From: Candidatus Nomurabacteria bacterium
Lineage (GTDB): Bacteria; Patescibacteriota; Minisyncoccia; Phycocordibacterales; UBA918
Direction: 5' to 3'
NCBI GenBank assembly: GCA_023898585.1
Contig: CP060229.1
Location: 726,587-790,586 of the forward strand
DNA: 64,000 bases
Position 1 is the stretch's first letter. Each line of letters starts with the position of its first letter. This document shows positions 1-64,000 of this stretch, one piece after another. The translations under genes and the position numbers were made by a program. Below the pieces are notes generated by a model that saw only the letters and a list, made by a program, of their open reading frames with translations, ran no database searches and had not been told where the DNA came from.

Positions 1-286
1 AAATCGCAGCTCCCGATACGTCGATCCCGATTCCAGATAGGCCAAATTGCCGAGCTAAGTAAATGAGGTTCCGACCGTTACCGCACCCAACATCAACAAC
101 ACTGGCCGGTGGAGTCAATACATCGGCGCGCTCGCGCCGAATCAGCCAGCGGGTAAACTTTACCAAGTCCTGGCTTTCTTTTTCGGAAAGTTTGAGGTGT
201 CCAGGGTCGGTATATTCCTGATCCCAAAAAGTGGCACCGTGTACTTTGCGCTTTTTCTTCTTGATAAAATTTGGTTTCATTGGCAT
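1..286 (-). CDS. class I SAM-dependent methyltransferase (N-terminal part; 3' end lies beyond window start)
   Basis: Hand translation of the reverse strand gives MPMKPNFIKKKKRKVHGATFWDQEYTDPGHLKLSEKESQDLVKFTRWLIRRERADVLTPPASVVDVGCGNGRNLIYLARQFGLSGIGIDVSGAAI... The motif VVDVGCGNG is SAM-binding motif I. ATG candidates at 286 and 280. Not in the ORF track because the stop is outside the window. Confidence 0.55.
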   Translation of the reverse strand, partial: MPMKPNFIKKKKRKVHGATFWDQEYTDPGHLKLSEKESQDLVKFTRWLIRRERADVLTPPASVVDVGCGNGRNLIYLARQFGLSGIGIDVSGAAI

Positions 287-298
287 AGCAATGAAAGG

Positions 299-2989
299 TT
301 ATGTCAGTTGTTTATGTTTGTCCACTGTTTTGACGATAAATCTGTTTGTAAAATACTTTGCGCCCTCCACGAGAGAAACATTCACAAGTATCCAGAGTAA
401 AATGAACCCGATCCAAATCGGCGAAAGTGGCAGAACTTCAAAGGTCGTCCTAAGAAATGGTACGGTAAAGGTTGCGATCATTAGTAATACTCCAATACCG
501 ACTCCGGTCAAGAGTAGCTTGTTGTCAGTTAATGAATAACTGAAAAGCGGACGGCTTAAGTCTAAAAAAGAGAACGAAATGAACAATGTATATGATCCAA
601 AGCTTGCAAACAAGATGCTTCTTGCTAACTCGACTGCTACTCCGTTTTTAAGTAGAGTTAAATATAGGATCAAAAGTAAAAAAGAAACCACCAGACCTAC
701 AAAAATAGTCAAGAAAAGTACTCTTCGGTCAAAGAATTTCTTGGCAGTGGTTTCCGATTCTCGCATTTTTTGTCTGTCGAAAGCAAAAGCAATGGCCGGT
801 AAACTTCCGGTAAACAGATTTACCCATATAATCTGGACGGCTGTAAGTGGTAGGGCTACTCCGTATATTATAGCTCCGCTAATTAAAATAATCTCGTCCA
901 GAGAGTCGGACATAAGATAAACAAACATTTTCTTAATATTACTGAGTATTTGTTTACCTTCCTCTATGGTTGAGACTATCGTCTTAAAGTTATCGTCAAG
1001 CAATATTAAATCAGCTACACTCTTCGCTACATCACTACCTGAGCCTACGGCGATACCTATATTGGCGGCCTTGAGAGAAGGGGAGTCGTTCACTCCGTCT
1101 CCGGTCATGGCTACAATCTCGCCCTTGGCTTGGTGTAGTTTGGTGATCCGAAGCTTGTCAGACGGAGTCACTCGAGCGTATATGTGAATACGGTCAAGTA
1201 TAGCGTTTAAATCGTCGTCAGAGAGCTGTTGCAGTTGTTGTCCTGTCAACACATTCGTCTCGTCTACATCCCAACCAATTTCCTTGGCAATAGCCAAAGC
1301 AGTCCCGGGTAAATCACCTGTGGCCATAATCACTCTCGTGCCATAAGCATTAATTTTCCTCAGCGCCTCTGGTACTTCCGGACGAATTGGGTCGTGGAAA
1401 CTTAGTACTCCTAGAAATGAAATATCCTTCACATGGTCTATGGTGATTGAAGGTTCGTCGGTGTGTGGAGTAAGGAGAGCTATTCCGAGCACGCGTCGGC
1501 CAGAGTGACTGTGTTCAGCGATTGCTTTCTGCACTTTTTGGTAAGAATCATGGTCTATGTATGAACGGTTAAGGAGTATGTCTGGTGCTCCCATCACGAT
1601 ATGGGGATCTTCAAATTGACTTAGGTGTTTAGGTAAATACTGAGTCGGGATTCTGGTTACGGAAAATTTATGTTTTGAACTGAAGGGTATTCGCACCTGT
1701 ATTTCTGAACGGTCGGCGTCGTTTTGAATCACTTGCAGAGATCCGGCGGCGCGAACAATATTTGTTTCTAGGTCTGAACCGCTCATTACCCACGATTCGT
1801 AGTCATCTTCTGGATTCTCGATCGTTACATCACAGGCACAACGTGCCAAAGTCAGGATATCGGTCTGTTCTTGGTTGAAATTGTCATGATGATCGGCTGG
1901 TGTAAAGTCGAAAGCAGTGAGTTGAGAAATAGTATCGATATCGATTAGTTTCATGTCCGCCTGAGTCAGAGTGCCAGTTTTATCGGTAATGATAAGTGTT
2001 GTTGAACCGAGTGTTTCGGCGGCTGTGAGGCTACGCATTATGCCTTTCTTCTTGGCTATCCTTTCCACCCCGATAGCCAAAATAGCCGTGAGGCCGATAG
2101 GCAAAGCTTCCGGCACGGAACCTACTAGTACTGCGATCGAAATTAAAAGCATTTCATAAATCGGCTGATTTTGAGATATTCCTGCCATAAAAATAGCCAA
2201 AACCGCAATAGTGGTGACCACAATTATTACCCAGGTTAATTGACCAAGTGCCTTTTGTAACGGGGTTTGTTCTGACTTCACTTCATCGACCAGACGAGCC
2301 AACTTACCTATTTCAGTGTTATATCCGGTTGCTGTCACTGTGGCGTAGACAGAGCCGTTGATTCCGAGAGTGCCGGCATAAATCATATTGTTTCTCTCTG
2401 GCAAAGGAGCTGTTTCAGACAGTGGCTCTATAGCTTTTTCAACTGACAATGATTCTCCCGTCAAAATTGACTCGTCGGCTGTAAAGTCAATTTCTTTAAC
2501 GACACGCGCGTCAGCAGTTATGCGCGCCCCGTTTATAATATGAATAATATCTCCCGGTACTAAAAATCTTGGATCTATTTCAAATTCGTGTCCATCCCGT
2601 ATTACTCTTGTCCGGTATGTTATGTAAGAACGTAAATCAGCGATGGCTTTTTCCGCTTTAAACTCCTGAACGAAGCCCAAGATAGCATTCACTATTACCG
2701 CAAAAGCAATAATTGAAGTGTCTAGCCATTCTTGCAATGAAGCTGTTATGACAACCGCCACGCAAAGTATGATAATAAGCGGACTGGTGAATTGTCCGAG
2801 AAAAATTTCCAAGGAGGTTTTTTCCTTACCGGACTCAAAAACATTTTCACCATGCAGACCAATTCGTTTTTTGGCTTCCTCAGCGCTAAGACCTTTGGAT
2901 GGATTTGTCTGTAGTAGGTTTTCTATATCTGTTGTTGTGTCCGCCCACGGACTATGAGGTAAGGTAATCATGTGTTTTAAGTGTACCAA
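299..2989 (-). CDS. cation-transporting P-type ATPase (type II, Ca2+/Mg2+-like)
   Basis: 896 aa. DKTGTLT phosphorylation motif, TGDGVNDSPSLKAANIGIAVG hinge, MATGD, 10 TM segments, PEALP TM4 motif. Confidence 0.9.
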   Translation of the reverse strand: MVHLKHMITLPHSPWADTTTDIENLLQTNPSKGLSAEEAKKRIGLHGENVFESGKEKTSLEIFLGQFTSPLIIILCVAVVITASLQEWLDTSIIAFAVIVNAILGFVQEFKAEKAIADLRSYITYRTRVIRDGHEFEIDPRFLVPGDIIHIINGARITADARVVKEIDFTADESILTGESLSVEKAIEPLSETAPLPERNNMIYAGTLGINGSVYATVTATGYNTEIGKLARLVDEVKSEQTPLQKALGQLTWVIIVVTTIAVLAIFMAGISQNQPIYEMLLISIAVLVGSVPEALPIGLTAILAIGVERIAKKKGIMRSLTAAETLGSTTLIITDKTGTLTQADMKLIDIDTISQLTAFDFTPADHHDNFNQEQTDILTLARCACDVTIENPEDDYESWVMSGSDLETNIVRAAGSLQVIQNDADRSEIQVRIPFSSKHKFSVTRIPTQYLPKHLSQFEDPHIVMGAPDILLNRSYIDHDSYQKVQKAIAEHSHSGRRVLGIALLTPHTDEPSITIDHVKDISFLGVLSFHDPIRPEVPEALRKINAYGTRVIMATGDLPGTALAIAKEIGWDVDETNVLTGQQLQQLSDDDLNAILDRIHIYARVTPSDKLRITKLHQAKGEIVAMTGDGVNDSPSLKAANIGIAVGSGSDVAKSVADLILLDDNFKTIVSTIEEGKQILSNIKKMFVYLMSDSLDEIILISGAIIYGVALPLTAVQIIWVNLFTGSLPAIAFAFDRQKMRESETTAKKFFDRRVLFLTIFVGLVVSFLLLILYLTLLKNGVAVELARSILFASFGSYTLFISFSFLDLSRPLFSYSLTDNKLLLTGVGIGVLLMIATFTVPFLRTTFEVLPLSPIWIGFILLWILVNVSLVEGAKYFTNRFIVKTVDKHKQLT

Positions 2990-3044
2990 ATCTTTAGTTG
3001 TCTAGAGTGAGTCGCTGTGGGTGAATATGTTAAACTTCTGACAT

Positions 3045-3725
3045 ATGAAAAATCCTTGGGTAATCATTTGTCTCATAACCATAATCTTGTTTGGGGGTGC
3101 CTTTTGGTACTCAAAAGTTGTCGATAATAAAAACAACGAAGGTGTGGAGATTGTTCAAAACATCAAAGGTAATGTCGAAGCAAGGGTTCGTCTGGTTGAG
3201 TACAGTGATTTCCAGTGCCCCTCATGCGCCAGTTTCCAGCCGATCATGGACCAGATTTTTGAGGAGTTCAGTAATGATGTGAATCTCGAATACAAACATT
3301 TTCCGCTCTATATTCATCAATACGCAAGACAAGCTTCCGTAGCGGCGGAGGCGGCCGGTCAACAAGGTAAGTTTTTTGAATTTCACGATATGTTGTTTGA
3401 GAGACAAGTCGAATGGTCTTCCGCAAGGACTCCTGACACTCTCTTTGTACAGTACGCCAGTGAATTGGAGTTAGACATACCCAAATTTAAACGTCACATG
3501 AAATCATCCGTATTGAGAGACAAAGTCAACACTGAATTTGAAGAGGGTAGACAGGCGGGAGTAACTGGCACGCCAACCCTTTTCCTTAATGGTGAAATTA
3601 TGAAGTACGATTCATACCAATCACTTATTGAACAAGTCGCGTTCGCGGTCAATCCAGAATCCAAAGCGACATCCGGCAGTGAAGAAACTAAGACTGGAGT
3701 ATCAGATGTAAAATTCGGATTATAG
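3045..3725 (+). CDS. DsbA-family thiol:disulfide oxidoreductase, membrane anchored
   Basis: N-terminal TM helix followed by a thioredoxin fold with CPSC active site (FQCPSCASF). Confidence 0.8.
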   Translation: MKNPWVIICLITIILFGGAFWYSKVVDNKNNEGVEIVQNIKGNVEARVRLVEYSDFQCPSCASFQPIMDQIFEEFSNDVNLEYKHFPLYIHQYARQASVAAEAAGQQGKFFEFHDMLFERQVEWSSARTPDTLFVQYASELELDIPKFKRHMKSSVLRDKVNTEFEEGRQAGVTGTPTLFLNGEIMKYDSYQSLIEQVAFAVNPESKATSGSEETKTGVSDVKFGL

Positions 3726-3801
3726 GAGCGATTTATATCCCGAATGGTATCTAGACATATATCTTTTGGCTAAAATGTTGTAGTATTTTGTTCGTTTATA
3801 T

Positions 3802-5073
3802 ATGAAATCAAAGCAAGTTTTCGATGAAAATCTTTTCCAAGCGCTTTGCAAAATAAGCCCCTATATTGACGAAGCGGAATGGTTGAAAGATCATATTAGA
3901 ATTCGTCACGAGGAGAGAGAAAAATTTTTAAACAACGAAATCGAAAACCCCCACTTTACTTATAGTCCCCAAAAGTCCAAAGTTGATTATTTGAAATTGA
4001 TCGAAGAGTTCAATCAGTGTTTAAAAGACTCCGATGTGCCGGCGGTGGTAGTAGATCTGTACCAAAGGAAACTCGAAAAGCAACTACATCGAAATGCACT
4101 GATCGAAGCTTCGCTTGCTGGCGATGACCACGTTTTCTTTGAAAGGAGTTCTGATATTTACGGTCGACCACAGAAAAAGTATTTTTCTTATGTTGCTAAA
4201 CGGTTACTTACCTTGTGTAACGAACAAAAAAGTAAATACCCGGTTATTTCCCGCCGTTTGCGTAAAGTTGTGTCAAAAATCAACCAAAACGGCATTGATA
4301 TTGACGTCAGCATGTTACCGCCTTTAGTGACAAATGGTAGGCTGATTCGATCGGTGGATGAGGTTAGGAGTATATTTATAGAAACGTTGAGTCGGTGTGG
4401 TATTGAGGGTTGGATTGTCAGTGTCGATAAGGCAGGAACCAGAGGACGTTTCTCGGTTAGTCCGCAAAGTAAGACAATTCACATACCTTGTGAGTCAGAA
4501 TTGTTGTCTAGACCTCAGTCTCTTACCGATCATGGTGTCCAAGCGTTGGCTGAACACGAAGTCGGAGTTCACGTCAGACGTTCGTATGAGGCTTCAAAAG
4601 GACCTCTAAGGTTGCTCGAAATTGGTCTTGATAATTATCTTCCCGGTGAAGAGGGGTTGGCCAGTTATGCGCAACAACAGGTTGAAGGAGCCGATGAATT
4701 CTATGGGTTTGACAGGTATCTGGCGGCCAGCTTGGCGGTCGGTATGGATGGCGAGGTGAGAGATTTCCGTTCCGTTTTCAGTTTAATGTCAGATTATTAC
4801 ACTTTGAAATTCGCGCTCGAAGATAAGACAGTCTCAATTCCTTTTCAGGCAGCGTGGGATATTTGTGTGCGCATTTTCAGGGGAACTACCGGGCAAACCC
4901 CAGGTTGTATTTTTACGAAGGATATCGTGTACATGAAAGGTAATATCGGCATATGGAATTTGCTTTCCGAAAGACCAAAAGTCTTTGAGTCGCTATTTAT
5001 TGGCAAATATAACCCTTTACTTTCCCGACATGTAAAGACTTTACAAACGCTTGATATTCTGGAAGAGTGGTAG
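3802..5073 (+). CDS. DUF1704 / flavohemoglobin-expression-modulating QEGLA-motif protein (MATCAP-like HExxH metallopeptidase fold)
   Basis: HEVGVH (HExxH) motif, and a PGEEGLASYAQQ block that corresponds to the family's QEGLA signature. Its 3' end overlaps the next gene by 7 bp. Confidence 0.7.
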   Translation: MKSKQVFDENLFQALCKISPYIDEAEWLKDHIRIRHEEREKFLNNEIENPHFTYSPQKSKVDYLKLIEEFNQCLKDSDVPAVVVDLYQRKLEKQLHRNALIEASLAGDDHVFFERSSDIYGRPQKKYFSYVAKRLLTLCNEQKSKYPVISRRLRKVVSKINQNGIDIDVSMLPPLVTNGRLIRSVDEVRSIFIETLSRCGIEGWIVSVDKAGTRGRFSVSPQSKTIHIPCESELLSRPQSLTDHGVQALAEHEVGVHVRRSYEASKGPLRLLEIGLDNYLPGEEGLASYAQQQVEGADEFYGFDRYLAASLAVGMDGEVRDFRSVFSLMSDYYTLKFALEDKTVSIPFQAAWDICVRIFRGTTGQTPGCIFTKDIVYMKGNIGIWNLLSERPKVFESLFIGKYNPLLSRHVKTLQTLDILEEW

Positions 5074-6038
5074 TCATGAAAATAATATCTTCAAAATTAT
5101 TTGCACCCGCGCTGTTTTGTTGCCTTTTGTTTTTACCGTTTATATCTTTTGCTCAATCAGAAACTGAAACATTTGGCTTTAGAGATGATCTAACCGAAGT
5201 CAAAGAAAGTACCTCTACCGCAACATCGACCATAATCGAAGAGGGTACAGCATCCGCGACCGCTGCAAATATCATTGGTCAACAGGCGATTTCTTCCAAA
5301 GGCAACGACTTGACTCGTCCCGAGGAGTTACCTGAAAAGGTGGCTATCATTACGTTGTTTGAAGATCGTCCTGTTAATGAACTGAGCTTTATCAACGCTA
5401 TGGCTTTTTGGGTTCAAGAATCAGTTCGTGACGGTATTCCGGCCAACACGATTTTCCTCATCCTCTTGACACCTTTTTTGGCCTTATTCGTGAGTTTTGT
5501 TAGGGTGGTGGTCGGTTTACCAACACTTGATATGCTGGTCCCGATCGCTTTATCTTTCGCTTTGGTTGCCGTCGGTGTGACGGTTGGTCTATTGGTCTTG
5601 GGGGCGATTTTGGTTGCTTCATATATATCCAAGAAGATACTGTCCCACTTGCGTATCATGTTTTACCCTAAGCGTTCTCTTTCCATAGTGTTGCTTGCCA
5701 TTTCAGTTTTTGCCGCTTTGTCAATCGGTGTTGCTTTTGAATTTGAAAAAATTCTCAGCGTGTCGATTTTCCCAATCTTGGTTTTGTTGTTGTTGGGTGA
5801 CATGATTGTTTCCGTTCAATTACACAAAAGCCCAACAGAGACTTTGATGATTACTGGTACGACAATATTTATCGGTTTGATAGGCTACATGGTGGCGACC
5901 AGTGACGCTATCCAAAACACCATAATCCTTTACCCAGAACTAGTGTTACTTGTCATCCCGGCTAATCTCTTGATTGGTAGGTACTTTGGATTGCGCGTAT
6001 TTGAGGTGTTTAGGTTTAGTAAAGTCAGTAAAGGTTAA
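5067..6038 (+). CDS. 7-TM membrane protein (third component of the ATP-grasp/QEGLA cluster)
   Basis: Signal peptide, a ~100-aa Thr/Ser-rich ectodomain, then 7 predicted TM helices. Its position between the DUF1704 and ATP-grasp genes matches the known conserved trio. Confidence 0.55.
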   Translation: MVVMKIISSKLFAPALFCCLLFLPFISFAQSETETFGFRDDLTEVKESTSTATSTIIEEGTASATAANIIGQQAISSKGNDLTRPEELPEKVAIITLFEDRPVNELSFINAMAFWVQESVRDGIPANTIFLILLTPFLALFVSFVRVVVGLPTLDMLVPIALSFALVAVGVTVGLLVLGAILVASYISKKILSHLRIMFYPKRSLSIVLLAISVFAALSIGVAFEFEKILSVSIFPILVLLLLGDMIVSVQLHKSPTETLMITGTTIFIGLIGYMVATSDAIQNTIILYPELVLLVIPANLLIGRYFGLRVFEVFRFSKVSKG

Positions 6039-6063
6039 TTGTCCACTAAATTAAATTTTATTT

Positions 6064-7356
6064 ATGCCAGTAAGTAATTCACTGTTGGGGATGAACGCCC
6101 GAAATTTCTTATACATAAGAAAATTCAATTCCAAAAAACAAAAGATGGTGGCAGACGATAAAATGTTAACCAAGAAACGTCTTATAAATGCCGGTGTACC
6201 TACAAACTCCTTTTTGGCAAAATTCACAGATTATCAGGAAGTGCGTGAATTTGACTGGGGTTCCTTACCTTCTGATTTTGCTATCAAACCATCTCATGGG
6301 TATGGTGGGCGAGGTATTTTTGTGGTAAGGAAATGGGACGGCAAGGCCGGAGTGATAGGAAAGGGAGCAAAAGTCGATATTCTAGAACTCGAAAGAGTGA
6401 TTTTTGGCACATTGGATGGTGAACATTCGTTAAACAACTTACCTGACGCGGCCTTTATCGAAGAAAGAATCAGACCACACACTTTTTTTAAGAAGTATTC
6501 TGCCAAAGGAGTAGCGGACATACGTTTAATCGTTTGCAATATGGTGCCGGTCATGGCTATGTTGCGTCTACCGACTATTTATTCAGATGGTAAGGCCAAT
6601 TTACATCTCGGAGCTTTGGGGGTGGGAATAGACATAAGAACCGGTATCACCACTTCAGCGGTGGTGCATAATCAACCGGTCTATTACATACCAGGTACTA
6701 AAATTAAAGTCCATGGAATCAGGATTCCCGATTGGGATAAAATACTGGAGATATCCGTGCGGGCACAGCAATGTTCAAGATTGGGTTTTGCTGGAATAGA
6801 TATAGTTCTCGATGATAAACAAGGGCCATTAGTGCTTGAAGTCAACGCTCGTCCTGGTTTGGGTATTCAGGTTGCTAACCAAGCTTCTCTTCGCACAAGA
6901 CTGGAAAGAATTGGAGATTTAAATGTACAAACTGTAACCAGGGGAGTTGAATTGGCAAAAAAATTATTCGCCGATGAGACGCTTGAGGATGTCAGTGAAC
7001 AAAAATCCGCCTTGCTTGGAGTGATAGAAAAAATTGTCATCTATGGCAACGAAAACAAAAAGACAGTCCGGGCTAAAGTAGACACTGGTGCTTATCGTAC
7101 CTCGATTGACAGCGATTTAGTAGAAGAGCTTGGGCTTGATCCGCATAGTAAAACTGTTCATGTGCGGTCGGGAAGTGGCAGGCAAAAACGTCGAACCGTA
7201 AAACTCAAGTTTAAAATGAAAGGCAAGGAAATAAATACGGTTGCTACTTATACTCCGCGAGGACACCTTCGCTTTCCGGTGATTATTGGACGTAAAGACA
7301 TGGAAGGTTTTTTGGTCGACCCTGCCGATATACCGGAGGGTGTTTTGGTGAAATAA
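6064..7356 (+). CDS. RimK-like ATP-grasp alpha-L-glutamate ligase-related protein fused to a C-terminal retropepsin-like (DUF785/Zn_protease-type) aspartyl peptidase domain
   Basis: ATP-grasp blocks (GYGGRGIFVV, LEVNARPGLG). The C-terminal ~105 aa contain KVDTGAYRTSIDSDL, the DTG aspartyl-protease signature (nt 7081-7089). Confidence 0.8.
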   Translation: MPVSNSLLGMNARNFLYIRKFNSKKQKMVADDKMLTKKRLINAGVPTNSFLAKFTDYQEVREFDWGSLPSDFAIKPSHGYGGRGIFVVRKWDGKAGVIGKGAKVDILELERVIFGTLDGEHSLNNLPDAAFIEERIRPHTFFKKYSAKGVADIRLIVCNMVPVMAMLRLPTIYSDGKANLHLGALGVGIDIRTGITTSAVVHNQPVYYIPGTKIKVHGIRIPDWDKILEISVRAQQCSRLGFAGIDIVLDDKQGPLVLEVNARPGLGIQVANQASLRTRLERIGDLNVQTVTRGVELAKKLFADETLEDVSEQKSALLGVIEKIVIYGNENKKTVRAKVDTGAYRTSIDSDLVEELGLDPHSKTVHVRSGSGRQKRRTVKLKFKMKGKEINTVATYTPRGHLRFPVIIGRKDMEGFLVDPADIPEGVLVK

Positions 7357-7487
7357 GAATTTTGTTGAATCCCACATACTCGACAGAGACAATAATTCCC
7401 GCTTAAAGGTACTACAGTCGTCCAGTTATTAAGGTTCCACCTTATTTAGCTATTGGGGTGATACCGGGCCTTTGGTATGATTAGGAG

Positions 7488-8279
7488 ATGTTTAGAACGC
7501 GTGATTTTGTTCTTGTTTTCACAACAGTACTGTTTTTGTTAATGGCTATTGGCACAACTGTTTTTAAACAAAATTACAACTTAGGAATGGCAGACAAACC
7601 GGAAAACCCGGCTGAGAGAATGAACGAAGAATATAAGGCTGAGGTGTACGTCAAGGAAACTGTTACTCGTGAAGAGCGCTTAATTAGTATGAGGGAACAG
7701 ATTGCTAAAAGTAATAGTGTCACTATTTCTTCTCCGGTTTCGAATCCACCCGAGATTGAAACCCCGGCCCTATCGGAAGAGTCAGAGTCGAAAACCGAAG
7801 CGGAAGTACAGTATTGCCAAGATTATGCCAAATATGCGGGAAGTTGGCCAAATGGTGGGGTTATGCTTGATGTCTCGGAGGGAGCGAGGATAGTTTACAC
7901 GGAAAATTTTTTGGAAAACGAATTTAATTATATCGGCACATCATCGGGTGTGAGTACTACAGAAACGAGGAAAGATGTGATTCTGCAATTACCTGTCTTT
8001 GGTATTAAATCACTAGGCGTATCGTGTTTGAGCAGTGATGTTATCGGTATTGCCAAAGAAGGTTCGTTGATTCGCAACGATGAGGCTAGTTTGTATGGAA
8101 TATTCAATTCCGGTACTTTAGTGGGATATGCTCTTGATGGTTTCCCTATTTACGGAGTGGGTGAAGTTGATGCTGATTCCTGTGGGGGATCGTCTGTCGA
8201 TGGTCAGTACGGTTATTACATCTCAAAGGAAAGAAGTGTCATTTTGAATTGTTTTTCAGCCAAACCGGTCAAAATTTAA
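7488..8279 (+). CDS. hypothetical membrane-anchored extracytoplasmic protein
   Basis: N-terminal TM anchor, Ser/Glu-rich linker, no recognisable motifs. Confidence 0.45.
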   Translation: MFRTRDFVLVFTTVLFLLMAIGTTVFKQNYNLGMADKPENPAERMNEEYKAEVYVKETVTREERLISMREQIAKSNSVTISSPVSNPPEIETPALSEESESKTEAEVQYCQDYAKYAGSWPNGGVMLDVSEGARIVYTENFLENEFNYIGTSSGVSTTETRKDVILQLPVFGIKSLGVSCLSSDVIGIAKEGSLIRNDEASLYGIFNSGTLVGYALDGFPIYGVGEVDADSCGGSSVDGQYGYYISKERSVILNCFSAKPVKI

Positions 8280-8282
8280 TTT

Positions 8283-9008
8283 ATGTCGACTCTGATTTTG
8301 GATATCGAGACAATTGGTCAAGAGTGGGATTCTTTGCCAGAAACCAGTAAAGAAAGTTTGACCAAGTGGATTGATAAAAGTGGAGACGAAAAGGAAGAGA
8401 AGGACAGGAAGCGTGACGATGTTAAAGAGCGTCTCAGCCTGTCACCCTTTACCGGCCTAATCGTCTCTGTGGCGATGTACGATGTTGAGCGAGATTTGGG
8501 CGCTGTATATTTTACGTCTGATTTGCCAGATGAATCATTCAAATCTAATTCATTTACTTTTAAACAAAGGACTGAAAAAGAAATACTCGAAGATTTTTGG
8601 GAGGGAGCAATCGGGTACGATACTTTTGTGACTTTTAATGGGCGGGCTTTTGCTCTGCCTTTTTTGATGCACCGTTCGGTCATAAACGAAATAAAACCAT
8701 CAGTCGAAATAGCTCACCAACGATATCTAACCAAGCAATCAGCACCTTTCCATGTCGACGTGTTGGACGAAATGACTTTCTACGGAGCGGTACAAAAAAG
8801 ACCTTCTCTACAATTGTTGTGTAATAGTTACGGGACCGTCTATCATCAGGAATTGGGAGGTAGTTACATCTCCGAACTTTTTAAAATGAAAAAATTCCGG
8901 CACATTGCGGAACATAATGCCATGGATGTTCTTGCTATAAAAGACTTGTATTTGAAATGGAAGGAATATATGGCCCCGCTCGCCTTTATAAATAAACTTG
9001 AAATGTAG
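8283..9008 (+). CDS. RNase H-like / DEDD-type 3'-5' exonuclease-like protein (COG3359/YprB-like)
   Basis: LILDIETIG (Exo I, D-x-E), FNGRAFALPFL (Exo II-like block), HNAMDVLAIKDLY (Exo III-like). Confidence 0.55.
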   Translation: MSTLILDIETIGQEWDSLPETSKESLTKWIDKSGDEKEEKDRKRDDVKERLSLSPFTGLIVSVAMYDVERDLGAVYFTSDLPDESFKSNSFTFKQRTEKEILEDFWEGAIGYDTFVTFNGRAFALPFLMHRSVINEIKPSVEIAHQRYLTKQSAPFHVDVLDEMTFYGAVQKRPSLQLLCNSYGTVYHQELGGSYISELFKMKKFRHIAEHNAMDVLAIKDLYLKWKEYMAPLAFINKLEM

Positions 9009-9106
9009 TCATATCCTTGTTATAAAACACCGGGTTTGTAAACAGTAAAATCGAGTAGGTCTTTTTCATTAACCACTTATGGATATCAGAAACTAAGGGG
9101 GATTTT

Positions 9107-9472
9107 GTGTCAGATAAGAACAATTTGGTATTGCCGATTGCCGATTTAGTTACGGGATATCAAGATATGGTTGAGACCGTATTCTCTTTTCAGAGGATGT
9201 ATTTCACTCATATTTCGGGCATTATCCCAACTGTCGTCGGTGATAGGATTACTTACCAGCAACGAGAATTTTGTATATCTTTGTTAACTGAGTCGATGGA
9301 GATGTGGAGAATTTTTTGGTTCGGTTGGGATAGGGAATTTAAATTTTCCGAGCTGATAGAGCCGGGTGAGAGTCACCAAATCATCGTCAGGGACAGCATT
9401 GTCAGTGTAGTCGGTTTAACAGAAGAGGGTCTGCCAGCTAGAGTCAAGGTGACTGAAACCGTCAACTCATAA
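9107..9472 (+). CDS. hypothetical protein
   Basis: 121-aa ORF with no recognisable motifs. Followed by a hairpin and T-run at 9504-9535. Confidence 0.4.
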   Translation: MSDKNNLVLPIADLVTGYQDMVETVFSFQRMYFTHISGIIPTVVGDRITYQQREFCISLLTESMEMWRIFWFGWDREFKFSELIEPGESHQIIVRDSIVSVVGLTEEGLPARVKVTETVNS

Positions 9473-9503
9473 AAATATCGGTTTGATTTTCGATTTTCTT
9501 CAC

Positions 9504-9535
9504 AAAATGCCTCACTTCACAATGGGGCATTTTCA
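9504..9535 (+). terminator. rho-independent terminator candidate
   Basis: aaaatgcc ... ggcatttt 8-bp stem followed by a T-tract, downstream of ORF 9107-9472. Confidence 0.45.
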
Positions 9536-9639
9536 CTTATTCCCAACTGACTATAAACGTAACTGGGAAGTTGTGTTTTTGTGAAACTGAGGTATCGTAT
9601 TCTCCGTTGGTGAACTTTGTTCTATAAGAGGAATGCAAA

Positions 9640-10107
9640 ATGGGTATAATACCGAATCATCCGTTTAGGAGGTTGAAAAACCTTATTGATGATGGTCCAT
9701 TTTGGCGGAAGCGTTGGGTACCGAGAGTGTTAGACCATTTAGTCATAAACACATCGCTACAATTACCACGGTGTTATGAATGTAAAACAAAAAAAGAGGA
9801 TCCGGATTGGCGTAAAAATTGGAAGTGGGTTCTTTTGGAGTCAGCCGGTCCGGTGGAATATTGGCCGATTTACTTCAGTTTCATTAAACACGGATTTGGT
9901 ATGGGAACATTACTACCGATCCGGACTCGTCTGTTTGTCATGAGAATTGGTGATAGACCAATTGAATTGATAACGATAGATAACACTGGGAATGTTTATA
10001 AGCCAGAATTTGCGTTTCTGGATGAATCTGACAAACCGCTTATATTAGGTAAGAATGAAATGCTTCTCTTCCTGTCTTTACACGGCGGGGACGCAACTTT
10101 CATATGA
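9640..10107 (+). CDS. hypothetical protein
   Basis: 155-aa ORF, Trp-rich, no motifs. A strong terminator follows. Confidence 0.4.
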   Translation: MGIIPNHPFRRLKNLIDDGPFWRKRWVPRVLDHLVINTSLQLPRCYECKTKKEDPDWRKNWKWVLLESAGPVEYWPIYFSFIKHGFGMGTLLPIRTRLFVMRIGDRPIELITIDNTGNVYKPEFAFLDESDKPLILGKNEMLLFLSLHGGDATFI

Positions 10108-10130
10108 TTTTCGACTCCGCGAAAAAGATT

Positions 10131-10164
10131 GCCGTGCCTGGTTTATAACCGGCACGGTTTTTTT
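10131..10164 (+). terminator. rho-independent terminator
   Basis: gccgtgcctgg-tttataa-ccggcacgg stem followed by TTTTTTT. Confidence 0.7.
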
Positions 10165-10225
10165 ATACCTGCACATTTTCTGAAACGGCGACTATGATAA
10201 ACTATTTTTATAATTATTTTTTACT

Positions 10226-11458
10226 ATGAATAAACAGACGTATAAATTCCCAGACGGTTTTTTTTGGGGAGCCGGCAGTTCCAGTTATCAAGTGGAAGGA
10301 GGGATCGAAAATAACGATTGGGCCAAAGCTTCCCAAGAAGGTAGAGTGCCTCCGTGTGGACGAGCGTGTGATCATTATAATCGTTACGAAGAAGACTTCG
10401 ATATCGCAAGATCACTTAGCCACAACGCCCACCGCTTTTCGATAGAGTGGTCACGAATTGAACCCGAAGAGGGCAAATTTAGTCAGGAGGCGGTTGAGCA
10501 TTATCGTCGTGTTCTACAGGCGTTAAAAGCGCGGGGAATCGAACCATACATAACCATTTGGCATTTCTGGATGCCTCTTTGGTTTAGTGAAAGTGGTGGT
10601 TTTAAGCGGAAAGACTCATCACAGATATTCGCTCGATATGCTCGGTATGTCGTCGAGCAACTAGGAGATTTGGCCACTAAGTTTTCTACGATTAATGAAC
10701 CTTACAGTGTCGTTGTAAATGGTTATGTGCGTGGAAATTGGCCACCGTTTTATGAAGTACCACTGATGTCGTTTGTCGATCTTCCAAATGGTAACGCAAC
10801 TAAGCAAGTGCCAAAACGTAGTTGGCGGGGGTTGTTTGACTTTTTTACCGTGGCCAATAAGTTGGCAGACGCTCACAACGAAGCGTACGACGCGATAAAG
10901 GGAGTAAGACCGGAAGTTGATGTCAGTATTGTGTTTCAGGTATTTATTTGGGAAGCAAATAATAATCCTATTAACAAGCTTTTAGCAAAATTGCAAACTT
11001 GGAACATGACCACTCGCTTTATGAACAAAGTGGCTAATCGTTGTGATTCGATTGGTGTGAATCATTATTTTTATCGTCGACTCGGTGGCTCTCCGAAGAG
11101 ACAGGTATCAGATACTGGCTGGGAGTTGTATCCGGAAAAAATTTATAATTCTCTCAAGATACTTAGCAGATATAAAAAACCAATGTACGTAGCCGAAGTC
11201 GGTGTAGCTGACGCGGACGATAAGTATCGGTCTGAATACATCAAGAATGCATTACTGGGAGTTCATCGGGCTATAAAAGAGGGGATTAACGTAAAAGGTT
11301 TTTTATATTGGTCGCTTCTTGATAATTATGAATTGGCACTCGGGTATGACAAGCGGTTTGGTTTGGTTGAAGTGAATTACGACACGCTGGAAAGAAAAAT
11401 CAGACCCTCGGCCTACGTGTATAAAAAAATCATTGAAGACAACGGCATAGTAGAATAG
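10226..11458 (+). CDS. glycoside hydrolase family 1 (beta-glucosidase-like)
   Basis: N-terminal FPDGFFWGAGSSSYQVEGG GH1 signature. TINEP (acid/base Glu) and VAEVG in place of ITENG (nucleophile Glu). Confidence 0.85.
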   Translation: MNKQTYKFPDGFFWGAGSSSYQVEGGIENNDWAKASQEGRVPPCGRACDHYNRYEEDFDIARSLSHNAHRFSIEWSRIEPEEGKFSQEAVEHYRRVLQALKARGIEPYITIWHFWMPLWFSESGGFKRKDSSQIFARYARYVVEQLGDLATKFSTINEPYSVVVNGYVRGNWPPFYEVPLMSFVDLPNGNATKQVPKRSWRGLFDFFTVANKLADAHNEAYDAIKGVRPEVDVSIVFQVFIWEANNNPINKLLAKLQTWNMTTRFMNKVANRCDSIGVNHYFYRRLGGSPKRQVSDTGWELYPEKIYNSLKILSRYKKPMYVAEVGVADADDKYRSEYIKNALLGVHRAIKEGINVKGFLYWSLLDNYELALGYDKRFGLVEVNYDTLERKIRPSAYVYKKIIEDNGIVE

Positions 11459-11470
11459 AAACGTGGTTAA

Positions 11471-12433
11471 TTGTGCATTAACATGACATGGATTCTGTTG
11501 GCAACCGCAGGGCAGTTTCTGAACGCTCTGGTAGCTATTTTCGATAAATACATTGTTTCGGATGAAAAAGTTTTACCGCGTCCTTTTGTGTACGCTTTTT
11601 ATTCTTGTTTATTGACGGGTGGATGGATTGTGATTTTTTTTCTGGGCTGGATTCCTGGGTTGTCGGATTTCGGCTTTCCTTCTCTTGAAAACGTAAAGTC
11701 TCCTTCTTTGCAAGTGGTGGCGATGTCATTCCTTTCGGCCTATACTTTCTTCATCGCTCTAGTGTCCATGTTTGACGCTCTTAAGAGAGCCGACGCGTCA
11801 AATACTATGCCGATCATCGGTTCGGTGTCAGCACTGTCCGCTTTTGGAATGAGCTACTTGTTTTTAGGAGAAGAATTGACCGATAACTTCGCTGTCGGTG
11901 TGGTTTTGTTGGCTGTCGGTACAATGCTGGTAGCACAAACTCTGCCGAAGATTAATGTTGTGATACAGGTTCTGCACAGCGGTCTCTTTTTTGCTCTCCA
12001 TTACATAACGATGAAAGGTCTTTTCAATACCAATGGTTTTGACGACGGTTTTTTTTGGTCCAGAATCGGTTTTGTGGTTTTTGTTCTCTCACTTTTATTG
12101 GTCCCGGTTTATTTTGATAAGGTAAAGACAGAAACAAAAAAGGTTACTAAGAAAGTAGGCGCTATAGTATTGATGGTGAAAATTGTCGCTGGAGTAGCTT
12201 CGTTTATGCTACTGAAAGCGACTGACCTTGGTGATCCGTCGGTAGTGCAAGCACTTGGTGGCCTGCAATACATATTCATCCTTATCATCAGTATTTCATT
12301 TGCCGAATGGCTTCCTGCCTCTGTTGCCGACAGCGATACAAGACCAAGCACTTTCTTTAGACGCCTACTTTTTGTCGTGGTCATATTGGTTGGTTTCATG
12401 ATGCTTTTTGTTGATTCGATTAAATTTGTTTAG
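11471..12433 (+). CDS. polytopic membrane protein (about 10 TM; DMT/EamA-like permease possible)
   Basis: Hydrophobicity pattern only. Lies between two glycoside hydrolases. Confidence 0.4.
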   Translation: MCINMTWILLATAGQFLNALVAIFDKYIVSDEKVLPRPFVYAFYSCLLTGGWIVIFFLGWIPGLSDFGFPSLENVKSPSLQVVAMSFLSAYTFFIALVSMFDALKRADASNTMPIIGSVSALSAFGMSYLFLGEELTDNFAVGVVLLAVGTMLVAQTLPKINVVIQVLHSGLFFALHYITMKGLFNTNGFDDGFFWSRIGFVVFVLSLLLVPVYFDKVKTETKKVTKKVGAIVLMVKIVAGVASFMLLKATDLGDPSVVQALGGLQYIFILIISISFAEWLPASVADSDTRPSTFFRRLLFVVVILVGFMMLFVDSIKFV

Positions 12434-12437
12434 GGAC

Positions 12438-13442
12438 ATGAAAAAGAGAATTTTGTACAGTTTGGTAGGTTTGGTTCTGGTCTTTCTGTTTCTGCTTTGG
12501 TTGCTGGCACAAAAGCCGGTTCCAGAACAAATCACCTACGGAATGTCTTTTAACACAATGTACGCCAGAGAACTTGGTTTGGACTGGAAAGAAACCTACG
12601 ACGCGATAATTGATGATTTGCAGGTTCGCCATTTACGTTTATCGGCACACTGGCCGATGATTGAACCGATTGTCAATGTTTACAATTTTGAAGAACTTGA
12701 TTACCAAATAGAACGTGCTGAAGAGGTTGGTGCGAAAGTTATACTGGCAGTCGGGAGGAGATTGCCCCGCTGGCCCGAATGTCACGTGCCGGATTGGACC
12801 CGCGGTCTTTCTCTGAAGGAAAGACAAGTAGCTCAGATTCGTTACATGACAGAGGTTGTAAATCGTTACAAAGACAATAAAGCCGTAATCATGTGGCAAG
12901 TGGAAAATGAACCGTTCTTGAAAGCCTTTGCTTTTGAGCATTGTGGGGAGTTGGATGTCGCTTTTCTTGAAAAAGAAATCTCCTTGGTTAAAGAACTTGA
13001 CCCCGGAAGACAGATACTGATTACTGACAGCGGAAATCTCGGTACGTGGAAAGGAGCGTACAGTCGTGGTGATATTTTTGGAACCAGTGTTTACGTGCAC
13101 TTTTGGAATCCTGAACTGGGGCAATTCAGAACAGTTTTGCCGGCCTGGGCTTACCGAGTTAAAGACAATCTAATGCAGTCATTCTATGAGCAAAAAAACA
13201 GTATTTTGATCGAACTATCCGCTGAACCATGGTTGTTGGAGCCTGTTAACAATGTCTCGTTAGAGACACAATTTACCAGAATGAATCTTGAGAAGTTCGA
13301 AGATATATTGGAATACGCCAAGGAAACTCGGTTTGATACCCAGTATTTATGGGGAGGTGAATGGTGGTATTGGCTTCATCTTCAGGGTCATTCGGAAATG
13401 TGGGAGAGAGGTCGGCGTTTATTCGTGAAAGAGAGTGAATAA
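12438..13442 (+). CDS. membrane-anchored glycoside hydrolase, clan GH-A (GH5-like)
   Basis: N-terminal TM. WQVENEP (NEP acid/base motif) and a TIM-barrel-like pattern. ATG at 12438 chosen over the track's 12408, which overlaps the upstream gene. Confidence 0.6.
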   Translation: MKKRILYSLVGLVLVFLFLLWLLAQKPVPEQITYGMSFNTMYARELGLDWKETYDAIIDDLQVRHLRLSAHWPMIEPIVNVYNFEELDYQIERAEEVGAKVILAVGRRLPRWPECHVPDWTRGLSLKERQVAQIRYMTEVVNRYKDNKAVIMWQVENEPFLKAFAFEHCGELDVAFLEKEISLVKELDPGRQILITDSGNLGTWKGAYSRGDIFGTSVYVHFWNPELGQFRTVLPAWAYRVKDNLMQSFYEQKNSILIELSAEPWLLEPVNNVSLETQFTRMNLEKFEDILEYAKETRFDTQYLWGGEWWYWLHLQGHSEMWERGRRLFVKESE

Positions 13443-13463
13443 TCAACCGTAGTAAATATTTGT

Positions 13464-14660
13464 ATGGAATCAGCCAAAACAGCGAAAATAGCACTTTTAA
13501 GTAGTCTCATCACTATTTTTATCGTAATCAATGCAGTTTTTTTATTTCGTCATGATTTGATTTCTTTCTTAAAAACTGAAATTTCCGTTCCTTCGGCTAC
13601 CAAAGAAGCACCAAAAACTGTTTCAAGTGAAGAACTGATCGTATCGACTATTGAAAAAGTTAACCCGGCTGTCGTTTCAGTGGTTGTTACAAAAGACGTT
13701 CCTGTTTATGAACGTTATTACGAATCGTACGATAGAGGTTTTTTCGGAAGTTTTAATATACCTAAGGTAAGAGAAAACGGGACCGAAGAGAGGGAGGTGG
13801 GAGGAGGGTCCGGATTCATAGTTAGTAGTGATGGTATGATTGTTACCAATCGACACGTGGTTGATGACGAAGAGGCTCATTACACGATTCTACTAAACGA
13901 TGGGACAATCTATAATGTCGAAGTTTTAGCTCGCGATCCACAGCTTGATATAGCGATATTGAAGATAACCGAACCACTGGAAAAAGCGCTGACTTTTGTG
14001 ACCTTTGGTGATTCTGAAACATTGAAACTGGGAGAGACAGCCATTGCTATCGGAAACGCATTGGCCGAATTCAGAAACTCTGTGTCGGTTGGTGTCGTGT
14101 CTGGACTATCACGCTCTATTGTGGCTAGAGACAGTCTCGGGAGGAGTGAACAATTGGACCAAGTTATTCAAACTGACGCAGCTATCAATCCGGGTAATTC
14201 CGGTGGTCCACTTTTGAATATAAACGGAGAAGTCATCGGGGTGAATGTAGCAACTTCACGTGGTGCCGACAATATCGGTTTTGCATTACCTGCTCACGTA
14301 ATTAAAGGTGTTGTTGAATCGGTCAGAGAATACGGAGAAATAGTTCGTCCTTTCCTAGGTGTCAGGTATGCCATGATAACCGAACAGATGTCCAAGAAAA
14401 ATAATTTGGAAGTGAACTACGGAGCTTTGGTTGTTCGTGGAGAAACAGTCGAAGAGTTAGCTGTTATGCCCGGTTCTCCAGCCGATAAGGCGGGTATTAC
14501 TGAAAATAACATAATTCTTTCCATTGACGGGGTAGATTTGCGAGAGCTGGACTTAGCTACGGTACTAAGAAGTAAAAAAGTCGGACAGGAAGTCAAGTTG
14601 GAAATCCTGCAAGCGGGTGAGAGGAAAACGCTCCCAGTCACGCTAGACAAAGCGCTATAA
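13464..14660 (+). CDS. HtrA/DegP-family serine protease with C-terminal PDZ domain
   Basis: Catalytic triad context HVV (His), D, and GNSGGPLLN (Ser). N-terminal TM and a C-terminal PDZ-like segment. Confidence 0.9.
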   Translation: MESAKTAKIALLSSLITIFIVINAVFLFRHDLISFLKTEISVPSATKEAPKTVSSEELIVSTIEKVNPAVVSVVVTKDVPVYERYYESYDRGFFGSFNIPKVRENGTEEREVGGGSGFIVSSDGMIVTNRHVVDDEEAHYTILLNDGTIYNVEVLARDPQLDIAILKITEPLEKALTFVTFGDSETLKLGETAIAIGNALAEFRNSVSVGVVSGLSRSIVARDSLGRSEQLDQVIQTDAAINPGNSGGPLLNINGEVIGVNVATSRGADNIGFALPAHVIKGVVESVREYGEIVRPFLGVRYAMITEQMSKKNNLEVNYGALVVRGETVEELAVMPGSPADKAGITENNIILSIDGVDLRELDLATVLRSKKVGQEVKLEILQAGERKTLPVTLDKAL

Positions 14661-14667
14661 TATAAGG

Positions 14668-14997
14668 ATGGAGAATAAAGAAACTAACAATGAGGTTAAG
14701 AGTACGGTGTCAGGGGTAACAAAGGTTGCGGAGGAGACCTTGGACGACATACAACTTGTGGTTGATACAGCGGATAAACATTTTGAAAAAGCGGTTGATC
14801 CTATCAGAAAAAGTATTCTGAAGCGTTTCCCGGTTTTGTTTTTACTGGCTGTTACCTTTGGTTTTACGGCGATTGTGACGGGAATGGAGCAGTTATTGAT
14901 TCAGCATGATGTTTTGCAAAAACATCCGGCGGTTATCCTTTCCTTAGGTATTGGTACGCTGGTTCTAACTGGTACACTATATAAGAAATTAGGTTAA
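14668..14997 (+). CDS. hypothetical small membrane protein
   Basis: 109 aa with two C-terminal TM helices. Confidence 0.4.
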   Translation: MENKETNNEVKSTVSGVTKVAEETLDDIQLVVDTADKHFEKAVDPIRKSILKRFPVLFLLAVTFGFTAIVTGMEQLLIQHDVLQKHPAVILSLGIGTLVLTGTLYKKLG

Positions 14998-14999
14998 AC

Positions 15000-15173
15000 A
15001 TGAGCTTCTTTAGATTTGCTTTCTCGTTTCTTTACACGCGCAATTGGCACACCGGAGAGATGGAAATTTCTCGTCCAAGATTGGCTCTTTTTTGTGGGGC
15101 GATTTTCTTGTTGATGTTGGCGCTCACCATTATCAGTTTTTTGCAAGCGCCGGTAGTTTATACTGCTAAATGA
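15000..15173 (+). CDS. small hydrophobic ORF (57 aa), missing from the ORF track
   Basis: ATG at 15000 immediately after the upstream stop. Encodes MSFFRFAFSFLYTRNWHTGEMEISRPRLALFCGAIFLLMLALTIISFLQAPVVYTAK. TGA at 15171-15173 overlaps the ATG at 15170 (ATGA). Confidence 0.3.
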   Translation: MSFFRFAFSFLYTRNWHTGEMEISRPRLALFCGAIFLLMLALTIISFLQAPVVYTAK

Positions 15174-15586
15174 AACGCTTCTTAGTGGTATCGGGAATTA
15201 CTCTTTTCCTGGCTCTCGTGTCGGCTGTGGTTGTATTTGTGTTGATTGTTACCCAACTACCCGCTTATACATTTAATCCCGAAAATGGAGAAATTAGAAA
15301 GGGTGCCGAACCATCAATGGCTGAGGTTAAGGTCAAGAATGAAATCATGTCTGATGTTGAAAGACCAAAAAAAGAGGTTTACCTTCGTGATGTACCTCTT
15401 AGTGATGACCACAGAGCCATTTTAAGAACGGCCGGAATAGATGTAGAAACATTTGTTGTGACCGAAGCTATACAGGTTTGCATTGCCGATAAACTCGGAG
15501 TCGAGCGTAAGAATGAGATATTTTCTGGCAGTTCACCAAACGTGGTTGAGGTGACCAAGTTGTTATCCTGTGCGAATGTAAAATGA
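15170..15586 (+). CDS. hypothetical secreted/membrane-anchored protein
   Basis: N-terminal TM/signal, no motifs. Confidence 0.4.
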   Translation: MKRFLVVSGITLFLALVSAVVVFVLIVTQLPAYTFNPENGEIRKGAEPSMAEVKVKNEIMSDVERPKKEVYLRDVPLSDDHRAILRTAGIDVETFVVTEAIQVCIADKLGVERKNEIFSGSSPNVVEVTKLLSCANVK

Positions 15587-15637
15587 CGATTGCATCAGCT
15601 TCAAAACAAAGTATACTAAACTGACAAAGAATAAATT

Positions 15638-16429
15638 ATGACCGTGTTCGCTCGTTTTCGTGCCTTACCCGACAAAGATAAAGCTTCTTTAATCAGGAAG
15701 CTTGTTGAAAATGGCACACCCGATTTCGATTATTTTTATCTGATCGGGCTTTCGACACTGATGGCGACATTGGGATTGCTTCTTGATAGTGGTTCGATAG
15801 TCATCGGTAGTATGTTGATTGCGCCACTTATGTACCCCGTGCTTGGAGTATCTCTTGGTCTTGTAATGATGGGCGATAACACTTCCTTACTGCAACGTGC
15901 TTTGAACACCTTGACCAAGTCACTAGCAATCGGTCTTGGCCTTTCCATAATAGCGGCACTTCTTTTTGGTAATGGCGATGAAGGTTTCTATCAAACAGCC
16001 GAGGTGATGTCACGTACAACACCCAACCACCTTCATTTATTGGTAGCCATCGTCGCCGGCGCCGCGGTTGCATACATGTTAGCTCGTCCTGAGTGGGGGG
16101 ATGCTCTCCCTGGAGTTGCGATTGCGGTCGCTTTAGTTCCTCCGCTCGCTACTGTTGGGGTAGGGATCGCGGCAGCTGATGTTGCGGTTATTTCTGGCGC
16201 AACTATGATTCTATTACTAAACTTGTTTGGTATAATAGCCGTTGCGGTTTTTGTTTTCCTCTTAATGAATTTGTCAGAGCAGGAAAATGTTGCTGAATCA
16301 ACTGTTAAGCGTGAAGATAAAAAGATTGAATCGGAAAACAAAGTCATTGCCGAAGTGGCGGAAAAAATTACGGTGAGTAAAGAGAAGAATAAAAAGATTG
16401 TTATCAGAGAAGATATAAAAACAGAATAA
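15638..16429 (+). CDS. DUF389-family membrane protein
   Basis: LIGLSTLMATLGLL...MLIAPLMYPVLG block typical of the DUF389/TIGR00341 hydrophobic domain, 6 TM. Confidence 0.55.
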   Translation: MTVFARFRALPDKDKASLIRKLVENGTPDFDYFYLIGLSTLMATLGLLLDSGSIVIGSMLIAPLMYPVLGVSLGLVMMGDNTSLLQRALNTLTKSLAIGLGLSIIAALLFGNGDEGFYQTAEVMSRTTPNHLHLLVAIVAGAAVAYMLARPEWGDALPGVAIAVALVPPLATVGVGIAAADVAVISGATMILLLNLFGIIAVAVFVFLLMNLSEQENVAESTVKREDKKIESENKVIAEVAEKITVSKEKNKKIVIREDIKTE

Positions 16430-17556
16430 TGACTTCTATTATTGCACGTAAATTCATCCCTATATCGTTATTAGCAATCGTGTTTGCTCTTAGTACTTCT
16501 TATACTGAAGCAAAAACGGTTGTCCGGTCAGGCAACACAGTTTCTATTGCTGAAGAGCAAAGTGTTGAGGGAGATTTTTACACAGCAGCAAATATTATCA
16601 ATATATCAGGTCAGGTTTCCGAGGATTTAGTTGCCGCCGGCGGACAGATAACTATAAACGGACCGGTTAACGAAGACGTGTTCCTGATTTCTGGGAGGAC
16701 GGATGTCCACGGCTCTGTTGGAGATGATTTAAGAATTATATCCGGTGAAGTGACAATCGCCGAGCCGGTAGCCGGCGATGTTTTTGTGATTGCTGGTGTT
16801 GTCAATATTCTTTCCACAGCTACTGTCTCTGGAGACGTTGTCTTATACGCCGGTCAAGCGACGATAGAAGGTTCAGTGGAAGGAAATGTTATCGGGTCCG
16901 TAGAACTGCTGAGAGTAGACGGAATGGTCGGTGGTGATGTTGATGTAAAAGTAACAGATTTTACTCTGGGCGACAGGGCGGAGATAACCGGATCTGTTCG
17001 CTATGTCAGTAACAACTTGGTGGTCCAATCATTGGACGCTAATATTTCCGGCGAATTGGTCAGAAACGACCCTGTAGCGGAAACAGTCGAGGTTGATCTT
17101 CGGGTAGCTTTAGTGCCGGCATTATCCTTGCTTTTTTCAGTTTTGGTTTGGTACTTAGTGTCTCGAAGAACATTAAATTCAATTGTTGGTCGTGCTCTTG
17201 TGAAAAGTCCACGTCCGATTTTGCTTGGTTTTGCAACTCTATTTTTTACGCCACTCGCATCCGGTATTCTTATAGCCAGTATGATTGGGGCGCCGGTTGG
17301 TTTAGTTACTTTTGTGGGTTATGTGCTTCTTCTTTTACTCAGTTTGATTGCTGTACCTTCCGTATTAGGGCACTTGTTAATGAAGGCGTTTAATCAGCCC
17401 AATGCTAAATTATCTCTCATAACCCTGGTTGTTGGAGTGGTGGGTGTTGTACTATTAATGCTACTAACATTTATCGGACAATTGATTCTCGTTGGTGTCA
17501 TGATTCTCTCTTTAGGAGCAATGGTCGATTTGCTTGTGAGGCCGTCTCTGGATTAA
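16429..17556 (+). CDS. membrane protein with bactofilin-like beta-helical repeats (polymer-forming cytoskeletal-like) and C-terminal TM bundle
   Basis: Signal/TM, then ~10 degenerate ~18-aa repeats of the form G-x-V-x-GDV-x-x-x-G-x-V-x-I. Four C-terminal TM helices. Confidence 0.45.
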   Translation: MTSIIARKFIPISLLAIVFALSTSYTEAKTVVRSGNTVSIAEEQSVEGDFYTAANIINISGQVSEDLVAAGGQITINGPVNEDVFLISGRTDVHGSVGDDLRIISGEVTIAEPVAGDVFVIAGVVNILSTATVSGDVVLYAGQATIEGSVEGNVIGSVELLRVDGMVGGDVDVKVTDFTLGDRAEITGSVRYVSNNLVVQSLDANISGELVRNDPVAETVEVDLRVALVPALSLLFSVLVWYLVSRRTLNSIVGRALVKSPRPILLGFATLFFTPLASGILIASMIGAPVGLVTFVGYVLLLLLSLIAVPSVLGHLLMKAFNQPNAKLSLITLVVGVVGVVLLMLLTFIGQLILVGVMILSLGAMVDLLVRPSLD

Positions 17557-17565
17557 CCTCTCTCT

Positions 17566-18396
17566 ATGTTGCAAGTATTATGGGAGGTGTTAAAAGACCT
17601 TTGGAGTTTTGTTTTTCATAGAAAAAGGGACGAGGCCGGTTATGTTGGTACTGCCACAACTTCGACTGAAAAAAAATATGAACCAGTCTTCTCTCCAAAT
17701 ATTGAGAGAAAGGTATTGTCCGAAGACGACAAAAAATATACCCCTACTCAAGAGCATGAAGCTTTTGTCTTGTCAGAAAAATCAATTATCTTTTCCGAGC
17801 CCAGTCTTCTGTTTGATACCAAAGTCTGGGAGTTGTCTTACGGAGACAAATTATGCGTACTGCGTTTTCATGGTTCATTTGCGCAAATCTGCTTTGGACA
17901 CACAAACGGTTGGGTAAAAGCCGATTCATTGACACAAGATCCAACTCTAGTTTTGCCAGAATTTAGGCCGACTTACGTTTATGATGCCAACAATGATCAA
18001 ACTGCAAAACTAAGAGAATATATTAAAGATGTTGCATTGGGTGGCGAACTGAAGATTCCTCTTCAGACTACGGAGTTTATTTTGTACACGTTGGCCTCTC
18101 TTCGTGTAAACATACCGTGGCCAGAGAAGCGACCACGCACACCCGGATCCTGGAAATCTATTTTGCGTGGTGTGCCGGGAATAATAATGACCCTCGAGCC
18201 TAAAACCGGTTCGATACTTGAATACGCCGGAGATGACGGTGTAAATGGTTTTTTGGCATACGTCGTCGCGGTTCACCCGGATCTATCCATAACTATTAAA
18301 AGTATTGGAAGATTAAAAGAAGGAGAATATAGAGAAGAAGATTTTACCCAATCACAGTGGAAAGAATGGCGTCCGGTATTTATCTCATTCTCATAA
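17566..18396 (+). CDS. hypothetical protein
   Basis: 276-aa ORF with no confident motif. Confidence 0.4.
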   Translation: MLQVLWEVLKDLWSFVFHRKRDEAGYVGTATTSTEKKYEPVFSPNIERKVLSEDDKKYTPTQEHEAFVLSEKSIIFSEPSLLFDTKVWELSYGDKLCVLRFHGSFAQICFGHTNGWVKADSLTQDPTLVLPEFRPTYVYDANNDQTAKLREYIKDVALGGELKIPLQTTEFILYTLASLRVNIPWPEKRPRTPGSWKSILRGVPGIIMTLEPKTGSILEYAGDDGVNGFLAYVVAVHPDLSITIKSIGRLKEGEYREEDFTQSQWKEWRPVFISFS

Positions 18397-18416
18397 TCTT
18401 GGTACAATAATCAGAC

Positions 18417-19106
18417 ATGAAGCAAAAAGTGGCATTTTTTGACATAGACGGAACCGTTTTTCGTTCTAGCCTTTTGATTGAACTGGTTAAGCAGTTGATT
18501 TCAGAGGGTGTTTTCCCTGATTATGCTGAAGAAGAGTTCGAGGCGGAGTTTTTGGCTTGGCGCTCAAGGGAGGGGGCCTATAAAGAATACATAGAAGCCG
18601 TCATAAAAGCTTTTTTGAATAACATCAAAGGTGTTCATTATGGTGAATTTGCTGATGTTGGTAGAAGAGTGGTGGCAGTGCAAAGTAAATATGTTTATCG
18701 TTACACACGTGATCTGATTAAAAATTTAAAGAGCGATGGTTACTTTATTATTGCGATATCTCAGTCTCCCAAAACCGTCCTTGATGAATTTTGTGGCCAA
18801 TATGGTTTTGATAAGGTCTATGGTCGATATTATGAGATCGGCCCGCAGGATCGCTTTACCGGGGGAATTATCGACGAACACCTGATTCAAAACAAAGCCA
18901 ATATCGTCAAACGTGTTTTCGATAAGAATCACAATCTAACCCATGAACATTCTGTTGCTGTTGGTGATACTGAAAGCGATATACCGCTTTTGGAGTCAGT
19001 CACTGATCCGATCTGCTTTAATCCCAATCAAGAACTCTACAAATTTGCGAGACGCGAAGGTTGGAAAGTGGTGGTTGAAAGAAAAGATGTAATTTATCAC
19101 CTGTAA
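18417..19106 (+). CDS. HAD-superfamily hydrolase, subfamily IB (phosphoserine-phosphatase-like)
   Basis: FFDIDGTVF (DxDGT motif I) and a C-terminal GD-x-x-x-D motif (AVGDTESD). Confidence 0.75.
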   Translation: MKQKVAFFDIDGTVFRSSLLIELVKQLISEGVFPDYAEEEFEAEFLAWRSREGAYKEYIEAVIKAFLNNIKGVHYGEFADVGRRVVAVQSKYVYRYTRDLIKNLKSDGYFIIAISQSPKTVLDEFCGQYGFDKVYGRYYEIGPQDRFTGGIIDEHLIQNKANIVKRVFDKNHNLTHEHSVAVGDTESDIPLLESVTDPICFNPNQELYKFARREGWKVVVERKDVIYHL

Positions 19107-19132
19107 ATTTATAAATTTGGTATACTGTTGTT

Positions 19133-19357
19133 ATGAACAAAAAAAGACTCGAACGTGATCAAGAAAAAGCTATTATCTCAGGAGTGTTGGCCGGCTTGGC
19201 GAATTATTTTGATCAGGACCCGACGCTGTTTCGAATCGTCGCGATTATTTTCTTAATCTTAACCGGAATATTCCCCGGCCTATTGGTGTATCTGGCAGTT
19301 TGGATAATCATGCCCAAAAAAGACAAAAGTAAATTTGATTATGAAATTGTTGAGTAA
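19133..19357 (+). CDS. PspC-domain small membrane protein
   Basis: ISGVLAGLANYF PspC signature followed by one TM helix. Confidence 0.7.
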   Translation: MNKKRLERDQEKAIISGVLAGLANYFDQDPTLFRIVAIIFLILTGIFPGLLVYLAVWIIMPKKDKSKFDYEIVE

Positions 19358-19411
19358 TTCTGTTATTTTGTTGTGCAAGGCAGTTCGTCTCCCGGGCTAA
19401 ATCAGCCAATT

Positions 19412-20617
19412 CTACTTACTGTCTTCAATATTAAGAGTGAAAAACATAGCCGGGATCATCAAACCGGCAAATACAATAAAAAGTAAGTTTAATGGCAGAT
19501 AGAGAAGTGCCACACTTGCAAGCAGAGCACCGATAACGTAGGCTAACGGTCTTGTGATACGGAAGAAGCTGATTATTTGAGCATCACTGCTTTTGGTCTG
19601 TTTAAAGAAATAACTTTCGGTCGTTACTTCTACGAGGCTGGCGCCAACTCTGGTTACAAACATTATTACCGACCATACCAGTATGCTGGTTGCCGTAACA
19701 AAAGACATCCATGATATTGAGACGGCGATTATCAAAAACCCGAATCCCATCATTTCTTTCTCACCAATATACTTGTCGGCGATAATTCCTATGGGATATT
19801 CAAGTATCACATAGGCCATTTGAGCAAAGAGCATAACCACACCGAACTCCGTCCAAGACAGGCCTATGTTGCCGGTGAGATACAGCGGTGCGTAGACCAC
19901 CATGCACATAAAAAACATCTGCAACGTAAAGTGTGCTAAAAAAACAAAGCGAATGTTCGTCTGTTCCCAAAAGGTTCGAATGGCGGAAAAAAGGTCAATT
20001 TCTTCATATTCCGGGTCACTAAAGTCTCTGAAAAAGAATATTAAAAGTATGATTATCGGAATCAATGTTGAAGCGCTGACAAGGTAAACTGTGGTGAAAG
20101 TGCCGTTCGAACCGTTAACCAACAAACTACTAATGAGTGGCGTTACGGCACCGACGAGACTGGTTAAAGTTAACAACAACCCACGTTTGCCACCGGTTGT
20201 TGTCTCGTTGTTACCGATCTGTTCCTCCATGAAAACGTCAATATTGAAGATAATCAGAGGAACAGAAATTATGTGCACGAGGAAAAGAGGTACTGCCACG
20301 CGCAGGCTATCGGCAAACGCCATTCCAACGACAGCTAAAAAATTAATCAGCAAGAGACCTAAGGTCAGTTTAAAATTACCGACCCTATGAAGAACGCGTG
20401 AAATAAACAAGAAAATCAAAACACTAAGGGCAGAGCCAACAGTGTATATTGTACCTACTCCCGCTTCCTCGGAGATAAACTCTTTAAGGAATGATGAATT
20501 GATATAAGCTACAACAAAAGTGTGGAAAACTAGAAGTAGGGAAGCAATGTATATCGGAATCAAGTGACGTTTCGGCTTTTTTTTGAGGTTAATACTGTAG
20601 TGGGTAGCACGTGGCAT
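19412..20617 (-). CDS. MFS transporter
   Basis: 12 TM helices with MFS-like loop motifs. Confidence 0.7.
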   Translation of the reverse strand: MPRATHYSINLKKKPKRHLIPIYIASLLLVFHTFVVAYINSSFLKEFISEEAGVGTIYTVGSALSVLIFLFISRVLHRVGNFKLTLGLLLINFLAVVGMAFADSLRVAVPLFLVHIISVPLIIFNIDVFMEEQIGNNETTTGGKRGLLLTLTSLVGAVTPLISSLLVNGSNGTFTTVYLVSASTLIPIIILLIFFFRDFSDPEYEEIDLFSAIRTFWEQTNIRFVFLAHFTLQMFFMCMVVYAPLYLTGNIGLSWTEFGVVMLFAQMAYVILEYPIGIIADKYIGEKEMMGFGFLIIAVSISWMSFVTATSILVWSVIMFVTRVGASLVEVTTESYFFKQTKSSDAQIISFFRITRPLAYVIGALLASVALLYLPLNLLFIVFAGLMIPAMFFTLNIEDSK

Positions 20618-20627
20618 ATAAATACAT

Positions 20628-20662
20628 TATAGCCACCAAAAACTGTGTTTTTGGTGGCTATA
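20628..20662. terminator. perfect 15-bp palindromic hairpin (bidirectional terminator candidate downstream of rbfA)
   Basis: tatagccaccaaaaa-ctgtg-tttttggtggctata. Confidence 0.55.
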
Positions 20663-20739
20663 AACAACTGGTTTTAATTTGTTAAGAAAAGCTGGTCTCG
20701 AGCGAAGAAGTTAACAAAAGAGTATAGGGGATTTGGCTA

Positions 20740-21078
20740 TTATTCTTTAGGGTAGAGTCCTTTCACTATCTCATCAATCTGTTGTCTGTGACGTTCCCCG
20801 GCATCAATCATAAAATCGAGATGAGGTATTTGTTTCATACGGGCGTGTTTTTTGAAGTAATCCCGAATTTCCGTACCGTTTCTTTTTAGGAAAATGAGAG
20901 CTTCTTGTTCACCCTCATTGGGGATGGTGGTGATAAAAATTATGGCATGACGCATGTCAGGAGACAAATCAACAGACGTCACAGTAATCATAGGATTACT
21001 GTTTGTTTCACTGCGAATGAATTTTGCCGCCAGCTCCATTATCAATCCGGCCCGACGGACATGTCGATCGTCACTCAT
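20740..21078 (-). CDS. rbfA: ribosome-binding factor A
   Basis: ITVTSVDLSPDMRHAIIFIT and IPHLDFMID blocks. Immediately downstream of infB. Confidence 0.8.
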   Translation of the reverse strand: MSDDRHVRRAGLIMELAAKFIRSETNSNPMITVTSVDLSPDMRHAIIFITTIPNEGEQEALIFLKRNGTEIRDYFKKHARMKQIPHLDFMIDAGERHRQQIDEIVKGLYPKE

Positions 21079-21084
21079 GTTTGT

Positions 21085-22593
21085 CTATGTTACGACTGTG
21101 TCGAAAGGTATTAAGTGGTCACCCGGAGCAATGTCTGTTTTGGTGTCCAATTGCATTCCGAATTCACCTTCTTCGACCTTCTGCACATTCGATTTCATTT
21201 GTTGAAGATTTTTGACGACACCTTTCCCGATTTCTATATCGCGTCTTAGAATAGTCACGTGCTGGTTCATTTTAATACATCCTTCTTCCATTCGTCCGCC
21301 AAGCACATGAGTATGTTTTTGTATACTGAAAAGTTTAAGGATTTTAACTTTACCGGTTTCAATCTCCTCTTCCTTCTTGGGAGTGCGGTTTTTAAGAGCA
21401 GAATCGAGCCACTCGGATAATTCGTAGATAATATTAAACGTGTCGATTTCGACATTTTGTCGTTCTGCTAGGTCCTTTGCCGGTCTTTCGACTCTAACGT
21501 TAAAGCCGACAATAATAGCGTTTTTAGTGGCGCTAACATTTTGTACGTCGTTTACGGTGATGTCACCGACTCCCGAATCAATCACTTTGACGTTTACACG
21601 ATTTGATTCAAATTTATCCAACTCGTGTCTGATCGCGTCGATTGTTCCAAGAACGTCAGCTTTGATGAGAATGGGAATAGTCGGCAAACTTGAATCGCTT
21701 GTTGTTTTGGTTGTATCGTTTTCGACAGTTTTTGATCCTGCGATAATCGCTTCGGCTTCCTTCTTGTTGGCTACGGTTGAAAAAGACACCCCTACTTCCG
21801 GAATATCTGAAAAACCTACAATCCTTACCGGCGTTGATAGGCCTGCTTCTTTGACGGGTTTGCCCAGAAAATCTTCCATGATTCTAACCGGCGATTGTGC
21901 TTTCCCGGCAATTACAACCTGACCGCTTTTTAATGTACCATTGGTTATGAGTAGGGTTGCAGTATTGCCTCTTTTAGGATCGAGTTTACCCTCAATGACT
22001 TTTCCGGTGGCTAATAAACTAGTATCACCCTCAAGCCCGGCCAAATCTGCTGTTAATACAACTAAGTCTAAAAGATCACTAATACCATCTCCTTTCTTTG
22101 CTGAGATAGGTGTCCATGGTATATCTCCACCCATGCCTTCAATGTAGATTTCATTTTCTATCAAACTGGCTTGAGTCTTGGCGATATCAGCCCCCGGCTT
22201 GTCTATTTTGTTTATAGCAACAACATACGGTATCCCCGCGGTTTTTATTGATTCGAGCGCTTCGAGAGTTTGAGGTTTGACTCCATCTTCGGCAGACACC
22301 ACCAGTATGGCTACATCAGCTACATCAGCCCCGCGCAGACGCATTTTTTGGAAAGCAGCGTGTCCCGGGGTGTCAAGAAAAGTTATTTTTTCTTCGACAC
22401 CATCCTTGGTAGTGTGGGGCACCACGTAGGCGGAGAGATGTTGGGTTATTCCACCAGCTTCTTTGTCCACTATGTTGCTCTTTCGAATGGTGTCGAGGAG
22501 AGTTGATTTGCCGTGGTCAATGTGGCCCATTACCACCACTATCGGTGGTCGTTTTATGATATTTGAAACAGCTTGTTTTGATTTTTTAGCCAT
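21085..22593 (-). CDS. infB: translation initiation factor IF-2 (short form)
   Basis: G-domain [21 protein letters not shown] candidates at 22593 (MAKKSKQ...) and 22620. The track's longer N-terminal extension is hydrophobic and probably not translated. Confidence 0.9.
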
Positions 22594-22795
22594 ATTAATA
22601 ATTGGTTTAGACGCGTACATAACAAAACGCCGAAAAAGCGCTTTTTCTCTCCTAATAATTAGTCCGGAGTATAGCAAATAAAGGCTAAATAAGCCAGAGA
22701 CCATAAACACGTATACCTAGTCTCGGATATACATTGTTCCCAATAAAAACTGCGACACACAAGTGTTATAATATGCTAGCAGAGGTTAAAAAATT

Positions 22796-23041
22796 ATGAC
22801 AGATTCGAGTGTAGAATACCCCAGTGGTAAGCCGAAGAAATGTAAGAGTTGTGTCTTTTCGCTTATCTTGTTTTTTCTTGTGGCAATTTCCCTTGGGCCA
22901 GTAGCGATGGGATTGGTAAGTGGTAGTTTCACCTGGTCGATCATAACCATAGTTGCAGAGCTCACTATTATTATTGTGCTATTTAAACTTGACGACAGAT
23001 ATAACTGGTCAAAAAATGCCCTAAAGAAGCTTAAGGTTTAA
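22796..23041 (+). CDS. hypothetical small membrane protein
   Basis: 81 aa with two TM helices. Confidence 0.35.
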   Translation: MTDSSVEYPSGKPKKCKSCVFSLILFFLVAISLGPVAMGLVSGSFTWSIITIVAELTIIIVLFKLDDRYNWSKNALKKLKV

Positions 23042-23142
23042 ACGCTGATATATATACTAGATTGGCCTTAACCATTTCCAAGAGATTAATACTTCGGAGG
23101 CGGTTTTCTTTTTGTCTATTTAAGCAAGATATGGCATGATTT

Positions 23143-24360
23143 TTGGATATGAAATGGTGGGGCAGTGATAAGGACAGGAAAAACGAGCGAGTCTACTTGG
23201 ACTGGGCATCGGCGACGCCGCTTTTGCCGGAGGCGAAAGTGGCGATGGAGCCATTTTTAGGCAGTGATTTTGGCAATGCCAGTTCCATTCATAAAGAGGG
23301 ACAGGTAGCGAGGGAGACGGTTGAGGGCGCGCGCGACAGAGTCGCGCGCGCCCTACAGACCCGATCGGAATATGTCACCTTTACCGCCGGCGGAACCGAA
23401 GCCAACAATTTAGCGATTTTGGGTACAGTTAATTACCTACACCATAACGAGCGGAATTATTCCGAGATGGAGATTGTTACGACTCGGATTGAACATCCGT
23501 CGGTGAGTAGGGTTGTAGAATATTTGTCTGGTTTGGGTGTCTTGGTAAAGTATGTCGATGTTGATGAAGAAGGCTTTGTGATACTGGCACATTTGAGGGA
23601 ATTATTATCCGAAAGCACAGTGCTTTTCTCAGTCGCCTATGCTAACAGTGAAATCGGAGTGGTACAGAAGTTACATAGACTAAAGAAAGTGCTACGTGAA
23701 GCTGAAGAAAGATTTGGTTCAAAAATAATGTTTCACCTTGATGGTGCGCAAGCTCCACTCTGGCTGAATTGTCAAATGGACAGTGCGGGAGCGGATTTGT
23801 TGTCATTAGATTCGGGAAAATTTTGTGGTCCCAAGGGAGTAGGTCTGTTGGTCTCTAGTAAACGCGCAAAAGTGGAAAATGTCATATACGGAGGTGGGCA
23901 AGAAGCCGGTTTACGTCCGGGAACGGAAAATGTGGCCGGAATAGTCGGAGCCGGTACGGCCATGGCCGATGCACAAGCAAATTGGCGCGAGCGAGCCCAA
24001 ATTGCGAGAGCAGTACGTGATGAAGGAATAAAAATCTTACTGAAAGATATTCCCGAAGCAATCCTAAATGGCCCTTCAGGTGAATATAGACTTGCTAACA
24101 ATATAAACATTTCTATACCTTATCTTGATACCGAATACGCCACGGTTTGGCTCGACAGCAAAGGGTTCTCAGTCAGTACCAAGTCTGCTTGCTCCGGAGC
24201 GGGAGGGGGTGAGAGTGTGGTGGTGAAAGTGGTTTCAAATAATTCTGTTCGTGCATCATCCACTTTGCGTTTTACTATTGGACCGGACACGTCCATTTCG
24301 CAACTGCAGAAATTAGCCAATAATCTTCGGAAATTTATAGATAAGACAACAAATTTATGA
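23143..24360 (+). CDS. cysteine desulfurase (class V aminotransferase, IscS/NifS family)
   Basis: PLP-lysine context LDSGKFCGPKGVG and active-site Cys loop STKSACSGAGGG. Confidence 0.85.
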   Translation: MDMKWWGSDKDRKNERVYLDWASATPLLPEAKVAMEPFLGSDFGNASSIHKEGQVARETVEGARDRVARALQTRSEYVTFTAGGTEANNLAILGTVNYLHHNERNYSEMEIVTTRIEHPSVSRVVEYLSGLGVLVKYVDVDEEGFVILAHLRELLSESTVLFSVAYANSEIGVVQKLHRLKKVLREAEERFGSKIMFHLDGAQAPLWLNCQMDSAGADLLSLDSGKFCGPKGVGLLVSSKRAKVENVIYGGGQEAGLRPGTENVAGIVGAGTAMADAQANWRERAQIARAVRDEGIKILLKDIPEAILNGPSGEYRLANNINISIPYLDTEYATVWLDSKGFSVSTKSACSGAGGGESVVVKVVSNNSVRASSTLRFTIGPDTSISQLQKLANNLRKFIDKTTNL

Positions 24361-24640
24361 CCGTCAATCTGTTGAATTTGCTAAATAAGTAAGAAAATTA
24401 TTTAGAGTTTGTTCAGAAACCCTCCGGGCTCCAAATTTTGCAAACCGACGAGCCGGAATAAAATATTAGACGAGAATTTATTCTTTTGCGTAGGGTTTTT
24501 GGACACGCTCTATTCATTCCAACCAATCGCTTTTTGATTTAAACTAACCCCGCATAATAATCACACTGATTAATATAGATGATTTTTAACTAGGCGAATA
24601 ATTCCACCTGGTTTTTTTGTGTAACAACTACCTGTGTATA

Positions 24641-24703
24641 AAGTGGTTGCTGGTGGGGCGAAGTGGTATATAATGTGCGAGTGGTGGGAGATAGTGGTAT
24701 ACT
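24641..24703 (+). promoter_or_regulatory. mraZ promoter region with direct GTGG(T/G) repeats at 10-bp phasing (MraZ-box-like) and embedded TATAAT
   Basis: GTGG at 24643, 24653, 24663 (exact 10-bp period), then 24684 and 24694. TATAAT at 24668-24673. tggtatact at 24695-24703. Confidence 0.5.
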
Positions 24704-24797
24704 AGTAAAACTGGTGTACCGGAGCTAGTTTGGCAATCCGCCACAAAATCTCCACATTATTGTGGGGGATTGCCAGACTGGCTCAGCGACTATCAAT

Positions 24798-25232
24798 ATG
24801 TTAATTGGCGAATACAAGCATACGTTGGATCCTAAGAAAAGGCTTTCCATGCCGTCGAAATGGCGGAAGGAACTTGGGAAAAAGCTTGTCGTCACGCGCG
24901 GACTTGATAACTGTCTCTTTGTATATCCCTTGAAGGAGTGGCAGAAAATCACTGACAAAATCGGTGAACTGCCACTCGGACAAGCGGATACAAGAAGTTT
25001 CAACAGATTCTTCTTATCGGGAGCTGTAGAGGTGGAGGTAGATTCAGTTGGACGTATTCTCGTGCCAGACTTTTTGAAAGATTTTGGACAGCTAGACTCA
25101 AAAGTAGTTTTAGCTGGAATCCATAGTCGTATCGAAATTTGGGATGAGAAACGATGGGAGACCTATAAGCGCACTATCGAAAAGCAGGCCGATCAATTGG
25201 CCGAAAAACTTGGAGAAGTTGGCGTCCTCTAA
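24798..25232 (+). CDS. mraZ: transcriptional regulator MraZ
   Basis: MLIGEYKHTLDPKKRLSMPSKWR...LVVTRGLDNCLFVYP (duplicated SpoVT/AbrB-like halves). ATG at 24798. The track's start at 24762 is an upstream extension. Confidence 0.9.
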   Translation: MLIGEYKHTLDPKKRLSMPSKWRKELGKKLVVTRGLDNCLFVYPLKEWQKITDKIGELPLGQADTRSFNRFFLSGAVEVEVDSVGRILVPDFLKDFGQLDSKVVLAGIHSRIEIWDEKRWETYKRTIEKQADQLAEKLGEVGVL

Positions 25233-25245
25233 TCAACCAAATCAC

Positions 25246-26130
25246 ATGCAACATAAAACTGTATTGCTGTCTGAAGCAGTAGATGGTCTTCGGGTGTCGA
25301 AAAATGACATCGTTGTCGACGCAACGTTTGGCTGTGGCGGACACGCAAAAGAAATAATTGGAAAGCTTGGTAAGAAAGGATGCTATATCGGTATTGATAC
25401 CGATGCTACCGCCTTTAATCAGGTAAAACTGGGTGAAGTCATCCCACGTATTCACTTGGTTAATGACAACTTCAAGAACGTATCAACCATTCTTGATTCA
25501 TTGAACATTAGACAAGTAAACGCAATCTTAGCCGACTTAGGCTGGCGGATGGAACAGTTCGCGGACACAGATAAGGGATTTTCTTTCAAAAGCGATGGAC
25601 CACTCTACATGACCTTCGGTGATCCAAAGAATTACGATTTCACAGCCGAAGATATTATCAATGACTGGGACGAACATGTAATCGCTGACATCTTGTTTGG
25701 TTACGCTGAAGAGAGGTTTGCAAGGAGGATCGCAAAGGGAATAGTGACAGCTCGCAAAGTCAAGCGAATTACTTCGACCTTCGAGTTGGTAAAGATAGTG
25801 GAAAATTCCTTGCCGAAGATAGCGCTAAATAAAAAAATTCATCCGGCCACTAAGACCTTTCAGGGTCTTCGTATAGCGGTGAACGATGAACTCCGGGTAT
25901 TGGAGCAATTCATCAAAGATGGATTTTCTAGACTGGCAAAAGGGGGGAATATGGCAATTATAACTTTTCATAGTATTGAAGACAGAATTGTCAAGCTCTC
26001 GTTCAGAGAGCTGGTGAAAGCGGGGTTGGGAGAACTAAAAAACAAAAAACCCATTACTTCAAGTGAAGAAGAATTAAAAGCAAATCCTCGCGCGAGAAGC
26101 GCGAAACTAAGAATAATAAAAAAATTCTAA
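25246..26130 (+). CDS. rsmH: 16S rRNA (cytosine1402-N4)-methyltransferase
   Basis: HKTVLLSEAVDGL, DATFGCGGH and FHSIEDRIVK RsmH/MraW signatures. ATG at 25246. Confidence 0.9.
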   Translation: MQHKTVLLSEAVDGLRVSKNDIVVDATFGCGGHAKEIIGKLGKKGCYIGIDTDATAFNQVKLGEVIPRIHLVNDNFKNVSTILDSLNIRQVNAILADLGWRMEQFADTDKGFSFKSDGPLYMTFGDPKNYDFTAEDIINDWDEHVIADILFGYAEERFARRIAKGIVTARKVKRITSTFELVKIVENSLPKIALNKKIHPATKTFQGLRIAVNDELRVLEQFIKDGFSRLAKGGNMAIITFHSIEDRIVKLSFRELVKAGLGELKNKKPITSSEEELKANPRARSAKLRIIKKF

Positions 26131-26137
26131 TAGAAAC

Positions 26138-26443
26138 ATGGTAAATAGTCGCGACACAATAAAATATTCAAAAGCCACACTAGGTTGTTTTTGTCTTCTT
26201 GTTGCTACAGTTGTCCTTTACTTGTATTTCCTAAACATGTCTGTGGTTGAAGTCGTGTTGAGAACTGAAAATGTTCAGACACAGCGTGAACTTAATATGG
26301 AAATTGCCACACTGGAAGCGAAATATATAGAAGCACAACACGTCATCGCTGGTAGAATTGCCTCTCTTGATGGCTACAATAAAGACTCACAAAAAGTTTT
26401 TGTGTCTCGTAATAAAGGAAGTCTGGTGTTGCGAGACAATTAA
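26138..26443 (+). CDS. FtsL-like cell-division protein
   Basis: Single TM plus coiled coil. Located between rsmH and ftsI. Confidence 0.5.
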   Translation: MVNSRDTIKYSKATLGCFCLLVATVVLYLYFLNMSVVEVVLRTENVQTQRELNMEIATLEAKYIEAQHVIAGRIASLDGYNKDSQKVFVSRNKGSLVLRDN

Positions 26444-26449
26444 AAAACT

Positions 26450-28171
26450 ATGAAGCGTAGACAGCTAATTATTCGTATCAGGTTGCTGTCTGGGATAGTC
26501 TGTTTGTTCGCTCTTTTGTTGATAGGTCGTCTGTACCAGGTGCAAGTTATTGAAGCAAAGCTGTACCAAGAGCGCGCGGAGAGTCAATATGTCCACACCA
26601 AAACCGACCTATACTCCAGAGGTTCAATCTTTTTTTCAACCAGAGAAGGGGAGCTATTGTCGGCCGCGGCTATCCAGTCGGGGTTTCTTTTAGCTGCCAA
26701 TCCTGAACATATTACAATTCCGAAAGAAGAATTCTGCAATTCATTAAGAGACTATATTGAATCTCCCGTTGAAAGGTGTGTTGAACGTATTTCTACACCG
26801 GGTCGAACCTACGTCGAGCTGGCCATGCGTATCAGTGACGAAGATGCGGACGTAATAGCTAAATCAGGGATCGATGGTGCTTTATTGTATAAGAACCAGT
26901 GGCGTTATTATCCCGGTGGTTCTTTATCTGCTCGTTCAATTGGGTTTGTCGGTTATACAGATGATGAAACCGAGCTGAGAGGAAAGTATGGTCTTGAGAG
27001 ACAATACGACGACGTTCTTTTTGAAGGAAGACAAACCTTATCAGTCAATTTTTTTGCCGAGTTATTTAGCAACCTCGGTGAATTGGTTTATGATAAAGAT
27101 GACTCAAGTAACGGTGATTTAATAACGACTCTAGAACCTTCCGTCTCTCGCATGCTGGACTCAGTTTTGCAAGAAACAAATGATGAGTACCAAAGCAAAT
27201 TGACAGCGGCTATTATCATGGATCCACACACAGGAGAAATACTGGCCATGAATGCTGTACCTGGTTTTGACCTGAACGACCGTAGTGGGGCAACTATAGA
27301 GCAATTTCAAAATCCGTTGGTGGAGAATCTTTATGAATTCGGCTCTACCATAAAAGCTCTCACCATGGCCGCCGGACTAGACTCTGGTGCGATTACAACC
27401 GAATCGACATATTATGATGCTGGCTCAATCGAGTTGAATGGATTTACAATCAAGAATTATGACGGTAGAGGTCGTGGCCAAGTCAAGATGCAGGAAATTC
27501 TTAATCAATCTCTAAATACTGGTGTGTCTCACATTGTGCAGAAAATGGGCAAGGAAAAATTCCGTGACTACTTTTTAAATTACAAACTTGGTAGTGAAAC
27601 CGGTATTGATCTTCCCAATGAAGCTTTTGGTTTGGTAGATAATCTCTACGCAGCGGGTGATGTACAATACGCAACCGCCTCGTTTGGTCAAGGTATAGCA
27701 ATGACCCCGATTGCGACCACCAGAGCATTAGCAACTCTGGCAAATGGAGGTAAGTTGGTGACACCGCACTTGGTGAAAACGATCAAGTACAAAAGTGGAA
27801 AAACCAAAGAAATACGATATCCAGAAGGCAATCAAGTTTTGTCAAAAGAAGCCAGTGAAGAAATTTCTCGCATGTTGGTGAATGTTGTTGACGATGCCCT
27901 TCAGGGAGGAAAAGTGGCTCTTCCCAACCACACAATTGGCGCTAAGACCGGTACCGCCCAGATACCCGATCCGGTCAATGGAGGGTATTACGAAGATAAA
28001 TTTCTCCACTCGTTTTTTGGTTACTTTCCAGCCTTCGATCCGAAATTTATAGTTTTCATGTATACTGTAGAACCACAAGGTGTTAGCTACGCTTCAGAAA
28101 CACTGACGAAACCTTTCATGGACATTACCCGATTTTTGATTAATTATTACTCGGTACCTCCTGACCGTTAA
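26450..28171 (+). CDS. ftsI: peptidoglycan D,D-transpeptidase (class B PBP, FtsI/PBP2-like)
   Basis: N-terminal TM. STIK (SxxK), SLN (SxN) and KTGT motifs. Confidence 0.9.
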   Translation: MKRRQLIIRIRLLSGIVCLFALLLIGRLYQVQVIEAKLYQERAESQYVHTKTDLYSRGSIFFSTREGELLSAAAIQSGFLLAANPEHITIPKEEFCNSLRDYIESPVERCVERISTPGRTYVELAMRISDEDADVIAKSGIDGALLYKNQWRYYPGGSLSARSIGFVGYTDDETELRGKYGLERQYDDVLFEGRQTLSVNFFAELFSNLGELVYDKDDSSNGDLITTLEPSVSRMLDSVLQETNDEYQSKLTAAIIMDPHTGEILAMNAVPGFDLNDRSGATIEQFQNPLVENLYEFGSTIKALTMAAGLDSGAITTESTYYDAGSIELNGFTIKNYDGRGRGQVKMQEILNQSLNTGVSHIVQKMGKEKFRDYFLNYKLGSETGIDLPNEAFGLVDNLYAAGDVQYATASFGQGIAMTPIATTRALATLANGGKLVTPHLVKTIKYKSGKTKEIRYPEGNQVLSKEASEEISRMLVNVVDDALQGGKVALPNHTIGAKTGTAQIPDPVNGGYYEDKFLHSFFGYFPAFDPKFIVFMYTVEPQGVSYASETLTKPFMDITRFLINYYSVPPDR

Positions 28172-28173
28172 AT

Positions 28174-29466
28174 ATGAAGAATTTTTTAAAATCAATTATA
28201 GTGGCTATCATTACGGCAGAAGCCGCCTTTTTGCTACGAAGGAAACAACCCAAAATCATTGCCGTGACAGGAAGTGTGGGAAAAACTTCAACCAAGGATG
28301 CTATTTACTCAGCCATCAAGAATAATACCTACGCCAGAAAAAGTGAAAAGAGTTTTAACTCTGATATTGGTGTGCCTTTGACTGTCCTCGGTCTGCCTAA
28401 TGGGTGGAATAACCCGTTTCTCTGGATTCGTAACATAGTTGATGGTTTTTTCACCGCCTTTTTTGCCCGTGATTATCCTGAAGTCTTGGTGCTCGAAACA
28501 GGCTTTGACAGACCGGGATACATGTCAAAACTAATTCGATGGGTTCATCCCGATATAGTGGTTTTGACGAGATTGCCCTCAGTACCGGTCCATGTTGAAT
28601 TTTTCCCATCTCCCGAAGCTGTTGTGGCTGAAAAGATGAAGTTGGTAAGTGGAATGAAACCGGATGGAGTGCTGATATATAACAATGATGATGCTATAGT
28701 TCAGTCACAGTTACCTGATGTGCTACAAAGAAGCGTCGGTTTTGGTCGCTATCTGGAAACGGATATTACAGCGAGAGAAGACAGAATTGTCTACCGAGAT
28801 GATCTGCCGGTAGGTGTTGAGTTCTCGGTTTTTTACCACAACGAACCCTACAAAATCTTTATCAATGACACGGTCGGTACACAGCATGTGTATTCTTGCT
28901 GTGCTGCCATAGCCGTCTCTAATGAGTTGGATATACCGATAGAAGAAGCGGTGGGATCAATTCAATCGTTAAAAACTCCGAACGGCAGAATGAGAATAAT
29001 ACCCGGACTCAAGTCTTCTATTTTGATTGATGATTCGTATAATTCTTCTCCTTTGGCGGTAGAACAGGCACTATTGGCCTTGCAGGGAATTGCTTATGCA
29101 AAAAGAAAAATCGCTGTCTTGGGAGACATGCTTGAATTGGGAAAATATTCATCTACCGAACATAGAAGAGTGGGTACTTTAGTTCCCGGTGTGGCTGACA
29201 TACTATTCACGGTTGGGGTCAGAGCGAGGCAGATGGCCGAAGGCGCTATGTCGGTCGGTATGTCGGAGAAGCACATTTTTCAGTATGACGATGTGGCAAG
29301 AGCCGGCAGGGAATTGCAAGCGTTGCTACACCCCGGTGATGTAGTTTTGATAAAAGCCTCGCAAGGAATCAGAGCGGAGAGAATAGTCGAAGAAGTAATG
29401 GCTGAACCGGACAAAGCAAAAGAACTTCTGGTGAGACACGATGAAGACTGGATGAAAATTGCTTAA
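28174..29466 (+). CDS. murF: UDP-MurNAc-tripeptide--D-Ala-D-Ala ligase (Mur ligase family; MurF-like)
   Basis: P-loop IAVTGSVGKTSTKD and the DDSYNSSP motif resembling MurF DDSYNANP. 430 aa. Confidence 0.75.
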   Translation: MKNFLKSIIVAIITAEAAFLLRRKQPKIIAVTGSVGKTSTKDAIYSAIKNNTYARKSEKSFNSDIGVPLTVLGLPNGWNNPFLWIRNIVDGFFTAFFARDYPEVLVLETGFDRPGYMSKLIRWVHPDIVVLTRLPSVPVHVEFFPSPEAVVAEKMKLVSGMKPDGVLIYNNDDAIVQSQLPDVLQRSVGFGRYLETDITAREDRIVYRDDLPVGVEFSVFYHNEPYKIFINDTVGTQHVYSCCAAIAVSNELDIPIEEAVGSIQSLKTPNGRMRIIPGLKSSILIDDSYNSSPLAVEQALLALQGIAYAKRKIAVLGDMLELGKYSSTEHRRVGTLVPGVADILFTVGVRARQMAEGAMSVGMSEKHIFQYDDVARAGRELQALLHPGDVVLIKASQGIRAERIVEEVMAEPDKAKELLVRHDEDWMKIA

Positions 29467-29499
29467 TTGCATTTATTGTTGTATAATAAATGCAATTAA
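29463..29499. repeat. perfect 15-bp inverted repeat (ttaattgcatttatt / aataaatgcaattaa) spanning murF stop to next ORF start
   Basis: Arms at 29463-29477 and 29485-29499, loop gttgtat. AT-rich stem. Could be a terminator or an operator. Confidence 0.5.
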
Positions 29500-30368
29500 T
29501 TATGCCAATAATCTCTAAGTTTATTGTAGCTAGTGGCGCGAAAAATATTACCGTGGTGTTTTTCCTGTTTACCTTGTTGGTCTTTCCCTCGTCTGCCAAG
29601 GCAACTAGTTATCAAACCGAATATCGACCGCAGACAGTCGAAGAAATGATTGTCTATCTATACGGAATGATCGCCCAATTACAAGCGATTATAGACTCTC
29701 GAAGTTCGGGTGATTCTTATGAAGAGATTGGTGTGGTTAGAAAGTCGTCCTCAAAAAATATTGATGTTGATACTCTGAATCCAAAAAATGTCCGTGATGA
29801 TGAAGCTGATCTGCGCGGTCGGGTAGATTTGGAGGACGAGCGTTACGCTAACGTCTGGTTTGAGTATGGTGATAATAAATATGATTTGGAAGAAAGTACG
29901 AGTAAAAGAAAATTGTATGATCGCGATGGAGAGGTGCGGACTTTTGCTGTGAACATTGATGATTTGGAAGAGGGGGAGAAGTATTATTATCAAGCGGTAG
30001 GATCAGATACTGACGGTAAGAAATCCTACGGTTCAATAGTGTCGTTTACCACCGATGGTAGTAGGAGCCGTAATACCGGCTCGAATAACGGTTATGAATT
30101 ACGAATCAGTGACACAGCGATTGATAGGGGAGATAAAATAACAGTTGATTGGAAAGTCCCAGCAGGGGACGAAAGCCCTTCGAATTGGATAGGTTTGTAT
30201 AAAAAAAGTGACAAAGACGAGGAGTATAGGCAATATCGTTATATCGCAAATGATACGAACGGAACGGTAAAGTTCACTGTGTCAGAGAGAGGCGAGTATG
30301 AATTTAGACTTTTCCTCAATAACACTTATGATGATGAGGTGAAGAGCAAAAGATTCGATGTTGATTAA
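29490..30368 (+). CDS. hypothetical secreted protein (Ig/FN3-like beta-rich)
   Basis: Signal peptide (more likely from the second Met at 29502). Highly charged and Tyr-rich. Confidence 0.4.
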   Translation: MQLIMPIISKFIVASGAKNITVVFFLFTLLVFPSSAKATSYQTEYRPQTVEEMIVYLYGMIAQLQAIIDSRSSGDSYEEIGVVRKSSSKNIDVDTLNPKNVRDDEADLRGRVDLEDERYANVWFEYGDNKYDLEESTSKRKLYDRDGEVRTFAVNIDDLEEGEKYYYQAVGSDTDGKKSYGSIVSFTTDGSRSRNTGSNNGYELRISDTAIDRGDKITVDWKVPAGDESPSNWIGLYKKSDKDEEYRQYRYIANDTNGTVKFTVSERGEYEFRLFLNNTYDDEVKSKRFDVD

Positions 30369-30539
30369 ATAAAAAAGTGCTAGTAGAAACTTTAAACTCT
30401 TATATCATCCTCAACTAACGCTTGAACAACAGAAAATTGTTGAGGTTTTTCTTTCAATGGTTAGTGGGGGAAGGTATTATTTCACAAAAACTTCAAAAAT
30501 CTGCGTATGTGTCATTATGGATAGTGTAGAATATAACAG

Positions 30540-31430
30540 ATGAAACTGGATTCCGGAATCAGAAATATAATCATTCTAGTTTTCTTGGTCTTTACCCTGA
30601 CCGGTTTTTTGATTTTTTGGTTAACTGGCAGAGATGCTGGCAAAGAGACTCCCTCAGTCGATATAGGCGTTACTTTCCCGCAGGGTGGCGAGAGAGAAAT
30701 AGTTGTCAATCAAAGTGAGACTCTAACAATGGCTTCGGAAGATGATCTGAAGAATAACGAAGGTGAGGGCAGTCAGGAAGGCTCGTTGCAAACTCAATCC
30801 GATTGGAGAGATGAAGTGATTGAACTTTCGCAAAACGGAGACGATACACTGAAGGGAGACACGTTCATTTCAACCGGAATCGAGAGTGGATCAGATTCAC
30901 AAGATGAACTCGAGGCATTATTTCTTGCTTCGGAAAGACTGGCTAGTCTTACGCCACAACAACTCGATTTAAGTTCTATACCGGGAATACCAACCATCGA
31001 TACTTCAGATTCGTTGGATTGCGGTCGATTTGTCATGCCAAGTACTGAGTCTGCCACAAAGGAGACACTTAAAGAGCTTGAAGAAAACGAAACTTTAAAA
31101 TGTATGGGGAAGGCGATTGCTGATAATTGCACTACCGCACAAATAGACATAATCAATCTAGGTTTTCATGGACACGCCTATGTTTCTGCTTTGGAAGATG
31201 GTTCGTGTGGTTTTGGATTTACTTTTGGTGACGAAGAATTGGTCACTTTTTGCGGGATTGAGTCTACCATGAATGCATCGACTGGTGAGAATAGAAGCTT
31301 TGACGAATGGAGAGAACACTTTGCCAAAAACCCGGGGGAACTTTTTGCCAGCCTGTATATCGATAACCCCGGTCCGGTAGAGGATGAGTCCGGTGCGATA
31401 AATTGCAGTTTTGGGCAAATTAAAATTTAA
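30540..31430 (+). CDS. hypothetical acidic membrane-anchored secreted protein
   Basis: N-terminal TM, acidic Ser/Glu-rich middle, Cys-containing C-terminal domain. Confidence 0.4.
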   Translation: MKLDSGIRNIIILVFLVFTLTGFLIFWLTGRDAGKETPSVDIGVTFPQGGEREIVVNQSETLTMASEDDLKNNEGEGSQEGSLQTQSDWRDEVIELSQNGDDTLKGDTFISTGIESGSDSQDELEALFLASERLASLTPQQLDLSSIPGIPTIDTSDSLDCGRFVMPSTESATKETLKELEENETLKCMGKAIADNCTTAQIDIINLGFHGHAYVSALEDGSCGFGFTFGDEELVTFCGIESTMNASTGENRSFDEWREHFAKNPGELFASLYIDNPGPVEDESGAINCSFGQIKI

Positions 31431-31501
31431 AATATAGCCTGATCGTAAGTTAAATTATAAATACAGGCACGGTTGCTTGTTGATACAAAGTTTTGACGAC
31501 T

Positions 31502-32938
31502 TTATATCCTTTCGATCGACATGGTATTGGTTGTGCCGGAAATTCCGAAAGGAATACCTGCGCCAAGAATAAAAATGTCGCCATTTTTTGCCAAGTCATT
31601 CTCTAACACGATCTTCCTTGCTAATTTCTTTGCGTCGGTAAAACCTTTGATTTTTTTAATCATTACCGGTTCGCACGCAAACACAATCAGCATTTGATTG
31701 AAGGTTTTTTGGTGTCGTGTTAAAACCAAAATAGTTTTGTTAGGACGATGTCTCGATATCATTCTGGCTGTATGACCGCTTTCGCTAAGGGCTACTATTA
31801 CACGTGCGTTAGTTGGTCTCACGCTATTGGCAATCGATTGAGTTATTGCATCGCAGGAATTTAAAATCTCACTATCCCAGGCTGGTTTTTTATTGAAGAA
31901 ATAAGGGTCGTTTTCAATTTCGTATGCTACTTTAGACATCACCTCGATAGTCTTATCCGGATGTGTTCCAATAGCTGTTTCGTCTGAGAGCATCAGTGCG
32001 TCGGTGCCGTCAATGATAGCGTTCGCAATATCTGTGACTTCCGCTCTGGTTGGAGTGGCTGAAGTTTTCATGGAATCCAACATTTGAGTCGCGGTTATTA
32101 CCGGCTTGCCGTGTTTGTTGGCGAGGCGAATAATATTTTTCTGCAACAAGGGTACTTTTTCAAGTGGCATTTCTATCGCCAGGTCGCCTCTCGCAACCAT
32201 TATTGCATCCGTCTCCTTCATTATTTCTTCCAGGTTTTCGATAGCTGACTTTGTTTCGATTTTTGCGATAATCGCGACAGTACTGTTTTTCCGGAGTAAT
32301 TTACGAAGGAGGAGGATATCATCCTTTGTTCTAACAAATGACAGTGTTACAAAGTCTACGTCTTGAGCCAGGCCAAATTTTAAATCCTTTCTATCTTTGG
32401 GTGTAAGTGATGAGATAGTGAGGTTTGCATCGGGAATGTTAACCCCACGTCGACCTTTAATAGTTCCTCCCGACAAAATTGTAGTTTCTACTTGAGTGTC
32501 TGTAAGTCTTTCGACTAATAATTTTTGTTTACCATCGTTAAGGTAAATGTTCATACCGACTTCGACCTCTTGGGGAAGTTTGTCATAATTAACAAAGACT
32601 TTTTTTACAGTTCCCACGCATGGATTTGTGGTGAGAGTCAATTTCTCACCTTCTTTCAAGGTTACTTCATCAGTATCAAAATCACCAATGCGAATTTTTG
32701 GACCTGATAAATCTTGTAAGATCGCAAGTGGCAATTTAGCTTTCTTTGATGCTAGTCGAGCATTTTTGATTGTCTCACCGTGACTTTTGTGATCTCCGTG
32801 ACTCATGTTAATTCGCGCTACATTTAGCCCTTGTTGCAACATCTTTTCGATCATTTCAGCCGAACCGGAACTCGGTCCCAGAGTACCGACAATCTTTGTT
32901 TTCGTTTTTAACATCTTATTCATGGTTATATCATTCAC
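31502..32938 (-). CDS. pyk: pyruvate kinase
   Basis: KTKIVGTLGPSS N-terminus, MVARGDLAIEMP, and ~475 aa length. Confidence 0.9.
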   Translation of the reverse strand: MNDITMNKMLKTKTKIVGTLGPSSGSAEMIEKMLQQGLNVARINMSHGDHKSHGETIKNARLASKKAKLPLAILQDLSGPKIRIGDFDTDEVTLKEGEKLTLTTNPCVGTVKKVFVNYDKLPQEVEVGMNIYLNDGKQKLLVERLTDTQVETTILSGGTIKGRRGVNIPDANLTISSLTPKDRKDLKFGLAQDVDFVTLSFVRTKDDILLLRKLLRKNSTVAIIAKIETKSAIENLEEIMKETDAIMVARGDLAIEMPLEKVPLLQKNIIRLANKHGKPVITATQMLDSMKTSATPTRAEVTDIANAIIDGTDALMLSDETAIGTHPDKTIEVMSKVAYEIENDPYFFNKKPAWDSEILNSCDAITQSIANSVRPTNARVIVALSESGHTARMISRHRPNKTILVLTRHQKTFNQMLIVFACEPVMIKKIKGFTDAKKLARKIVLENDLAKNGDIFILGAGIPFGISGTTNTMSIERI

Positions 32939-33069
32939 TAATTAATTTGTTATTTTAACATTATTTTGTTGGCAGTCTTGCGCTCTGCCCCTAACAAAGG
33001 GAAAAGTCAATAATTAAACCTGACTCATGTTATCCTGATAGGGTGTGTTATTAGTTAAGGAATCAATTC

Positions 33070-34191
33070 ATGCTGAAGTTAATTAAATGGGCGGTATTTT
33101 TACTCATCATCCTTATCGTGGTTGGTAGTATTAACGATAGTAAAGATGATCCGATTTCCAATCAAGCTGAAGTGACAGTATCTGAGATAATTGTTAATGG
33201 GGAAGACGTTACCACCGGCCTGGCAGATCCCTCTATTGAGTATGGAGCTGATTCGACCGGGTGGATGGCATATTCTCATATGAATACGATTAAAAATCAT
33301 TTGTATGTTGAGACTCATTTGGCGCGGAGTGACAACAGTGGAGATACTTGGGAGTATGTCACGGATCTTAATGAGACAAAGAATGATGAGGCAAAGCAGG
33401 GTATCTGGAAAAATGAAACGTCAAGCTTGGTGTTTGATCCCGGCGACATCCCTTCTCGTCAGTGGAAAATTTTTTATGCCACCTGGTTTTTACCGTATGA
33501 AAAAGTCAATGGAAATCTGACGTTCGAGCACAGTTCAGTTAGGTATAAAACAGCTGGTTCGCCGGATGGAGTGTGGTCGGAGGAAGTGTGTTTGTTTGGT
33601 AACAAAGATGAGGGTTGTCAGCAAGAATTTTCTGAACTCGACCCTAGTCTTGAGAATATGGTCTTGATGAATGAGCTTGGGAGTATCGCTGTGAAAGGAA
33701 CCCTTTACATGAGTGCGGATGTGAGCCCGTCAAACACCGGGCTTGGAACTATTGACGAGATTAAGGCACGTAAGATAGTCCTTTTGTCATCAAAAGATCA
33801 CGGTATCACATGGAGGTTCGTAAATACACTGACTGATTTCGATGACGCGTCATCTCTCAACTATTTCGTCTTTACCGCGTCAAGTCTGGTTGAAAAAGAT
33901 GGCGTGCAGTTTCTTATGTTTACACCTTCCGGCGCCATGAACAAGAAAGACAAAAACCACGATGGTGTGTATGTTGTTGAATTTGAAGATATAAGCAAAG
34001 GTTTGTTAAAGAGGGACAAAGGAGGTAAACCACTTTTCTCTGAAATTCTGGGTGAGTTTATCGAGAATGGTGGATTGGCTGATTATCACGAGAAGAATAC
34101 CGCGGGTGGTGTAGTCGGTTCAAATTTTTACGTAGAAGGATTGTTTAAATTGAAGTCTCGATTATTTAGTACGCAAAAAGGTATAGATTAG
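33070..34191 (+). CDS. BNR/Asp-box repeat protein (sialidase-like beta-propeller), membrane anchored
   Basis: SDNSGDTW and SKDHGITW Asp-box motifs. N-terminal TM. Confidence 0.55.
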   Translation: MLKLIKWAVFLLIILIVVGSINDSKDDPISNQAEVTVSEIIVNGEDVTTGLADPSIEYGADSTGWMAYSHMNTIKNHLYVETHLARSDNSGDTWEYVTDLNETKNDEAKQGIWKNETSSLVFDPGDIPSRQWKIFYATWFLPYEKVNGNLTFEHSSVRYKTAGSPDGVWSEEVCLFGNKDEGCQQEFSELDPSLENMVLMNELGSIAVKGTLYMSADVSPSNTGLGTIDEIKARKIVLLSSKDHGITWRFVNTLTDFDDASSLNYFVFTASSLVEKDGVQFLMFTPSGAMNKKDKNHDGVYVVEFEDISKGLLKRDKGGKPLFSEILGEFIENGGLADYHEKNTAGGVVGSNFYVEGLFKLKSRLFSTQKGID

Positions 34192-34196
34192 CTCCC

Positions 34197-35324
34197 ATGA
34201 AATACGTTAAATGGTTTTTGTTAGTGTCGTTAGCATTATTTATTGTCTCGCTATTTGGAAATGAAGGTGAAAATACTGGTGTTCCTGACGATGTTAAGGA
34301 AGTGTTGGAAGACACGGAATATGTAAACAACTTACTATCCACCAAACATCCTACAGTCGCAAAAGGCAATAGGTTGTTCGGTGTTGGTATGACTGAGGGC
34401 GCTAAGGGCTTCGGCACGGCTTTTGCTAACGCACAAGAGCTTGGTGTCGAGGTGGTTGAAATAGTCTCAAATTGGGACGAGGGCGAAGTGGAAAAACAGA
34501 AGTATTCCGACACATGGCTCAGTATTGCCGATTCGTTTTATCCACCACACAATGTGTCGCTTGCGCTCTCAGTCAACCCGATAGACACAAACAACAACAA
34601 GCTTCCCGACCATCTAGATAATAAGAATTTCAACGACCCTGATGTTATCGCGAGCTACAAGCAGTACATCACGTATTTAGCCACACTGGTTCCCAACACA
34701 ACGATCGTCTCTGTTGCTGTAGGAAATGAAATTGACGCTTGGTTAGGGGACAGTAAGCAAAAATGGGGAGAATACACAGAATTCTTCTGTGCTGTCGCTC
34801 CACATGTTCGTACTTCATTTCCAAACGCTAAAGTCGGTGTCAAAATCACATTCGATTCCGTTGTTAATGACAAAAAAGGCTTTGTTAAAGAAATCAACAA
34901 ATGCGCTGATGCTGTCATGACAACATATTATCCTCTCACCAAAGAAACAATGGTGGAAATACCGACCGTTGTCCATGCTGATTTTGCAACAATTGTCCAA
35001 CTGTATCCGAACAAAGAAATATTGTTTCTGGAAGTTGGGTATCCTTCGAGCAATACGAATGGAAGTTCAGAAACAAAGCAAGCGCATTTTTATGAAGAAG
35101 TACTTGTCGCATGGGACAACAACAAGGATATGATTCCCTTATTGAATGTTGTATGGCTACATGACATTTCAAGCGAAAAAGTAAATTTTTATAAGAACTA
35201 TTATAAATGGGACGACAAGAGATTTCTGTCGTACTTGTCATCACTTGGAATACGAACGTATGATGGGGAGCCAAAAATAGCCTTCGAGGTATTAAAAAGT
35301 GGTTTGACAGAACGTGGATGGTAG
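34197..35324 (+). CDS. secreted glycoside hydrolase, clan GH-A (GH53/GH5-like TIM barrel)
   Basis: Signal peptide. VGNEIDAW (acid/base Glu) and LEVGYPSS (nucleophile Glu) blocks. Confidence 0.5.
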   Translation: MKYVKWFLLVSLALFIVSLFGNEGENTGVPDDVKEVLEDTEYVNNLLSTKHPTVAKGNRLFGVGMTEGAKGFGTAFANAQELGVEVVEIVSNWDEGEVEKQKYSDTWLSIADSFYPPHNVSLALSVNPIDTNNNKLPDHLDNKNFNDPDVIASYKQYITYLATLVPNTTIVSVAVGNEIDAWLGDSKQKWGEYTEFFCAVAPHVRTSFPNAKVGVKITFDSVVNDKKGFVKEINKCADAVMTTYYPLTKETMVEIPTVVHADFATIVQLYPNKEILFLEVGYPSSNTNGSSETKQAHFYEEVLVAWDNNKDMIPLLNVVWLHDISSEKVNFYKNYYKWDDKRFLSYLSSLGIRTYDGEPKIAFEVLKSGLTERGW

Positions 35325-35343
35325 GATAATCAAAGGATAAAAA

Positions 35344-35377
35344 AGGTCGTCCAGTCAGATCAAGACCTGGACGACCT
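35344..35377. terminator. bidirectional hairpin between convergent genes
   Basis: aggtcgtccag-12-nt loop-ctggacgacct, an 11-bp stem. Confidence 0.5.
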
Positions 35378-35405
35378 CAGTTCGGTTGGTGACTGAGATT
35401 AGGTT

Positions 35406-36002
35406 TTAGCCAAATCGCTTTTTTGCAGTTACTGCCAACCCGGCAAGCCCAAGGAAGGTCATAAGAAATGCCGTCGGCTCAGGAACCGTTTTCCAAGCCA
35501 ACACATTCTGGGTGTTTTGACCCACAAATACAACGGCTTCGATGTTGTGGTTGGGATTCCAGGGCATGGTTGATCCGCCTGGCCCCGAAACACTCAGGTT
35601 GTCTGTCAGGAAGTTGAAGTTTCCACCCCCTGTCTCCAGACCTATCTCCCATGTTGCTTTCTGTATCAGGGCGTCACTCGCAGAAGCAAACCCACCGATG
35701 ATCCCCTTAGCTTCCGCTAGCTTTCCGGACTGAGCCATAAAATCGCCGAACGGTACGACCTCCATTTCGTACGTCCCGACCCCTAAAGACTTATAGGGGT
35801 CGATACAATAGGCTATGATGTTCTTCCATCCCTCAAGCATCGTCTCAAGAGTGAACTTACCTCCGAGCGACTGGGTAACCACACCACCATCATTTATCGT
35901 GAAGTTTCCCGTCGATTGGGCATTGGTGACTTTAACCGGTACAGCCGTAGCACTGCCGATAAAGATCAGCATGACCGCGAAAAAAATAGACCTCGCTACC
36001 AT
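35406..36002 (-). CDS. secreted protein with C-terminal PEP-CTERM sorting signal
   Basis: Signal peptide (MVARSIFFAVMLIFIGSATA). C-terminus VPEPTAFLMTFLGLAGLAVTAKKRFG, i.e. PEP motif, hydrophobic helix, then basic tail. Confidence 0.65.
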   Translation of the reverse strand: MVARSIFFAVMLIFIGSATAVPVKVTNAQSTGNFTINDGGVVTQSLGGKFTLETMLEGWKNIIAYCIDPYKSLGVGTYEMEVVPFGDFMAQSGKLAEAKGIIGGFASASDALIQKATWEIGLETGGGNFNFLTDNLSVSGPGGSTMPWNPNHNIEAVVFVGQNTQNVLAWKTVPEPTAFLMTFLGLAGLAVTAKKRFG

Positions 36003-36129
36003 TTTTCTTACCTCTTCTCTGAACATGCGCGTAATGACTCTTCCTTTCTAATCAAGCACAAAAAAGAACACGAATCTATCCTTGATGCGGACTCGAATGA
36101 TAACACGGATTTCACAATTGTAAAATCAA

Positions 36130-36165
36130 AAAAGTGTCACAACGAAAAAATGCCGTGACACTTTT
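36130..36165 (-). terminator. rho-independent terminator downstream of XRE regulator
   Basis: aaaagtgtcac-14-nt loop-gtgacactttt. A U-run follows on the - strand. Confidence 0.5.
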
Positions 36166-36189
36166 TGGCGCAATGAATGATAAGTAATT

Positions 36190-36534
36190 TTACTCCATCA
36201 TTGCCCCCATAACGTCTTTAACTTTTTGTTTACCGGTCTCGGTCAGTCCGTCATACGCCTTGGCGATACTTATTGATTCCTCGCTTAAGAACGGTGCTTC
36301 ACCGAACATTAACCAACCCGGGTCAACTTGAAGAATACTAGCGATCTCATTGATCTTTCTTGGTCTGAGACTCTTACCGTTTTCGATTTTTTGTATGACA
36401 GCTTGGTTGGTTCCGGTCTCGATCCCTAGCTGCTCCTGAGTCAGACCCATCTTTAAACGCTGGCTTCTTAGACGATCGCCCATTGTAGTGGATTTTGAAT
36501 TATCTGTGTTTTCAGTATTTGCGCTTTGGTTCAC
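36190..36534 (-). CDS. XRE-family helix-turn-helix transcriptional regulator
   Basis: MGLTQEQLGIETGTNQAVIQKIENGKSLRP HTH_3 signature. Confidence 0.8.
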   Translation of the reverse strand: MNQSANTENTDNSKSTTMGDRLRSQRLKMGLTQEQLGIETGTNQAVIQKIENGKSLRPRKINEIASILQVDPGWLMFGEAPFLSEESISIAKAYDGLTETGKQKVKDVMGAMME

Positions 36535-36672
36535 CTACTAGCCTCCTAATGTGTTTTTTGATACCTGAGTGTGTACAGCTGACACATTTAATATCATAAA
36601 TAAACTTCATTTTCAACAGAGAATCTGAGGTTGTGTGTTAATGCCTTCTGTTCAGTTACGCCAATATATTAT

Positions 36673-39600
36673 TTAAATCTCGTTCATTTTTGCTCTGGTT
36701 TGTGGACCAAAACTACCATAACCCGTACTTCCCGTTGTTCCAAAACAAATAATATTGTAGTAACATTGAAACCGCCTAAGTGCTTCAGTTGTTTTCGACC
36801 CATAGAATGTTGTTTCAAAACCGTAGGAGCCAGGACCGGTGGGGGAGACATGAAAGCCCAGTGCATTGAGCTTCTTTTGTAGCATTAGAACGTCGTTGTT
36901 GTCATCACCGATTTCCAGTTTTTTTGTGAATACGTATCCAGTGGTCGCGTGCGTTCTTTCTGTTAGTTGAACTCTTAGCACAGTTATCAATTTCTTGAGT
37001 TCATCGATCTTTAACAATAACGTTTCTCTGGTCTTCTCTTTGTCCAAGTCCTTAGTTTCTTGAGTTGAGCTAGCGACATTTTCAGTCTCAGTGTTTTCTT
37101 TTTTACTGCGACTGGAACTTCCGCCCCCACCCCCACCACTTCCACCACCTCCACTGTCCGGAGCGGGAGGCACTATCACCTCAGAACGTTCGACTGAAAA
37201 CACGTGGGTTGACCAACTACCCGTATAAGTAAAGGATAGAGTGCCTCCACTATCGGTTGAGCAGGTGCTTGAATCACAGTTTGATCCTGATATCTCTGAT
37301 GAATCAGAACCGTCAATTTTTATATCGTAGTCTGTATCTGTTGCTAATCCGGATATGGTAAACACTGTCGAAGTTGCGTAACTGGAAGTAGCGGTCCAGC
37401 TTTTGATTGCGTCTTCAGAATCAGGTTCCCAGGTGTTGATCGAAATGTCCATGTATTCGGCATAATCATTGACCCCGAATCCTCCTATTGGCGAGACGGA
37501 AAGAGTGGCGGTCTCTGAACTCGAAGTCGCAGTAGTATGTCGATATTTTCCGTCTGCGTAAATTCTTATTTCACTGGTGACGTTGATGTTATCGCTACCA
37601 ATAGTAAATGGTGGTTGATACTCGTAGGCGCCGATGTCGGGGGTGCCATAAATCGGGTTCCCTAATATGTCTGAAGTGAGTGAAACGTCAATACCCGTAT
37701 CGATATTGGGAGAAAAGCTTTGGAGACTAAAATCACTATTTATCAAATCAACAAACAATGGGGAAGTGGAAGCTTGATTGTCTGTGCCCTGAAAAGTATT
37801 TATCCAATGACTATCAACCGTTCCGTTTGACCAGTTGTTGTTAGATGCAACAAAATTAGTTAAAGCACCACCTATATTGAATTCAATATTTTTGGTGTTG
37901 TCTATCAGGATGTTGTTTCGTACCGATGTGTCATTCGTTCCGTTATTTACATTGATCCCGATACCATTGTCGCGTATTACATTGTTGTATAATTGTGCAT
38001 TTTTGAGACTAGCCATGTAAACACCATTGGTTGAGCTGTTTTCGATGGTCGAGTATCTAAGAATTGAGTCTGTGTTGGTAGATGGACTTGAATTATAAAA
38101 GTAAACTCCGGTAGCGCCATTATCTGCAACCTCTAACCCTTCACCGATACACCGGTCAGCAATAAGTACCCCTATCTGGTTGGTGTATTTGACTACCAAA
38201 TCTTTAAAAGTATTACCTGACAAGCAGAACAAACCATAGTTTTCTTTACCTGCCTCAATATGTAAAGTGTTTATGTCTTCACCAGTATCTAATCTATAGT
38301 AGACTGTTACGCCTGTACTGTACCACTCACCTTCGTTCAATGAATTCTGACTGGTACTGTTCCTAACTTTTTTTTCAAGTGAATTGATGGACGGGCCGGT
38401 CGCCAAAACACCTGCACTGATGATTGATTTTTGGTAAGTGTTAGGGTTTCCTCCTCCGTACGCTGTCCAACCACCGACACTTGGATGCGATACGTCTTGA
38501 GACCCCAATATATCAGGTTTGTTTTGAGCGTCAATGCCTCGGAATGTGATGTTTGGGTCACCCAAAGCAACTGGGGTTGGGGATATATCTTCTCGGTATG
38601 GCACTCCATCGTTTTTAACAATGATCACCGTGTTGCCGGGTTGGGCTACAGATACTGCCTTGGCAATCGTGCCCCAAGGTGAAGATTCACTCCCGTCATT
38701 TAAGTCATTTCCTAGAACATTATCTACATACCAAATTTGTGATTCGGTGTAACCGGAATTTACCTGAATCGTGCGGGTTGATTGCGAGGATGATGTAGCA
38801 CCATTACCATTTACCGCCACTATATACCAGGTGTGTGATCCGTCAGAAAGAGGAGTCACAATCGTGGTTGTGGTGCCGGTTATATTGTCTGTATGAAGTG
38901 ATCCGTCTATGTACAGTTGGTATTTTGATATGCCGAAATAACTACTCGGCTCGCTCCAAGTGAAAGTGGGCAGGTCGGAGGTAACGCTGTTATTGGTTGG
39001 AGTCAAGATGTTAAAATAACTGTGAAACTCAATTTGGTTTTGGCTCAAAGGACCTAAAACGCTATAAGTATCGATACGTGAGAAGTCAGCAGTGTTATCG
39101 TTTGCGTCATCCGCTGTGAACCAGGCAAAATATTTGTCAGAAAACGCTGTAATAATTGGGGCTAAAGTACTGGTTGCTGTCAAATCAGAGTACTCCATTA
39201 TTTTTGTCCCGCCATGGGTTGTTATAACATCATTGAGTGAAAGTTCACCTGGTTGAAAGCCCGGATTGCTGTCAAACTGAAAAAGCACTTCTTTCACACG
39301 ACGAGTTTGTTTGTACGGGTAAAGGGTAAAAGTATTTTGACCAAAAGCATTGGTTGTCGTTCTGGCAACTGGAGGTTGTAACTTAATCTCGCCGTCTGTT
39401 AAGGCTGTAGAGGAAGCATAAGAAACCACGCCAAACCCATAGGTCGCACTATTATAGCCAGTGTTCCAATTTGAAGCTGTTTGTCTTAAGGAAGCTTTTA
39501 CATCAAGCCAGTTCCAGCTTGGATGATTGTACTTAATTACAGCCATCAACCCTGCGTTTCTGGCAGTGAGTTCAGAAAGTGATGTGCCACCAAAAGTTAT

Positions 39601-40113
39601 TTCCGGGCCATCCGGTATTGTCCACTCTATTCCGGGACTGCTACCCCAGCCGGCGTTTCCGGGAGCGGTGTGAAAAATAGGAGGTGGGCTGTTGGTACTC
39701 ACGGTAAAAGCATAGTTGTAAGTCATGTCGTAGCTGACATATTGGTTGTAGATGGTTACATTGTCCCCTGTATACCCTGTGTAGGAAGTAGTGTTAATAC
39801 CGTATGGGGCAGAAGAAGATACCATCGCTCCGGTATGGTCGTAGTATGTCGCGTTTGGATTTATAGCTGCTGCCGGTCCGCCCGAAAAAGTGTCTCCTGA
39901 CATGCTGGTACTATCGACAATAATGTCGGTTCCCACATGTCCGGCGCCGAGTAATTGATCTATGGTGTTGGTAATGTCGCCGTAAGCGTGTCGCGAGTTA
40001 GACAGCACTTTAACTTGAGCTTCAACTTGGTTATCTCCGTAAACCAAAAAGCCTAAAATTACAATTACGAAAGAAAACTTGACCGTCCGGTGAGGGTTCA
40101 GAAATAAAGACAT
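36673..40113 (-). CDS. large secreted cell-surface protein: parallel beta-helix (pectate-lyase-like) repeats, FN3/Ig-like domains, Gly-rich linker, coiled coil, C-terminal peptidoglycan-binding (PG_binding_1-like) domain
   Basis: ATG at 40113 gives a signal peptide MSLFLNPHRTVKFSFVIVILGFLVYG. Repeats such as NNVIRDNGIGINVNNGTNDTSVRNNILIDN, a GGGGSGGGGGGSS linker, and a C-terminal LMLQKKLNALGFHVSPTGPGSYGFETTFYGSKTTEALRRFQ block. The track's ORF starts 171 nt upstream at 40284. Confidence 0.8.
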   Translation of the reverse strand: MSLFLNPHRTVKFSFVIVILGFLVYGDNQVEAQVKVLSNSRHAYGDITNTIDQLLGAGHVGTDIIVDSTSMSGDTFSGGPAAAINPNATYYDHTGAMVSSSAPYGINTTSYTGYTGDNVTIYNQYVSYDMTYNYAFTVSTNSPPPIFHTAPGNAGWGSSPGIEWTIPDGPEITFGGTSLSELTARNAGLMAVIKYNHPSWNWLDVKASLRQTASNWNTGYNSATYGFGVVSYASSTALTDGEIKLQPPVARTTTNAFGQNTFTLYPYKQTRRVKEVLFQFDSNPGFQPGELSLNDVITTHGGTKIMEYSDLTATSTLAPIITAFSDKYFAWFTADDANDNTADFSRIDTYSVLGPLSQNQIEFHSYFNILTPTNNSVTSDLPTFTWSEPSSYFGISKYQLYIDGSLHTDNITGTTTTIVTPLSDGSHTWYIVAVNGNGATSSSQSTRTIQVNSGYTESQIWYVDNVLGNDLNDGSESSPWGTIAKAVSVAQPGNTVIIVKNDGVPYREDISPTPVALGDPNITFRGIDAQNKPDILGSQDVSHPSVGGWTAYGGGNPNTYQKSIISAGVLATGPSINSLEKKVRNSTSQNSLNEGEWYSTGVTVYYRLDTGEDINTLHIEAGKENYGLFCLSGNTFKDLVVKYTNQIGVLIADRCIGEGLEVADNGATGVYFYNSSPSTNTDSILRYSTIENSSTNGVYMASLKNAQLYNNVIRDNGIGINVNNGTNDTSVRNNILIDNTKNIEFNIGGALTNFVASNNNWSNGTVDSHWINTFQGTDNQASTSPLFVDLINSDFSLQSFSPNIDTGIDVSLTSDILGNPIYGTPDIGAYEYQPPFTIGSDNINVTSEIRIYADGKYRHTTATSSSETATLSVSPIGGFGVNDYAEYMDISINTWEPDSEDAIKSWTATSSYATSTVFTISGLATDTDYDIKIDGSDSSEISGSNCDSSTCSTDSGGTLSFTYTGSWSTHVFSVERSEVIVPPAPDSGGGGSGGGGGGSSSRSKKENTETENVASSTQETKDLDKEKTRETLLLKIDELKKLITVLRVQLTERTHATTGYVFTKKLEIGDDNNDVLMLQKKLNALGFHVSPTGPGSYGFETTFYGSKTTEALRRFQCYYNIICFGTTGSTGYGSFGPQTRAKMNEI

Positions 40114-40320
40114 GAAATCGGTTGTTACCTGTAAAATATTAGCGAAATTGTACCATATTTGAAGATGTGTAAAAAAGTAACGATGTTTATTAAACAACAT
40201 TTCTTTAATTATGAATTCGAGATGACTTTTCGAATGGTGTGTTTCTGTTGCATACCGATTTTGTAGTGTAAAAGAGCCGGTCACATCCTGTACCGGCCCT
40301 GTTTATAAAAATCTCTCAAA

Positions 40321-40995
40321 CTAGAGTCTAATTTGTTCCTCTTTGTACTTTTTTATTGTCTCTCTACGAACAGACTCGTTCAAAACAGTAAAGTGTTCTT
40401 TGAAACGAGAAATATATTCTTGCCCAGCCTTTTTACCAAGCCAGCGCATTAAAGCTTCTACAACAATCTCGTCACGTCTGGTCACATAATCAGAGTCTGG
40501 TACACATTCACCAAACCAGCCCCGACTCCTTTTACATGACTCCGAGCACTCGTGTATCAGATACCTGGTGGTGTTCGATTTAGTATTCTCGTCCATTAAC
40601 TTAAACAGGAAAACTTTTTCGGCTGGTGTTCCTTCGGGGACATGATTGTCGCTGTAAAACAGAAATGATCGACCGCAGTTCGAACCAAACCACTGTACGA
40701 AACGTGATAAGATCATAATATCTCGGGACAAATATGGACGTCCAGCGAACTCGAAATCACCCTTTGTAGTTCGGCCGATAGTCGCGATACTGGGCATAAG
40801 CTCGTGAATTATTGTTTCTGCCGGCCTCGGAAGGCTAGCCTTTAATGAATTGGCATTCGACCAAAACTCTGCTGAAACAAGGTCATGATTTATGTATCCC
40901 GGTGACGTTCCGTGCTGTAGTCTCGTGGCTCCACCGCTAAAAGTAAAGCCTACTGGAGTTAAAGAGGGATTCTCAAGCGGATGTTGCATTATCAC
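40321..40995 (-). CDS. hypothetical protein
   Basis: 224-aa ORF with no recognised family. Lies immediately 3' of tRNA-Ala. Confidence 0.4.
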   Translation of the reverse strand: MIMQHPLENPSLTPVGFTFSGGATRLQHGTSPGYINHDLVSAEFWSNANSLKASLPRPAETIIHELMPSIATIGRTTKGDFEFAGRPYLSRDIMILSRFVQWFGSNCGRSFLFYSDNHVPEGTPAEKVFLFKLMDENTKSNTTRYLIHECSESCKRSRGWFGECVPDSDYVTRRDEIVVEALMRWLGKKAGQEYISRFKEHFTVLNESVRRETIKKYKEEQIRL

Positions 40996-41129
40996 TACTC
41001 CCTAGTCATGAATGATAGTTTAAAACAACTTCTAAATATATCTTATACGAATTGTAGGCTAAGTAAAGAAAAGTGCCGTATAACCTCTTATCGTATGTGA
41101 AGTCGGTTTTGAGCCGACAAGTTCTATAT

Positions 41130-41205
41130 TGGTGGACTCGACAGGACTTGAACCCGCTACCTCCTCAGTGCAAATGAGGCGCTCTACCAGCTGAGCTACG
41201 AGCCC
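41130..41205 (-). tRNA. tRNA-Ala (anticodon UGC), CCA encoded
   Basis: Reverse complement GGGCTCGTAGCTCAGCTGGTAGAGCGCCTCATTTGCACTGAGGAGGTAGCGGGTTCAAGTCCTGTCGAGTCCACCA. G3:U70 Ala identity pair. The track ORF 41059-41241 (AQLVER...GSSPV) is a translated-tRNA artefact. Confidence 0.9.
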
Positions 41206-41276
41206 TAATGGGCAAATCGCTAATAAATTTAGCACTTGCATGATACGTTATTCTTTTTGTTTAGTCAATTCAAATA

Positions 41277-41305
41277 TTGACAAAATACCCTAAGTATGTT
41301 AAAAT
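41277..41305 (+). promoter_or_regulatory. consensus sigma70-type promoter (TTGACA-N17-TAAAAT)
   Basis: ttgaca at 41277-41282, 17-nt spacer, taaaat at 41300-41305. Followed by hairpin aaagactg-tgttat-agtcttt, ~140 nt upstream of ORF 41446. Confidence 0.4.
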
Positions 41306-41445
41306 AAAAAAAATCCAAAGACTGTGTTATAGTCTTTCGGTTATCAGTGTCGCAGTAGGGTATTGATCTATTGATGATCTCCACTTATACGACTTTTGTC
41401 TCACTGATATTTATTCAATAAGACCATTGGCTTATTATATCGACT

Positions 41446-41880
41446 GTGATTCTCACTCTGTTTACGGCGTCCACTGTATCGTCAGTATCACTACCTGAAA
41501 CAGCGTACGGACACATTGTGAATAACGGCGAAGAGATAGCTGCTTTGCGGGAGGTTGAAGAGGAAGATAATACAGAAGCAATAGTTCGATCTTATTTTGC
41601 GGATATTCCCGTCATGATTGAGGTAGCTAGATGTGAATCTGCCTTTCGTCATGAACTGGAAGACGGTTCGGTTCTGGCCGGACGAGTTGATCCTGCTGAT
41701 ACAGGTGTGATGCAAATTAACAAGCGTTACCACGAATCATCAGCAATAGCGATGGAGCTTGACCTCGACGACCTTCATGACAACATGGCCTACGCCCGAA
41801 ATCTTTACGAGAGAAAGGGAACTCAACCATGGAAGGCATCAATGCCGTGTTGGGGAGGAGTCCTTGCGACAAACTATTAA
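41446..41880 (+). CDS. small secreted lysozyme-like / SLT-domain lytic transglycosylase-like protein
   Basis: GTG start. Signal peptide. ARCESAFRHE (E-S-x-F catalytic block) and GVMQINKRYH (GLMQ-like). Confidence 0.55.
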   Translation: MILTLFTASTVSSVSLPETAYGHIVNNGEEIAALREVEEEDNTEAIVRSYFADIPVMIEVARCESAFRHELEDGSVLAGRVDPADTGVMQINKRYHESSAIAMELDLDDLHDNMAYARNLYERKGTQPWKASMPCWGGVLATNY

Positions 41881-41890
41881 ACTGAATTTT

Positions 41891-41920
41891 AAAGGCCGGC
41901 CCCGTGGGGCCGGCTTTTAA
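41891..41920. terminator. GC-rich bidirectional rho-independent terminator
   Basis: aaaggccggcccc-gtg-ggggccggcttttaaaa. Confidence 0.75.
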
Positions 41921-41946
41921 AATTCAACTCAGACCAAACTCTCACT

Positions 41947-42363
41947 TTATTTAACCGTCTGTTCCACCGGGGCCAGTTTGATGTTTGTACCACCGGGACC
42001 GAATGCCATAAGGTAAAGCAAACCACCGATAACAGCAAAGTTCTTCAATAGACCGGGGTCCATGATAGTACTGTGACCAATTATTGACGCTAAGACAGTG
42101 AAACCGATTAAAATTGCCGAAGCCAATCCGACCCTTTTTCCAATAATAATAGCCCCTCCACAGACAACCTTAACCAAAATAACGAGCCAGATTGTAAATT
42201 CTGCTAAAGGAACACCGACATTAACAAAATACGAAATCGTTCCTGTTGTGTTCATCAGCATAAAAATACCGCTAAGCACAAACAGTAACCCGATCAACAT
42301 TCTTCCAAACTTTGTTCCCTTGTCGCGAACCAAATCACGTTGTGGTTCAGATAGCATTAACAT
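41947..42363 (-). CDS. DoxX-family membrane protein
   Basis: 138 aa, 4 TM, DoxX-like arrangement. Confidence 0.55.
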   Translation of the reverse strand: MLMLSEPQRDLVRDKGTKFGRMLIGLLFVLSGIFMLMNTTGTISYFVNVGVPLAEFTIWLVILVKVVCGGAIIIGKRVGLASAILIGFTVLASIIGHSTIMDPGLLKNFAVIGGLLYLMAFGPGGTNIKLAPVEQTVK

Positions 42364-42473
42364 AATGAATTAAATTTATTCCAGTAAATAATAAATCTGA
42401 CGATATTATAGCAGTCGGTGGGGTATAATTACAGGTTATGAGGTATAGTCAATTTAACAATAATTCATGAAAT

Positions 42474-43676
42474 ATGATTTCTGTTCTGCGAAAGGGCAAG
42501 TATAGAGCCGATAAAAATAGTAACAGTGATGGTTTCATAAAATTATTCATATCCAAAAGACTCATCCACGGCGCAGCTTCAGCGCTACTCGGTATCTTCG
42601 TACCAATCTTTTTGTATAAAGTGTCGGGTGAATTGTTCTACGTGGTCGGTGCTTATTACGCTTTGTTATCGTTGTTGTATGTAGCGTTTTTGGTTCCCGG
42701 CATGTATGTCACAAATAGGCTCGGTTTCAGTCGTTCCCTAGTTCTTGGTGGTGTCTTCAGTGTTGTTTTGTACGGAATCATGTACTGTTTGAATGCGGAG
42801 AATATCTGGAGTTTGATAGTTCCGCTTACCATCGCTATCGTTGGTTTTCGGATATTTCACTGGGTTCCTTTTCATGTAGATTTTACCTTATTCACAAAAA
42901 GCGGTGAGAGGGGAAGATTGATTAGTTTGTCCTTCGCGACAATTGCTTTTATGGGGGTGGTTGGCCCGATACTGGCTGGTTTTATTATTGCGAAGGCGGG
43001 GTATGAGACCCTCTTTGGCACAGCAGTTTTACTTTTGATTCTCGCCACCATTTCTTATGCTTTTGTGCCGGAGACAAAAACTCACTTTGATTGGAGTTGG
43101 CGAGAGACTTGGCAAAAATTTTTCTCCAAGGATATGCGAGGAGTGGTGGTGGGGGAGTTTGCTAACGGAGCCGAGACGATTGTTAACGTCATAGTTTGGC
43201 CGATATTTTTGTACGAAATCTTAAACGGCGATGTCTTCAGTATTGGAGCGGTTTCCACTGTGGTAGTGGGGGTTACCATTGTGTTACAGCTTCTCGTCGG
43301 TAAACACTTGGACAAAGATTACTCCACAAAGGAGAAGACATTGCGGATAGGGAGTACACTCTACGCTTTGGGCTGGATATTGAAAATTTTTGTTTTATCA
43401 GCCGTTCATGTTTTCTTTGTTGGTTTGTATCACAATATTGTAAAAATATTTACCAAGACACCTTTCAGTGCGATTTTGTATGATATGTCGGCGGAACAGG
43501 GGAAGTACGTTGATGAGTTTACAGTATTGCGCGAAATAGCCTCCCACTTCGGCAGGGCATTTTCGTTAACTGTAATTTCCATCTTAACTTTTTTCATTCC
43601 GATTGGCTGGACTTTCGTGATCGCTGCAGTTGCTTCCATCGCACTAAATTTCGTTTATCGAATGCAGAATTTGTAG
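42474..43676 (+). CDS. MFS transporter
   Basis: 12 TM helices. Confidence 0.65.
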   Translation: MISVLRKGKYRADKNSNSDGFIKLFISKRLIHGAASALLGIFVPIFLYKVSGELFYVVGAYYALLSLLYVAFLVPGMYVTNRLGFSRSLVLGGVFSVVLYGIMYCLNAENIWSLIVPLTIAIVGFRIFHWVPFHVDFTLFTKSGERGRLISLSFATIAFMGVVGPILAGFIIAKAGYETLFGTAVLLLILATISYAFVPETKTHFDWSWRETWQKFFSKDMRGVVVGEFANGAETIVNVIVWPIFLYEILNGDVFSIGAVSTVVVGVTIVLQLLVGKHLDKDYSTKEKTLRIGSTLYALGWILKIFVLSAVHVFFVGLYHNIVKIFTKTPFSAILYDMSAEQGKYVDEFTVLREIASHFGRAFSLTVISILTFFIPIGWTFVIAAVASIALNFVYRMQNL

Positions 43677-43820
43677 GATCCTTAAAGATGTTGCGAAACG
43701 GGTAACCACAAAAACACGCAAGCTAACTGTTGGCCGTTGACAAGATTAATAATTTGTCATATTGTATTAGCATCTGAAAGGATATTTAATGTTGCTCATT
43801 TTAGATAAAGGAGATCTTTT

Positions 43821-44189
43821 ATGATGCTAGGTTTAACTAGTAATGCAGAATCGGGGGTTCGAAAGTTCATGAACCTGCCCACAAAGGACAGTGTCTGTGA
43901 ATTGTTCGGAATTTCACGCTTTGACGTAGAAGGGTTTGTTGACGTGAGCGTGAGGACGACGGGATCAGAGAAGGGAAGAAAGAAATCCACTACGGCGTAC
44001 TGTGGTATTTCATACGACGAAACAACAGGCGAAGTTATCGTCGAAATGCTGACAGACACCAAGGAAGGACAAGAATACAAACTCGTCCGAAAGTGCGCAC
44101 GGTCTTGGCCATGGCAACCGCGGGAGTTTGAATTTTTTTGTGAAAAAACAGCCAAGAAGAAGTATTTGTCCTTCATAAGAACAATTTGA
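43821..44189 (+). CDS. hypothetical protein
   Basis: 122-aa ORF with no motifs. Confidence 0.35.
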   Translation: MMLGLTSNAESGVRKFMNLPTKDSVCELFGISRFDVEGFVDVSVRTTGSEKGRKKSTTAYCGISYDETTGEVIVEMLTDTKEGQEYKLVRKCARSWPWQPREFEFFCEKTAKKKYLSFIRTI

Positions 44190-44273
44190 ATATTCTTAAA
44201 GAAAGACGTATCTAGCGCGTAACCCATAATAAATATGGGGCGCGCTATTATTTTATGCAGTATAATTTCATTT

Positions 44274-45095
44274 ATGAAAATTGGATTTTTTGATTCGGGT
44301 TTAGGGGGTCTCACTATACTTAAATCCGTGGCGCGTGAACTATCCGAATATGAATATGTGTACTATGGTGACACAGCCAATCTTCCTTATGGTGATAAAA
44401 CTGAGGAAGAAATTTACCGTCTCACAGTAGAGGGAGTGAGGTATTTGTATAGAAACGATTGTGTTCTTGTGATTATTGCTTGCAATACAGCTTCGGCGGA
44501 GACGGTGAGGAGACTGCAGGTCGAATTGTTGCCGACGGAATATCCCGATAGAAAACTGCTTGGCGTGATTGTGCCCACCATAGAATTGCTCGAATTCAGT
44601 CAACCGACCAAGGTGGCATTGTTGGCTACTAAAAGAACTATTGAATCAAAGAAGTATCCGAGAGAACTTGATTCTAAAGGCAACGGTAACGTAATTCTGA
44701 TCGAAGTTTCGACTCCGGAGCTGGTTCCGCTTATTGAGGCGGGGAATAATGATGAGGCAACGAGACGGGCGATATCAAGAATAGAAGCGGAAGCAGGGGA
44801 TAGCGAGGTTGTGGTTCTTGGTTGTACTCACTACACACAAATCAGTTACTCACTAAGAGAGTACTTCAGGGAGACAAAAGTGATCATAGCGCAAGACGAA
44901 GTAATTCCGAAAAAATTGGAAAGTTATCTTTTTAATCATCCTGAGATTACCAGCAGGCTAACACGCGGGGAAGAGAGAAAGATATATCTAACCAAACACA
45001 GACCGGACTACGACCGATTGATAGGGCAATTCCTCGGGGGAGTTTATCTGGATAAAGAGACGGAAATAGGAAGAGATCTAAACAGCTTGATGTAG
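44274..45095 (+). CDS. murI: glutamate racemase
   Basis: MKIGFFDSGLGGLTIL, IACNTAS and GCTHY catalytic Cys blocks. ATG at 44274. Confidence 0.9.
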   Translation: MKIGFFDSGLGGLTILKSVARELSEYEYVYYGDTANLPYGDKTEEEIYRLTVEGVRYLYRNDCVLVIIACNTASAETVRRLQVELLPTEYPDRKLLGVIVPTIELLEFSQPTKVALLATKRTIESKKYPRELDSKGNGNVILIEVSTPELVPLIEAGNNDEATRRAISRIEAEAGDSEVVVLGCTHYTQISYSLREYFRETKVIIAQDEVIPKKLESYLFNHPEITSRLTRGEERKIYLTKHRPDYDRLIGQFLGGVYLDKETEIGRDLNSLM

Positions 45096-45597
45096 ACCAC
45101 TCCATATGTCGCACAATATATCTTTTGCGACATTAAAATTAAATAACAAAGACATGGTTGTATTTGGCACTCTTACCTTTAGATTAGCTTAAAGTTGCAT
45201 TTCTAAGTGCTAAATGACCCGTAGTGAGTGCTTCGGTCTCTTTATACTCAAGCCAGGTTCAAATTCTTGGTCTTTTATTCTGTGCTTAATTCTAAAATTT
45301 TATTCCACGCTACCGGCGACGTTATTATTTATACTGTGTTTAGTGTCGCAAAATTTGTTTTATTTGCGATTCATTGACTGTGACCCCACGATCATACCTA
45401 CGCCTTTACGTAGGATGGCATGGCAATCAAAAATATTGTCCCATCCAGTTTAAGTTTAATATCCCCTATTCAGATCAAATTCCCTTTCAAAATATTGTGC
45501 GACATTCGATCCTGTCATTATTCATAAGACCTGGTCAGGAGTAGGTAGTAAGCAGATTAGTCATCAAAGAAGCTATCGCAACAGCGGGTTTGTTATT

Positions 45598-46962
45598 TTA
45601 CCTTGCTGGTAAGTAGAGCATTGGATCGAGATAGGCGTCTGTAGCAGCAACCGGTGTGGAGGCTGGTCCACAACTGGTGACAGTTTTTATTTCATTAAAC
45701 TTACGAACGGTAACTCCCTTCTTGGCGTAAACGGTGAAGTGTAAGTGAGGGCCGGTAGAGTATCCTGTGTTCCCCACGTACCCTATCACTTGACCAGTAG
45801 TGACTTTTTGTCCTGCTGTCACAGCGATACTGCTCTGGTGAGCATACAATGTGGAAAGTCCGTTAGCGTGGTCAATCAGTGTCCACATACCCCATGAATA
45901 ACATCCGGGCACAGCATCAGTATTCCCTGTTGCACGCACTACACCGGTGAGTGGAGCCATGATAGCGGTGCCTCGTGGAGCACCCATGTCGATACCTGGG
46001 TGATATGCTCGACCGCCGTAAACAGAAGAATTTCTGGCTGCGAATTCGGTTCCGCCGAATAGTTGTGTAATTATGACGTTAGCAAGTGGCCACTCAAAAA
46101 CTGCCGTACCCGGGGCTGGAATGGTATTTGGATCAAGTATGAATTGAAGCTTTGATTCAAAGTCTCTCATTTCTCTTTCTATCTGGTCTCTGGCTTCTTC
46201 CTTGCTGGCTAGAAGTTGTTGATAGTTCCTCTCTTCGTTTTTTGTGACCGCCAGCAATTCAGCTTGCTCGTTTCGGTTATTTTCCAGGACTTGGTTTTGG
46301 CTAGAGTATTGATTCTTCAGAGAGCTTAATCTGTTTCTTTTGCTTTCATTTTCTTCCCTTTTTTCCACCAAAATAGAGCGAAATGTGTCCAGTTCAGATA
46401 CTTTGCCCGCCATGGTATCGCGAACATTTTCACGAGCTTCAAAAGTGCTCCAAAATTCTGAAAGCTTATCGTGACGCAATAATATTTCTATAAGACTATC
46501 TTCCTCAGCTCGATACTCCGCTCGGATGATAGAACCGATCGCTGCCTCCGTCCCCTCAATATCTTTTTCGGTTTTGGATATTTCAAGAATCAATTTGTTG
46601 ATTTCTAGATCGGTTGAGGTTATCAAATTCTCTGTTTTTGATATTTCCGAGTTGACTTTTTTTCTTTCAAGTTCAAGCTGGTTTATTGCGGACTGTAGAG
46701 TTTTTTTCTCCGCTCCTACTTTTTTAAGCTCGGCTTCAAACTGTGCAATTTCTGCTTCTATTTCTGCCAGACGATTGCTTCGAGTGTCGATCTCATTACG
46801 TAATTTATCAATTTCCGATTCCGCTGAAACTTCTGACGGCGTGATTAAAATGAACTGTGAACAAGCAAACAATACCAAGAAAACAATCAGCAGATTTTTA
46901 CACTTATTCAATGTGAGTGCTGAAGTCTTGGTTTTGAAGAAATTTTTAATAAGATCCGGCAT
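45598..46962 (-). CDS. M23-family peptidoglycan metalloendopeptidase with N-terminal coiled coil (EnvC/LytM-like)
   Basis: HPGIDMGAP (HxxxD) and HLHFTV (HxH). Long coiled-coil N-terminal half. Confidence 0.85.
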   Translation of the reverse strand: MPDLIKNFFKTKTSALTLNKCKNLLIVFLVLFACSQFILITPSEVSAESEIDKLRNEIDTRSNRLAEIEAEIAQFEAELKKVGAEKKTLQSAINQLELERKKVNSEISKTENLITSTDLEINKLILEISKTEKDIEGTEAAIGSIIRAEYRAEEDSLIEILLRHDKLSEFWSTFEARENVRDTMAGKVSELDTFRSILVEKREENESKRNRLSSLKNQYSSQNQVLENNRNEQAELLAVTKNEERNYQQLLASKEEARDQIEREMRDFESKLQFILDPNTIPAPGTAVFEWPLANVIITQLFGGTEFAARNSSVYGGRAYHPGIDMGAPRGTAIMAPLTGVVRATGNTDAVPGCYSWGMWTLIDHANGLSTLYAHQSSIAVTAGQKVTTGQVIGYVGNTGYSTGPHLHFTVYAKKGVTVRKFNEIKTVTSCGPASTPVAATDAYLDPMLYLPAR

Positions 46963-48425
46963 TACGGAGCTATTTTATCACAGGCAGTTTTGATACGGGA
47001 GAGGGTTTCTTCTCTTCCTATTACATATGCGATAACAAATGGATCAGGCGATCTTTCTTTGCCGGATAAAGCAGTTCTAAGTGGCCACAATAGTTCACCT
47101 TTACCTACTTCTTCAGCGTAGCCCCATAGCGATTTCTTTATCGATTCGGCACTGGAAAAATCAGCCTCTGCAAGCAGTTCTGAAGCCATTTGCAAACGAA
47201 CTAAGGCGTCTTTGACTGACTGGTCGTTTTTGTACTTCATGAGATTGGTTTCAAACTCCGGTTTGACAAAAGCAAAGTCGAACTCCCCTGCTTCAGCCGA
47301 TTCCTTGATCTCTGATTTATTATGCACTCGCTCAAAAACAACAGTGATTAACTTGTTTAATTTATCGTCGTTGTACTGAGGTAATGATTTCAATTTATCT
47401 GGTAATGAGTCGCTCAGGTAATTCTTCAGAAAGTCCGAGTTCTGGAGTCTTAAGTATTCCTTGTTCATCCAACGTAACTTTTCTTCATTGAAAGCCCCGC
47501 CTGATTTCTGGATTTTCTCCAAGGAAAAATTGGCAATGAGCTCTTCGGTTGAAAATAATTCCCTGTCTCCACCGGGATTCCAACCGATTAGAGCGAGGAA
47601 ATTTCGCATTGTTTCCGGCAAATATCCTTCGTCTCTGTATTCGAGCAGGTCCTTTGCACCGTCTCGTTTACTCAGTTTCTTCTTTCCGTCCGTGCCCATG
47701 ATGGGTGGTAGGGTGGCAAATATTGGGTAAGGAATTTCGAGTGCGTCATAAAGGCTTAGAAATTTTGGTTGGCTGGAAATAAATTCTTGCCCACGCATAA
47801 CATGAGTCACTCCCATTTCCAGGTCGTCCACAATATGTGCGAAATTATATGTAGGATATCCATCGGTCTTTATGAGGATAAAATCATCCAACATTTCTTC
47901 CCCGGCCGACAGCGTGCCTCGTACTTGATCATACCACTCGTAACGTTTTATTTTAGGTACCTTAAAGCGTAGTGGTTTGGTGCCGTCCCACTTCCCTTCT
48001 GTCGTCGGGCGATGATTGCGGTAAAGAAAAGGTTTTTTGCTGTTTATAGCATCTTGCCGAAATGCCTCTGTCTCCTCCTCAGTGTAGGGGTCGGGATAAG
48101 CTAGACCTTTTTCGATCAATTTCTCCGCGTATTTTTTGTAAATATCAAGTCTGTCCGATTGTAAACAAGAATTGAATTTCCCTGGATTATCGGGACCAAA
48201 ATCCCAACTTATACCCAACCACTTTAGAGACTCTTGAATGTGAGCAATCGAGCCTGCCACCTCACGCGATTTATCAGTATCTTCAATGCGCAGTATAAAG
48301 GTGCCGTTGTGTTTGCGGGCATATAGGTATGCGAATAGGGCCGTTCTGACACCTCCGATATGCAAAAAGCCGGTTGGTGAAGGGGCGAAACGAGTTACAA
48401 CTTTTTGGTCTGGTTTATGATCCAT
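46962..48425 (-). CDS. gltX: glutamate--tRNA ligase
   Basis: HIGGVRTALFAYLYARK (HIGH) and KLSKR (KMSKS). Probable ATG at 48425, overlapping the murG stop. Confidence 0.9.
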   Translation of the reverse strand: MDHKPDQKVVTRFAPSPTGFLHIGGVRTALFAYLYARKHNGTFILRIEDTDKSREVAGSIAHIQESLKWLGISWDFGPDNPGKFNSCLQSDRLDIYKKYAEKLIEKGLAYPDPYTEEETEAFRQDAINSKKPFLYRNHRPTTEGKWDGTKPLRFKVPKIKRYEWYDQVRGTLSAGEEMLDDFILIKTDGYPTYNFAHIVDDLEMGVTHVMRGQEFISSQPKFLSLYDALEIPYPIFATLPPIMGTDGKKKLSKRDGAKDLLEYRDEGYLPETMRNFLALIGWNPGGDRELFSTEELIANFSLEKIQKSGGAFNEEKLRWMNKEYLRLQNSDFLKNYLSDSLPDKLKSLPQYNDDKLNKLITVVFERVHNKSEIKESAEAGEFDFAFVKPEFETNLMKYKNDQSVKDALVRLQMASELLAEADFSSAESIKKSLWGYAEEVGKGELLWPLRTALSGKERSPDPFVIAYVIGREETLSRIKTACDKIAP

Positions 48426-49527
48426 GTTCAATTCCGATTGATATAAGTATGCTGGCAATCTTCTCAGACGCGCCGTCTAAAAACATCCCTCTTGCGGCCT
48501 GTGACATTTTCGCTTGACGGGCTGAGTCATTGATAATAGAGTCAATTTCCTGTGTAAGCAAGTTTTTAGATAGATTGTGTTCTTCAATCACTGTAGCTCC
48601 TCCGGTTTCGGCGTAAGCATAAGCATTGGTTCTCTGGTCGCGACTGATGTCTTCCGGAATCGGAATTACAATAGATGGTTTACCGTGGCAAGCTATTTCA
48701 AAAAGAGTTGTGCTACCTGCTCGTGTAATTACAAGCGAAGATGCGGTCAGTAGTGAAGCAATCGTATTGGCACCGATATTCCCTTCGAGATAATAGTTAT
48801 CGAGAAGTGATTTGTCTTCAATCAACCCTTGTGCTACCAACTTCATTTCGTCGAGATTGGCCATTCCGGCTTGATGAAAGATTCTGTACCGTGGGAGTAG
48901 CTGATCGAGCGAAGTCAATATTAGATTGTTGATTCTCGTAGCACCGGATGAACCGCCGGTGACGTAAATCAGGGGTTTATCATTCGGTATTCCCAATAGC
49001 TCGTGTGGATTGGCCGGAGCTTGTTTGATGTCATTAAGGAGTGGTATGCCGACTAGCGCGGTTTTTTCCGAAGGAAAAAACCGCGCTACGTTATCGTAGG
49101 CTATACCTATGTAGCGCGCCTTTTTGATAGCCAGTTTGTTTGCGCGACCCGGTACAGCATCTGACTCATGAATGACAATCGGTATATTTAAGAAACGAGC
49201 CCCGGCCAGAATCGGTATGCTCGTGTACCCTCCTTTGCTGAAGATAACATCAGGATAAATAATATAAAGTTTATAGATAGCAATGAAAACTCCGAAAAAA
49301 TTTCTAAAGATATCTAATACATTTTGAACAGAAAAGTACAGTCGCAATTTACCTGCTGGACAGTATACGTGTCTTATTCCAAATTTTTCCAACAGTTCAT
49401 TGTTGTACGGAGAAGGTCCGAAATAATATAAGTCAGGTTTCTCCTCTCGAGTATTCAGTTCCTCCGCTACCGCCATGAGTGGATAGAAATGACCGCCGGT
49501 GCCTCCGCCTACGAATCCGATTTTCAT
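48415..49527 (-). CDS. murG: undecaprenyldiphospho-muramoylpentapeptide beta-N-acetylglucosaminyltransferase
   Basis: MKIGFVGGGTGGHFYPLMAV N-terminus. GT28 fold. Confidence 0.9.
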   Translation of the reverse strand: MKIGFVGGGTGGHFYPLMAVAEELNTREEKPDLYYFGPSPYNNELLEKFGIRHVYCPAGKLRLYFSVQNVLDIFRNFFGVFIAIYKLYIIYPDVIFSKGGYTSIPILAGARFLNIPIVIHESDAVPGRANKLAIKKARYIGIAYDNVARFFPSEKTALVGIPLLNDIKQAPANPHELLGIPNDKPLIYVTGGSSGATRINNLILTSLDQLLPRYRIFHQAGMANLDEMKLVAQGLIEDKSLLDNYYLEGNIGANTIASLLTASSLVITRAGSTTLFEIACHGKPSIVIPIPEDISRDQRTNAYAYAETGGATVIEEHNLSKNLLTQEIDSIINDSARQAKMSQAARGMFLDGASEKIASILISIGIEHGS

Positions 49528-49541
49528 ATCCTAATAGTGTA

Positions 49542-50660
49542 TCACGAGCTTTTTCTGAACGAGCGATATTTTGACACATTTAAGACGATGCCAAGTGAGG
49601 CTAAGGTGGACATAAGCGCAGTACCCCCATGACTGACAAACGGAAGAGGTAGTCCCGAAAGTGGGGCAAGAGCCACCATAGCAGACATATTTAGAAATGC
49701 TTGAGCAACTATGATGGTGATAAATCCAACTACCAGTAATGTGCCAAAAATGTCCTCCGCTTCAGTGGCGGTTTTGTATCCCCTCAGTGTCAAAAAAATA
49801 AAACTAATGATTAAAAAGATTGCACCGACGAATCCGAACTCCTCAGCGTAGACCGCAAAAATAGAGTCACCTATTGGTTCGGGTAAGTATTCGAATTTCT
49901 GTATGCTCTGTCCGAAACCTCGACCCACAACCCCGCCCGATCCGACCGCTATCAGGGATTGTTGTATTTGGTATCCGCTCCCCAGGGGATCTGCGTTCGG
50001 ATCGAGGAAAGTGGTGAGACGATCCATAATGTAAGGACGAAACACAGCAATTAAAGCGAGTAGTATAAAACCACCCACAATAATCACAGTCATGTCCCTC
50101 CATCTCGCTCCGGCTGAAAGGAACATAGCTAGGCCGGCAAACGTCATGATTAAAAACGTATCAGTGTCGGGTTGGACGAGCATGACAGCACCGACTATTC
50201 CAACGATTGTAACAAACGGTAGAAGTCCATATCTCCAATTACTTATCTTGTTATGCACTCCCGAGAACCAAGTGGCCAAATAGACTATAAAACCAATTTT
50301 TAGAAATTCAGAAGGTTGTACGGTGATAATACCGAGATCAAGCCAGCGCGTTGCACCGGAATGGGACATGCCGATTCCGGGAATAAAAACAGCCAAGGTC
50401 GCCAGTAATGAAACAATGAAAAAATAAAAGGCGTACTTTCGCCAATTTCTATAGTAGACGTTACTCATTATCAGTAAAGCCATTCCACCACCTATTACAC
50501 CGAAGACAAACTGATTGAATGCCACCGATCCAAAACTGGCCCCGTCACGTGCCATTAGTCCGAGCGAGGCTGAAGAAAAAATCAAAAAACCGCCTGCCAC
50601 CATCAGAACGATAAGAGCAAGTAAAATTGTGTCTACGGATTTCGGTTTTTTAATACTCAT
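49542..50660 (-). CDS. ftsW: SEDS-family peptidoglycan glycosyltransferase FtsW/RodA
   Basis: 10 TM, SEDS blocks. ATG at 50660 (MSIKKPK...). The track's start at 50744 is an upstream extension. Confidence 0.85.
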   Translation of the reverse strand: MSIKKPKSVDTILLALIVLMVAGGFLIFSSASLGLMARDGASFGSVAFNQFVFGVIGGGMALLIMSNVYYRNWRKYAFYFFIVSLLATLAVFIPGIGMSHSGATRWLDLGIITVQPSEFLKIGFIVYLATWFSGVHNKISNWRYGLLPFVTIVGIVGAVMLVQPDTDTFLIMTFAGLAMFLSAGARWRDMTVIIVGGFILLALIAVFRPYIMDRLTTFLDPNADPLGSGYQIQQSLIAVGSGGVVGRGFGQSIQKFEYLPEPIGDSIFAVYAEEFGFVGAIFLIISFIFLTLRGYKTATEAEDIFGTLLVVGFITIIVAQAFLNMSAMVALAPLSGLPLPFVSHGGTALMSTLASLGIVLNVSKYRSFRKSS

Positions 50661-51715
50661 GCGACATTTGCGATAATCACACCGATAACAGCACAAAAAA
50701 TGCTGATAATCCAATACCTCATCGTCACTTTTGTGGAAGGCCACCCAATTGCTTCAAAGTGATGATGAAGGGGGGCAATGCGAAAAAGTTTTTCACCGGT
50801 CATTTTTCTATAGATTACTTGTATGACACTTGATGCTACGGTCACAACGAGTGGTAAACCAACGATCAAAAGCAGAGCTATACCATTGCCGTCTCCTAGT
50901 TTGTCAGTCATAAAAACAACCGCGGCTAAAGACAAGGTCAAAGCCATGGAACCCGTTTCTGTCATCCAAAAACGAGCCGGTGGCACATTGAACCACAAAA
51001 AAGCCATTATTCCACCAACCACCGTCGCGCAAAATACCGCTAATTGAAATTGTGATTGAATGACCGCGATACCGGCGTAGGCGGTGAAAATAGCCGCGAA
51101 GACGCCCCCGGATAGACCGTCGATACCGTCGATTATGCCACTGGCATAAAGTGTCAAAGTAAGCAGTATGAAAAATGGAATAATCAAAAATCCAAGTTCG
51201 AGTGTTCCGTCAAAAGGAATATTTACTCCTGTAACTCCAAGTTTGTGAAAAAACCACCAACCCACGTAACCGGAAAGGATAGTTACAATAAGCAGTCGAA
51301 CGCTAAGTCTAAGGCCCTTGCCACCGTGAGTGACATCATAGAAATCATTTAAAAAACCGATCAACGCTCCCGCAATCAACATTACTACAGGGATCAGTGT
51401 TTGTGACCGACTCAAATAATCGAATTCCGCTAATGACGTTCCTGGAAATAGTGTTGATATAAAGGTTGTAATTAAAAGTGTTAGTAAAACACTTCCCCAA
51501 ATAACAATGCCTCCCATGCGAGGTGTTTTGGTTTCTTCATCACCTTTAAGGCGATTGAATTCAACAGCTTCCCTGCCCCCTAGTGCCAGCTTGCCACCCT
51601 GTTTTTTCCAAACTTTGAATTTATAAAGAAAGTGGGTTACAACTGGTGTGATAATGATCCCAACAGCAAAAGAAATCAGAGCCGGTATAAGAATGTTTAA
51701 AAGTGTTGATCCCAT
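50657..51715 (-). CDS. mraY: phospho-N-acetylmuramoyl-pentapeptide transferase
   Basis: MraY hydrophobic pattern, DD motif region, and position in the dcw block. Confidence 0.85.
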   Translation of the reverse strand: MGSTLLNILIPALISFAVGIIITPVVTHFLYKFKVWKKQGGKLALGGREAVEFNRLKGDEETKTPRMGGIVIWGSVLLTLLITTFISTLFPGTSLAEFDYLSRSQTLIPVVMLIAGALIGFLNDFYDVTHGGKGLRLSVRLLIVTILSGYVGWWFFHKLGVTGVNIPFDGTLELGFLIIPFFILLTLTLYASGIIDGIDGLSGGVFAAIFTAYAGIAVIQSQFQLAVFCATVVGGIMAFLWFNVPPARFWMTETGSMALTLSLAAVVFMTDKLGDGNGIALLLIVGLPLVVTVASSVIQVIYRKMTGEKLFRIAPLHHHFEAIGWPSTKVTMRYWIISIFCAVIGVIIANVA

Positions 51716-51721
51716 ATTGGT

Positions 51722-52717
51722 TTATTGTTGCGCCCCGACAGACTTTTGGACGGCCTTGACTAAGGTAAGAACATCGGTAAAACGACCGTTTCTTGAAGAT
51801 CCTAAAACGGTGATTATGATCGGGCGATTTAAACCGGCATCGAAAGCGACGGTTAGATTTCCTCCCGCCAAATCTGTATAACCGGTTTTTGAGCCGATCA
51901 TGTTGGGTATATCGAGAACCGCTTCGTTGGTATTAGAAATTTCGTGGTAGGCTCCTTCCGTATTGTATATTCTGGCGGTTGATTTTTGGGTGGGCGAGAT
52001 TATTTCCGGGTGGTTGGTTATTATATATTCCATTAAGAATGACACGTCTTTCGCGCTACCAACCGACCCCGGTTTTGTCGTTGAAATATCTAAACCGGTT
52101 GTATTCCAAAATTGTAATGATTCTAGACCCAGTTCCTTGGCTCGGATATTCATCCCATCAACAAACTGAGAGGTTGGGTCATTGTCTCCCAATAGGGCTC
52201 CAACACTAGCAGCTAGAGCAAAAGCTGCGTCATTGGACGAAGAAATCAAAGCTAATTCTCGCAATTTCTCTGCTTCGAATTTTTCTCCGGCTACCAAACC
52301 GCTACTTCCCTCTTGCATGATGGCGCTTAGTGAAACTGAAGCTTCAGTATTTTCCTCTACCAGTTCGTAGGCTAGCAGAGTGGTCATTAATTTTGTTATT
52401 GAAGCCAACGGTAATTGCTCATCAGCATTTTTACTGTAAAGAGCGCGCTGTCCCTTTACGTCCCAGACATAGGCTGAAGATGCGAATATTTCAATTTCTT
52501 CCAATTTTTCCGGTACTATTGGTTCTTGGGTCACAAATGCCGATGCTACCGGAGTTTCCGGAGTTAATACCGGTTCTGTGTCGTTCTTCCCCCACAATAA
52601 ACTACCAAACAGACCAAGTAAAATTACTCCCAAAATACCCAATTGGGCTATGATCGGGAACTTGTTTCTGGTGTTTATTTCATCGGTTTCGATGATGTAA
52701 TCAATATCTTCACTCAT
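51722..52717 (-). CDS. D-alanyl-D-alanine carboxypeptidase (S11, PBP5-like)
   Basis: SITKLMT (SxxK), SSN (SxN), KTGYT (KTG). N-terminal TM. Confidence 0.85.
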   Translation of the reverse strand: MSEDIDYIIETDEINTRNKFPIIAQLGILGVILLGLFGSLLWGKNDTEPVLTPETPVASAFVTQEPIVPEKLEEIEIFASSAYVWDVKGQRALYSKNADEQLPLASITKLMTTLLAYELVEENTEASVSLSAIMQEGSSGLVAGEKFEAEKLRELALISSSNDAAFALAASVGALLGDNDPTSQFVDGMNIRAKELGLESLQFWNTTGLDISTTKPGSVGSAKDVSFLMEYIITNHPEIISPTQKSTARIYNTEGAYHEISNTNEAVLDIPNMIGSKTGYTDLAGGNLTVAFDAGLNRPIIITVLGSSRNGRFTDVLTLVKAVQKSVGAQQ

Positions 52718-53238
52718 GTTTCTGTCGTATCAAAAGTATCTATTACGTTCATAAATTCAGAGAATTGAGGAAGCTCATGTTTATTAGATACACCAAGGTG
52801 TTGTAACAAGGCGGGGCTGATACGAAATTGAAATCCATTACCAGTTATTGATTCACGGATTATAAGACCACGAGTCAATAAATTTCGCAAAATAAATGAT
52901 GAGTTAACACCACGTATACGGTCAATCTCAACCCTGGCTATTGGTTCGCGGTAGAGAATGATTGCCAGTGTTTCAGCACCGGCTTTTCCTATGTCACCAG
53001 TTAGGTCTTGTCGGCGGAGTGTTTCAACAAACTCTGAAAGTTCTGAAGCGGTCGTGAGTTGGATTTCGGTTTCAGTTTCTATCAGTCTGGTCGCGCCGAC
53101 TTCAAGTCGTGCTTTTAGTACTGCTATGGCGGTAGACAACTCCTCATTATTCACATCAAAAAGCTTAAGCAATTTCTTTTTATTTTGTGGCGCCACCTTA
53201 TAAAAAAGCAACGCCTCAATGAGAACATCTAGAGACAT
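52714..53238 (-). CDS. scpB: segregation and condensation protein B
   Basis: Tandem winged-helix ScpB pattern. Adjacent to scpA. Confidence 0.8.
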   Translation of the reverse strand: MSLDVLIEALLFYKVAPQNKKKLLKLFDVNNEELSTAIAVLKARLEVGATRLIETETEIQLTTASELSEFVETLRRQDLTGDIGKAGAETLAIILYREPIARVEIDRIRGVNSSFILRNLLTRGLIIRESITGNGFQFRISPALLQHLGVSNKHELPQFSEFMNVIDTFDTTET

Positions 53239-53320
53239 GAAACCATACTAGCACAAAATATAGCCAATTTAAGCCGGTTGTTCACCAAATTCGTTGTTGA
53301 TCAAGGTCGACCTTAAGTTG

Positions 53321-54055
53321 TTAATAGTATTTAGGAGTACCGCTTTTTTCCAATTCAAGATGGATATCGTCAAATCGGCTGATTTGGGTAACAATTATGT
53401 TGCCTTGTTTAAACAGCTCTAAAATTGCTAGAAAACTAACGATAGTGTTTTTATGCTCCGTTTCGTTGGCTTTCATGTCGAAAAAACTGATTTTTATTTG
53501 ACGTTCAATGCGTTTTTGCAGATTAAGCATCATTTCTTCAAGTGATATCGTCGGACGTACTCTGGCAGTTGGTTTCGGCGTTGTTTTAGGTAGACTGCTT
53601 AAAACTCGGTAAAGAGCGCTTTGTAGTTCGGGAATGGTGCAATGTTCGTCCGGAGTGAAGAGAGGTTCTCGGGGTGGTACGTATTCCGGTTCGTACATCA
53701 TTTTTTTACCAAAGTGAGACTGAATTTCCAACGAAGCATCACGATAGACTTGGTATCGTCTAAGCCTTTCTTCCAGATCTTCAATGCTGGAAGTCTCTTC
53801 TTCAGTGAGATCAAGGACAGGTAAAAGCGATTTTGATTTTATAAGAAGAAGGGTCGCTGCTAGTGACACGAACTGTGCCGTATTGGGTAGTGAAAGCTCC
53901 TGCATGGCGCTTACTGTTCGCATGTATTCATCTGTTACCGTTGCTAGTGAAATATCGTTAATCAAAAGTTTCCGTTTTTCGACAAGTTCAATGAGAAGCT
54001 CCAGAGGACCTTCAAAGTGTTCTGTTTTGATGGCAAATGCGCTCGTTTCGTTCAC
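53321..54055 (-). CDS. scpA: segregation and condensation protein A
   Basis: FEGPLELLIELVEKRKLLINDISLATVTDEYM ScpA N-terminal signature. Confidence 0.85.
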   Translation of the reverse strand: MNETSAFAIKTEHFEGPLELLIELVEKRKLLINDISLATVTDEYMRTVSAMQELSLPNTAQFVSLAATLLLIKSKSLLPVLDLTEEETSSIEDLEERLRRYQVYRDASLEIQSHFGKKMMYEPEYVPPREPLFTPDEHCTIPELQSALYRVLSSLPKTTPKPTARVRPTISLEEMMLNLQKRIERQIKISFFDMKANETEHKNTIVSFLAILELFKQGNIIVTQISRFDDIHLELEKSGTPKYY

Positions 54056-54067
54056 GAGGACATTTTA

Positions 54068-54703
54068 TCATGACTCAGAAGTATAAAATCCTTCTTTCTT
54101 GAATTGTTCACTCATTACTTCGGCAAAACGTTTGATAGTAGGAAAGTTGTCGAGGTAAGGAAGCTTTATCCGGTCGTGTTGTTCTTTGGTTGTTTTTAAG
54201 TAATGTAAAGTCTTTCTTCCCGTCTCGTTATAGAGGTGGAAGACCGGCTCAATCTTATCGATCGCCTTTGCGAATTTTGCTTCAACTGTGGTTTGTTTGT
54301 CATACTCGTCAAGCGCTTCTCTGATTGCCTGTTGCATTATTTCTGGTAGCTTGACTATAACGTCTTCAGCGACAAAACGTTCGTTCTCCACCTCAGCCTT
54401 TGTCTTTTGGTATCCAATTTTATCGCCGGTGACAATTTCATCGATTTCATGATACTGGACCATGAGACGAATACGGTTAGCGTCTAGTTTTTCTTCAGTG
54501 TCTTCAAGGGGGAGAAAAAAGTCAATAAGACAATGCATACCAAAGATATGCTCCGCGTCTGATTCGGTGTGTTCCTCGTGATTTCGTTTGTGGTCATAGC
54601 GAATGATCCTTTTTAGTTCATATAGGATCTGAATTTTTTTGAGTTCAGATATTACAAAATCATTCGAATCAAAAATTTTTTGTCTGGTTTCTGTCAAGTT
54701 CAC
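54068..54703 (-). CDS. HD-domain phosphohydrolase (YfbR-like 5'-nucleotidase family)
   Basis: H...HD metal-binding pattern (AEHIFGMH ... HEIDEIVTGD). Confidence 0.6.
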   Translation of the reverse strand: MNLTETRQKIFDSNDFVISELKKIQILYELKRIIRYDHKRNHEEHTESDAEHIFGMHCLIDFFLPLEDTEEKLDANRIRLMVQYHEIDEIVTGDKIGYQKTKAEVENERFVAEDVIVKLPEIMQQAIREALDEYDKQTTVEAKFAKAIDKIEPVFHLYNETGRKTLHYLKTTKEQHDRIKLPYLDNFPTIKRFAEVMSEQFKKEGFYTSES

Positions 54704-54792
54704 TCTGACAGTCTAGCAAAAACAAAAATACTTGTTAATGTTTGATTAACAGAGTTGTTGAAAGTGAAGTTAACCTCACGCTAAAGGTGGTT

Positions 54793-56217
54793 TTAATATT
54801 CCTCGACGAACTTTATTAACAGCCGTACCGGCTCCCCGGTTGCTCCCTTGGCTAACTTGTCATGAGGGATGCTGGACATACGTGGTGCTATATCAATATG
54901 TGCCCAAGGTTTTTTCTTTGGAGCAAAAAATGACAAAAATATCCCCCCTTCGATACATCCGGCATAGCGGGAAAAATTAACATCAATATTGCTGATGTCA
55001 GCCCTGTGACTTTTGAGCATAGTTTTGTACTCACACCAAAGCGGTAGTGGCCACGCCAAGTCACCAGTATCTTCACCGAGTGCTACGAGTTTTTCTTGTA
55101 GCTCAACATCTTTTGTTAGCACGGCCGAAGCATGCTGACCGAGGGCCACAATTGACGCTCCGGTTAACGTAGCGATATCGAGTATGACTCTTGGCGAATA
55201 GTATTTTTCGGCGTATGTCATAGCGTCAGCCAAGACCATCCTTCCTTCAGCGTCAGTATGGAGTATTTCAACAGTCTTTCCTGACATGCTGGTCGCAATA
55301 TCACCTGCTCTCATGCTGTCGCCTGAAATTGAATTCTCTGCAGTCGCTATCACCGCTATGACATTTTTTTTAACACCCAGTTTTGCGATTGCCCGCATGG
55401 CGCCAATCACGGACGCTCCGCCAGACATATCAAGGTGCATATCATGCATGAACCCGCTCGGTTTGACATTAAGACCCCCACTGTCATAAGTGATACCTTT
55501 TCCTATGAGCGCGATCGGTGCTTCCTCTTTGCCCTTTTTTGTCTTGCCTCTTCCCCAATATTCCAAGACAATCAAACGGGGCTTGTCGGTAGCTCCTTTC
55601 CCGACAGCTTCCAAAAGACCCATTTTTTCTTTTTTAATACCTGTGAAATCAAGAATTTTTACAGTTACTCCGGTTCCTTTCATTACGTCCTTGGCTGTTT
55701 TTGCCAACAAGCTTGGTGTCATGTGTTCCCCGGTTGTGTTGGCTATGTCGCGGGTGGTGTTGATGGTGTCTCCGACGGTGAGTCCGGTCGAAAAGCTTCG
55801 CTTTTCGACCGGACTCACGATTCCGCAAACCAAAATTTCCCTCAATTCTTTCTCGATTCTTTTCTCAGTTTTATATTTCCTGAACTCATATTGAGCCAGT
55901 TGCAGGTTTTCTGCTAGGGTTCGAAAAAACCACGTATCGCCTTTTTCTTCAATTTCAGGACTACCCATAGGACCAACTTGAATAGCGATGTATTCAAGTT
56001 GGTGCGCTTTGGCTGATTGAACAATTGTCCGCACCAAAGTTCGGAAGCTTCTTGGAGTGGCTTTTTTTCTTTTCCCCGCTCCCATACGGTATTCGAGATG
56101 ACCATCATCAGCTTCGACTAATCTGTGCCAACTCGGTTTGTCTTCTGTTAAGATAACCCGGCAATACTTTTTCGGAGTGTCAGATAAGGATTTATTGGTT
56201 GGTGTTATTTTAGTCAT
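54793..56217 (-). CDS. pepA: leucyl aminopeptidase (M17)
   Basis: NTDAEGRMVLADA signature and ~470 aa length. Confidence 0.9.
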   Translation of the reverse strand: MTKITPTNKSLSDTPKKYCRVILTEDKPSWHRLVEADDGHLEYRMGAGKRKKATPRSFRTLVRTIVQSAKAHQLEYIAIQVGPMGSPEIEEKGDTWFFRTLAENLQLAQYEFRKYKTEKRIEKELREILVCGIVSPVEKRSFSTGLTVGDTINTTRDIANTTGEHMTPSLLAKTAKDVMKGTGVTVKILDFTGIKKEKMGLLEAVGKGATDKPRLIVLEYWGRGKTKKGKEEAPIALIGKGITYDSGGLNVKPSGFMHDMHLDMSGGASVIGAMRAIAKLGVKKNVIAVIATAENSISGDSMRAGDIATSMSGKTVEILHTDAEGRMVLADAMTYAEKYYSPRVILDIATLTGASIVALGQHASAVLTKDVELQEKLVALGEDTGDLAWPLPLWCEYKTMLKSHRADISNIDVNFSRYAGCIEGGIFLSFFAPKKKPWAHIDIAPRMSSIPHDKLAKGATGEPVRLLIKFVEEY

Positions 56218-57607
56218 CTAAGTGTTTTTTAACTGATATACCCAATTCTATCAACTGTTCAATTTCAAGTGGTTTGGGAGCATTCATGACTGCAGTTTGT
56301 CCTCTTCTAGTCATTGGGAAAGCTTGTACTTCGCGCAGTGATTCCTCCCCGGTTAAATTCATAACGTTGCGTTCCACTCCAAGAGCGATACCACCGTGTG
56401 GGGGTGTCCCGTATCTAAATTCTTCAAGTATATGTCCGACCTTATCTTCGATTTGTTCGTCGGTATTACCCATTACTTTATATACGGCCTTGATAATTTC
56501 TCCTTTGTGAGCGCGGATACTTCCACCTCCGGCCTCAAATCCGTTGCATACTAAATCGTATTGAGAAGTTAGGATATTTTCGATATTTTCTCCTTTCATT
56601 AGATCCTCCAAAAACTCTTTTTTAGGCATCGAAAATGGGTTATGTGTGAAGGTCCATGTGCCCTTATCGGTTTTCTCGAAAAAGGGAAAATCCACCACCC
56701 AGGCATAAGCTAAAATTCGATTTTTCTTATCCTCTTCCGTTCGTAAATCGAATTTATCAGCCCCGTATTTAGCCATTGCTTCTTGATAAGTTATTACCGG
56801 AAAAGGTTTTTGTTTTATGGTGTAGCCCATTTTTTCAACCGCTGAAGTGACCATTTCTTCGATAACCTGCATAACATCTTCTCGTTCGACAAATGACATC
56901 TCGACGTCTATTTGAGTGTGTTCGTAACCTCGGTCAGCCCGCAAGTCTTCGTCGCGGATAGCCCGCGCAATCTGAACATATCGCTCGAAACCCGCGTTCA
57001 TCAGAAGTTGTTTGTACTGCTGAGGTGATTGCGGGAGTGCGTAAAATTTCCCCGGGTTATGTCGACTGGGAACAACAAAATCGCGTGAACCCTCGGGAGT
57101 CGATTCGGTCAATAGTGGGGTTTCAATTTCCACAAAATCGCGTTCCATTAAAAAGTCACGGCAACGTTTTACAAATTCACTGCGAACCCTGATGTTTTTT
57201 TGCATCCTTTCGGTACGCAAATCGATAGAACGGTGTTTAAGACGCACTTCCTCATCCTTGCCAAGTGAATCTTCAGTTACGTCGTAGGGTGGCGTTTCAG
57301 CCTCGTTAATAATAGTAATGCCAGTTATTTCGAGCTCGATATCACCATTTGTAACCCCCTCTTTTACCATTTTTGCCGGTCGCTCGTTGACAACACCGGT
57401 CATGCAAACTACGTACTCCGGCTTTAAAGTCTTGGCAATTTCAAGCACGTCAGGTTTGCCAAAAACAACTCCCTGCACTATTCCTGACCGGTCTCGGATG
57501 TCGAAAAAAGCCATTTTACCTTGATTTCTTTCAACGTGAATCCAGCCTTTGATTTGAACTTCTTTCCCTTTTTGTTCACCAAGTGAACCAATTAGTGTTC
57601 TTTGCAT
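56210..57607 (-). CDS. aspS: aspartate--tRNA ligase (class IIb, bacterial-type motifs, no GAD insertion)
   Basis: LPQSPQQYKQLLM and IRDEDLRADRGYEHTQIDVEMSF (AspRS motif 2), GGGSIR. 465 aa. Confidence 0.8.
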   Translation of the reverse strand: MQRTLIGSLGEQKGKEVQIKGWIHVERNQGKMAFFDIRDRSGIVQGVVFGKPDVLEIAKTLKPEYVVCMTGVVNERPAKMVKEGVTNGDIELEITGITIINEAETPPYDVTEDSLGKDEEVRLKHRSIDLRTERMQKNIRVRSEFVKRCRDFLMERDFVEIETPLLTESTPEGSRDFVVPSRHNPGKFYALPQSPQQYKQLLMNAGFERYVQIARAIRDEDLRADRGYEHTQIDVEMSFVEREDVMQVIEEMVTSAVEKMGYTIKQKPFPVITYQEAMAKYGADKFDLRTEEDKKNRILAYAWVVDFPFFEKTDKGTWTFTHNPFSMPKKEFLEDLMKGENIENILTSQYDLVCNGFEAGGGSIRAHKGEIIKAVYKVMGNTDEQIEDKVGHILEEFRYGTPPHGGIALGVERNVMNLTGEESLREVQAFPMTRRGQTAVMNAPKPLEIEQLIELGISVKKHLDD

Positions 57608-57713
57608 AATTCTGTGCAGGATACAAAACGCCCCTGCAAATACATTAGTTAATTAATATATCCGCAGGGGCGATTCCTATCTTCTGGGATAAGTCGCGGT
57701 GCCACCCTACTTC

Positions 57714-57758
57714 CCCAGCCCTGCTTTTGAATGCTTACGTTTCAAAAGTAGGGCTGGG
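57714..57758. other. long hairpin (18-bp stem with one G-U pair)
   Basis: cccagccctgcttttgaa-tgcttacgt-ttcaaaagtagggctggg. Confidence 0.6.
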
Positions 57759-57918
57759 CTTGTTTAATCATTAAAAACCTCCACAGTGTCATCTGCTTCT
57801 ACGGCTTTTATAGATTATAACGCAAGTTTTGTTTAGAGCACGTCCAAAAACCCTGTACAACCAAGCGGTATGATTGTGTAACGTTGCAACAGAGCAAGAC
57901 CCATATTAACCCCAATAT

Positions 57919-58963
57919 CCGAACACTTATTCTGCTAACTCGTCAGTCCCACTGGAGTGGTTTTTTTGATTCTAGCACACGTATGTTTTTTGAGTTCCCT
58001 AACCCATGTCTCTTTTGGTGTACGAAATCCAAGACACTTCATAAAGCGGGTACGCAGGTGCTGTTCTGCTTGCAAAATAACCTCTGGCGGTATCTGTGAA
58101 ATATCACACCCTTTTGGTACAAACTCACGTATACGGCCATTTCGGTTCTCGACCGTACCTTTCTCGGCTGAGTTGTACGGGTGTGTGAGGTACACCACCG
58201 CTTCAACCAGAGCTGATAGTTCCTCGTGCTTCTGAAAGGACAGGTCGTTATCGAGAGTAATGCTTCTGACCGGTATACCACCAAGACATCCGGCAATGAG
58301 GTCATTTACGGTGAGTGTCGTCCTGTTTTTAGTATAAATGATAAAGGGATATCGCGTCTTGCGCTCTACGAGTACCAGGAGTGATCCGTATCCAGCTTTG
58401 CCACTCTCAATGAAATCACCTTCAAAATGACCGAATTCTAGTCGTTCATTGGCTTTTCTTGATCGCTTTTCAATACTAACCTTGGTGGTGTCACCAGCTG
58501 CTTTTGTTCCTCTCTTTGGTCCGCCTTTGCGCTTTACCCGTTTGCGATACAGATGGTGTTCAAGTGGGCCGCCATGACTAGAGCCTATGAAGTGGTAGAT
58601 CGCCTTGGTACTTGCGTATTGTATGTGGGTATCTATTTCCCGCATCCTGCCTGATATACCTTCAGGTGACTGATCGTCTTCCAGTGCTTTAGTGACATAC
58701 TCTTTCAATATTGGATTCATTGCCACTTTAAGACACTTTTGTTTCGCTTGTTTCCTGCGTCGGTCTGCTTTTTTCTGTGCCCTGTCCGCCCGGTAGATTC
58801 CTCTCACACTACCGAGTCTGATCTCTTCACTTATCGTGCTTGGACTGCGATCTAATGCTCGTGCTATCCACCGCACGCCTTGTTTCTTTTTGAGATAGCG
58901 CGCAATACTTCTTCGCTCACAATACTCTAAATGATTCATCATTGTTCATCTTAGAGTGTTCGG
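57919..58963 (-). mobile_element. IS30-family insertion sequence (boundaries tentative)
   Basis: Contains an IS30-type transposase. Only a 9-bp inverted match (ccgaacact at 57919-57927, agtgttcgg at 58955-58963) lies at the expected ~1.05-kb spacing. Confidence 0.35.
57935..58942 (-). CDS. IS30-family DDE transposase
   Basis: N-terminal HTH (RRSIARYLKKKQGVRWIARALDRSPSTISEEI). DDE triad contexts GHFEGD, LDND, and YNSAEKGTVENRNGRIR. Confidence 0.85.
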   Translation of the reverse strand: MMNHLEYCERRSIARYLKKKQGVRWIARALDRSPSTISEEIRLGSVRGIYRADRAQKKADRRRKQAKQKCLKVAMNPILKEYVTKALEDDQSPEGISGRMREIDTHIQYASTKAIYHFIGSSHGGPLEHHLYRKRVKRKGGPKRGTKAAGDTTKVSIEKRSRKANERLEFGHFEGDFIESGKAGYGSLLVLVERKTRYPFIIYTKNRTTLTVNDLIAGCLGGIPVRSITLDNDLSFQKHEELSALVEAVVYLTHPYNSAEKGTVENRNGRIREFVPKGCDISQIPPEVILQAEQHLRTRFMKCLGFRTPKETWVRELKKHTCARIKKTTPVGLTS

Positions 58964-59104
58964 TTTCAAAGGTAAATTGGCAAGAGCATGTCTTCGAACT
59001 CACAATTTCAAGACGTCAAATCGAGGTATGTGAGACGTATATGGACATACGGTGAGCATACCGAGATGCAGACAACGCAGAAATTGGGGGTTTTGGAACA
59101 TGCT

Positions 59105-60049
59105 CTAGTCAATTCCGATAGCTTTCCTTACTGTAGCAAGTGTCTTTGAAGATACCGATTTAGCTTTTTCAGCCCCGCTTTTGAGCACTTCTTTTACATC
59201 TTCATCGGTGATTAATGAGCGCTTTTCCCGTAATGGCGAGATAAATTTTTCAATATCGGCAATGAGTAGCTTTTTTGAATCTCCGTATCGGCCTCTATTT
59301 TCATCATAAATCGATTCAAGTTCCTTCTCTTGTCTAAAAAGTTTGTGAATAGCGTAGACATTTTCCGGCCTTTCTCCCTGCGAGTCGGTCACTATACTCA
59401 TTACGGCTTTTTCAATCTCACTTGTAGTGCCGAAAAGTGGAATAGTGTTTTTGTAGCTCTTGCTCATTTTTTCCCCATCTGTCCCGGGAATAATCCCGAC
59501 GCTTTTGAGAATCATTTCTTGTGGAGCTTTCAAAGTCTCACCAAATGTCCGGTTAAATTTTCCCACCGCTTCTCTCGTGTATTCTATGTGTTGGCGCTGA
59601 TCTTCACCAACTGGGACGAGGTCGGTGTTGTACAAAACAATATCGGACGCCTGCAACATGGGGTATGTAAACAGTCCCACGTTTGGTTCCAATTCTTTAG
59701 CCAGTTTGTCTTTGTACGAATGAGCTTGCTGAAGAAACGGAACAGTCACCATACAGTTTAAAATCCACGCCAGTTCCATGTGGTCTTGATTGTCTGACTG
59801 ACGGAAAATCACGACTTTATCAGGATCAAGTCCAACTGCCAAGTAATCCCGCACTATATTTAGTGTATTTCTTCTGAGTGACTCGGGGTCTCGAAGGCTC
59901 GTCAAAGCATGGTAATCGGCCACCATAAGATAACTCTCATAATTTTCGTAGATATCTAAAAAAGGTTTTAGAGCACCAAAATAATTACCAATATGTAAAT
60001 TTCCTGATGGTTGCAAGCCTGTGAGCAGACGTTTTATTTCTGTAGACAT
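59105..60049 (-). CDS. trpS: tryptophan--tRNA ligase
   Basis: TGLQPSGNLHIGNYFGA (HIGH-type) and KMSKS. Confidence 0.9.
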   Translation of the reverse strand: MSTEIKRLLTGLQPSGNLHIGNYFGALKPFLDIYENYESYLMVADYHALTSLRDPESLRRNTLNIVRDYLAVGLDPDKVVIFRQSDNQDHMELAWILNCMVTVPFLQQAHSYKDKLAKELEPNVGLFTYPMLQASDIVLYNTDLVPVGEDQRQHIEYTREAVGKFNRTFGETLKAPQEMILKSVGIIPGTDGEKMSKSYKNTIPLFGTTSEIEKAVMSIVTDSQGERPENVYAIHKLFRQEKELESIYDENRGRYGDSKKLLIADIEKFISPLREKRSLITDEDVKEVLKSGAEKAKSVSSKTLATVRKAIGID

Positions 60050-60089
60050 AGAGCAATACTACCAGAAAAAATTCGAAGGACAATTTGAC

Positions 60090-61616
60090 TTAAAGAGCTA
60101 GTGGTAGTTCTAGTGTAAATACCGAACCTTTGTTTTTTCCTTCGGAACTGGCAGTTATTTTTCCACCCATCGCTTCGGCCATTTTTAAAGCTACATACAA
60201 GCCGAGTCCCGTACCATTTACATTGACCGAATTGGCGTTTTCGGCTCTCTCGAATTTTTGGAAGATTGTCGCTTGGTCGGTTTTGCTTATTCCTATGCCG
60301 GTGTCAATTATATCGACGTAAATACGCTTTCTTTTAATATCGTCCCTAACCAAAACCTTAATCGTTCCTTTTTCTGTGTACTTGATGGAATTGTTTATCA
60401 AGTTTTGAATAATCTGAATAGTTTTACCAAGATCGGCGTTAACCACACCGCGACTGTTTAATTCAGTTCTGAAGATCAGTGCCAGACCATTTTTAACAGC
60501 GTCAGAACGTAAATCATCACATACATCCTCGGTCTTATCAGCAAGATTAAAATCAGTCAGATTGTATTTCATATTGCCTGATTCAATTCTAGAAACATTC
60601 AAATAATCTTCTATCGCAATAGCCATTAATTTTGATGACTCTTCAATCCTTTCAATCGGTTGTCGTGCTTTCGCGGAAATCTTTCCGTAACTACCTTCAA
60701 GCATCAAAGAAGCATAACCACGGATCGCTGTTAAAGGACTACGCAGTTGATGGGAAGCGATGGACACAAACTCTGATTTTTGTTTATCGAGTGCTTGTAG
60801 TCGCAAGTTGGCTTTTTCTAGTTTTTCTGCCGATTCTTCTATGGATTTGGAATACGTTCTCGATGTGTACGCTATAGCGAAGGTCAGTAGAGCGATTACG
60901 GCGACCAGGAATAAAATAAAGACGATAAAAGGTCTGAGCGTTTGAGTAGTTATTGTAAAAAAATCATCAGCCTTAATGTCCGTAGCTAAAATAGCAACCA
61001 CGTTTCTCTCGTCATCGTATATGGGAGCATAACCGGTAAGGACCGTTCCGTATTCATCGGTGTACAACTCCACGCTTGTTAATGGTCCAAAATATGCATT
61101 AAAAGCTTCCGGTATGTCAACCGCTTCAGGGTATGGTTGACCCGGCCATTGTAGTTTGTCTGGCCCTTCGGGTTCAATTATTCCGTCTCTGTTAACATCC
61201 ACAAGCCAAGTCCCCTCTTCTCCCGAATTAGCGTAGGGATTTATTGAGTCGGCGTCCGCGACAAACTCCATTTGTGTAGCGTCATTTTCCGTTTTACGGA
61301 AGATATACATGAAGACAACGTCATCATTGTCGTACTTTGCTCTGTTTAGGGTATTTACAACGCGAGCCCAGGCGGGATTTCTCCAGTCTCCCTCGACTCT
61401 GAGTTGGTCTAAGTCAGAGGCGGAAATACTGCTGGCCGCGGTGATAGAAATAGTCAACAATCTCTGTCTCAAGTTCTCCGTCAGTAGATCTACTGTCTGG
61501 TTGTATAGAATTCTAGAAGACAAGACGATGATTATTAGCGTAGCTACAAACACGAACATCCCAAACCACACCGGCCGTGTCGCTTGAGAAGCAAAAAAAC
61601 TTTTTTTAATGTTCAT
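60090..61616 (-). CDS. sensor histidine kinase with periplasmic sensor domain
   Basis: Two TM helices flanking a ~180-aa extracytoplasmic domain. H-box SHQLRSPLTAIRGYASLM, N-box, G-box GTGLGLYVA. Confidence 0.85.
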   Translation of the reverse strand: MNIKKSFFASQATRPVWFGMFVFVATLIIIVLSSRILYNQTVDLLTENLRQRLLTISITAASSISASDLDQLRVEGDWRNPAWARVVNTLNRAKYDNDDVVFMYIFRKTENDATQMEFVADADSINPYANSGEEGTWLVDVNRDGIIEPEGPDKLQWPGQPYPEAVDIPEAFNAYFGPLTSVELYTDEYGTVLTGYAPIYDDERNVVAILATDIKADDFFTITTQTLRPFIVFILFLVAVIALLTFAIAYTSRTYSKSIEESAEKLEKANLRLQALDKQKSEFVSIASHQLRSPLTAIRGYASLMLEGSYGKISAKARQPIERIEESSKLMAIAIEDYLNVSRIESGNMKYNLTDFNLADKTEDVCDDLRSDAVKNGLALIFRTELNSRGVVNADLGKTIQIIQNLINNSIKYTEKGTIKVLVRDDIKRKRIYVDIIDTGIGISKTDQATIFQKFERAENANSVNVNGTGLGLYVALKMAEAMGGKITASSEGKNKGSVFTLELPLAL

Positions 61617-61644
61617 TTTCTATAACATTCTACAACACATTACC

Positions 61645-63456
61645 TCATACATCGATTAACTTGTCCACGTGTCCTACTTCCACCTCCCACAAGAAAGGAA
61701 TCAGTCTCGGTCCTCTGTCTTTGTTGAAAAGTAGCTTGTACAACGTCTTAAAGAAAACAAATTGATAAACCAAGTTTTCTTTTTTGGTGGAATTATCTTT
61801 TTTGGGTATTGCGTACACACTGTTTTTAAAATCCTCGTATTTAAATGTCTCTCTCTTTATAATCAACTCCTTCAGTTCCATTACTTGCTTGATTTCGCTC
61901 GGTGATAGATCGGTAATTGCTTCAATATTCGGCGAGTGTAACAGGGTGTGTACTTTTTCTTGATCGATTTTGATAAACTTCCGATCAGCGTTTATCTTAT
62001 CGGTTTCTATAAAAAAATGTCTCCCTGTTTCGCGCCTATTGTTATCTTCTTCGCAAGATCGACAAATATTTTGTAGCTTTAAGATTTTCTCTACGTTTTT
62101 AGGAATAATTTTGGTTAATTTTTTTCTGTTCGAAATATGTTTTGCCAGAGTACCGTTTTTTTGCTTCTTGAGGATTAGGTGTTCGTAAATATCTCTTTGC
62201 GGTAATGTGGGCTTAGCTATGATTTTGCCGTTGATGCTTAGATTTGAAGCACCGATTCCATTGCCTCCGTACTGCTTTGTTCCTCTTTCCACACCTGGTT
62301 CGTGCAGATGTTTATTGTGTAGAAATGTTTCGTCCGTATGAAGAACTACATCATCAATTTTTTTATTTATTAGCCCTTTCACATACTCGCTTTCACCGTA
62401 TAGTGTTATGTACATGGCGTGGTCTTGGTATTCTTTTGTCTCAAAGTAACTAGCTAGATTCTCGTCCTTTTCGTATTTTTGTATAAATAGTATGGGAGCG
62501 AACATTTCTTCATAATTTCCTCCTCGTGAAAGTGGTTTCTGTATTACAGTTGGTTCGACCACAGAACTGTAGGTTCTTATCACCCCGGGAGTATCTTTAT
62601 GAAGGTAGTCTCTGTTTTTTACAAAAACAGATTGAACTCGGGGTAGGTCATCAGGATTGCTTATAGGACCGACTCTACAAGATTTATAGTCAAAATTTCC
62701 GGCATTAACTAACTTTAGTTTGTCTGTAAGTTTGTGCACAAAGTCCTCAAATATGTTTTCGTGCACCAATATCGAATTTGGTGCAGCACAGTCTTGTCCT
62801 TGATTATATAAGGTGAGAGTTAAGGTTGCGTCGACTGCTTTTGCAAGGTTCGTAGCATCAGCGACTATTATTGGGTTGTGTCCTGCTCCGTTGGTTATGA
62901 AAAGCGTTCTTTTGTCAAAAACCAATCTCAATTGCTCGGCGTGTTTGGGAGTTCCGGTAAAAATAACCGCTTCTGTGAGCGGAAGGGTTTCTCCGGTCGC
63001 TGGGTTTGATAACAAAACTGACCTTTCTTTGAGAAACTCCAGCCGGCCTTTCTCGGAAGCGTTGATGTTGGGGAATGTATTGGTAATGTCCAAGATCTTG
63101 AAAACTTTTGGCAGTAGATTTTTCGTACTCTCTGGTATTCTGAAGTGGACCGCACTCGACATAAGGGAAGGAATTATGACAAAACACGTAAAGGAATAGA
63201 GTGGCTGATTACGAGGTAGAAAAACCGTTATTTCGCCCACCCTGTAATCAAAATACTCTCTGTTTTCATGAAGGTTCTCAAGTAGATCCAGAGTTCTCCC
63301 GATTTCGTCATCGACCACTTCGAAACTTTCGTATTGAATCAGGACGTCTTTCAGTTTGTCCAGATTTAATCTGATTTTGTTTGCAAGCTCCTTAGCTGTT
63401 ACATCAATTTCGTTGAATTGTATAGGTGAATACGCACTTTTCTTCATATTTAACAT
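61645..63456 (-). CDS. ALDH-superfamily protein (catalytic Cys retained, general-base Glu absent) fused to an uncharacterised ~170-aa C-terminal domain
   Basis: FLPRNQPLYSF...IIPSLMSSAVHFRIPESTK (corresponds to PWNFP...KPSE), FTGTPKHA, ITNGAGHNPIIVADATN (versus ELGGKSP...DDAD), NQGQDCAAPNSILV (catalytic Cys). The C-terminal part has CRSC and HTLLHSP with no family match. Confidence 0.55.
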   Translation of the reverse strand: MLNMKKSAYSPIQFNEIDVTAKELANKIRLNLDKLKDVLIQYESFEVVDDEIGRTLDLLENLHENREYFDYRVGEITVFLPRNQPLYSFTCFVIIPSLMSSAVHFRIPESTKNLLPKVFKILDITNTFPNINASEKGRLEFLKERSVLLSNPATGETLPLTEAVIFTGTPKHAEQLRLVFDKRTLFITNGAGHNPIIVADATNLAKAVDATLTLTLYNQGQDCAAPNSILVHENIFEDFVHKLTDKLKLVNAGNFDYKSCRVGPISNPDDLPRVQSVFVKNRDYLHKDTPGVIRTYSSVVEPTVIQKPLSRGGNYEEMFAPILFIQKYEKDENLASYFETKEYQDHAMYITLYGESEYVKGLINKKIDDVVLHTDETFLHNKHLHEPGVERGTKQYGGNGIGASNLSINGKIIAKPTLPQRDIYEHLILKKQKNGTLAKHISNRKKLTKIIPKNVEKILKLQNICRSCEEDNNRRETGRHFFIETDKINADRKFIKIDQEKVHTLLHSPNIEAITDLSPSEIKQVMELKELIIKRETFKYEDFKNSVYAIPKKDNSTKKENLVYQFVFFKTLYKLLFNKDRGPRLIPFLWEVEVGHVDKLIDV

Positions 63457-63524
63457 GTATATTCGCTCTCAATCAGCTTTTTTAATTAATAAAAAATATT
63501 TGTTTACACAAAATTATTGTACGA

Positions 63525-63561
63525 ATTAGCCCTTAAATTTTATATAAATTTAAGAGCTAAT
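63525..63561. promoter_or_regulatory. 16-bp imperfect palindrome centred on TATATA
   Basis: attagcccttaaattt-tatata-aatttaagagctaat. Located 70-105 bp upstream of the ALDH-fusion/HK operon start and ~100 bp downstream of the preceding - strand gene. Confidence 0.4.
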
Positions 63562-63658
63562 TTATGTGACTGATTAATAATGTAACAAGGTGTGTATCAC
63601 AGGTCGCGATAGGTTATGATTGTACCACGAAAGATTTAATTGCACCTGAACATCATAT

Positions 63659-64000
63659 CTAAACCACGTACAGGATGACTAATGGCACCAATAGCCACCA
63701 GAAAAAATAAACTTCAGGGCCGAAAAGTAATTGCAGGGGTGTGCCCGGAGTAAGAAATTCAGAAACCGGCAAAACATGAAAACTGTAAATCATGACTATG
63801 ATGGTTGCCCCGGTTGCTAGTAGTATTTTTTTACCCATGCTCTCGAAACGGTTTTCTCTGAATTCGCTTGGCATAATGCGATAAAAGAGCATGGTAGTAA
63901 GAAATGTTATGAAACAGAAGAATACTAATTTAGCTCCAGCTATAGATTGTTCAGTTTCAAGACCACCAAACAACTTGTCGTAGCCTGGGAACTCTATCGA
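63659..64000 (-). CDS. polytopic membrane protein, C-terminal part (gene continues beyond window end)
   Basis: The reading frame is open to position 64000 (…SIEFPGYDKLFGGLETEQ…). The track's start at 63973 is a TTG. Three TM helices. Confidence 0.4.
   Translation of the reverse strand, partial: SIEFPGYDKLFGGLETEQSIAGAKLVFFCFITFLTTMLFYRIMPSEFRENRFESMGKKILLATGATIIVMIYSFHVLPVSEFLTPGTPLQLLFGPEVYFFWWLLVPLVILYVV

Follow-up and report, generated by a model that had tools for sequence, protein, structure and literature searches.

A CPR gene trio resembling bacterial Rlo/Rim polyglutamate systems, with two predicted erasers

Three adjacent genes in a 64-kb stretch of bacterial DNA (hereafter the window) appear to form a variant of the Rlo/Rim polyglutamate systems recently reported from bacteria; in this variant, one predicted amino-acid ligase, or 'writer', is accompanied by a membrane protein and by two predicted peptidases, or 'erasers'. 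On balance, and with modest confidence, we favor a reading of the trio as a CPR version of the Rlo/Rim peptide 'add-and-trim' pathway: a membrane-docked ligase would make acidic, probably polyglutamate, chains, and an endo- and an exo-peptidase would trim them.

Catalytic and membrane domains of the trio

The three open reading frames lie where the initial annotation placed them, on the + strand at 3802..5073 (gene 1, 423 aa), 5067..6038 (gene 2, 323 aa from a GTG start) and 6064..7356 (gene 3, 430 aa), with over 100 homologues apiece (40-84% identity). HMM searches of the three proteins matched PF08014, PF14402 and PF14397/TIGR02291, respectively. The 7-bp overlap reported between genes 1 and 2 (5067-5073) exists with the GTG start at 5067, but not with the start in the NCBI annotation (ATG 5076; 320 aa, 100% identical protein), with which 2 bp separate gene 2 from the gene 1 stop codon at 5071-5073. 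Genes 1 and 2 are tightly coupled whichever start is used, and 25 bp separate genes 2 and 3. A promoter/terminator scan of the locus performed no better than chance. Against PADLOC defence models, genes 1 and 2 had no match and gene 3 gave only retropepsin-type matches at E~1e-3. The host genome is that of a Candidatus Kaiserbacteria, an ultra-small CPR bacterium; across hundreds of Patescibacteria genomes, the usual labels for these genes are DUF1704, hypothetical and 'aspartyl protease family'.

Table 1. Features of the trio, in window coordinates
Feature	Coordinates	Strand	Basis
Gene 1, MATCAP/DUF1704 gluzincin, 423 aa	3802..5073	+	PF08014, AF2 model, Foldseek
HEVGVH of gene 1 (residues 252-257), HExxxH metal-binding/catalytic motif, H252 E253 H257	4555..4572	+	alignment
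GEEGLA of gene 1 (residues 282-287), with predicted third metal ligand Glu	4645..4662	+	alignment
Gene 2, membrane protein, 320 aa from ATG (323 aa from GTG 5067)	5076..6038	+	PF14402, hydropathy, alignments
RloB-type 7TM core of gene 2, residues 120-301	5433..5978	+	invariant polar/charged residues in helices
Predicted cytosolic C-terminal helix of gene 2, GRYFGLRVFEVFRFSKVSKG, candidate docking site for cytosolic enzymes	5976..6035	+	conservation, topology inference
RloC-like ATP-grasp amino-acid ligase domain of gene 3, residues 1-~300, predicted 'writer'	6064..6963	+	PF14397, TIGR02291
RimB/RloA-like retropepsin (aspartic protease) domain of gene 3, residues ~318-430	7015..7356	+	PF13650, PF13975, PF05618, RloA3
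DTGA of gene 3, residues 340-343	7081-7092	+	invariant

Gene 1 matches the MATCAP/DUF1704 family with an E-value of 1.7e-22 (80.4 bits; cut-off 27). Its HEVGVH motif is invariant in 24 homologues and lines up with HEIGTH of MATCAP; G282, E283, E284, G285 and A287 are invariant in the same 24 and line up with MATCAP TEEGLAS. A gene 1 profile (A1) matches the human MATCAP structures 7z5g/7z6s at 8e-6 in three collinear motif blocks. The AF2 model of the protein (pLDDT 92.3, pTM 0.90) has MATCAP as its best four Foldseek matches (probability 1.0; E 1e-5 to 7z6s/7z5g; TM 0.52-0.58, normalised to target length), followed by M32 carboxypeptidases. The family match, the intact HExxxH...EEGLA and the MATCAP-like model thus confirm the proposal that gene 1 is a DUF1704 protein and a bacterial counterpart of MATCAP. 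Its assignment to QEGLA was imprecise: gene 1 shares PF08014 with the gammaproteobacterial QEGLA protein, whose gene in Photobacterium lies beside one annotated GshB, but it falls in a separate CPR clade (438 50%-identity clusters at E<=1e-30), carries EEGLA rather than QEGLA, and scores 86.5 bits against the TIGR02421 equivalog cut-off of 338.65. Identity to MATCAP is 15-18% and the score is far under this cut-off; substrate preference is not readable from the sequence. Hydropathy revealed neither a signal peptide nor a TM segment in gene 1 (maximum KD19 1.01), and we predict a cytoplasmic, exo-acting carboxypeptidase 'eraser'.

Gene 3 is a two-domain protein. Its N-terminal part matches PF14397 (ATPgrasp_ST; E 1.7e-62, residues 13-284), which Pfam titles 'sugar-transfer associated', and its best NCBIfam match by far is TIGR02291 (254.3 bits, E 1.3e-75; equivalog cut-off 314.2). 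The RimK model TIGR00768 scores 49.6 bits, below its cut-off of 143.4; there is no match to the Rimk_N domain (PF18030), PF08443 matches at residues 228-267 only, and the TTL Pfam match (19.9 bits) is under its cut-off. The ATP-grasp set is complete, with the ATP-binding Lys, the Gly-rich loop and the Mg-binding D...E-x-N triad; K75, the G79-G84 loop, E133, D152/R154, N179, D246, E259/N261 and R263 are invariant in 20 homologues, and EVNARPGL lines up with RimK EVNASPGL. The closest solved relatives are the RimK structures 5zct/4iwx (3e-5). The earlier call of a RimK-type ligase is therefore correct at the level of the RimK superfamily, with every catalytic residue present on alignment, but the domain is RloC-like (TIGR02291/PF14397, no Rimk_N) and not RimK proper. 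Because similarity to RimK is restricted to the catalytic C-terminal motifs, we can only infer that L-glutamate is the residue added.

The C-terminal domain of gene 3 had been overlooked in a description that otherwise named the three families correctly, and it brings the number of predicted erasers to two. It matches PF13650 (2.3e-9), PF13975 (6.8e-8), PF05618 (8e-6) and RloA3 (8e-8), and its DTGA region lines up with PDB 9g59. Invariant residues comprise DTGA, K338, R345, R399, R403, G409, R410 and D412; K338 lies two residues ahead of the catalytic D340, the same spacing as K46/D48 of RloA. The domain has a pI of 9.8, and hydropathy indicates no signal peptide on the ligase-retropepsin. We predict that this domain is the second, endo-acting 'eraser'.

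Gene 2 matches PF14402 (7TM_transglut; E 1.1e-21) and comprises, in order, a signal-peptide-like N-terminal segment, a variable Thr/Ser/Ala-rich linker (32% Thr/Ser), a short conserved ecto-segment and seven hydrophobic segments, in agreement with its description as a 7TM protein with a Thr/Ser-rich ectodomain. That ectodomain amounts to a ~95-residue signal peptide plus Thr/Ser linker. The NCBIfam RloB model aligns over positions 313-505/508 only, its 7TM part (44.5 bits; cut-off 900), and the transglutaminase domain is absent. The 28 CPR homologues aligned all share R143, D152, K199, R200, D242, Q248, H250, K251, E255, E288 and N297, and G120, P133, G147, P156, P198, F232, P233, Q248, T263, P287 and E288 are kept also in homologues from Peribacteria and Gammaproteobacteria. 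In the tail, G301, G305, L306, R307, E310, R313 and F314 stay unchanged all the way from CPR to Gammaproteobacteria. The signal peptide and seven TM segments suggest an N-out/C-in topology. The AF2 model is poor (pLDDT 62) and gave no fold match, leaving a transport role without structural support.

Gene order and fusions across genomes

The order MATCAP, 7TM, ligase-retropepsin is kept in 18/18 CPR loci examined, consisting of 14 that were compared and four more from metagenomes, TARA ocean samples among them. In the 14 compared loci, where gene 1 identity falls as low as 30%, no unit other than the trio is kept throughout; DsbA-like, YHYH-like and GH1 genes are partly syntenic neighbors, and no glycosyltransferase or precursor-peptide gene is conserved beside the trio.

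Single proteins of 770-791 aa join ATPgrasp_ST to MATCAP in Peribacteria, Gammaproteobacteria MAGs and another Patescibacterium, and three of the four such fusions are preceded by a 7TM_transglut gene. The linker between the two fused domains is retropepsin-like with its DTG degenerated to DPH or DPT, suggesting a non-catalytic role for the retropepsin domain besides its catalytic one, as in the bifunctional RimB. In Saccharimonadia, MATCAP-like genes adjoin Rimk_N+RimK genes, with a RimB-like gene nearby in one locus (L014), and in L019 a MATCAP-like gene lies amid three RimK-type ligase genes. The peptidase is thus linked to canonical rimK as well, and so to two different glutamate-ligase families.

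These fusions, together with the co-occurrence of the trio in the same order in every CPR locus examined, strongly support the writer/eraser pairing that had been proposed from the window. They also bear on whether the three genes are unrelated neighbors, packed together merely through small genome size. CPR genomes are gene-dense, other neighbors are partly syntenic too, and the promoter/terminator scan offers nothing beyond chance; however, the trio alone persists in divergent loci, and in other phyla single proteins combine these domains. Given the fusions and the conserved order, chance packing is effectively refuted and we give it almost no credence.

Relation to Rlo, Rim and tubulin-modifying systems

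Among systems already studied, rloABC of Pseudomonas aeruginosa and RimK/RimB come closest to the trio. In the rloABC operon (Lormand et al., mBio 2025; PMC12239564), RloA cleaves runs of at least 8 Glu, deletion of rloB or rloC suppresses a triple rloA mutant, and the genetics place the ligase and 7TM protein upstream of the protease; rlo mutants are sensitive to hypo-osmotic conditions, and 96% of RloB matches are in Proteobacteria (PMC12239564). The CPR trio likewise has adjacent genes encoding an RloC-like ATP-grasp with TIGR02291 as its best NCBIfam match, a 7TM core of RloB type that shares the conserved cytosolic tail, and a RimB-like retropepsin with a catalytic D-T/S-G (DTGA) and basic character (K338, R345, R399, R403, R410). 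It differs from rloABC in that its retropepsin is fused to the ligase C-terminus and cytoplasmic, whereas RloA is separate and secreted, with a signal peptide. Further, the CPR 7TM protein does not have the inactive transglutaminase ectodomain of RloB, the host is a CPR bacterium whereas RloB is mostly proteobacterial, and the trio's obligatory third gene encodes a MATCAP-like metallopeptidase; the rlo paper did not come up in literature searches on DUF1704, QEGLA and MATCAP.

The RimK/RimB(/RimA) module for polyglutamylation of ribosomal protein S6 also pairs an ATP-grasp ligase with a retropepsin, in which RimB cuts poly-alpha-Glu and regulates the ligase (PMC11957791, PMC7343187); RimB is an endopeptidase, requires 5 or more Glu, and makes RimK synthesize more poly-alpha-Glu (PMC11957791). 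The RimBK hybrid (PMC11957791, PMC7343187) is an earlier case of ligase-protease fusion, but in reversed order, with protease then ligase where the CPR protein has ligase then protease. Gene 3 belongs to another ATP-grasp family than RimK, without Rimk_N (TIGR00768 49.6 vs 143), and the CPR module is extended by a 7TM partner and a metallocarboxypeptidase; nothing points to S6 as its target. Tubulin TTL/TTLL and MATCAP/TMCP1-2 similarly pair an ATP-grasp ligase with a HExxxH...EEGLA gluzincin of the same family as gene 1 (PMC10499314; 7z5g, 7z6s), and in animals MATCAP/TMCP cleave off C-terminal Tyr and Glu and trim polyglutamate chains (PMC10499314). The CPR pair differs in that gene 1 is distant from MATCAP (TM about 0.5) and tubulin is absent, that gene 3 is of the RimK superfamily and not the TTL family, and that in bacteria the two occur in one operon or as a fusion, linked to a membrane protein. 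The initial annotation held that no biochemical function is established, which remains accurate for the exact trio but not for its homologues, given the genetics and protease biochemistry of rloABC (PMC12239564) and RimK/RimB (PMC11957791).

A proposed mechanism and its alternatives

In the add-and-trim mechanism, the ATP-grasp domain of gene 3 would use ATP to add amino acids, most likely L-glutamate by homology, stepwise to a carboxylate primer, yielding an acidic alpha-linked chain. The retropepsin domain would dimerise and cut long glutamate runs internally, like RimB and RloA, and may also boost the ligase, as RimB does RimK. The MATCAP-like enzyme would take residues off the C-terminal end, shortening chains or stubs too short for the endopeptidase and regenerating free amino acid or primer. 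Because all three catalytic domains are without a signal peptide, they would act on the cytoplasmic side. Gene 2 would be their fixed membrane partner, its conserved cytosolic tail probably docking the enzymes and its polar-rich helices probably moving the product across the membrane or gating its production. By analogy with rlo genetics, the trio would likely serve cell-envelope or osmotic homeostasis. Induction of the QEGLA protein and RimK at low salinity in Photobacterium also counts in favor of this mechanism. The rlo genetic model may not transfer to it, because both peptidases are cytoplasmic here whereas Pseudomonas RloA is secreted; CPR envelopes are also unlike diderm ones. Unless it is regulated, fusion of a ligase to its own protease would produce a futile cycle, and we identified no regulator.

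We consider it unlikely that the trio instead writes a protein 'tail code', in which the ligase extends the C-terminus of one specific protein, perhaps S6 or the 7TM partner (at its cytosolic end), and the peptidases shorten it to tune activity. Such a code is the strict form of what the initial annotation proposed. RimK and TTL/TTLL do act in this manner, MATCAP/TMCP trim C-terminal tails, and the gene 2 C-terminus, which directly follows the universally conserved cytosolic helix, ends in D or E in 89/119 homologues and in ...LEK in 16 more, with ...GMEE, ...HQEE, ...HQE and ...YGSE among distant ones. These homologues are related, however, so that the D/E bias does not represent independent observations; gene 2 of the window itself ends ...SKG, RimK makes free poly-Glu as well, and the 64-kb window holds no acidic-tailed candidate substrate ORF. 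A broader proposal is a long shot: that ATP-grasp and MATCAP-like enzymes form an ancient, physically coupled writer/eraser, that the length of a polyglutamate tail on the usually D/E-ended cytosolic C-terminus sets 7TM activity, and that the eukaryotic TTLL/MATCAP tubulin code descends from this pre-assembled prokaryotic module.

Two further readings concern the product itself. Conceivably, though improbably, the ATP-grasp enzyme uses another amino acid to amidate either a cell-surface polymer or else a small metabolite or peptide, the 7TM protein flips the product or exports it, and the peptidases mature or recycle it. ATP-grasp amidation with 7TM export is reportedly an older computational prediction, made by Iyer et al. 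in 2009 and in Pfam text. The best Pfam match of gene 3 is indeed 'Sugar-transfer associated ATP-grasp', standalone MATCAP-like genes lie within glycosyltransferase/Wzy clusters in two Gammaproteobacteria MAGs, and the ectodomains of 7TM partners are swappable modules of binding type (PKD, inactive transglutaminase or Thr/Ser linker). By contrast, assays of related retropepsins show specificity for runs of glutamate, MATCAP-like genes associate with canonical RimK genes too, and the compared loci have no conserved glycosyltransferase or precursor-peptide gene. It is less plausible still that the trio is a cytoplasmic glutamate/polyglutamate osmotic buffer without export, in which the 7TM protein senses membrane tension or external osmolarity, osmolarity is brought down at low salt by polymerising the main cytoplasmic anion, and Glu is set free by the peptidases on upshift. 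The cytoplasmic location of every catalytic domain and the hypo-osmotic sensitivity of rlo mutants are consistent with such a buffer, as are the induction of the QEGLA protein (27-fold) and RimK (52-fold) in Photobacterium at low salinity and the remark in the RimB paper that poly-Glu synthesis drains the glutamate pool and shifts osmolality (PMC11957791). The proposal is nevertheless purely inferential, a sensor-type output domain is absent, and the essential Pseudomonas proteases are periplasmic, which favors an exported product.

If the add-and-trim reading is true, MATCAP relatives already partner RimK-type ligases in bacteria, as operon mates and as fused proteins, which would offer a prokaryotic model, accessible to experiment, for enzymes that add and trim tails. 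The Rlo pathway, only recently described, would also gain a third enzyme missing from it so far; in Pseudomonas this pathway affects osmotic tolerance, antibiotic sensitivity and biofilms (PMC12239564). The CPR version is compact, with its catalytic domains all cytoplasmic and no transglutaminase, and could conveniently serve as a minimal system in which to look for the product. Three poorly annotated genes would thereby gain a plausible role in hundreds of Patescibacteria genomes.

Domain composition and layout of the three genes

In this CPR/Patescibacteria bacterium, three same-strand ORFs span 3802-7356, at exactly the coordinates given in the initial annotation, which also described a 7-bp overlap between genes 1 and 2. 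This overlap exists with the GTG start at 5067, but not with NCBI's gene 2 call for this genome (P0121, 320 aa, 100% identical), which starts at an ATG (5076) two bases past the gene 1 stop (GAG TGG TAG TC ATG). Gene callers picked the overlapping start in related contigs, and the two genes are translationally close under either start. The putative operon boundaries are drawn from spacing only: 25 bp separate genes 2 and 3, and gaps of 76 and 131 bp flank the trio, whose GC content (0.40-0.44) is that of its flanks. Scanning 2900-8400 for promoters and terminators returned 11 promoter-like sites against 11.1 expected from shuffled sequence, hence no excess, and Rfam returned zero RNA elements in the same interval.

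Gene 1 matches Pfam MATCAP/DUF1704 (E = 1.7e-22) and scores 86.5 bits on TIGR02421 (QEGLA), far below the cut-off of 338.65. The proposed DUF1704 assignment therefore stands at the level of the Pfam family, but gene 1 and the gammaproteobacterial QEGLA protein are not equivalogs. Across 24 aligned homologues (39-68% identity), H252, E253, H257, G282-E283-E284-G285, A287 and several arginines are invariant, and the profile of this alignment matches human MATCAP (7z5g/7z6s) at 8e-6 over three collinear blocks, HEIGxH and EEGLAS among them. Structure prediction bears out the suggested kinship with MATCAP: AlphaFold models gene 1 with confidence (pLDDT 92.3, pTM 0.90), and the model's four best Foldseek matches in the PDB are MATCAP chains (probability 1.0), followed by M32 carboxypeptidases. 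Neither a signal peptide nor a transmembrane segment is predicted in the gene 1 sequence. A profile search over 1.84 billion cluster representatives returned 2783 relatives at E<=1e-3, of which 438 reach E<=1e-30. Separately, the gene 1 product ends in LEEW (5059-5070), and 102 of 120 homologues (P0001-P0120) likewise have a terminal Trp, frequently within ...(K/E)EW, resembling the ...EEY end of alpha-tubulin that MATCAP trims; this tail could be autoinhibitory or simply structural.

Gene 2 matches Pfam 7TM_transglut (1.1e-21), and the NCBIfam RloB model aligns with its 7TM part only (positions 313-505 of 508). A signal-peptide-like N-terminus is followed by a variable linker rich in Thr, Ser and Ala (32% T+S), then by a short, conserved stretch of ectodomain and seven hydrophobic helices, in agreement with the description of a 7TM protein with a Thr/Ser-rich region; this order leads to a predicted N-out/C-in topology. 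Many invariant polar or charged residues lie inside the helices, and the motif G(R/K)(Y/F)xGLRxxExxRF after TM7 is kept in homologues from CPR, Peribacteria and Gammaproteobacteria. Because the AF2 model is poor (pLDDT 62, pTM 0.45) and Foldseek against the PDB returned nothing below E=2, there is no basis for assigning gene 2 a transporter or receptor fold. At its C-terminus, 89 of 119 homologues (P0121-P0240), sequences that are not independent, carry an acidic last residue, D in 68 and E in 21; another 16 finish with ...LEK, distant homologues with ...GMEE, ...HQEE or ...YGSE, and the gene 2 of the window (tail 5976-6035) with ...SKG. Such a terminus might serve as a candidate ligase primer.

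Residues 13-284 of gene 3 match PF14397 (1.7e-62) and TIGR02291 (1.3e-75), whereas RimK-family models match more weakly and are confined to the surroundings of the catalytic C-terminal motifs. Of the proposed RimK-type ATP-grasp ligase, the ATP-grasp fold with its catalytic residues is upheld and the RimK type is not the best match. Since K75, the glycine-rich loop, E133, D152/R154, N179, D246, E259, N261 and R263 are conserved in 20 homologues, the ligase looks active from its sequence. The initial annotation, right in kind, had missed a second domain: residues ~318-430 are of the retropepsin type (PF13650 2.3e-9; PF13975 6.8e-8; PF05618/RimB-like 8e-6; RloA3 8e-8). In this basic domain (pI 9.8), DTGA (340-343) is invariant, and so are K338, which precedes it by two residues, and several arginines. 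This 429-430-aa ligase-retropepsin fusion is common to more than 100 database proteins.

Conservation, gene fusions and neighbourhoods

Scanning a single genome for each species gave 25 loci. In 13 of these and in the window the genes run MATCAP, 7TM, ligase-retropepsin, even where gene 1 identity falls to 30%. The trio is the sole gene set conserved in all 14, and four further metagenomic loci, TARA ocean samples among them, show the identical order.

Coordinates of the trio, its neighbours and compared loci (L handles)
Feature	Position	Strand	Description
P-type cation-transporting ATPase	299-2989	-	E1-E2 ATPase, 896 aa; divergent from DsbA-like gene; upstream in 5 loci
DsbA/thioredoxin-like, membrane-anchored	3045-3725	+	PF13462 1.2e-23; partial Rcas_1661 family match
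Gene 1	3802..5073	+	423 aa ORF
Gene 2	5067..6038	+	323 aa ORF from GTG start; 320 aa from ATG 5076
Gene 3	6064..7356	+	430 aa ORF
N-terminally anchored protein	7488-8279	+	weak YHYH match, 1.8e-5
Standalone PolB-type 3'-5' exonuclease-like protein	8283-9008	+	PF10108 1.6e-16
ORF	36673-40284	-	1203 aa
tRNA-Ala	41130-41205	-	anticodon TGC; sole tRNA gene in window
ATPgrasp_ST + MATCAP fusion	L018:5780-8092		Peribacteria MAG; single protein within 770-791 aa range
ATPgrasp_ST + MATCAP fusions	L022:5168-7525, L023:3645-6020		two Gammaproteobacteria MAGs; 770-791 aa range
ATPgrasp_ST + MATCAP fusion	L025:5129-7486		another Patescibacterium; 770-791 aa range
L019 operon	L019:5663-10382		Saccharimonadales MAG; RimK-like 302 aa, unknown 121 aa, MATCAP-like 391 aa, RimK-like 309 aa, canonical RimK 299 aa, DUF192

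Four loci encode ligase and MATCAP as one protein, with the MATCAP motif intact (HE(I/V)ETH). In three of these (L018, L022, L023) the preceding gene is a 7TM_transglut protein whose ectodomain comprises PKD plus an alpha/beta region; the ectodomain of Pseudomonas RloB is an inactive transglutaminase (PMC12239564), and the window's gene 2 has almost no ectodomain. The ectodomain of the 7TM partner is thus interchangeable among lineages. The inter-domain linker of the fusions aligns with the retropepsin domain and carries DPH or DPT in place of DTG, so the module is retained though probably inactive, which is consistent with the second, ligase-stimulating role known for RimB. Upstream of the 7TM and fusion genes of L023 lie two more RimK-like ATP-grasp genes in divergent orientation (103-2050, minus strand; 313 and 330 aa).

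In Saccharimonadia, MATCAP-like genes adjoin canonical rimK (Rimk_N+RimK). The L019 operon places one amid three RimK-type ligase genes and has no 7TM gene; L017, L024 and L014 are arranged similarly, L017 with two MATCAP-like genes in tandem and L014 with a RimB-like gene next to rimK, near the MATCAP-like gene. Together with the fusions, these neighbourhoods repeatedly tie the MATCAP-like peptidase to alpha-L-glutamate-ligase-type enzymes of two families. Standalone MATCAP-like genes also occur in GT4 glycosyltransferase/Wzy-like polysaccharide clusters of two Gammaproteobacteria MAGs (L020:28-1098, L021:1757-2995), on short contigs from which an ATP-grasp gene is absent.

Around the trio, the DsbA-like gene lies directly upstream in 8/14 loci, and YHYH-like (7/14) and exonuclease-like genes lie downstream in 6-7 related loci. 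We rejected the DsbA-like and YHYH-like genes as members of the system because they are missing from divergent loci, and no link of the YHYH-like and exonuclease-like genes to the trio is evident. Farther along the window (10226-11458, 12408-13442, 13464-14660, 15638-17556) are a GH1 glycosidase, a GH42/GH5-like hydrolase, an HtrA-type serine protease with PDZ, a DUF389 membrane protein and a weak bactofilin match (8.8e-6). As for substrates, the window has 252 ORFs of at least 50 aa; when all were searched for an acidic C-terminus or a stretch of at least five D/E, a single doubtful 72-aa ORF (33100-33318) emerged, and no conserved additional ORF of at least 40 aa that might encode a precursor peptide accompanies the trio; additional ORF clusters nearby proved to be antisense shadow ORFs. 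PADLOC gave no support to a defence-system reading.

Relation to known add-and-trim systems and possible function

The founding computational work on these families is Iyer et al. 2009 (Mol Biosyst), which reportedly defined 7TM_transglut and ATPgrasp_ST and, by the Pfam text, predicted that 7TM_transglut proteins act with an ATP-grasp enzyme and at least one protease on a secreted peptide. The rloABC genes of P. aeruginosa encode a secreted retropepsin (RloA) cleaving stretches of 8 or more Glu, an inactive-transglutaminase-7TM protein (RloB) and an ATP-grasp enzyme (RloC) (Lormand et al. 2025, PMC12239564); a triple rloA mutant is hypo-osmotically sensitive, deletion of rloB or rloC suppresses this, and 96% of RloB matches are proteobacterial (PMC12239564). 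RimB is an endopeptidase requiring a minimum of 5 Glu that stimulates poly-alpha-Glu synthesis by RimK, and a RimB-RimK hybrid with N-terminal protease is known (Little et al. 2025, PMC11957791). The MATCAP family consists of HExxxH gluzincins, which take Tyr and Glu off C-termini and also trim polyglutamate chains (Nicot et al. 2023, PMC10499314). In Photobacterium damselae at low salinity, the QEGLA protein is up 27-fold and RimK 52-fold.

The trio would work like Rlo and Rim, but falls outside their canonical forms: it has neither the transglutaminase domain nor the secreted protease of rlo, gene 3 is without the Rimk_N domain of RimK, none of TIGR02291, TIGR02421 and TIGR00768 is matched above its cut-off, and a MATCAP-like gene is an obligatory addition. 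The initial annotation, whose general direction holds, predated the rlo and RimB papers of 2025 in its view of the field. Our literature searches found no paper that ties bacterial MATCAP-like proteins to RimK/ATP-grasp enzymes, connects CPR with RimK or describes a trio-type system in CPR; searches on DUF1704, QEGLA and MATCAP found no discussion of a MATCAP-like gene in rlo or rim papers.

On the best-supported reading, which we judge moderately probable, the trio is an add-and-trim module docked at the membrane. The RloC-like ligase would build an acidic chain, probably poly-alpha-glutamate; the fused retropepsin, as a dimer, would cleave long runs and might also activate the ligase; and the MATCAP-like carboxypeptidase would trim from the C-terminus those residues beyond the endopeptidase's reach. 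The 7TM protein would anchor the enzymes via its conserved cytosolic helix and either move the product across the membrane or gate its production. The sequence analysis shows the domain identities, catalytic residues, synteny and fusions and yields the topology prediction; glutamate specificity, the division between endo and exo cleavage, the function of the 7TM protein and an envelope or osmotic role are inferred, the last by analogy with rlo genetics.

Chance adjacency of the three genes is effectively excluded by the single-protein fusions. Among the other, less probable rivals is a genuine tail code written on a protein, with the 7TM partner's own C-terminus as a possible target; the D or E terminus of 89/119 non-independent gene 2 homologues would favour that target, but the window's own copy, ending in ...SKG, speaks against it. 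Two other rivals are a non-glutamate pathway amidating a surface polymer or metabolite, and a cytoplasmic glutamate/polyglutamate osmotic buffer. The parts of the trio belong to already annotated families, and the general logic of the add-and-trim module was already anticipated; the MATCAP-ligase fusions and the CPR distribution are relevant to work on Rlo and Rim and to the origins of tubulin-code enzymes.

What the first reader, a model, noticed from the sequence alone, without database searches (positions are those of the whole stretch)
7036..7356. ATP-grasp ligase carries a C-terminal retropepsin-like DTG domain (fusion in unusual order)
The last ~105 residues of the RimK-like ligase contain KVDTGAYRTSIDSDL (DTG at nt 7081-7089). 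This is characteristic of the retropepsin-like 'putative ATP-dependent zinc protease' domain (PF05618). That domain usually sits as a separate gene next to RimK, or as an N-terminal fusion. A C-terminal fusion to the ligase places synthesis and cleavage activities in one polypeptide.
Basis: partly seen in the sequence, partly recalled or inferred. Interest (0 to 1): 0.55.

Follow-up and report, generated by a model that had tools for sequence, protein, structure and literature searches.

The report
Ligase fused to retropepsin-like protease
One 430-residue protein of an uncultured ultra-small (Patescibacteria/CPR) bacterium joins an ATP-dependent amino-acid ligase to a small HIV-protease-like aspartic protease; the fusion is real and conserved in hundreds of related genomes, so it is an undescribed but common variant of the known RimK/RimB and RloABC systems, not a one-off oddity.

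Summary
ORF 6064-7356 (+) encodes 430 aa: an ATP-grasp ligase (residues 13-285, PF14397/TIGR02291-like, the RloC type, not RimK proper), a disordered linker, and a retropepsin-like domain of about 105 aa (residues ~317-420). DTGA lies at nt 7081-7092 and IIGRKD at 7282-7299.

Pfam, a profile search of the PDB and a Foldseek search of an AlphaFold model all place the C-domain with RloA, Lpg0085 (DUF785), Ddi1 and HIV protease. The residues matching RloA's polyglutamate contacts are conserved (K338, R376, R399).

"Unusual order" holds only against the published RimBK hybrid. At least 407 species-level genomes encode relatives. The best 80, all CPR, have the two domains in one frame, and 78 have a 7TM RloB-like gene directly upstream. 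D340 is kept in 81/81 sequences.

The window operon is MATCAP-like metallopeptidase, 7TM protein, then the fusion. Related proteins fuse these four modules in other combinations.

Best reading: a cytoplasmic synthesis-and-cleavage enzyme for acidic (probably poly-alpha-glutamate) chains, working at the 7TM partner. The identity is solid; the substrate, the dimer and the activity are inferred.

Verdict: new variant of a known kind, moderate interest.

The parts
3802..5073 (+). Gene for a MATCAP/QEGLA (DUF1704)-like metallopeptidase, 423 aa, first gene of the operon core. No signal peptide or TM segment. HEVGVH (HExxxH) at residue 252 and EEGLA at residue 283.
   Evidence: Pfam PF08014, E 1.7e-22, 80.4 bits against 27. 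TIGR02421 scores 86.5, below its cut-off of 338.65. Motifs and hydropathy. A MATCAP-like gene lies within 6 kb in 16/80 related loci. It is fused to the ligase-protease in proteins of about 800 aa.
5067..6038 (+). Gene for a 7TM membrane protein, 323 aa: a signal peptide, then an S/T/A/E-rich ectodomain of about 100 aa, then the RloB-type 7TM module. It has no transglutaminase domain. It overlaps the upstream gene by 7 nt and ends 25 nt before the fusion gene. The basic C-terminal tail GRYFGLRVFEVFRF is predicted cytoplasmic.
   Evidence: Pfam PF14402, E 1.1e-21, residues 131-320. NCBIfam RloB scores 44.5 against a cut-off of 900, matching the C-terminal 7TM part only. Hydropathy and tail motif. 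It is directly upstream of the fusion gene in 78/80 loci; the other two contigs are truncated there.
6064..7356 (+). Gene for the 430-aa bifunctional protein (ATP-grasp ligase, linker, retropepsin-like peptidase).
   Evidence: The conserved N-terminus MPVSNSLLGMNARN supports the start at 6064.
6100..6918 (+). ATP-grasp amidoligase domain, residues 13-285 (RloC/TIGR02291-like, PF14397). The conserved ATP-grasp positions K75, E133, D246, E259 and N261 are kept.
   Evidence: PF14397, E 1.7e-62. TIGR02291 scores 254.3 bits, below its cut-off of 314.2. Foldseek matches ArgX, LysX, RimK and cyanophycin synthetase. K75, D246 and E259 are kept in 81/81 sequences.
6919..7011 (+). Linker, residues 286-316: one helix, then a disordered acidic stretch (FADETLEDVSEQKS). 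It is the less conserved part between the two domains.
   Evidence: pLDDT is below 50 at residues 307-315. Column conservation is 0.505 for the linker, 0.642 for the ligase and 0.574 for the protease domain.
7012..7323 (+). Retropepsin-like aspartic peptidase domain, residues ~317-420. It is compact (about 105 aa), contains no cysteine, and has a net positive charge.
   Evidence: 0 Cys; 23 K+R against 15 D+E in residues 311-430.
7075..7092 (+). K338-V-D340-T-G-A343: the catalytic Asp motif (DTGA), preceded by Lys with the same spacing as K46-x-D48 of RloA.
   Evidence: Sequence. K338 and D340 kept in 81/81, T/S341 in 81/81, G342 in 80/81, A343 in 80/81. The motif aligns with DTGA of RloA, RloA2, Lpg0085 and Ddi1.
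7153..7218 (+). Flap hairpin, residues 364-385, including R376 (7189-7191).
   Evidence: Strands 364-369 and 372-385 with lower pLDDT (56-70), as expected for a mobile flap. R376 is kept in 79/81 sequences and aligns with the Arg of the RloA stretch 'ARPV'.
7258..7260 (+). R399, an invariant Arg 23 residues after R376. The spacing equals that between the RloA polyglutamate-contact residues R114 and R137.
   Evidence: Kept in 81/81 sequences. Aligns with the Arg of the RloA stretch 'TDRS'. The roles of RloA R114/R137 are taken from PMC11957051.
7282..7299 (+). I407-I-G-R-K-D412: the hydrophobic-hydrophobic-Gly plus Arg-x-Asp motif found in retropepsins (compare GRN/GRD in retroviral proteases).
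   Evidence: G409 kept in 81/81, R410 in 71/81, D412 in 79/81. Aligns with LIGxxxL of RloA and Ddi1.

Best explanation
The gene encodes a bifunctional cytoplasmic enzyme of an rlo/rim-like system. The N-terminal ATP-grasp domain (RloC type, a relative of RimK) uses ATP to add amino acids, most likely L-glutamate in alpha linkage, to the C-terminus of an acceptor or of a growing free chain. The C-terminal retropepsin-like domain pairs with that of a second subunit to form a two-Asp active site. This site has a basic substrate channel and cuts the acidic chain endoproteolytically. One protein therefore sets both the synthesis and the length or turnover of the product, as RimK and RimB do as separate proteins. 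The enzyme probably works at the cytoplasmic face of the 7TM protein encoded 25 nt upstream. The MATCAP-like metallocarboxypeptidase encoded two genes upstream would trim the remaining C-terminal residues. Shown here: the domain identities, the fold, the conservation of both catalytic motifs, the lack of any signal peptide or TM segment, the tight gene linkage with the 7TM gene, and domain fusions that link all four modules. Inferred: glutamate as the substrate, dimerisation, actual proteolysis, the identity of the acceptor, and the role of the 7TM protein (anchor, regulator or exporter).
For: Domain calls: PF14397 E 1.7e-62, PF13650 E 2.3e-9, weak RloA3/RloA2 matches. Fold: the C-domain model (pLDDT 82.3) matches RloA 9g58, Lpg0085 2pma, RloA2 9g59, Ddi1 and HIV/foamy-virus proteases at probability 1.00. 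The N-domain matches ArgX, LysX, RimK and CphA. Active sites are under purifying selection in 81 sequences of 42-100% identity: D340, K338, R399 and G409 in 81/81; R376 in 79/81; ATP-grasp K75, D246 and E259 in 81/81. K338-x-D340 and R376/R399 (23 residues apart) align with RloA K46-x-D48 and R114/R137. Those RloA residues contact an octaglutamate peptide in an AlphaFold2 model, and mutating R114 or R137 impairs cleavage in vitro and abolishes complementation. RimB and RloA cleave stretches of 8 or more Glu, RimB stimulates poly-alpha-glutamate synthesis by RimK, and a RimB-RimK hybrid is proteolytically active (PMC11957791, PMC11957051). Cytoplasmic location: no signal peptide or TM segment, and no Cys, whereas periplasmic RloA orthologues carry a conserved disulfide. 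Genetic linkage: the 7TM gene is directly upstream in 78/80 loci, and a MATCAP-like gene is nearby in 16/80. Fusions seen elsewhere: ligase-protease-MATCAP, protease-7TM-ligase, protease-7TM. In P. aeruginosa, loss of rloB or rloC rescues the triple protease mutant, so the ligase and the membrane protein act in the same pathway as the protease.
Against: No biochemical data exist for any member of this fused family. TIGR02291 and the RloA/RloB NCBIfam models score well below their cut-offs, so orthology with RloABC is not established. The amino acid added by RloC-type ligases is unknown even in Pseudomonas. The D. psychrophila RimBK hybrid did not glutamylate P. fluorescens RpsF. The closest relatives of the protease domain that are fused to 7TM modules carry signal peptides, so they are outside the cell; the compartment of action is therefore not fixed in this family. 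In the triple fusion of about 800 aa, only 57/120 keep D[TS]G, which shows the domain can persist without catalysis. The dimer could not be modelled. The 64-kb window encodes no run of 5 or more acidic residues, so there is no obvious encoded substrate.
Confidence: 0.6

Rival explanations
1. Same fused enzyme, but the acceptor is not a protein or a free peptide. The ligase decorates an envelope precursor (a peptidoglycan stem, or a lipid- or sugar-linked intermediate) that the 7TM protein then translocates. The protease and MATCAP edit or recycle that decoration.
For: Pfam names PF14397 'sugar-transfer associated ATP-grasp'. The rlo phenotypes in P. aeruginosa concern the envelope: hypo-osmotic lysis, cell shape and beta-lactam sensitivity. 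The 7TM partner is strictly linked. No genome-encoded poly-acidic substrate was found in the window or in Pseudomonas.
Against: The best structural matches of the ligase domain (ArgX/LysX, RimK, cyanophycin synthetase) are peptide or protein C-terminus ligases. The conserved K/R/R channel matches a polyanionic peptide substrate. No glycosyltransferase or Mur-type gene is conserved next to the gene pair.
Confidence: 0.2
2. The retropepsin-like domain is mainly non-catalytic. It would act as a dimerisation module, a binder of the acidic chain, or an activator of the ligase, and proteolysis would be marginal.
For: RimB stimulates RimK synthesis as well as cutting the product. In the related ligase-protease-MATCAP proteins the domain is always retained, but D[TS]G survives in only 57/120.
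Against: In the two-domain architecture found in the window, the catalytic Asp is kept in 81/81 sequences, Thr/Ser in 81/81, Gly in 80/81 and Ala in 80/81. The flap and GRxD motifs are also conserved at 42-100% overall identity. This pattern is expected for an active enzyme.
Confidence: 0.1
3. The protease domain is an autoprocessing module. It would cut the acidic linker and release itself from the ligase, as retroviral proteases leave their polyprotein, giving two separate proteins as in RimK/RimB.
For: The linker is disordered and acidic (FADETLEDVSEQ). Retropepsins in polyproteins excise themselves (general knowledge).
Against: The linker is among the less conserved segments (0.505, against 0.642 and 0.574 for the flanking domains) and never carries the run of 8 or more Glu that RloA requires. 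A proteolytically active RimBK hybrid was purified from D. psychrophila. A conserved fusion in more than 400 genomes argues for a benefit of covalent linkage.
Confidence: 0.07
4. The DTG motif is a chance occurrence, or the fusion is an assembly or annotation artefact.
For: A single D[TS]G is not rare by composition (0.24 expected). PF05618 is just under its threshold. One database gene call for the identical protein is N-terminally shortened to 397 aa.
Against: Several independent profile and fold matches. The single-frame fusion is present in 80/80 loci from independent assemblies.
Confidence: 0.01

Closest known systems
RloABC operon of Pseudomonas (Lormand et al. 2025, PMC11957051): RloA retropepsin-like peptidases, RloB inactive-transglutaminase 7TM protein, RloC ATP-grasp protein
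   Same: The same three module types in one operon: a PF14397/TIGR02291-type ATP-grasp, a PF14402 7TM module, and a DUF785/PF05618-lineage retropepsin with DTGA. The residues matching RloA's polyE contacts (K-x-D, and two Arg 23 residues apart) are conserved. The best PDB matches of the C-domain are RloA and RloA2.
   Different: Here the protease is fused to the C-terminus of the ligase, so it is cytoplasmic; RloA is a separate secreted protein with a signal peptide and a disulfide. The domain is about 25-30 residues shorter, with a shorter region between DTG and the first Arg. The 7TM protein lacks the transglutaminase domain and has a low-complexity ectodomain instead. A MATCAP-like peptidase gene is added. 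All NCBIfam Rlo models score far below their cut-offs. The host is a Patescibacteria bacterium, not a Gammaproteobacterium.
RimK/RimB and the RimBK hybrid (Little et al. 2025, PMC11957791)
   Same: A cytoplasmic ATP-grasp glutamate ligase is paired with, or fused to, a cytoplasmic retropepsin-like endopeptidase that cuts poly-alpha-glutamate. The hybrid shows that a covalent ligase-protease fusion can be proteolytically active.
   Different: The domain order is reversed: RimBK has the protease at the N-terminus. The ligase here is not RimK (TIGR00768 scores 49.6 against 143.4). There is no RimA partner. Here the partners are a 7TM protein and a MATCAP-like peptidase. RimBK is reported mainly in Flavobacteriales and Rhodobacterales.
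Tubulin tyrosine ligase (TTL/TTLL) with the MATCAP detyrosinase in eukaryotes
   Same: An ATP-grasp ligase that adds residues to a protein C-terminus is paired with a MATCAP-family metallocarboxypeptidase that removes them. PF08014 is matched by the gene at 3802-5073, and there is a weak PF03133 TTL match in the ligase.
   Different: This is a bacterial system with an additional endopeptidase domain and a membrane partner. No tubulin-like substrate is known. The analogy rests on family membership, not on tested activity.
Lpg0085 (PDB 2pma, DUF785) and other stand-alone bacterial retropepsin-like proteins such as APRc of Rickettsia
   Same: The same fold and the same DTGA/ψψG motifs.
   Different: Those are stand-alone or membrane-anchored proteins; this one is the C-terminal domain of a ligase.

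Membership tests
Clan AA retropepsin-like peptidases (PF13650 / PF13975 / PF05618 'RimB-like', DUF785) | Profile HMM match above the curated threshold | tested here: met
   PF13650 scores 38.3 against 24.3 and PF13975 scores 33.4 against 28.2. PF05618 itself scores 26.2 against 27.0, which is not met by 0.8 bit. Most close homologues carry a precomputed PF05618 hit.
Clan AA retropepsin-like peptidases (PF13650 / PF13975 / PF05618 'RimB-like', DUF785) | Catalytic D-T/S-G-A motif, plus the hydrophobic-hydrophobic-Gly motif | tested here: met
   DTGA at residues 340-343 and IIGRKD at 407-412. D340 and G409 are kept in 81/81 sequences.
Clan AA retropepsin-like peptidases (PF13650 / PF13975 / PF05618 'RimB-like', DUF785) | Retropepsin fold with a flap hairpin | tested here: met
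   The AlphaFold model (pLDDT 82.3) matches RloA, 2pma, Ddi1 and HIV/foamy-virus proteases in Foldseek, E 5e-7 to 1e-4, probability 1.00.
Clan AA retropepsin-like peptidases (PF13650 / PF13975 / PF05618 'RimB-like', DUF785) | Homodimer with two paired catalytic Asp residues; proteolytic activity | not testable with these tools
   Only single chains can be predicted here, and no assay is possible. Conservation of the fireman's-grip Thr/Ser and of GRxD is compatible with a dimer (inference).
RloA (secreted retropepsin-like osmotic-stress peptidases; NCBIfam NF052263/NF052264) | NCBIfam equivalog score | tested here: not met
   RloA3 scores 32.1 against 210. RloA2 scores 18.4 against 250.
RloA (secreted retropepsin-like osmotic-stress peptidases; NCBIfam NF052263/NF052264) | N-terminal signal peptide and the conserved periplasmic disulfide | tested here: not met
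   The domain is internal and C-terminal to a cytoplasmic ligase. It has no hydrophobic leader and no Cys.
RloA (secreted retropepsin-like osmotic-stress peptidases; NCBIfam NF052263/NF052264) | Basic residues that contact polyglutamate (K46, R114, R137) | tested here: met
   K338, R376 and R399 align with them, with the same K-x-D spacing and the same 23-residue Arg spacing. They are kept in 81/81, 79/81 and 81/81 sequences.
RloC / TIGR02291 alpha-L-glutamate ligase-like ATP-grasp (PF14397) | Family HMM above the cut-off | tested here: inconclusive
   PF14397 scores 211.6 against 31.4 (met). The TIGR02291 hypothetical-equivalog model scores 254.3 against 314.2 (not met). The protein belongs to the domain family, but orthology with RloC is not shown.
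RloC / TIGR02291 alpha-L-glutamate ligase-like ATP-grasp (PF14397) | Intact ATP-grasp nucleotide- and Mg-binding residues | tested here: met
   K75, D246 and E259 are kept in 81/81, N261 in 80/81 and E133 in 78/81. The assignment of these positions as the catalytic ones rests on general knowledge of ATP-grasp enzymes.
RimK proper / RimBK hybrid | [quoted passage not shown] | tested here: not met
   TIGR00768 scores 49.6 against 143.4, and the protease is C-terminal. True RimBK-type representatives exist in the same search (P0204, P0251).
RloB (inactive transglutaminase fused to 7TM) | Periplasmic inactive transglutaminase domain plus the 7TM module | tested here: not met
   Only the 7TM module is present (PF14402, residues 131-320). 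NF052267 scores 44.5 against 900, matching profile positions 313-505 only. The ectodomain is a low-complexity S/T/A/E region.
MATCAP / DUF1704 / QEGLA metallopeptidases | PF08014 match with the HExxxH and (Q/E)EGLA motifs | tested here: met
   PF08014 scores 80.4 against 27. HEVGVH is at residue 252 and EEGLA at residue 283. The TIGR02421 equivalog cut-off is not reached (86.5 against 338.65).

The most novel reading that the evidence does not exclude
The Patescibacteria fusion could be the minimal, all-cytoplasmic form of the Rlo-type machinery. A membrane-docked ligase-endopeptidase would polymerise an acidic alpha-peptide (oligo- or poly-glutamate) and cut it to a defined length. It would then hand the product to the 7TM partner for export or display on the surface of these ultra-small, host-dependent cells. 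That would be a non-ribosomal peptide-polymer secretion pathway not yet described. It would also identify the still unknown product of the clinically relevant Pseudomonas rloABC operon. The varied placement of the protease (inside when fused to the ligase, outside when fused to the 7TM module, catalytically eroded when MATCAP is fused) would then mark different points at which the same polymer is trimmed.
Probability: 0.15. Interest if true: 0.7.

Novelty: new variant of a known kind. Interest (0 to 1): 0.4.

Why it matters
The natural product and substrate of the RloABC system are unknown, although the system affects osmotic tolerance, biofilm formation and antibiotic sensitivity in P. aeruginosa. 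The fused two-gene version (7TM protein plus ligase-protease) found in hundreds of Patescibacteria genomes gives a simpler system to study. It ties the protease directly to the ligase's product, and it links the 7TM and MATCAP-like modules to the same pathway through domain fusions. It would be a convenient protein for in vitro identification of the polymer. It also adds a conserved and probably envelope-related function to genomes known for extreme reduction. The gain is an extension of two papers from 2025, not a new principle.

Tried and rejected
1. A single-sequence phmmer search of the C-domain against the PDB gave only marginal hits (2pma E 0.0085). A profile of 43 homologues was needed.
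2. Iyer et al. 2009 is the original comparative-genomics description of these ATP-grasp/7TM/peptidase operons. It is not held in the library, so I could not check whether it mentions a C-terminal fusion.
3. Literature searches for RimK or ATP-grasp together with Patescibacteria found no description of this fusion.
4. The AlphaFold-database fold library was unavailable, so I could not list UniProt entries with the same architecture.
5. The promoter and terminator scan of 2800-8400 was no better than shuffled sequence. Operon structure is inferred from the 7-nt overlap and the 25-nt gap.
6. Rfam found only one tRNA in the window, so there is no rRNA for taxonomy. The taxon is inferred from the nearest genomes.
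7. PADLOC gave only E ~1e-3 hits to a retropepsin-like component of a candidate system. A defence-system reading was rejected.
8. A RiPP/graspetide reading was rejected. There is no room for a precursor gene inside the operon, and the ligase groups with ArgX, LysX and RimK ahead of PsnB.
9. A search of the window for other retropepsin or RloC-type genes, and for encoded runs of 5 or more acidic residues, found none.
Full report
**1. What is in the sequence**

The ORF 6064-7356 (+) encodes 430 residues. A lone D[TS]G is not remarkable: 0.24 are expected from composition. The domain-level evidence is what counts.

- Pfam finds PF14397 (ATPgrasp_ST) at residues 13-285, E 1.7e-62.
- At residues 331-409 it finds PF13650 (E 2.3e-9, 38.3 bits against a cut-off of 24.3) and PF13975 (33.4 against 28.2).
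- NCBIfam gives TIGR02291 'alpha-L-glutamate ligase-like' at 254 bits (cut-off 314) and weak matches to RloA3 and RloA2.

**2. Fold of the two domains**

A full-length AlphaFold model (pLDDT 80.6) shows two folded parts joined by a disordered stretch at residues 307-315.

A model of residues 311-430 alone (pLDDT 82.3) was searched against the PDB with Foldseek. The best matches were:
- P. fluorescens RloA (9g58, E 5e-7);
- Legionella Lpg0085/DUF785 (2pma);
- P. aeruginosa RloA2 (9g59);
- human, yeast, Leishmania and Toxoplasma Ddi1;
- foamy-virus and HIV-1 proteases;
- Rickettsia APRc.

All had probability 1.00.

A profile of 43 small homologues hits RloA at E 1.8e-10 and aligns DTGA with the catalytic motif of RloA, RloA2, Lpg0085 and Ddi1.

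The N-terminal part matches ArgX, LysX, RimK and cyanophycin synthetase. By sequence its nearest solved relative is RimK, but only over the Mg-binding loop.

**3. Conservation**

In 32 close homologues (60-84% identity) the following positions are invariant: DTGA, K338, R345, R368, GSG 370-372, R376, Y396, R399, H401 and G409-R410-x-D412.

In 81 sequences spanning 42-100% identity:
- both domains sit in one frame in 80 of 80 loci;
- D340, K338, R399 and G409 are kept in 81/81;
- T/S341 is kept in 81/81, G342 in 80/81 and R376 in 79/81;
- the ATP-grasp residues K75, D246 and E259 are kept in 81/81.

The linker (0.505) and above all the last ten residues (0.151) are less conserved than the two domains (0.642 for the ligase, 0.574 for the protease). 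The fusion is therefore real, and both catalytic centres are under purifying selection.

**4. Link to experimentally studied systems**

Two papers from 2025 describe the relevant biology.

- *RimB (PMC11957791).* RimB is a cytoplasmic retropepsin-like endopeptidase. It removes the glutamates that RimK adds to ribosomal protein S6, and it stimulates poly-alpha-glutamate synthesis by RimK. [quoted passage not shown]
- *RloABC (PMC11957051).* RloA, RloA2 and RloA3 are secreted, disulfide-containing homologues of RimB. RloA was shown to cleave runs of 8 or more Glu. RloA is encoded in an operon with RloB (an inactive transglutaminase fused to 7 TM helices) and RloC (an ATP-grasp protein). Loss of rloB or rloC rescues the triple protease mutant. 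K46, R114 and R137 contact polyglutamate in an AlphaFold2 model. Mutating R114 or R137 impairs cleavage in vitro and abolishes complementation.

In the profile alignment, K338-x-D340 corresponds to K46-x-D48. R376 and R399 correspond to the two RloA arginines in 'ARPV' and 'TDRS', and both pairs are 23 residues apart.

The window domain is shorter between DTG and the first Arg (36 residues, against 66 in RloA). It has no cysteine and carries a net positive charge.

**5. Genomic context**

The gene is the last of three tightly packed genes on the same strand:
- 3802-5073: a MATCAP/DUF1704/QEGLA-like metallopeptidase (PF08014, E 1.7e-22), with HEVGVH and EEGLA present;
- 5067-6038: a PF14402 7TM protein, overlapping the previous gene by 7 nt;
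- 6064-7356: the fusion gene, starting 25 nt after the 7TM gene.

The 7TM protein has a signal peptide and an S/T/A/E-rich ectodomain of about 100 residues where RloB has its transglutaminase domain. Its C-terminal tail is basic. Together with the basic loop after residue 189, this fits a topology with the N-terminus outside and the C-terminus inside.

**6. How common the fusion is**

- The protein database returns 7,721 relatives. The best 120 clusters are all about 429 aa with both domains. Where a source names an organism, it is a Nomurabacteria, Kaiserbacteria or Pacebacteria bacterium. The names given are 'aspartyl protease family protein' or 'alpha-L-glutamate ligase-like protein'.
The best 80 all cover residues 1 to about 420. 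They come from Parcubacteria/Paceibacterota and Microgenomates lineages: Levyi-, Roizman-, Davies-, Curtiss-, Woese-, Chisholm-, Andersen- and Portnoybacteria.
- Twenty-two records are titled 'uncultured Gammaproteobacteria'. In 15 of them the fused protein is 72-100% identical to that of a Levyi-, Curtiss- or Woesebacteria genome; in the other 7 it is 56-60% identical to a Levyibacteriota one. These titles look like mislabels.
- The 7TM gene lies directly upstream in 78/80 loci; the other two contigs are truncated there.
- A MATCAP-like gene lies within 6 kb in 16/80 loci.

**7. Domain order in relatives**

An exhaustive HMMER search with the C-domain alone finds 604 representatives (50% identity clusters) at E <= 1e-3. 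The best 150 break down as follows:

| Architecture | Count |
|---|---|
| Stand-alone protease domain (89 of them 170 aa or shorter) | 100 |
| Ligase then protease (some are fragments; 2 carry MATCAP appended; one has a true RimK ligase) | 22 |
| Protease then 7TM (one continues into an ATP-grasp; one has two protease domains) | 19 |
| Tandem protease-protease | about 5-7 |
| RimBK-type (protease then RimK) | 2 |

The ligase-then-protease order is therefore the usual ligase fusion in this sub-family. It is reversed only relative to the published RimBK.

**8. Where the protease acts**

The protease-7TM fusions all begin with a signal peptide or a TM anchor, for example MKKGLLLFVLLAVQTFAQTEIG... 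In P0154 the order is TM, protease, 7TM, ATP-grasp. This places the protease outside the cell and the ligase inside, as with secreted RloA.

The window protein has no hydrophobic leader and is fused to an ATP-requiring domain. Its protease must therefore be cytoplasmic, like RimB. Close relatives of one protease domain thus act on either side of the membrane.

**9. A contrasting architecture**

The ligase-protease-MATCAP protein of about 800 aa is itself widespread. All 120 best clusters are 779-832 aa, and where an organism is named they come from Peregrinibacteria and other Patescibacteria. All 120 retain the middle domain (HMM i-E <= 1e-3). Only 57/120 keep D[TS]G; the others have DTS, DPx, or N/E/A in place of the Asp.

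Two conclusions follow. The strict conservation of DTG in the two-domain form is meaningful. The domain probably also has a non-catalytic role, such as dimerisation, binding of the chain, or stimulation of the ligase.

**10. Mechanism proposed**

*Shown here.* A cytoplasmic protein with an intact ATP-grasp site and an intact retropepsin site. It is obligatorily linked to a 7TM protein and often linked, or even fused, to a MATCAP-like carboxypeptidase.

*Inferred.* The ligase builds an acidic alpha-peptide, most likely poly-Glu, on an acceptor or as a free chain. Two C-domains pair to form the Asp dyad and cut the chain. MATCAP trims the ends. The 7TM protein docks, regulates or exports.

*Rivals.* The acceptor could be an envelope precursor. 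The domain could be mainly non-catalytic. The domain could excise itself at the linker. The artefact explanation is excluded.

**11. Verdict**

- the ligase is of the RloC type, not RimK;
- PF05618 is marginal in this protein, although the lineage is correct;
- the order is typical of a large Patescibacteria family, not unusual there.

I found no paper describing this architecture in the searchable library, and the 2009 comparative-genomics paper could not be read. I rate it a new variant of a known kind, of moderate interest. Its main value is as a simple route to the unknown product of Rlo-type systems.

Noticed in passing
P0196 family; not in the window: Proteins of about 800 aa fuse ATPgrasp_ST, a retropepsin-like domain and MATCAP. 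They are widespread in Peregrinibacteria and other Patescibacteria (120 of the 120 best clusters). All keep the middle domain, but only 57/120 keep D[TS]G at the catalytic position. The protease active site therefore seems to erode once a MATCAP carboxypeptidase is fused. One member is named 'ketopantoate hydroxymethyltransferase' by NCBI, which looks like a misannotation.
   Followed up: partly
P0154, P0155, P0156, P0186, P0199, P0207 and others: Nineteen of the 150 nearest representatives fuse the protease domain, behind a signal peptide or TM anchor, to the N-terminus of the RloB-type 7TM module, the position the inactive transglutaminase occupies in RloB. P0154 continues into an ATP-grasp (protease-7TM-ligase, 657 aa). 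This implies an extracytoplasmic protease and a cytoplasmic ligase on one chain.
   Followed up: partly
P0127, P0129, P0130, P0137, P0157; P0128: These are tandem duplications of the retropepsin-like domain in one chain of about 220-270 aa. P0128 has two copies plus a 7TM module. They would be single-chain pseudo-dimers, analogous to the two lobes of pepsin.
   Followed up: no
P0263: A 539-aa protein with a class I lysyl-tRNA synthetase domain (PF01921, E 2.3e-84) followed by a C-terminal retropepsin-like domain. It could be a real fusion or a merged gene call; this was not resolved.
   Followed up: no
L014:7507-8412 and 17 other loci; L079:5213-6727 and 12 other loci: Many related loci carry a second ATP-grasp gene. 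Eighteen of 80 have a true RimK-type ligase of about 300 aa (PF08443, E 8.9e-28). Thirteen of 80 have an ATP-grasp_3 protein of about 505 aa. In the two example loci it lies just downstream of the fusion gene. The window has no equivalent next to its operon.
   Followed up: partly
window 5067-5460 (N-terminal third of the 7TM protein): The RloB-like protein has a cleavable-looking signal peptide (…FISFAQSE) and an S/T/A/E-rich low-complexity ectodomain of about 100 residues where RloB has its inactive transglutaminase domain. The basic cytoplasmic tail motif GxYxGLRxxExxRF is conserved across the 7TM family, including the protease-7TM fusions.
   Followed up: partly
L019, L021, L025-L031, L034, L037-L044, L052-L059, L067: Twenty-two genome records are titled 'uncultured Gammaproteobacteria bacterium' (TPA bins). 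In 15 of them the fusion protein is 72-100% identical to that of a Levyi-, Curtiss- or Woesebacteria genome; in the other 7 it is 56-60% identical to a Levyibacteriota one. Locus GC content is 34-50%. The taxonomic titles look wrong.
   Followed up: yes
window 6064-6162; P0001 / L081: The public gene call for the identical protein (metagenome SRR26387399) starts 33 codons downstream, giving 397 aa. This drops the conserved N-terminus MPVSNSLLGMNARN that all homologues share. The start at 6064 is the better one.
   Followed up: yes
window 3045-3725, 7488-8279, 8283-9008: Three genes flank the operon on the same strand: a DsbA-like thioredoxin-fold protein with an N-terminal TM segment, a weak YHYH-domain protein, and a PolB-exonuclease-like protein. 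The same order recurs in the closest relatives (L002, L003, L005) but not in distant ones. This is shared synteny, not part of the system.
   Followed up: partly

Follow-up and report, generated by a model that had tools for sequence, protein, structure and literature searches.

Results

Features of the Locus

Our analyses of a 64-kb stretch of DNA (hereafter the window) concern a gene on its minus strand whose product combines an N-terminal signal peptide with a C-terminal PEP-CTERM domain. The open reading frame (ORF) extends over 35406..36026 and encodes 206 aa, or 198 aa and a stop codon when read from a start at 36002. The better Shine-Dalgarno sequence belongs to the start at 36002 (GAGG, 7 nt upstream) rather than to the upstream ATG at 36026, which is the start of the 206-aa form called by NCBI; the residue numbering used throughout is that of the 206-aa form. 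The predicted signal peptidase I site, which is of the AxA type, lies at ATA/VP (A28/V29), giving a mature protein that would start with VPVKV, and the AF2 model of the protein contains a helix at residues 2-20. The original prediction had described a secreted protein, a description that is supported by the presence of this Sec signal peptide and by its alignment with the signal peptides of related proteins. The C-terminus reads WKTVPEPTAFLMTFLGLAGLAVTAKKRFG, as quoted in that prediction. The coordinates of these and other features are summarized in Table 1.

Table 1. Coordinates of the PEP-CTERM protein gene, its coding features and its local signals in the window (TED, thioester domain).
Feature	Position	Strand	Remarks
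CDS, PEP-CTERM protein	35406..36002	-	198 aa + stop; alternative ATG 36026
Sec signal peptide MVARSIFFAVMLIFIGSATA	35943..36002	-	Read from sequence; aligned with the AHA/D signal-peptide ends of relatives
Cys74 codon, motif AYCID	35805..35807	-	Invariant in 40 relatives; fits TED motif [YFL]C-hydrophobic-hydrophilic
Gln122...Trp126 (IQKATW)	35649..35663	-	Q122 and W126 invariant; fits TED motif TQXX-hydrophobic-W
Gln173 codon, in TQNVL	35508..35510	-	Invariant; fits weak TED motif hydrophobic-Q-hydrophilic-hydrophobic-hydrophobic (bond-forming Gln)
PEP-CTERM domain	35409..35486	-	VPEP, TM helix and basic tail
PEP codons	35475..35483	-	Within VPEP
TM helix TAFLMTFLGLAGLAVTA	35424..35474	-	17 residues
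Basic tail KKRFG	35409..35423	-	End of PEP-CTERM domain
Sigma-70-like promoter	36097..36124	-	TTTACA, 16 nt, TG-TATCAT
Palindrome GATTTCACAATTGTAAAATC, 20 nt	36108..36127	.	Overlaps -35 hexamer of the gene's promoter
Intrinsic terminator	35338..35378	-	11-bp G+C-rich stem (35344-35354 / 35367-35377), then U run; z -3.9

The PEP-CTERM gene stands alone as a unit, with a local promoter of the sigma-70 type at its head and a terminator of its own. No match to the sigma-54 -24/-12 box was found in 36027..36190, and the matches to this box across the window are at chance level. Just upstream of the palindrome lies an XRE-family HTH gene (36190..36534, minus strand), which also has its own terminator. 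On the basis of their arrangement, the palindrome and the XRE-type regulator may constitute an operator-regulator pair that controls the acquired gene.

Two exported or membrane-tethered enzymes, encoded at 33070..35324, converge on the PEP-CTERM gene. The first (373 aa) is BNR/sialidase-like, by a weak match, and the second is a 375-aa GH53-like glycosidase, listed by NCBI as a 'glycosyl hydrolase 53 family protein'; both genes are of normal GC content, and no relatives of either protein were recovered when JGI metagenomes were scanned.

Host Lineage and Gene Content of the Window

The proteins encoded beside the PEP-CTERM gene correspond to NCBI entries of Candidatus Kaiserbacteria and Candidatus Nomurabacteria, and the contig that carries them is 994,774 bp in length, i.e. 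a genome of about 1 Mb. The public taxonomy is inconsistent, the same proteins being entered under Candidatus Kaiserbacteria (MCA93557xx, GCA_020428745.1) and under Candidatus Nomurabacteria (USN920xx, the 994,774-bp contig). The entry of the PEP-CTERM protein itself should lie between USN92014.1 and USN92016.1 of the latter record. The host is thus a member of the Candidate Phyla Radiation (CPR), whose bacteria are without an outer membrane. Pfam analysis of the 58 window ORFs of at least 100 aa revealed a typical CPR mix, which includes genes for the cell wall and cell division (viz. MraZ/MraW, FtsI, Mur ligases, MraY, FtsW, MurG, D-Ala-D-Ala carboxypeptidase, and an M23 peptidase), ScpA/B, several aminoacyl-tRNA synthetases, IF-2, and pyruvate kinase. 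Glycoside hydrolases are also encoded, as is a 1203-aa protein in which a beta-helix is combined with a peptidoglycan-binding domain. Genes for an outer membrane, LPS, or an EPS locus were not found among these 58 ORFs. The original prediction had raised the case of a reduced-genome or monoderm-like host, and this is the case that applies here, in view of the Kaiserbacteria and Nomurabacteria names, the length of the contig, and the lack of outer-membrane genes in the window.

Elsewhere in the window, the products of a three-gene set at 3802..7356 are a carboxypeptidase resembling MATCAP/DUF1704, an 'inactive transglutaminase'-type 7TM protein (with a weak RloB match), and a protein in which an ATP-grasp of the sugar-transfer type is fused to an aspartyl protease; the set resembles a peptide-ligase or tagging cassette, which is unusual for a 1-Mb genome. 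The 335-aa product of the gene at 57935..58942 shows a single match, at its N-terminus, to the HTH_38 domain, which is often present in transposases of the IS30 type; the gene, whose GC content is slightly raised (0.463), may belong to a mobile element.

Composition and Conservation of the Locus

The PEP-CTERM gene is the compositional extreme of the window, its GC content being 0.508 as against 0.426 +/- 0.018 for the other window ORFs (z +4.5, the highest). It also ranks first in GC3 (z +4.7) and, of 56 ORFs, last in its fit to synonymous-codon use. The second-worst codon fit of the window is that of the gene at 16429..17556, which encodes a 375-aa protein with about seven predicted TM segments, a sub-threshold bactofilin-like stretch as its only similarity, and no NCBIfam match. 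The intergenic flanks of the PEP-CTERM gene have GC contents of 0.44 (including the G+C-rich terminator stem) and 0.37, in comparison to the 0.508 of the CDS.

The departure of GC content and codon use from those of all neighbours could be taken to indicate a contaminant, i.e. a proteobacterial gene joined to a CPR contig by mis-assembly. However, an identical protein with the same neighbours is present in seven independent assemblies (NCBI, ENA, and Logan), which were obtained from different samples, for example SRR26387399 and ERZ27309291, and are 99.2-100% identical to the window at the DNA level. The gene can hence not be ascribed to faulty assembly. The high GC content is, moreover, limited to the CDS, and the flanks are AT-rich and contain the local promoter and terminator. 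In view of the seven concordant assemblies we have rejected a chimeric join, which we regard as extremely improbable.

Each of four assemblies (L002-L005) differs from the window at 22-23 positions, none of which is located within 32796-36672. All of these differences fall in 36673..40995, within the gene for the 1203-aa beta-helix/PG-binding surface protein and the next gene. Many of them are grouped in tight clusters (at 37353-37426, 37459-37531, and 39208-39228) with spacings that are multiples of 3 nt, a pattern suggestive of tracts of recombination or of diversifying variation in the large surface protein.

Relatives of the Protein and Its Probable Horizontal Origin

Relatives of the protein were sought by a phmmer search of 1.84 billion representatives, followed by a profile search. 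The phmmer search identified a nearest relative (P0002) of 210 aa with 43% identity and four more proteins of 202-231 aa, each with a signal peptide and a PEP-CTERM or VPLPA-CTERM tail, and the profile search recovered 54 proteins, most of them with PF07589. All 23 of the relative loci in species-representative genomes belong to Pseudomonadota. They are mostly from Burkholderiales (viz. Roseateles, Pelomonas, Paucibacter, Rhizobacter, and Comamonadaceae), whose members are 20-28% identical to the CPR protein, and the remainder are from Methylophilaceae and a few Gamma- and Alphaproteobacteria. P0002 is located on a 1.3-kb contig of about 49% GC, and a search with this protein returned P0002 alone. 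Two much larger proteins, P0007 (1077 aa) and P0008 (1812 aa), match the CPR protein in 10 and 8 separate stretches, respectively, the best being at its residues 68-81, which contain the Cys motif, for P0007 and at residues 104-170 for P0008; each may consist of several domains, with parts of the same module present in repeated copies.

The relatives adjoin genes for TonB-dependent receptors, Tol-Pal proteins, pairs of a histidine kinase and a response regulator, a sugar transferase, and further PEP-CTERM proteins. In two high-GC loci (L008, 10001-15174, and L034, 3878-9732) the family gene is followed by a histidine kinase of approximately 620-650 aa, a GerE response regulator, and Bac_transf, with a second PEP-CTERM gene, which in L034 separates the family gene from the kinase and in L008 is located further downstream. 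The kinase, response regulator, and sugar transferase set is thus a conserved neighbourhood of the family in these two relatives, and an EPS-type neighbourhood of this kind is also the setting reported by Haft 2006 (PMC1569441) and in the study of pepA from Aquincola (PMC9850573).

No orthologue was detected in other CPR genomes (among the 1.84 billion representatives, the species-representative genomes, and the metagenome scan), the metagenome scan with an alignment of P0001 and P0002 gave no match, and no homologues were found in plasmid and phage collections. There are no flanking repeats of note at the gene. Since the relatives all belong to Pseudomonadota and the gene is a compositional outlier, these sequence comparisons are best explained by its horizontal transfer from a diderm lineage.

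Identity of the PEP-CTERM Domain

The original prediction had recognized a tripartite PEP-CTERM tail and had proposed TIGR02595 as a check. This model (PEP_CTERM) matches the protein with 17.2 bits (E 0.0067), which is borderline but above the curated cut-off of 16, and the Pfam model PF07589 gives 18.1 bits, under its gathering score of 20.7. Of the models for particular PEP-CTERM proteins, NF038129 scores 25.5 bits over residues 146-196 (cut-off 65, not reached), the PepA model NF033554 scores 17.8 bits (cut-off 80, not reached), and further ones give weak, sub-threshold matches.

These borderline scores would be compatible with a chance resemblance, i.e. an ordinary membrane anchor at the C-terminus with PEP at its start by coincidence. 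Against this, the protein shows full-length homology to at least 39 proteins with clear PEP-CTERM or VPLPA-CTERM tails. An HMM constructed from 39 relatives, with the protein itself left out, matches it with 76.1 bits (E 1.6e-25, for one target), the alignment extending from residue 7 to residue 204 and thus starting in the signal peptide, including the PEP motif, and ending in the basic tail. The columns that do not vary among the 40 aligned sequences are C74, Q122, A124, W126, Q173, P182, and P184, the last two of which argue further against a coincidence. On the strength of the full-length homology and of the leave-one-out match we have rejected a chance resemblance, to which we attach next to no credence.

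The tripartite tail that had been predicted is thus upheld by the sequence itself, by the alignment of the relatives, and by the leave-one-out HMM. Despite the borderline TIGR02595 and PF07589 scores, the tail is, as judged by its homologous alignment to clear PEP-CTERM tails, a genuine PEP-CTERM domain by descent. Being inherited from a Pseudomonadota family of PEP-CTERM proteins, it is genuine even if it is orphaned in its present host, and for the same reason the earlier supposition that, without an exosortase, the tail would be a product of chance does not hold. The protein already bears the name 'PEP-CTERM sorting domain-containing protein' [Candidatus Kaiserbacteria bacterium] in public databases. 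Among PEP-CTERM proteins it is unremarkable for its family; it is the genome around it that is extraordinary. A six-frame scan of the 64 kb revealed no second PEP-CTERM-like tail; the median number of PEP-CTERM paralogues per genome is eight (Haft 2006, PMC1569441).

Search for the Sorting Machinery

The original prediction had stated that no exosortase is encoded in the window, which agrees with our results: none of the 58 window ORFs of at least 100 aa matched an exosortase or archaeosortase family, including Exosortase_EpsH, in Pfam, and none of ten ORFs (six encoding membrane proteins and four unassigned) matched one in NCBIfam. Three membrane-protein ORFs that were considered as exosortase candidates have been rejected, viz. 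a 320-aa ORF with 8 TM segments, which is an EamA transporter, a 375-aa ORF with 7 TM segments, which has no family match, and a 323-aa ORF, which is a 7TM transglutaminase-associated protein. Neither EPS nor Prs genes were found in the 64-kb window. The flanks, as represented in other assemblies (approximately 5.5 kb on the left and 8 kb on the right, about 13 kb in all), contain only housekeeping genes and no exosortase according to their stored Pfam labels. The sequence inspected, 64 kb and about 13 kb, comprises approximately 8% of the 995-kb genome. In the literature we found no paper that joins exosortase with Patescibacteria, and the sole paper with both PEP-CTERM and CPR terms has PEP-CTERM in its reference list only.

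An exosortase or archaeosortase-like enzyme may be encoded elsewhere in the CPR genome, in which case the protein would be a true substrate that is cut at PEP and passed to a surface acceptor, and a working PEP-CTERM system would exist in a bacterium without an outer membrane. This reading draws on the intactness of the PEP motif, TM helix, and basic tail, on the score above the TIGR02595 cut-off, on the intact and separately promoted and terminated gene, and on the small fraction of the genome that was seen. It is opposed by the results of the above searches, in which neither an exosortase, nor a second PEP-CTERM protein, nor EPS or Prs genes came to light in the 64 kb and no exosortase label in the flanks, by the lack of any paper found to link exosortase with Patescibacteria, by the foreign composition of the gene, and by the closest relative, P0002, in which the PEP motif has been lost (VPITP) while the helix and the arginines have been kept. 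The VPITP sequence is in keeping with a cleavage motif that has come under weaker constraint in this branch of the family. We consider an exosortase elsewhere in the genome to be quite improbable, and a host genome without an exosortase is the most likely state. The presence of a sorting system, as assumed in the original prediction, is not borne out: only a substrate-like protein has been seen, and nothing points to the system itself.

Resemblance of the Core to Thioester Domains

Three motifs have been described for thioester domains (TEDs), which are known as domains of Gram-positive adhesins: [YFL]C-hydrophobic-hydrophilic, with the bonding Cys; TQXX-hydrophobic-W, in a helix beside the bond; and a weak third motif near the C-terminus, hydrophobic-Q-hydrophilic-hydrophobic-hydrophobic, with the bonding Gln (PMC6194298). 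At its invariant residues the family studied here has the motifs (Y/F)C(V/I)D, FQxAVW, and HQD(V/I)(V/I), which correspond to AYCID, IQKATW, and TQNVL in the CPR protein. The residues C74, Q122, W126, and Q173 fall on the three TED motifs, a correspondence that, for motifs as short as these, is suggestive only. The essential Cys68 of TIE-pLS20, the adhesin of pLS20 conjugation, stands in the context YCID(P), with the same YCID as in the CPR protein. A thioester pair formed by Cys74 and Gln122 has been considered and dropped, since Gln122 fits the non-bonding TQXX-hydrophobic-W motif and Gln173 is the candidate bonding residue.

At the level of the family, the Pfam TED model (PF08341) weakly matches 11 of the 40 members (best E 0.0018) and is the second most frequent family match. 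The AF2 model of one relative, the MAG-derived P0039 (locus L008), is confident (pLDDT 89.5, pTM 0.82) and consists of a beta-barrel and helices. In a Foldseek comparison of this model with the PDB, TEDs were the only structures above noise, the best match being the N-terminal domain of Cpa (4c0z, seven chains; probability 0.98-0.99, E 6e-3 to 1.6e-2, TM 0.40-0.51), followed by 6fwy, the TED of TIE86 from E. faecium.

The CPR protein itself does not match the Pfam TED model up to E 10, and its AF2 model is poor (pLDDT 69, with residues 102-120 below 50) and has no structural match in the PDB. The absence from the CPR protein of the third-helix segment seen in its relatives also speaks against a TED. 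Profile searches of PDB sequences recovered no TED, and an hhalign comparison with nine plasmid class II TEDs of the pLS20 type was not significant (P about 0.07), with the Cys motifs aligned. No paper was found in which 'thioester domain' is paired with PEP-CTERM. A domain of about 150 aa that is anchored eight residues away from the membrane may, moreover, not extend past the cell wall, which counts against a TED adhesin. In our assessment a kinship in fold between the family and TEDs is reasonably likely, and an actual thioester in the CPR protein is a more tentative proposition that falls somewhat short of an even chance. The core of the CPR protein probably has a reduced thioester-domain-like fold, a reading that we regard as a lead.

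Discussion

Proposed Fate of the Protein in Its Host

We favour, with moderate confidence, the interpretation that the protein is a borrowed PEP-CTERM protein of a Pseudomonadota family, whose tail is orphaned and whose core is probably a reduced TED-like domain. The gene would have been acquired horizontally by a CPR bacterium of the Kaiserbacteria or Nomurabacteria and would now be located there as a single-gene unit. If, as we infer, the host has no exosortase, the protein would be exported by the Sec pathway, its signal peptide would be cut at ATA/VP, and it would be retained in the membrane. The tail would then probably act as a membrane anchor only, its helix and KKR cluster serving as a stop-transfer signal with no cleavage at PEP, and the product would be a type I membrane protein in which a core of approximately 150 aa is tethered at the outer face of the cytoplasmic membrane. 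Within this core, Cys74 and Gln173 would be the candidate thioester pair and Gln122 and Trp126 part of the supporting helix motif; if this assignment is right, the core would be a covalent binding module.

The protein could otherwise be a functionless remnant of the transfer, not yet decayed and either unexpressed or expressed without a role. The gene is a singleton, with no CPR orthologue among 1.84 billion representatives, its product lacks the third-helix segment that is carried by the relatives, and the cognate machinery is probably absent, all of which would be expected of a remnant. In contrast, the ORF is intact and is provided with a Shine-Dalgarno sequence, a promoter, and a terminator, all of the residues that are invariant in the family are retained, and the gene is identical in strains that differ elsewhere, although these differences are too few for a test of selection. 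A functionless remnant is therefore, in our view, unlikely, though less so than an exosortase elsewhere in the genome, and a membrane-anchored protein with an orphaned tail is the reading that we prefer.

Significance of the Finding

PEP-CTERM proteins have hitherto been associated with bacteria that have an outer membrane together with an EPS locus and an exosortase. The occurrence of a genuine PEP-CTERM protein that is fixed in several strains of a CPR bacterium with a 1-Mb genome raises the question of the fate of a sorting signal that has been moved to a host probably without its machinery. It also provides an example of a CPR bacterium acquiring a gene for a surface protein from the kind of bacteria on which it may live. 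What sets this finding apart from the known PEP-CTERM proteins is the possible TED nature of the family. If the TED-like signature is confirmed, covalent thioester adhesins would extend beyond the Gram-positive bacteria, and this would point to a way in which exopolysaccharide is fastened to the cells of flocs and biofilms by small PEP-CTERM proteins.

A bolder proposal, which we hold to be speculative and rather unlikely as a whole, is that the family represents an undescribed class of stand-alone miniature TED proteins of about 150-170 aa, which are anchored by PEP-CTERM domains, are encoded within Burkholderiales EPS loci, and form covalent links to polysaccharide or to adjacent cells, and that one of them has been captured by a CPR episymbiont, where it is displayed without an exosortase for attachment to hosts or the floc matrix. 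Such a class, if real, would provide a chemical basis for PEP-CTERM-dependent flocculation.

Comparison with Known Systems

The CPR protein shares with the substrates of the PEP-CTERM/exosortase system (EpsH, XrtA) a signal peptide, the VPEP motif, a TM helix of 17 residues, and a basic cluster, as well as transcription as a single-gene unit and little similarity to characterised proteins. It differs from them in that its basic cluster is KKR and not RRR(R), and in that its host is a CPR bacterium with a genome of about 1 Mb and no outer membrane, in which one copy has been seen. In contrast to the known systems, the gene has no exosortase, EPS locus, or PrsK/PrsR/PrsT genes nearby, and no sigma-54 box.

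The family resembles small PEP-CTERM proteins of Burkholderiales and relatives, viz. NF038129 proteins and the flocculation protein PepA of Aquincola (NF033554; PMC9850573), in size (approximately 200-260 aa) and layout. These models weakly match 38-40 of the 40 family members, the CPR protein over its C-terminal half, and several of the relatives head an EPS locus with histidine kinase, response regulator, and sugar transferase genes. However, the scores of the CPR protein are far under the curated cut-offs, and the N-terminal sequence of PepA (PMC9850573) is unlike that of the family.

With the TED (PF08341) of TIE adhesins, viz. Cpa, SfbI, BaTIE, and TIE-pLS20, the family shares the correspondence to three motifs at its invariant residues and a predicted architecture of a beta-barrel and a helical bundle. 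Its core is smaller, at about 150-170 aa compared with more than 200 aa for TEDs, stands alone without isopeptide or ester stalk domains, and is anchored by a PEP-CTERM domain and not by LPXTG. The TED adhesins are, furthermore, Gram-positive proteins, whereas the present family is found in diderm Pseudomonadota and in one CPR bacterium.
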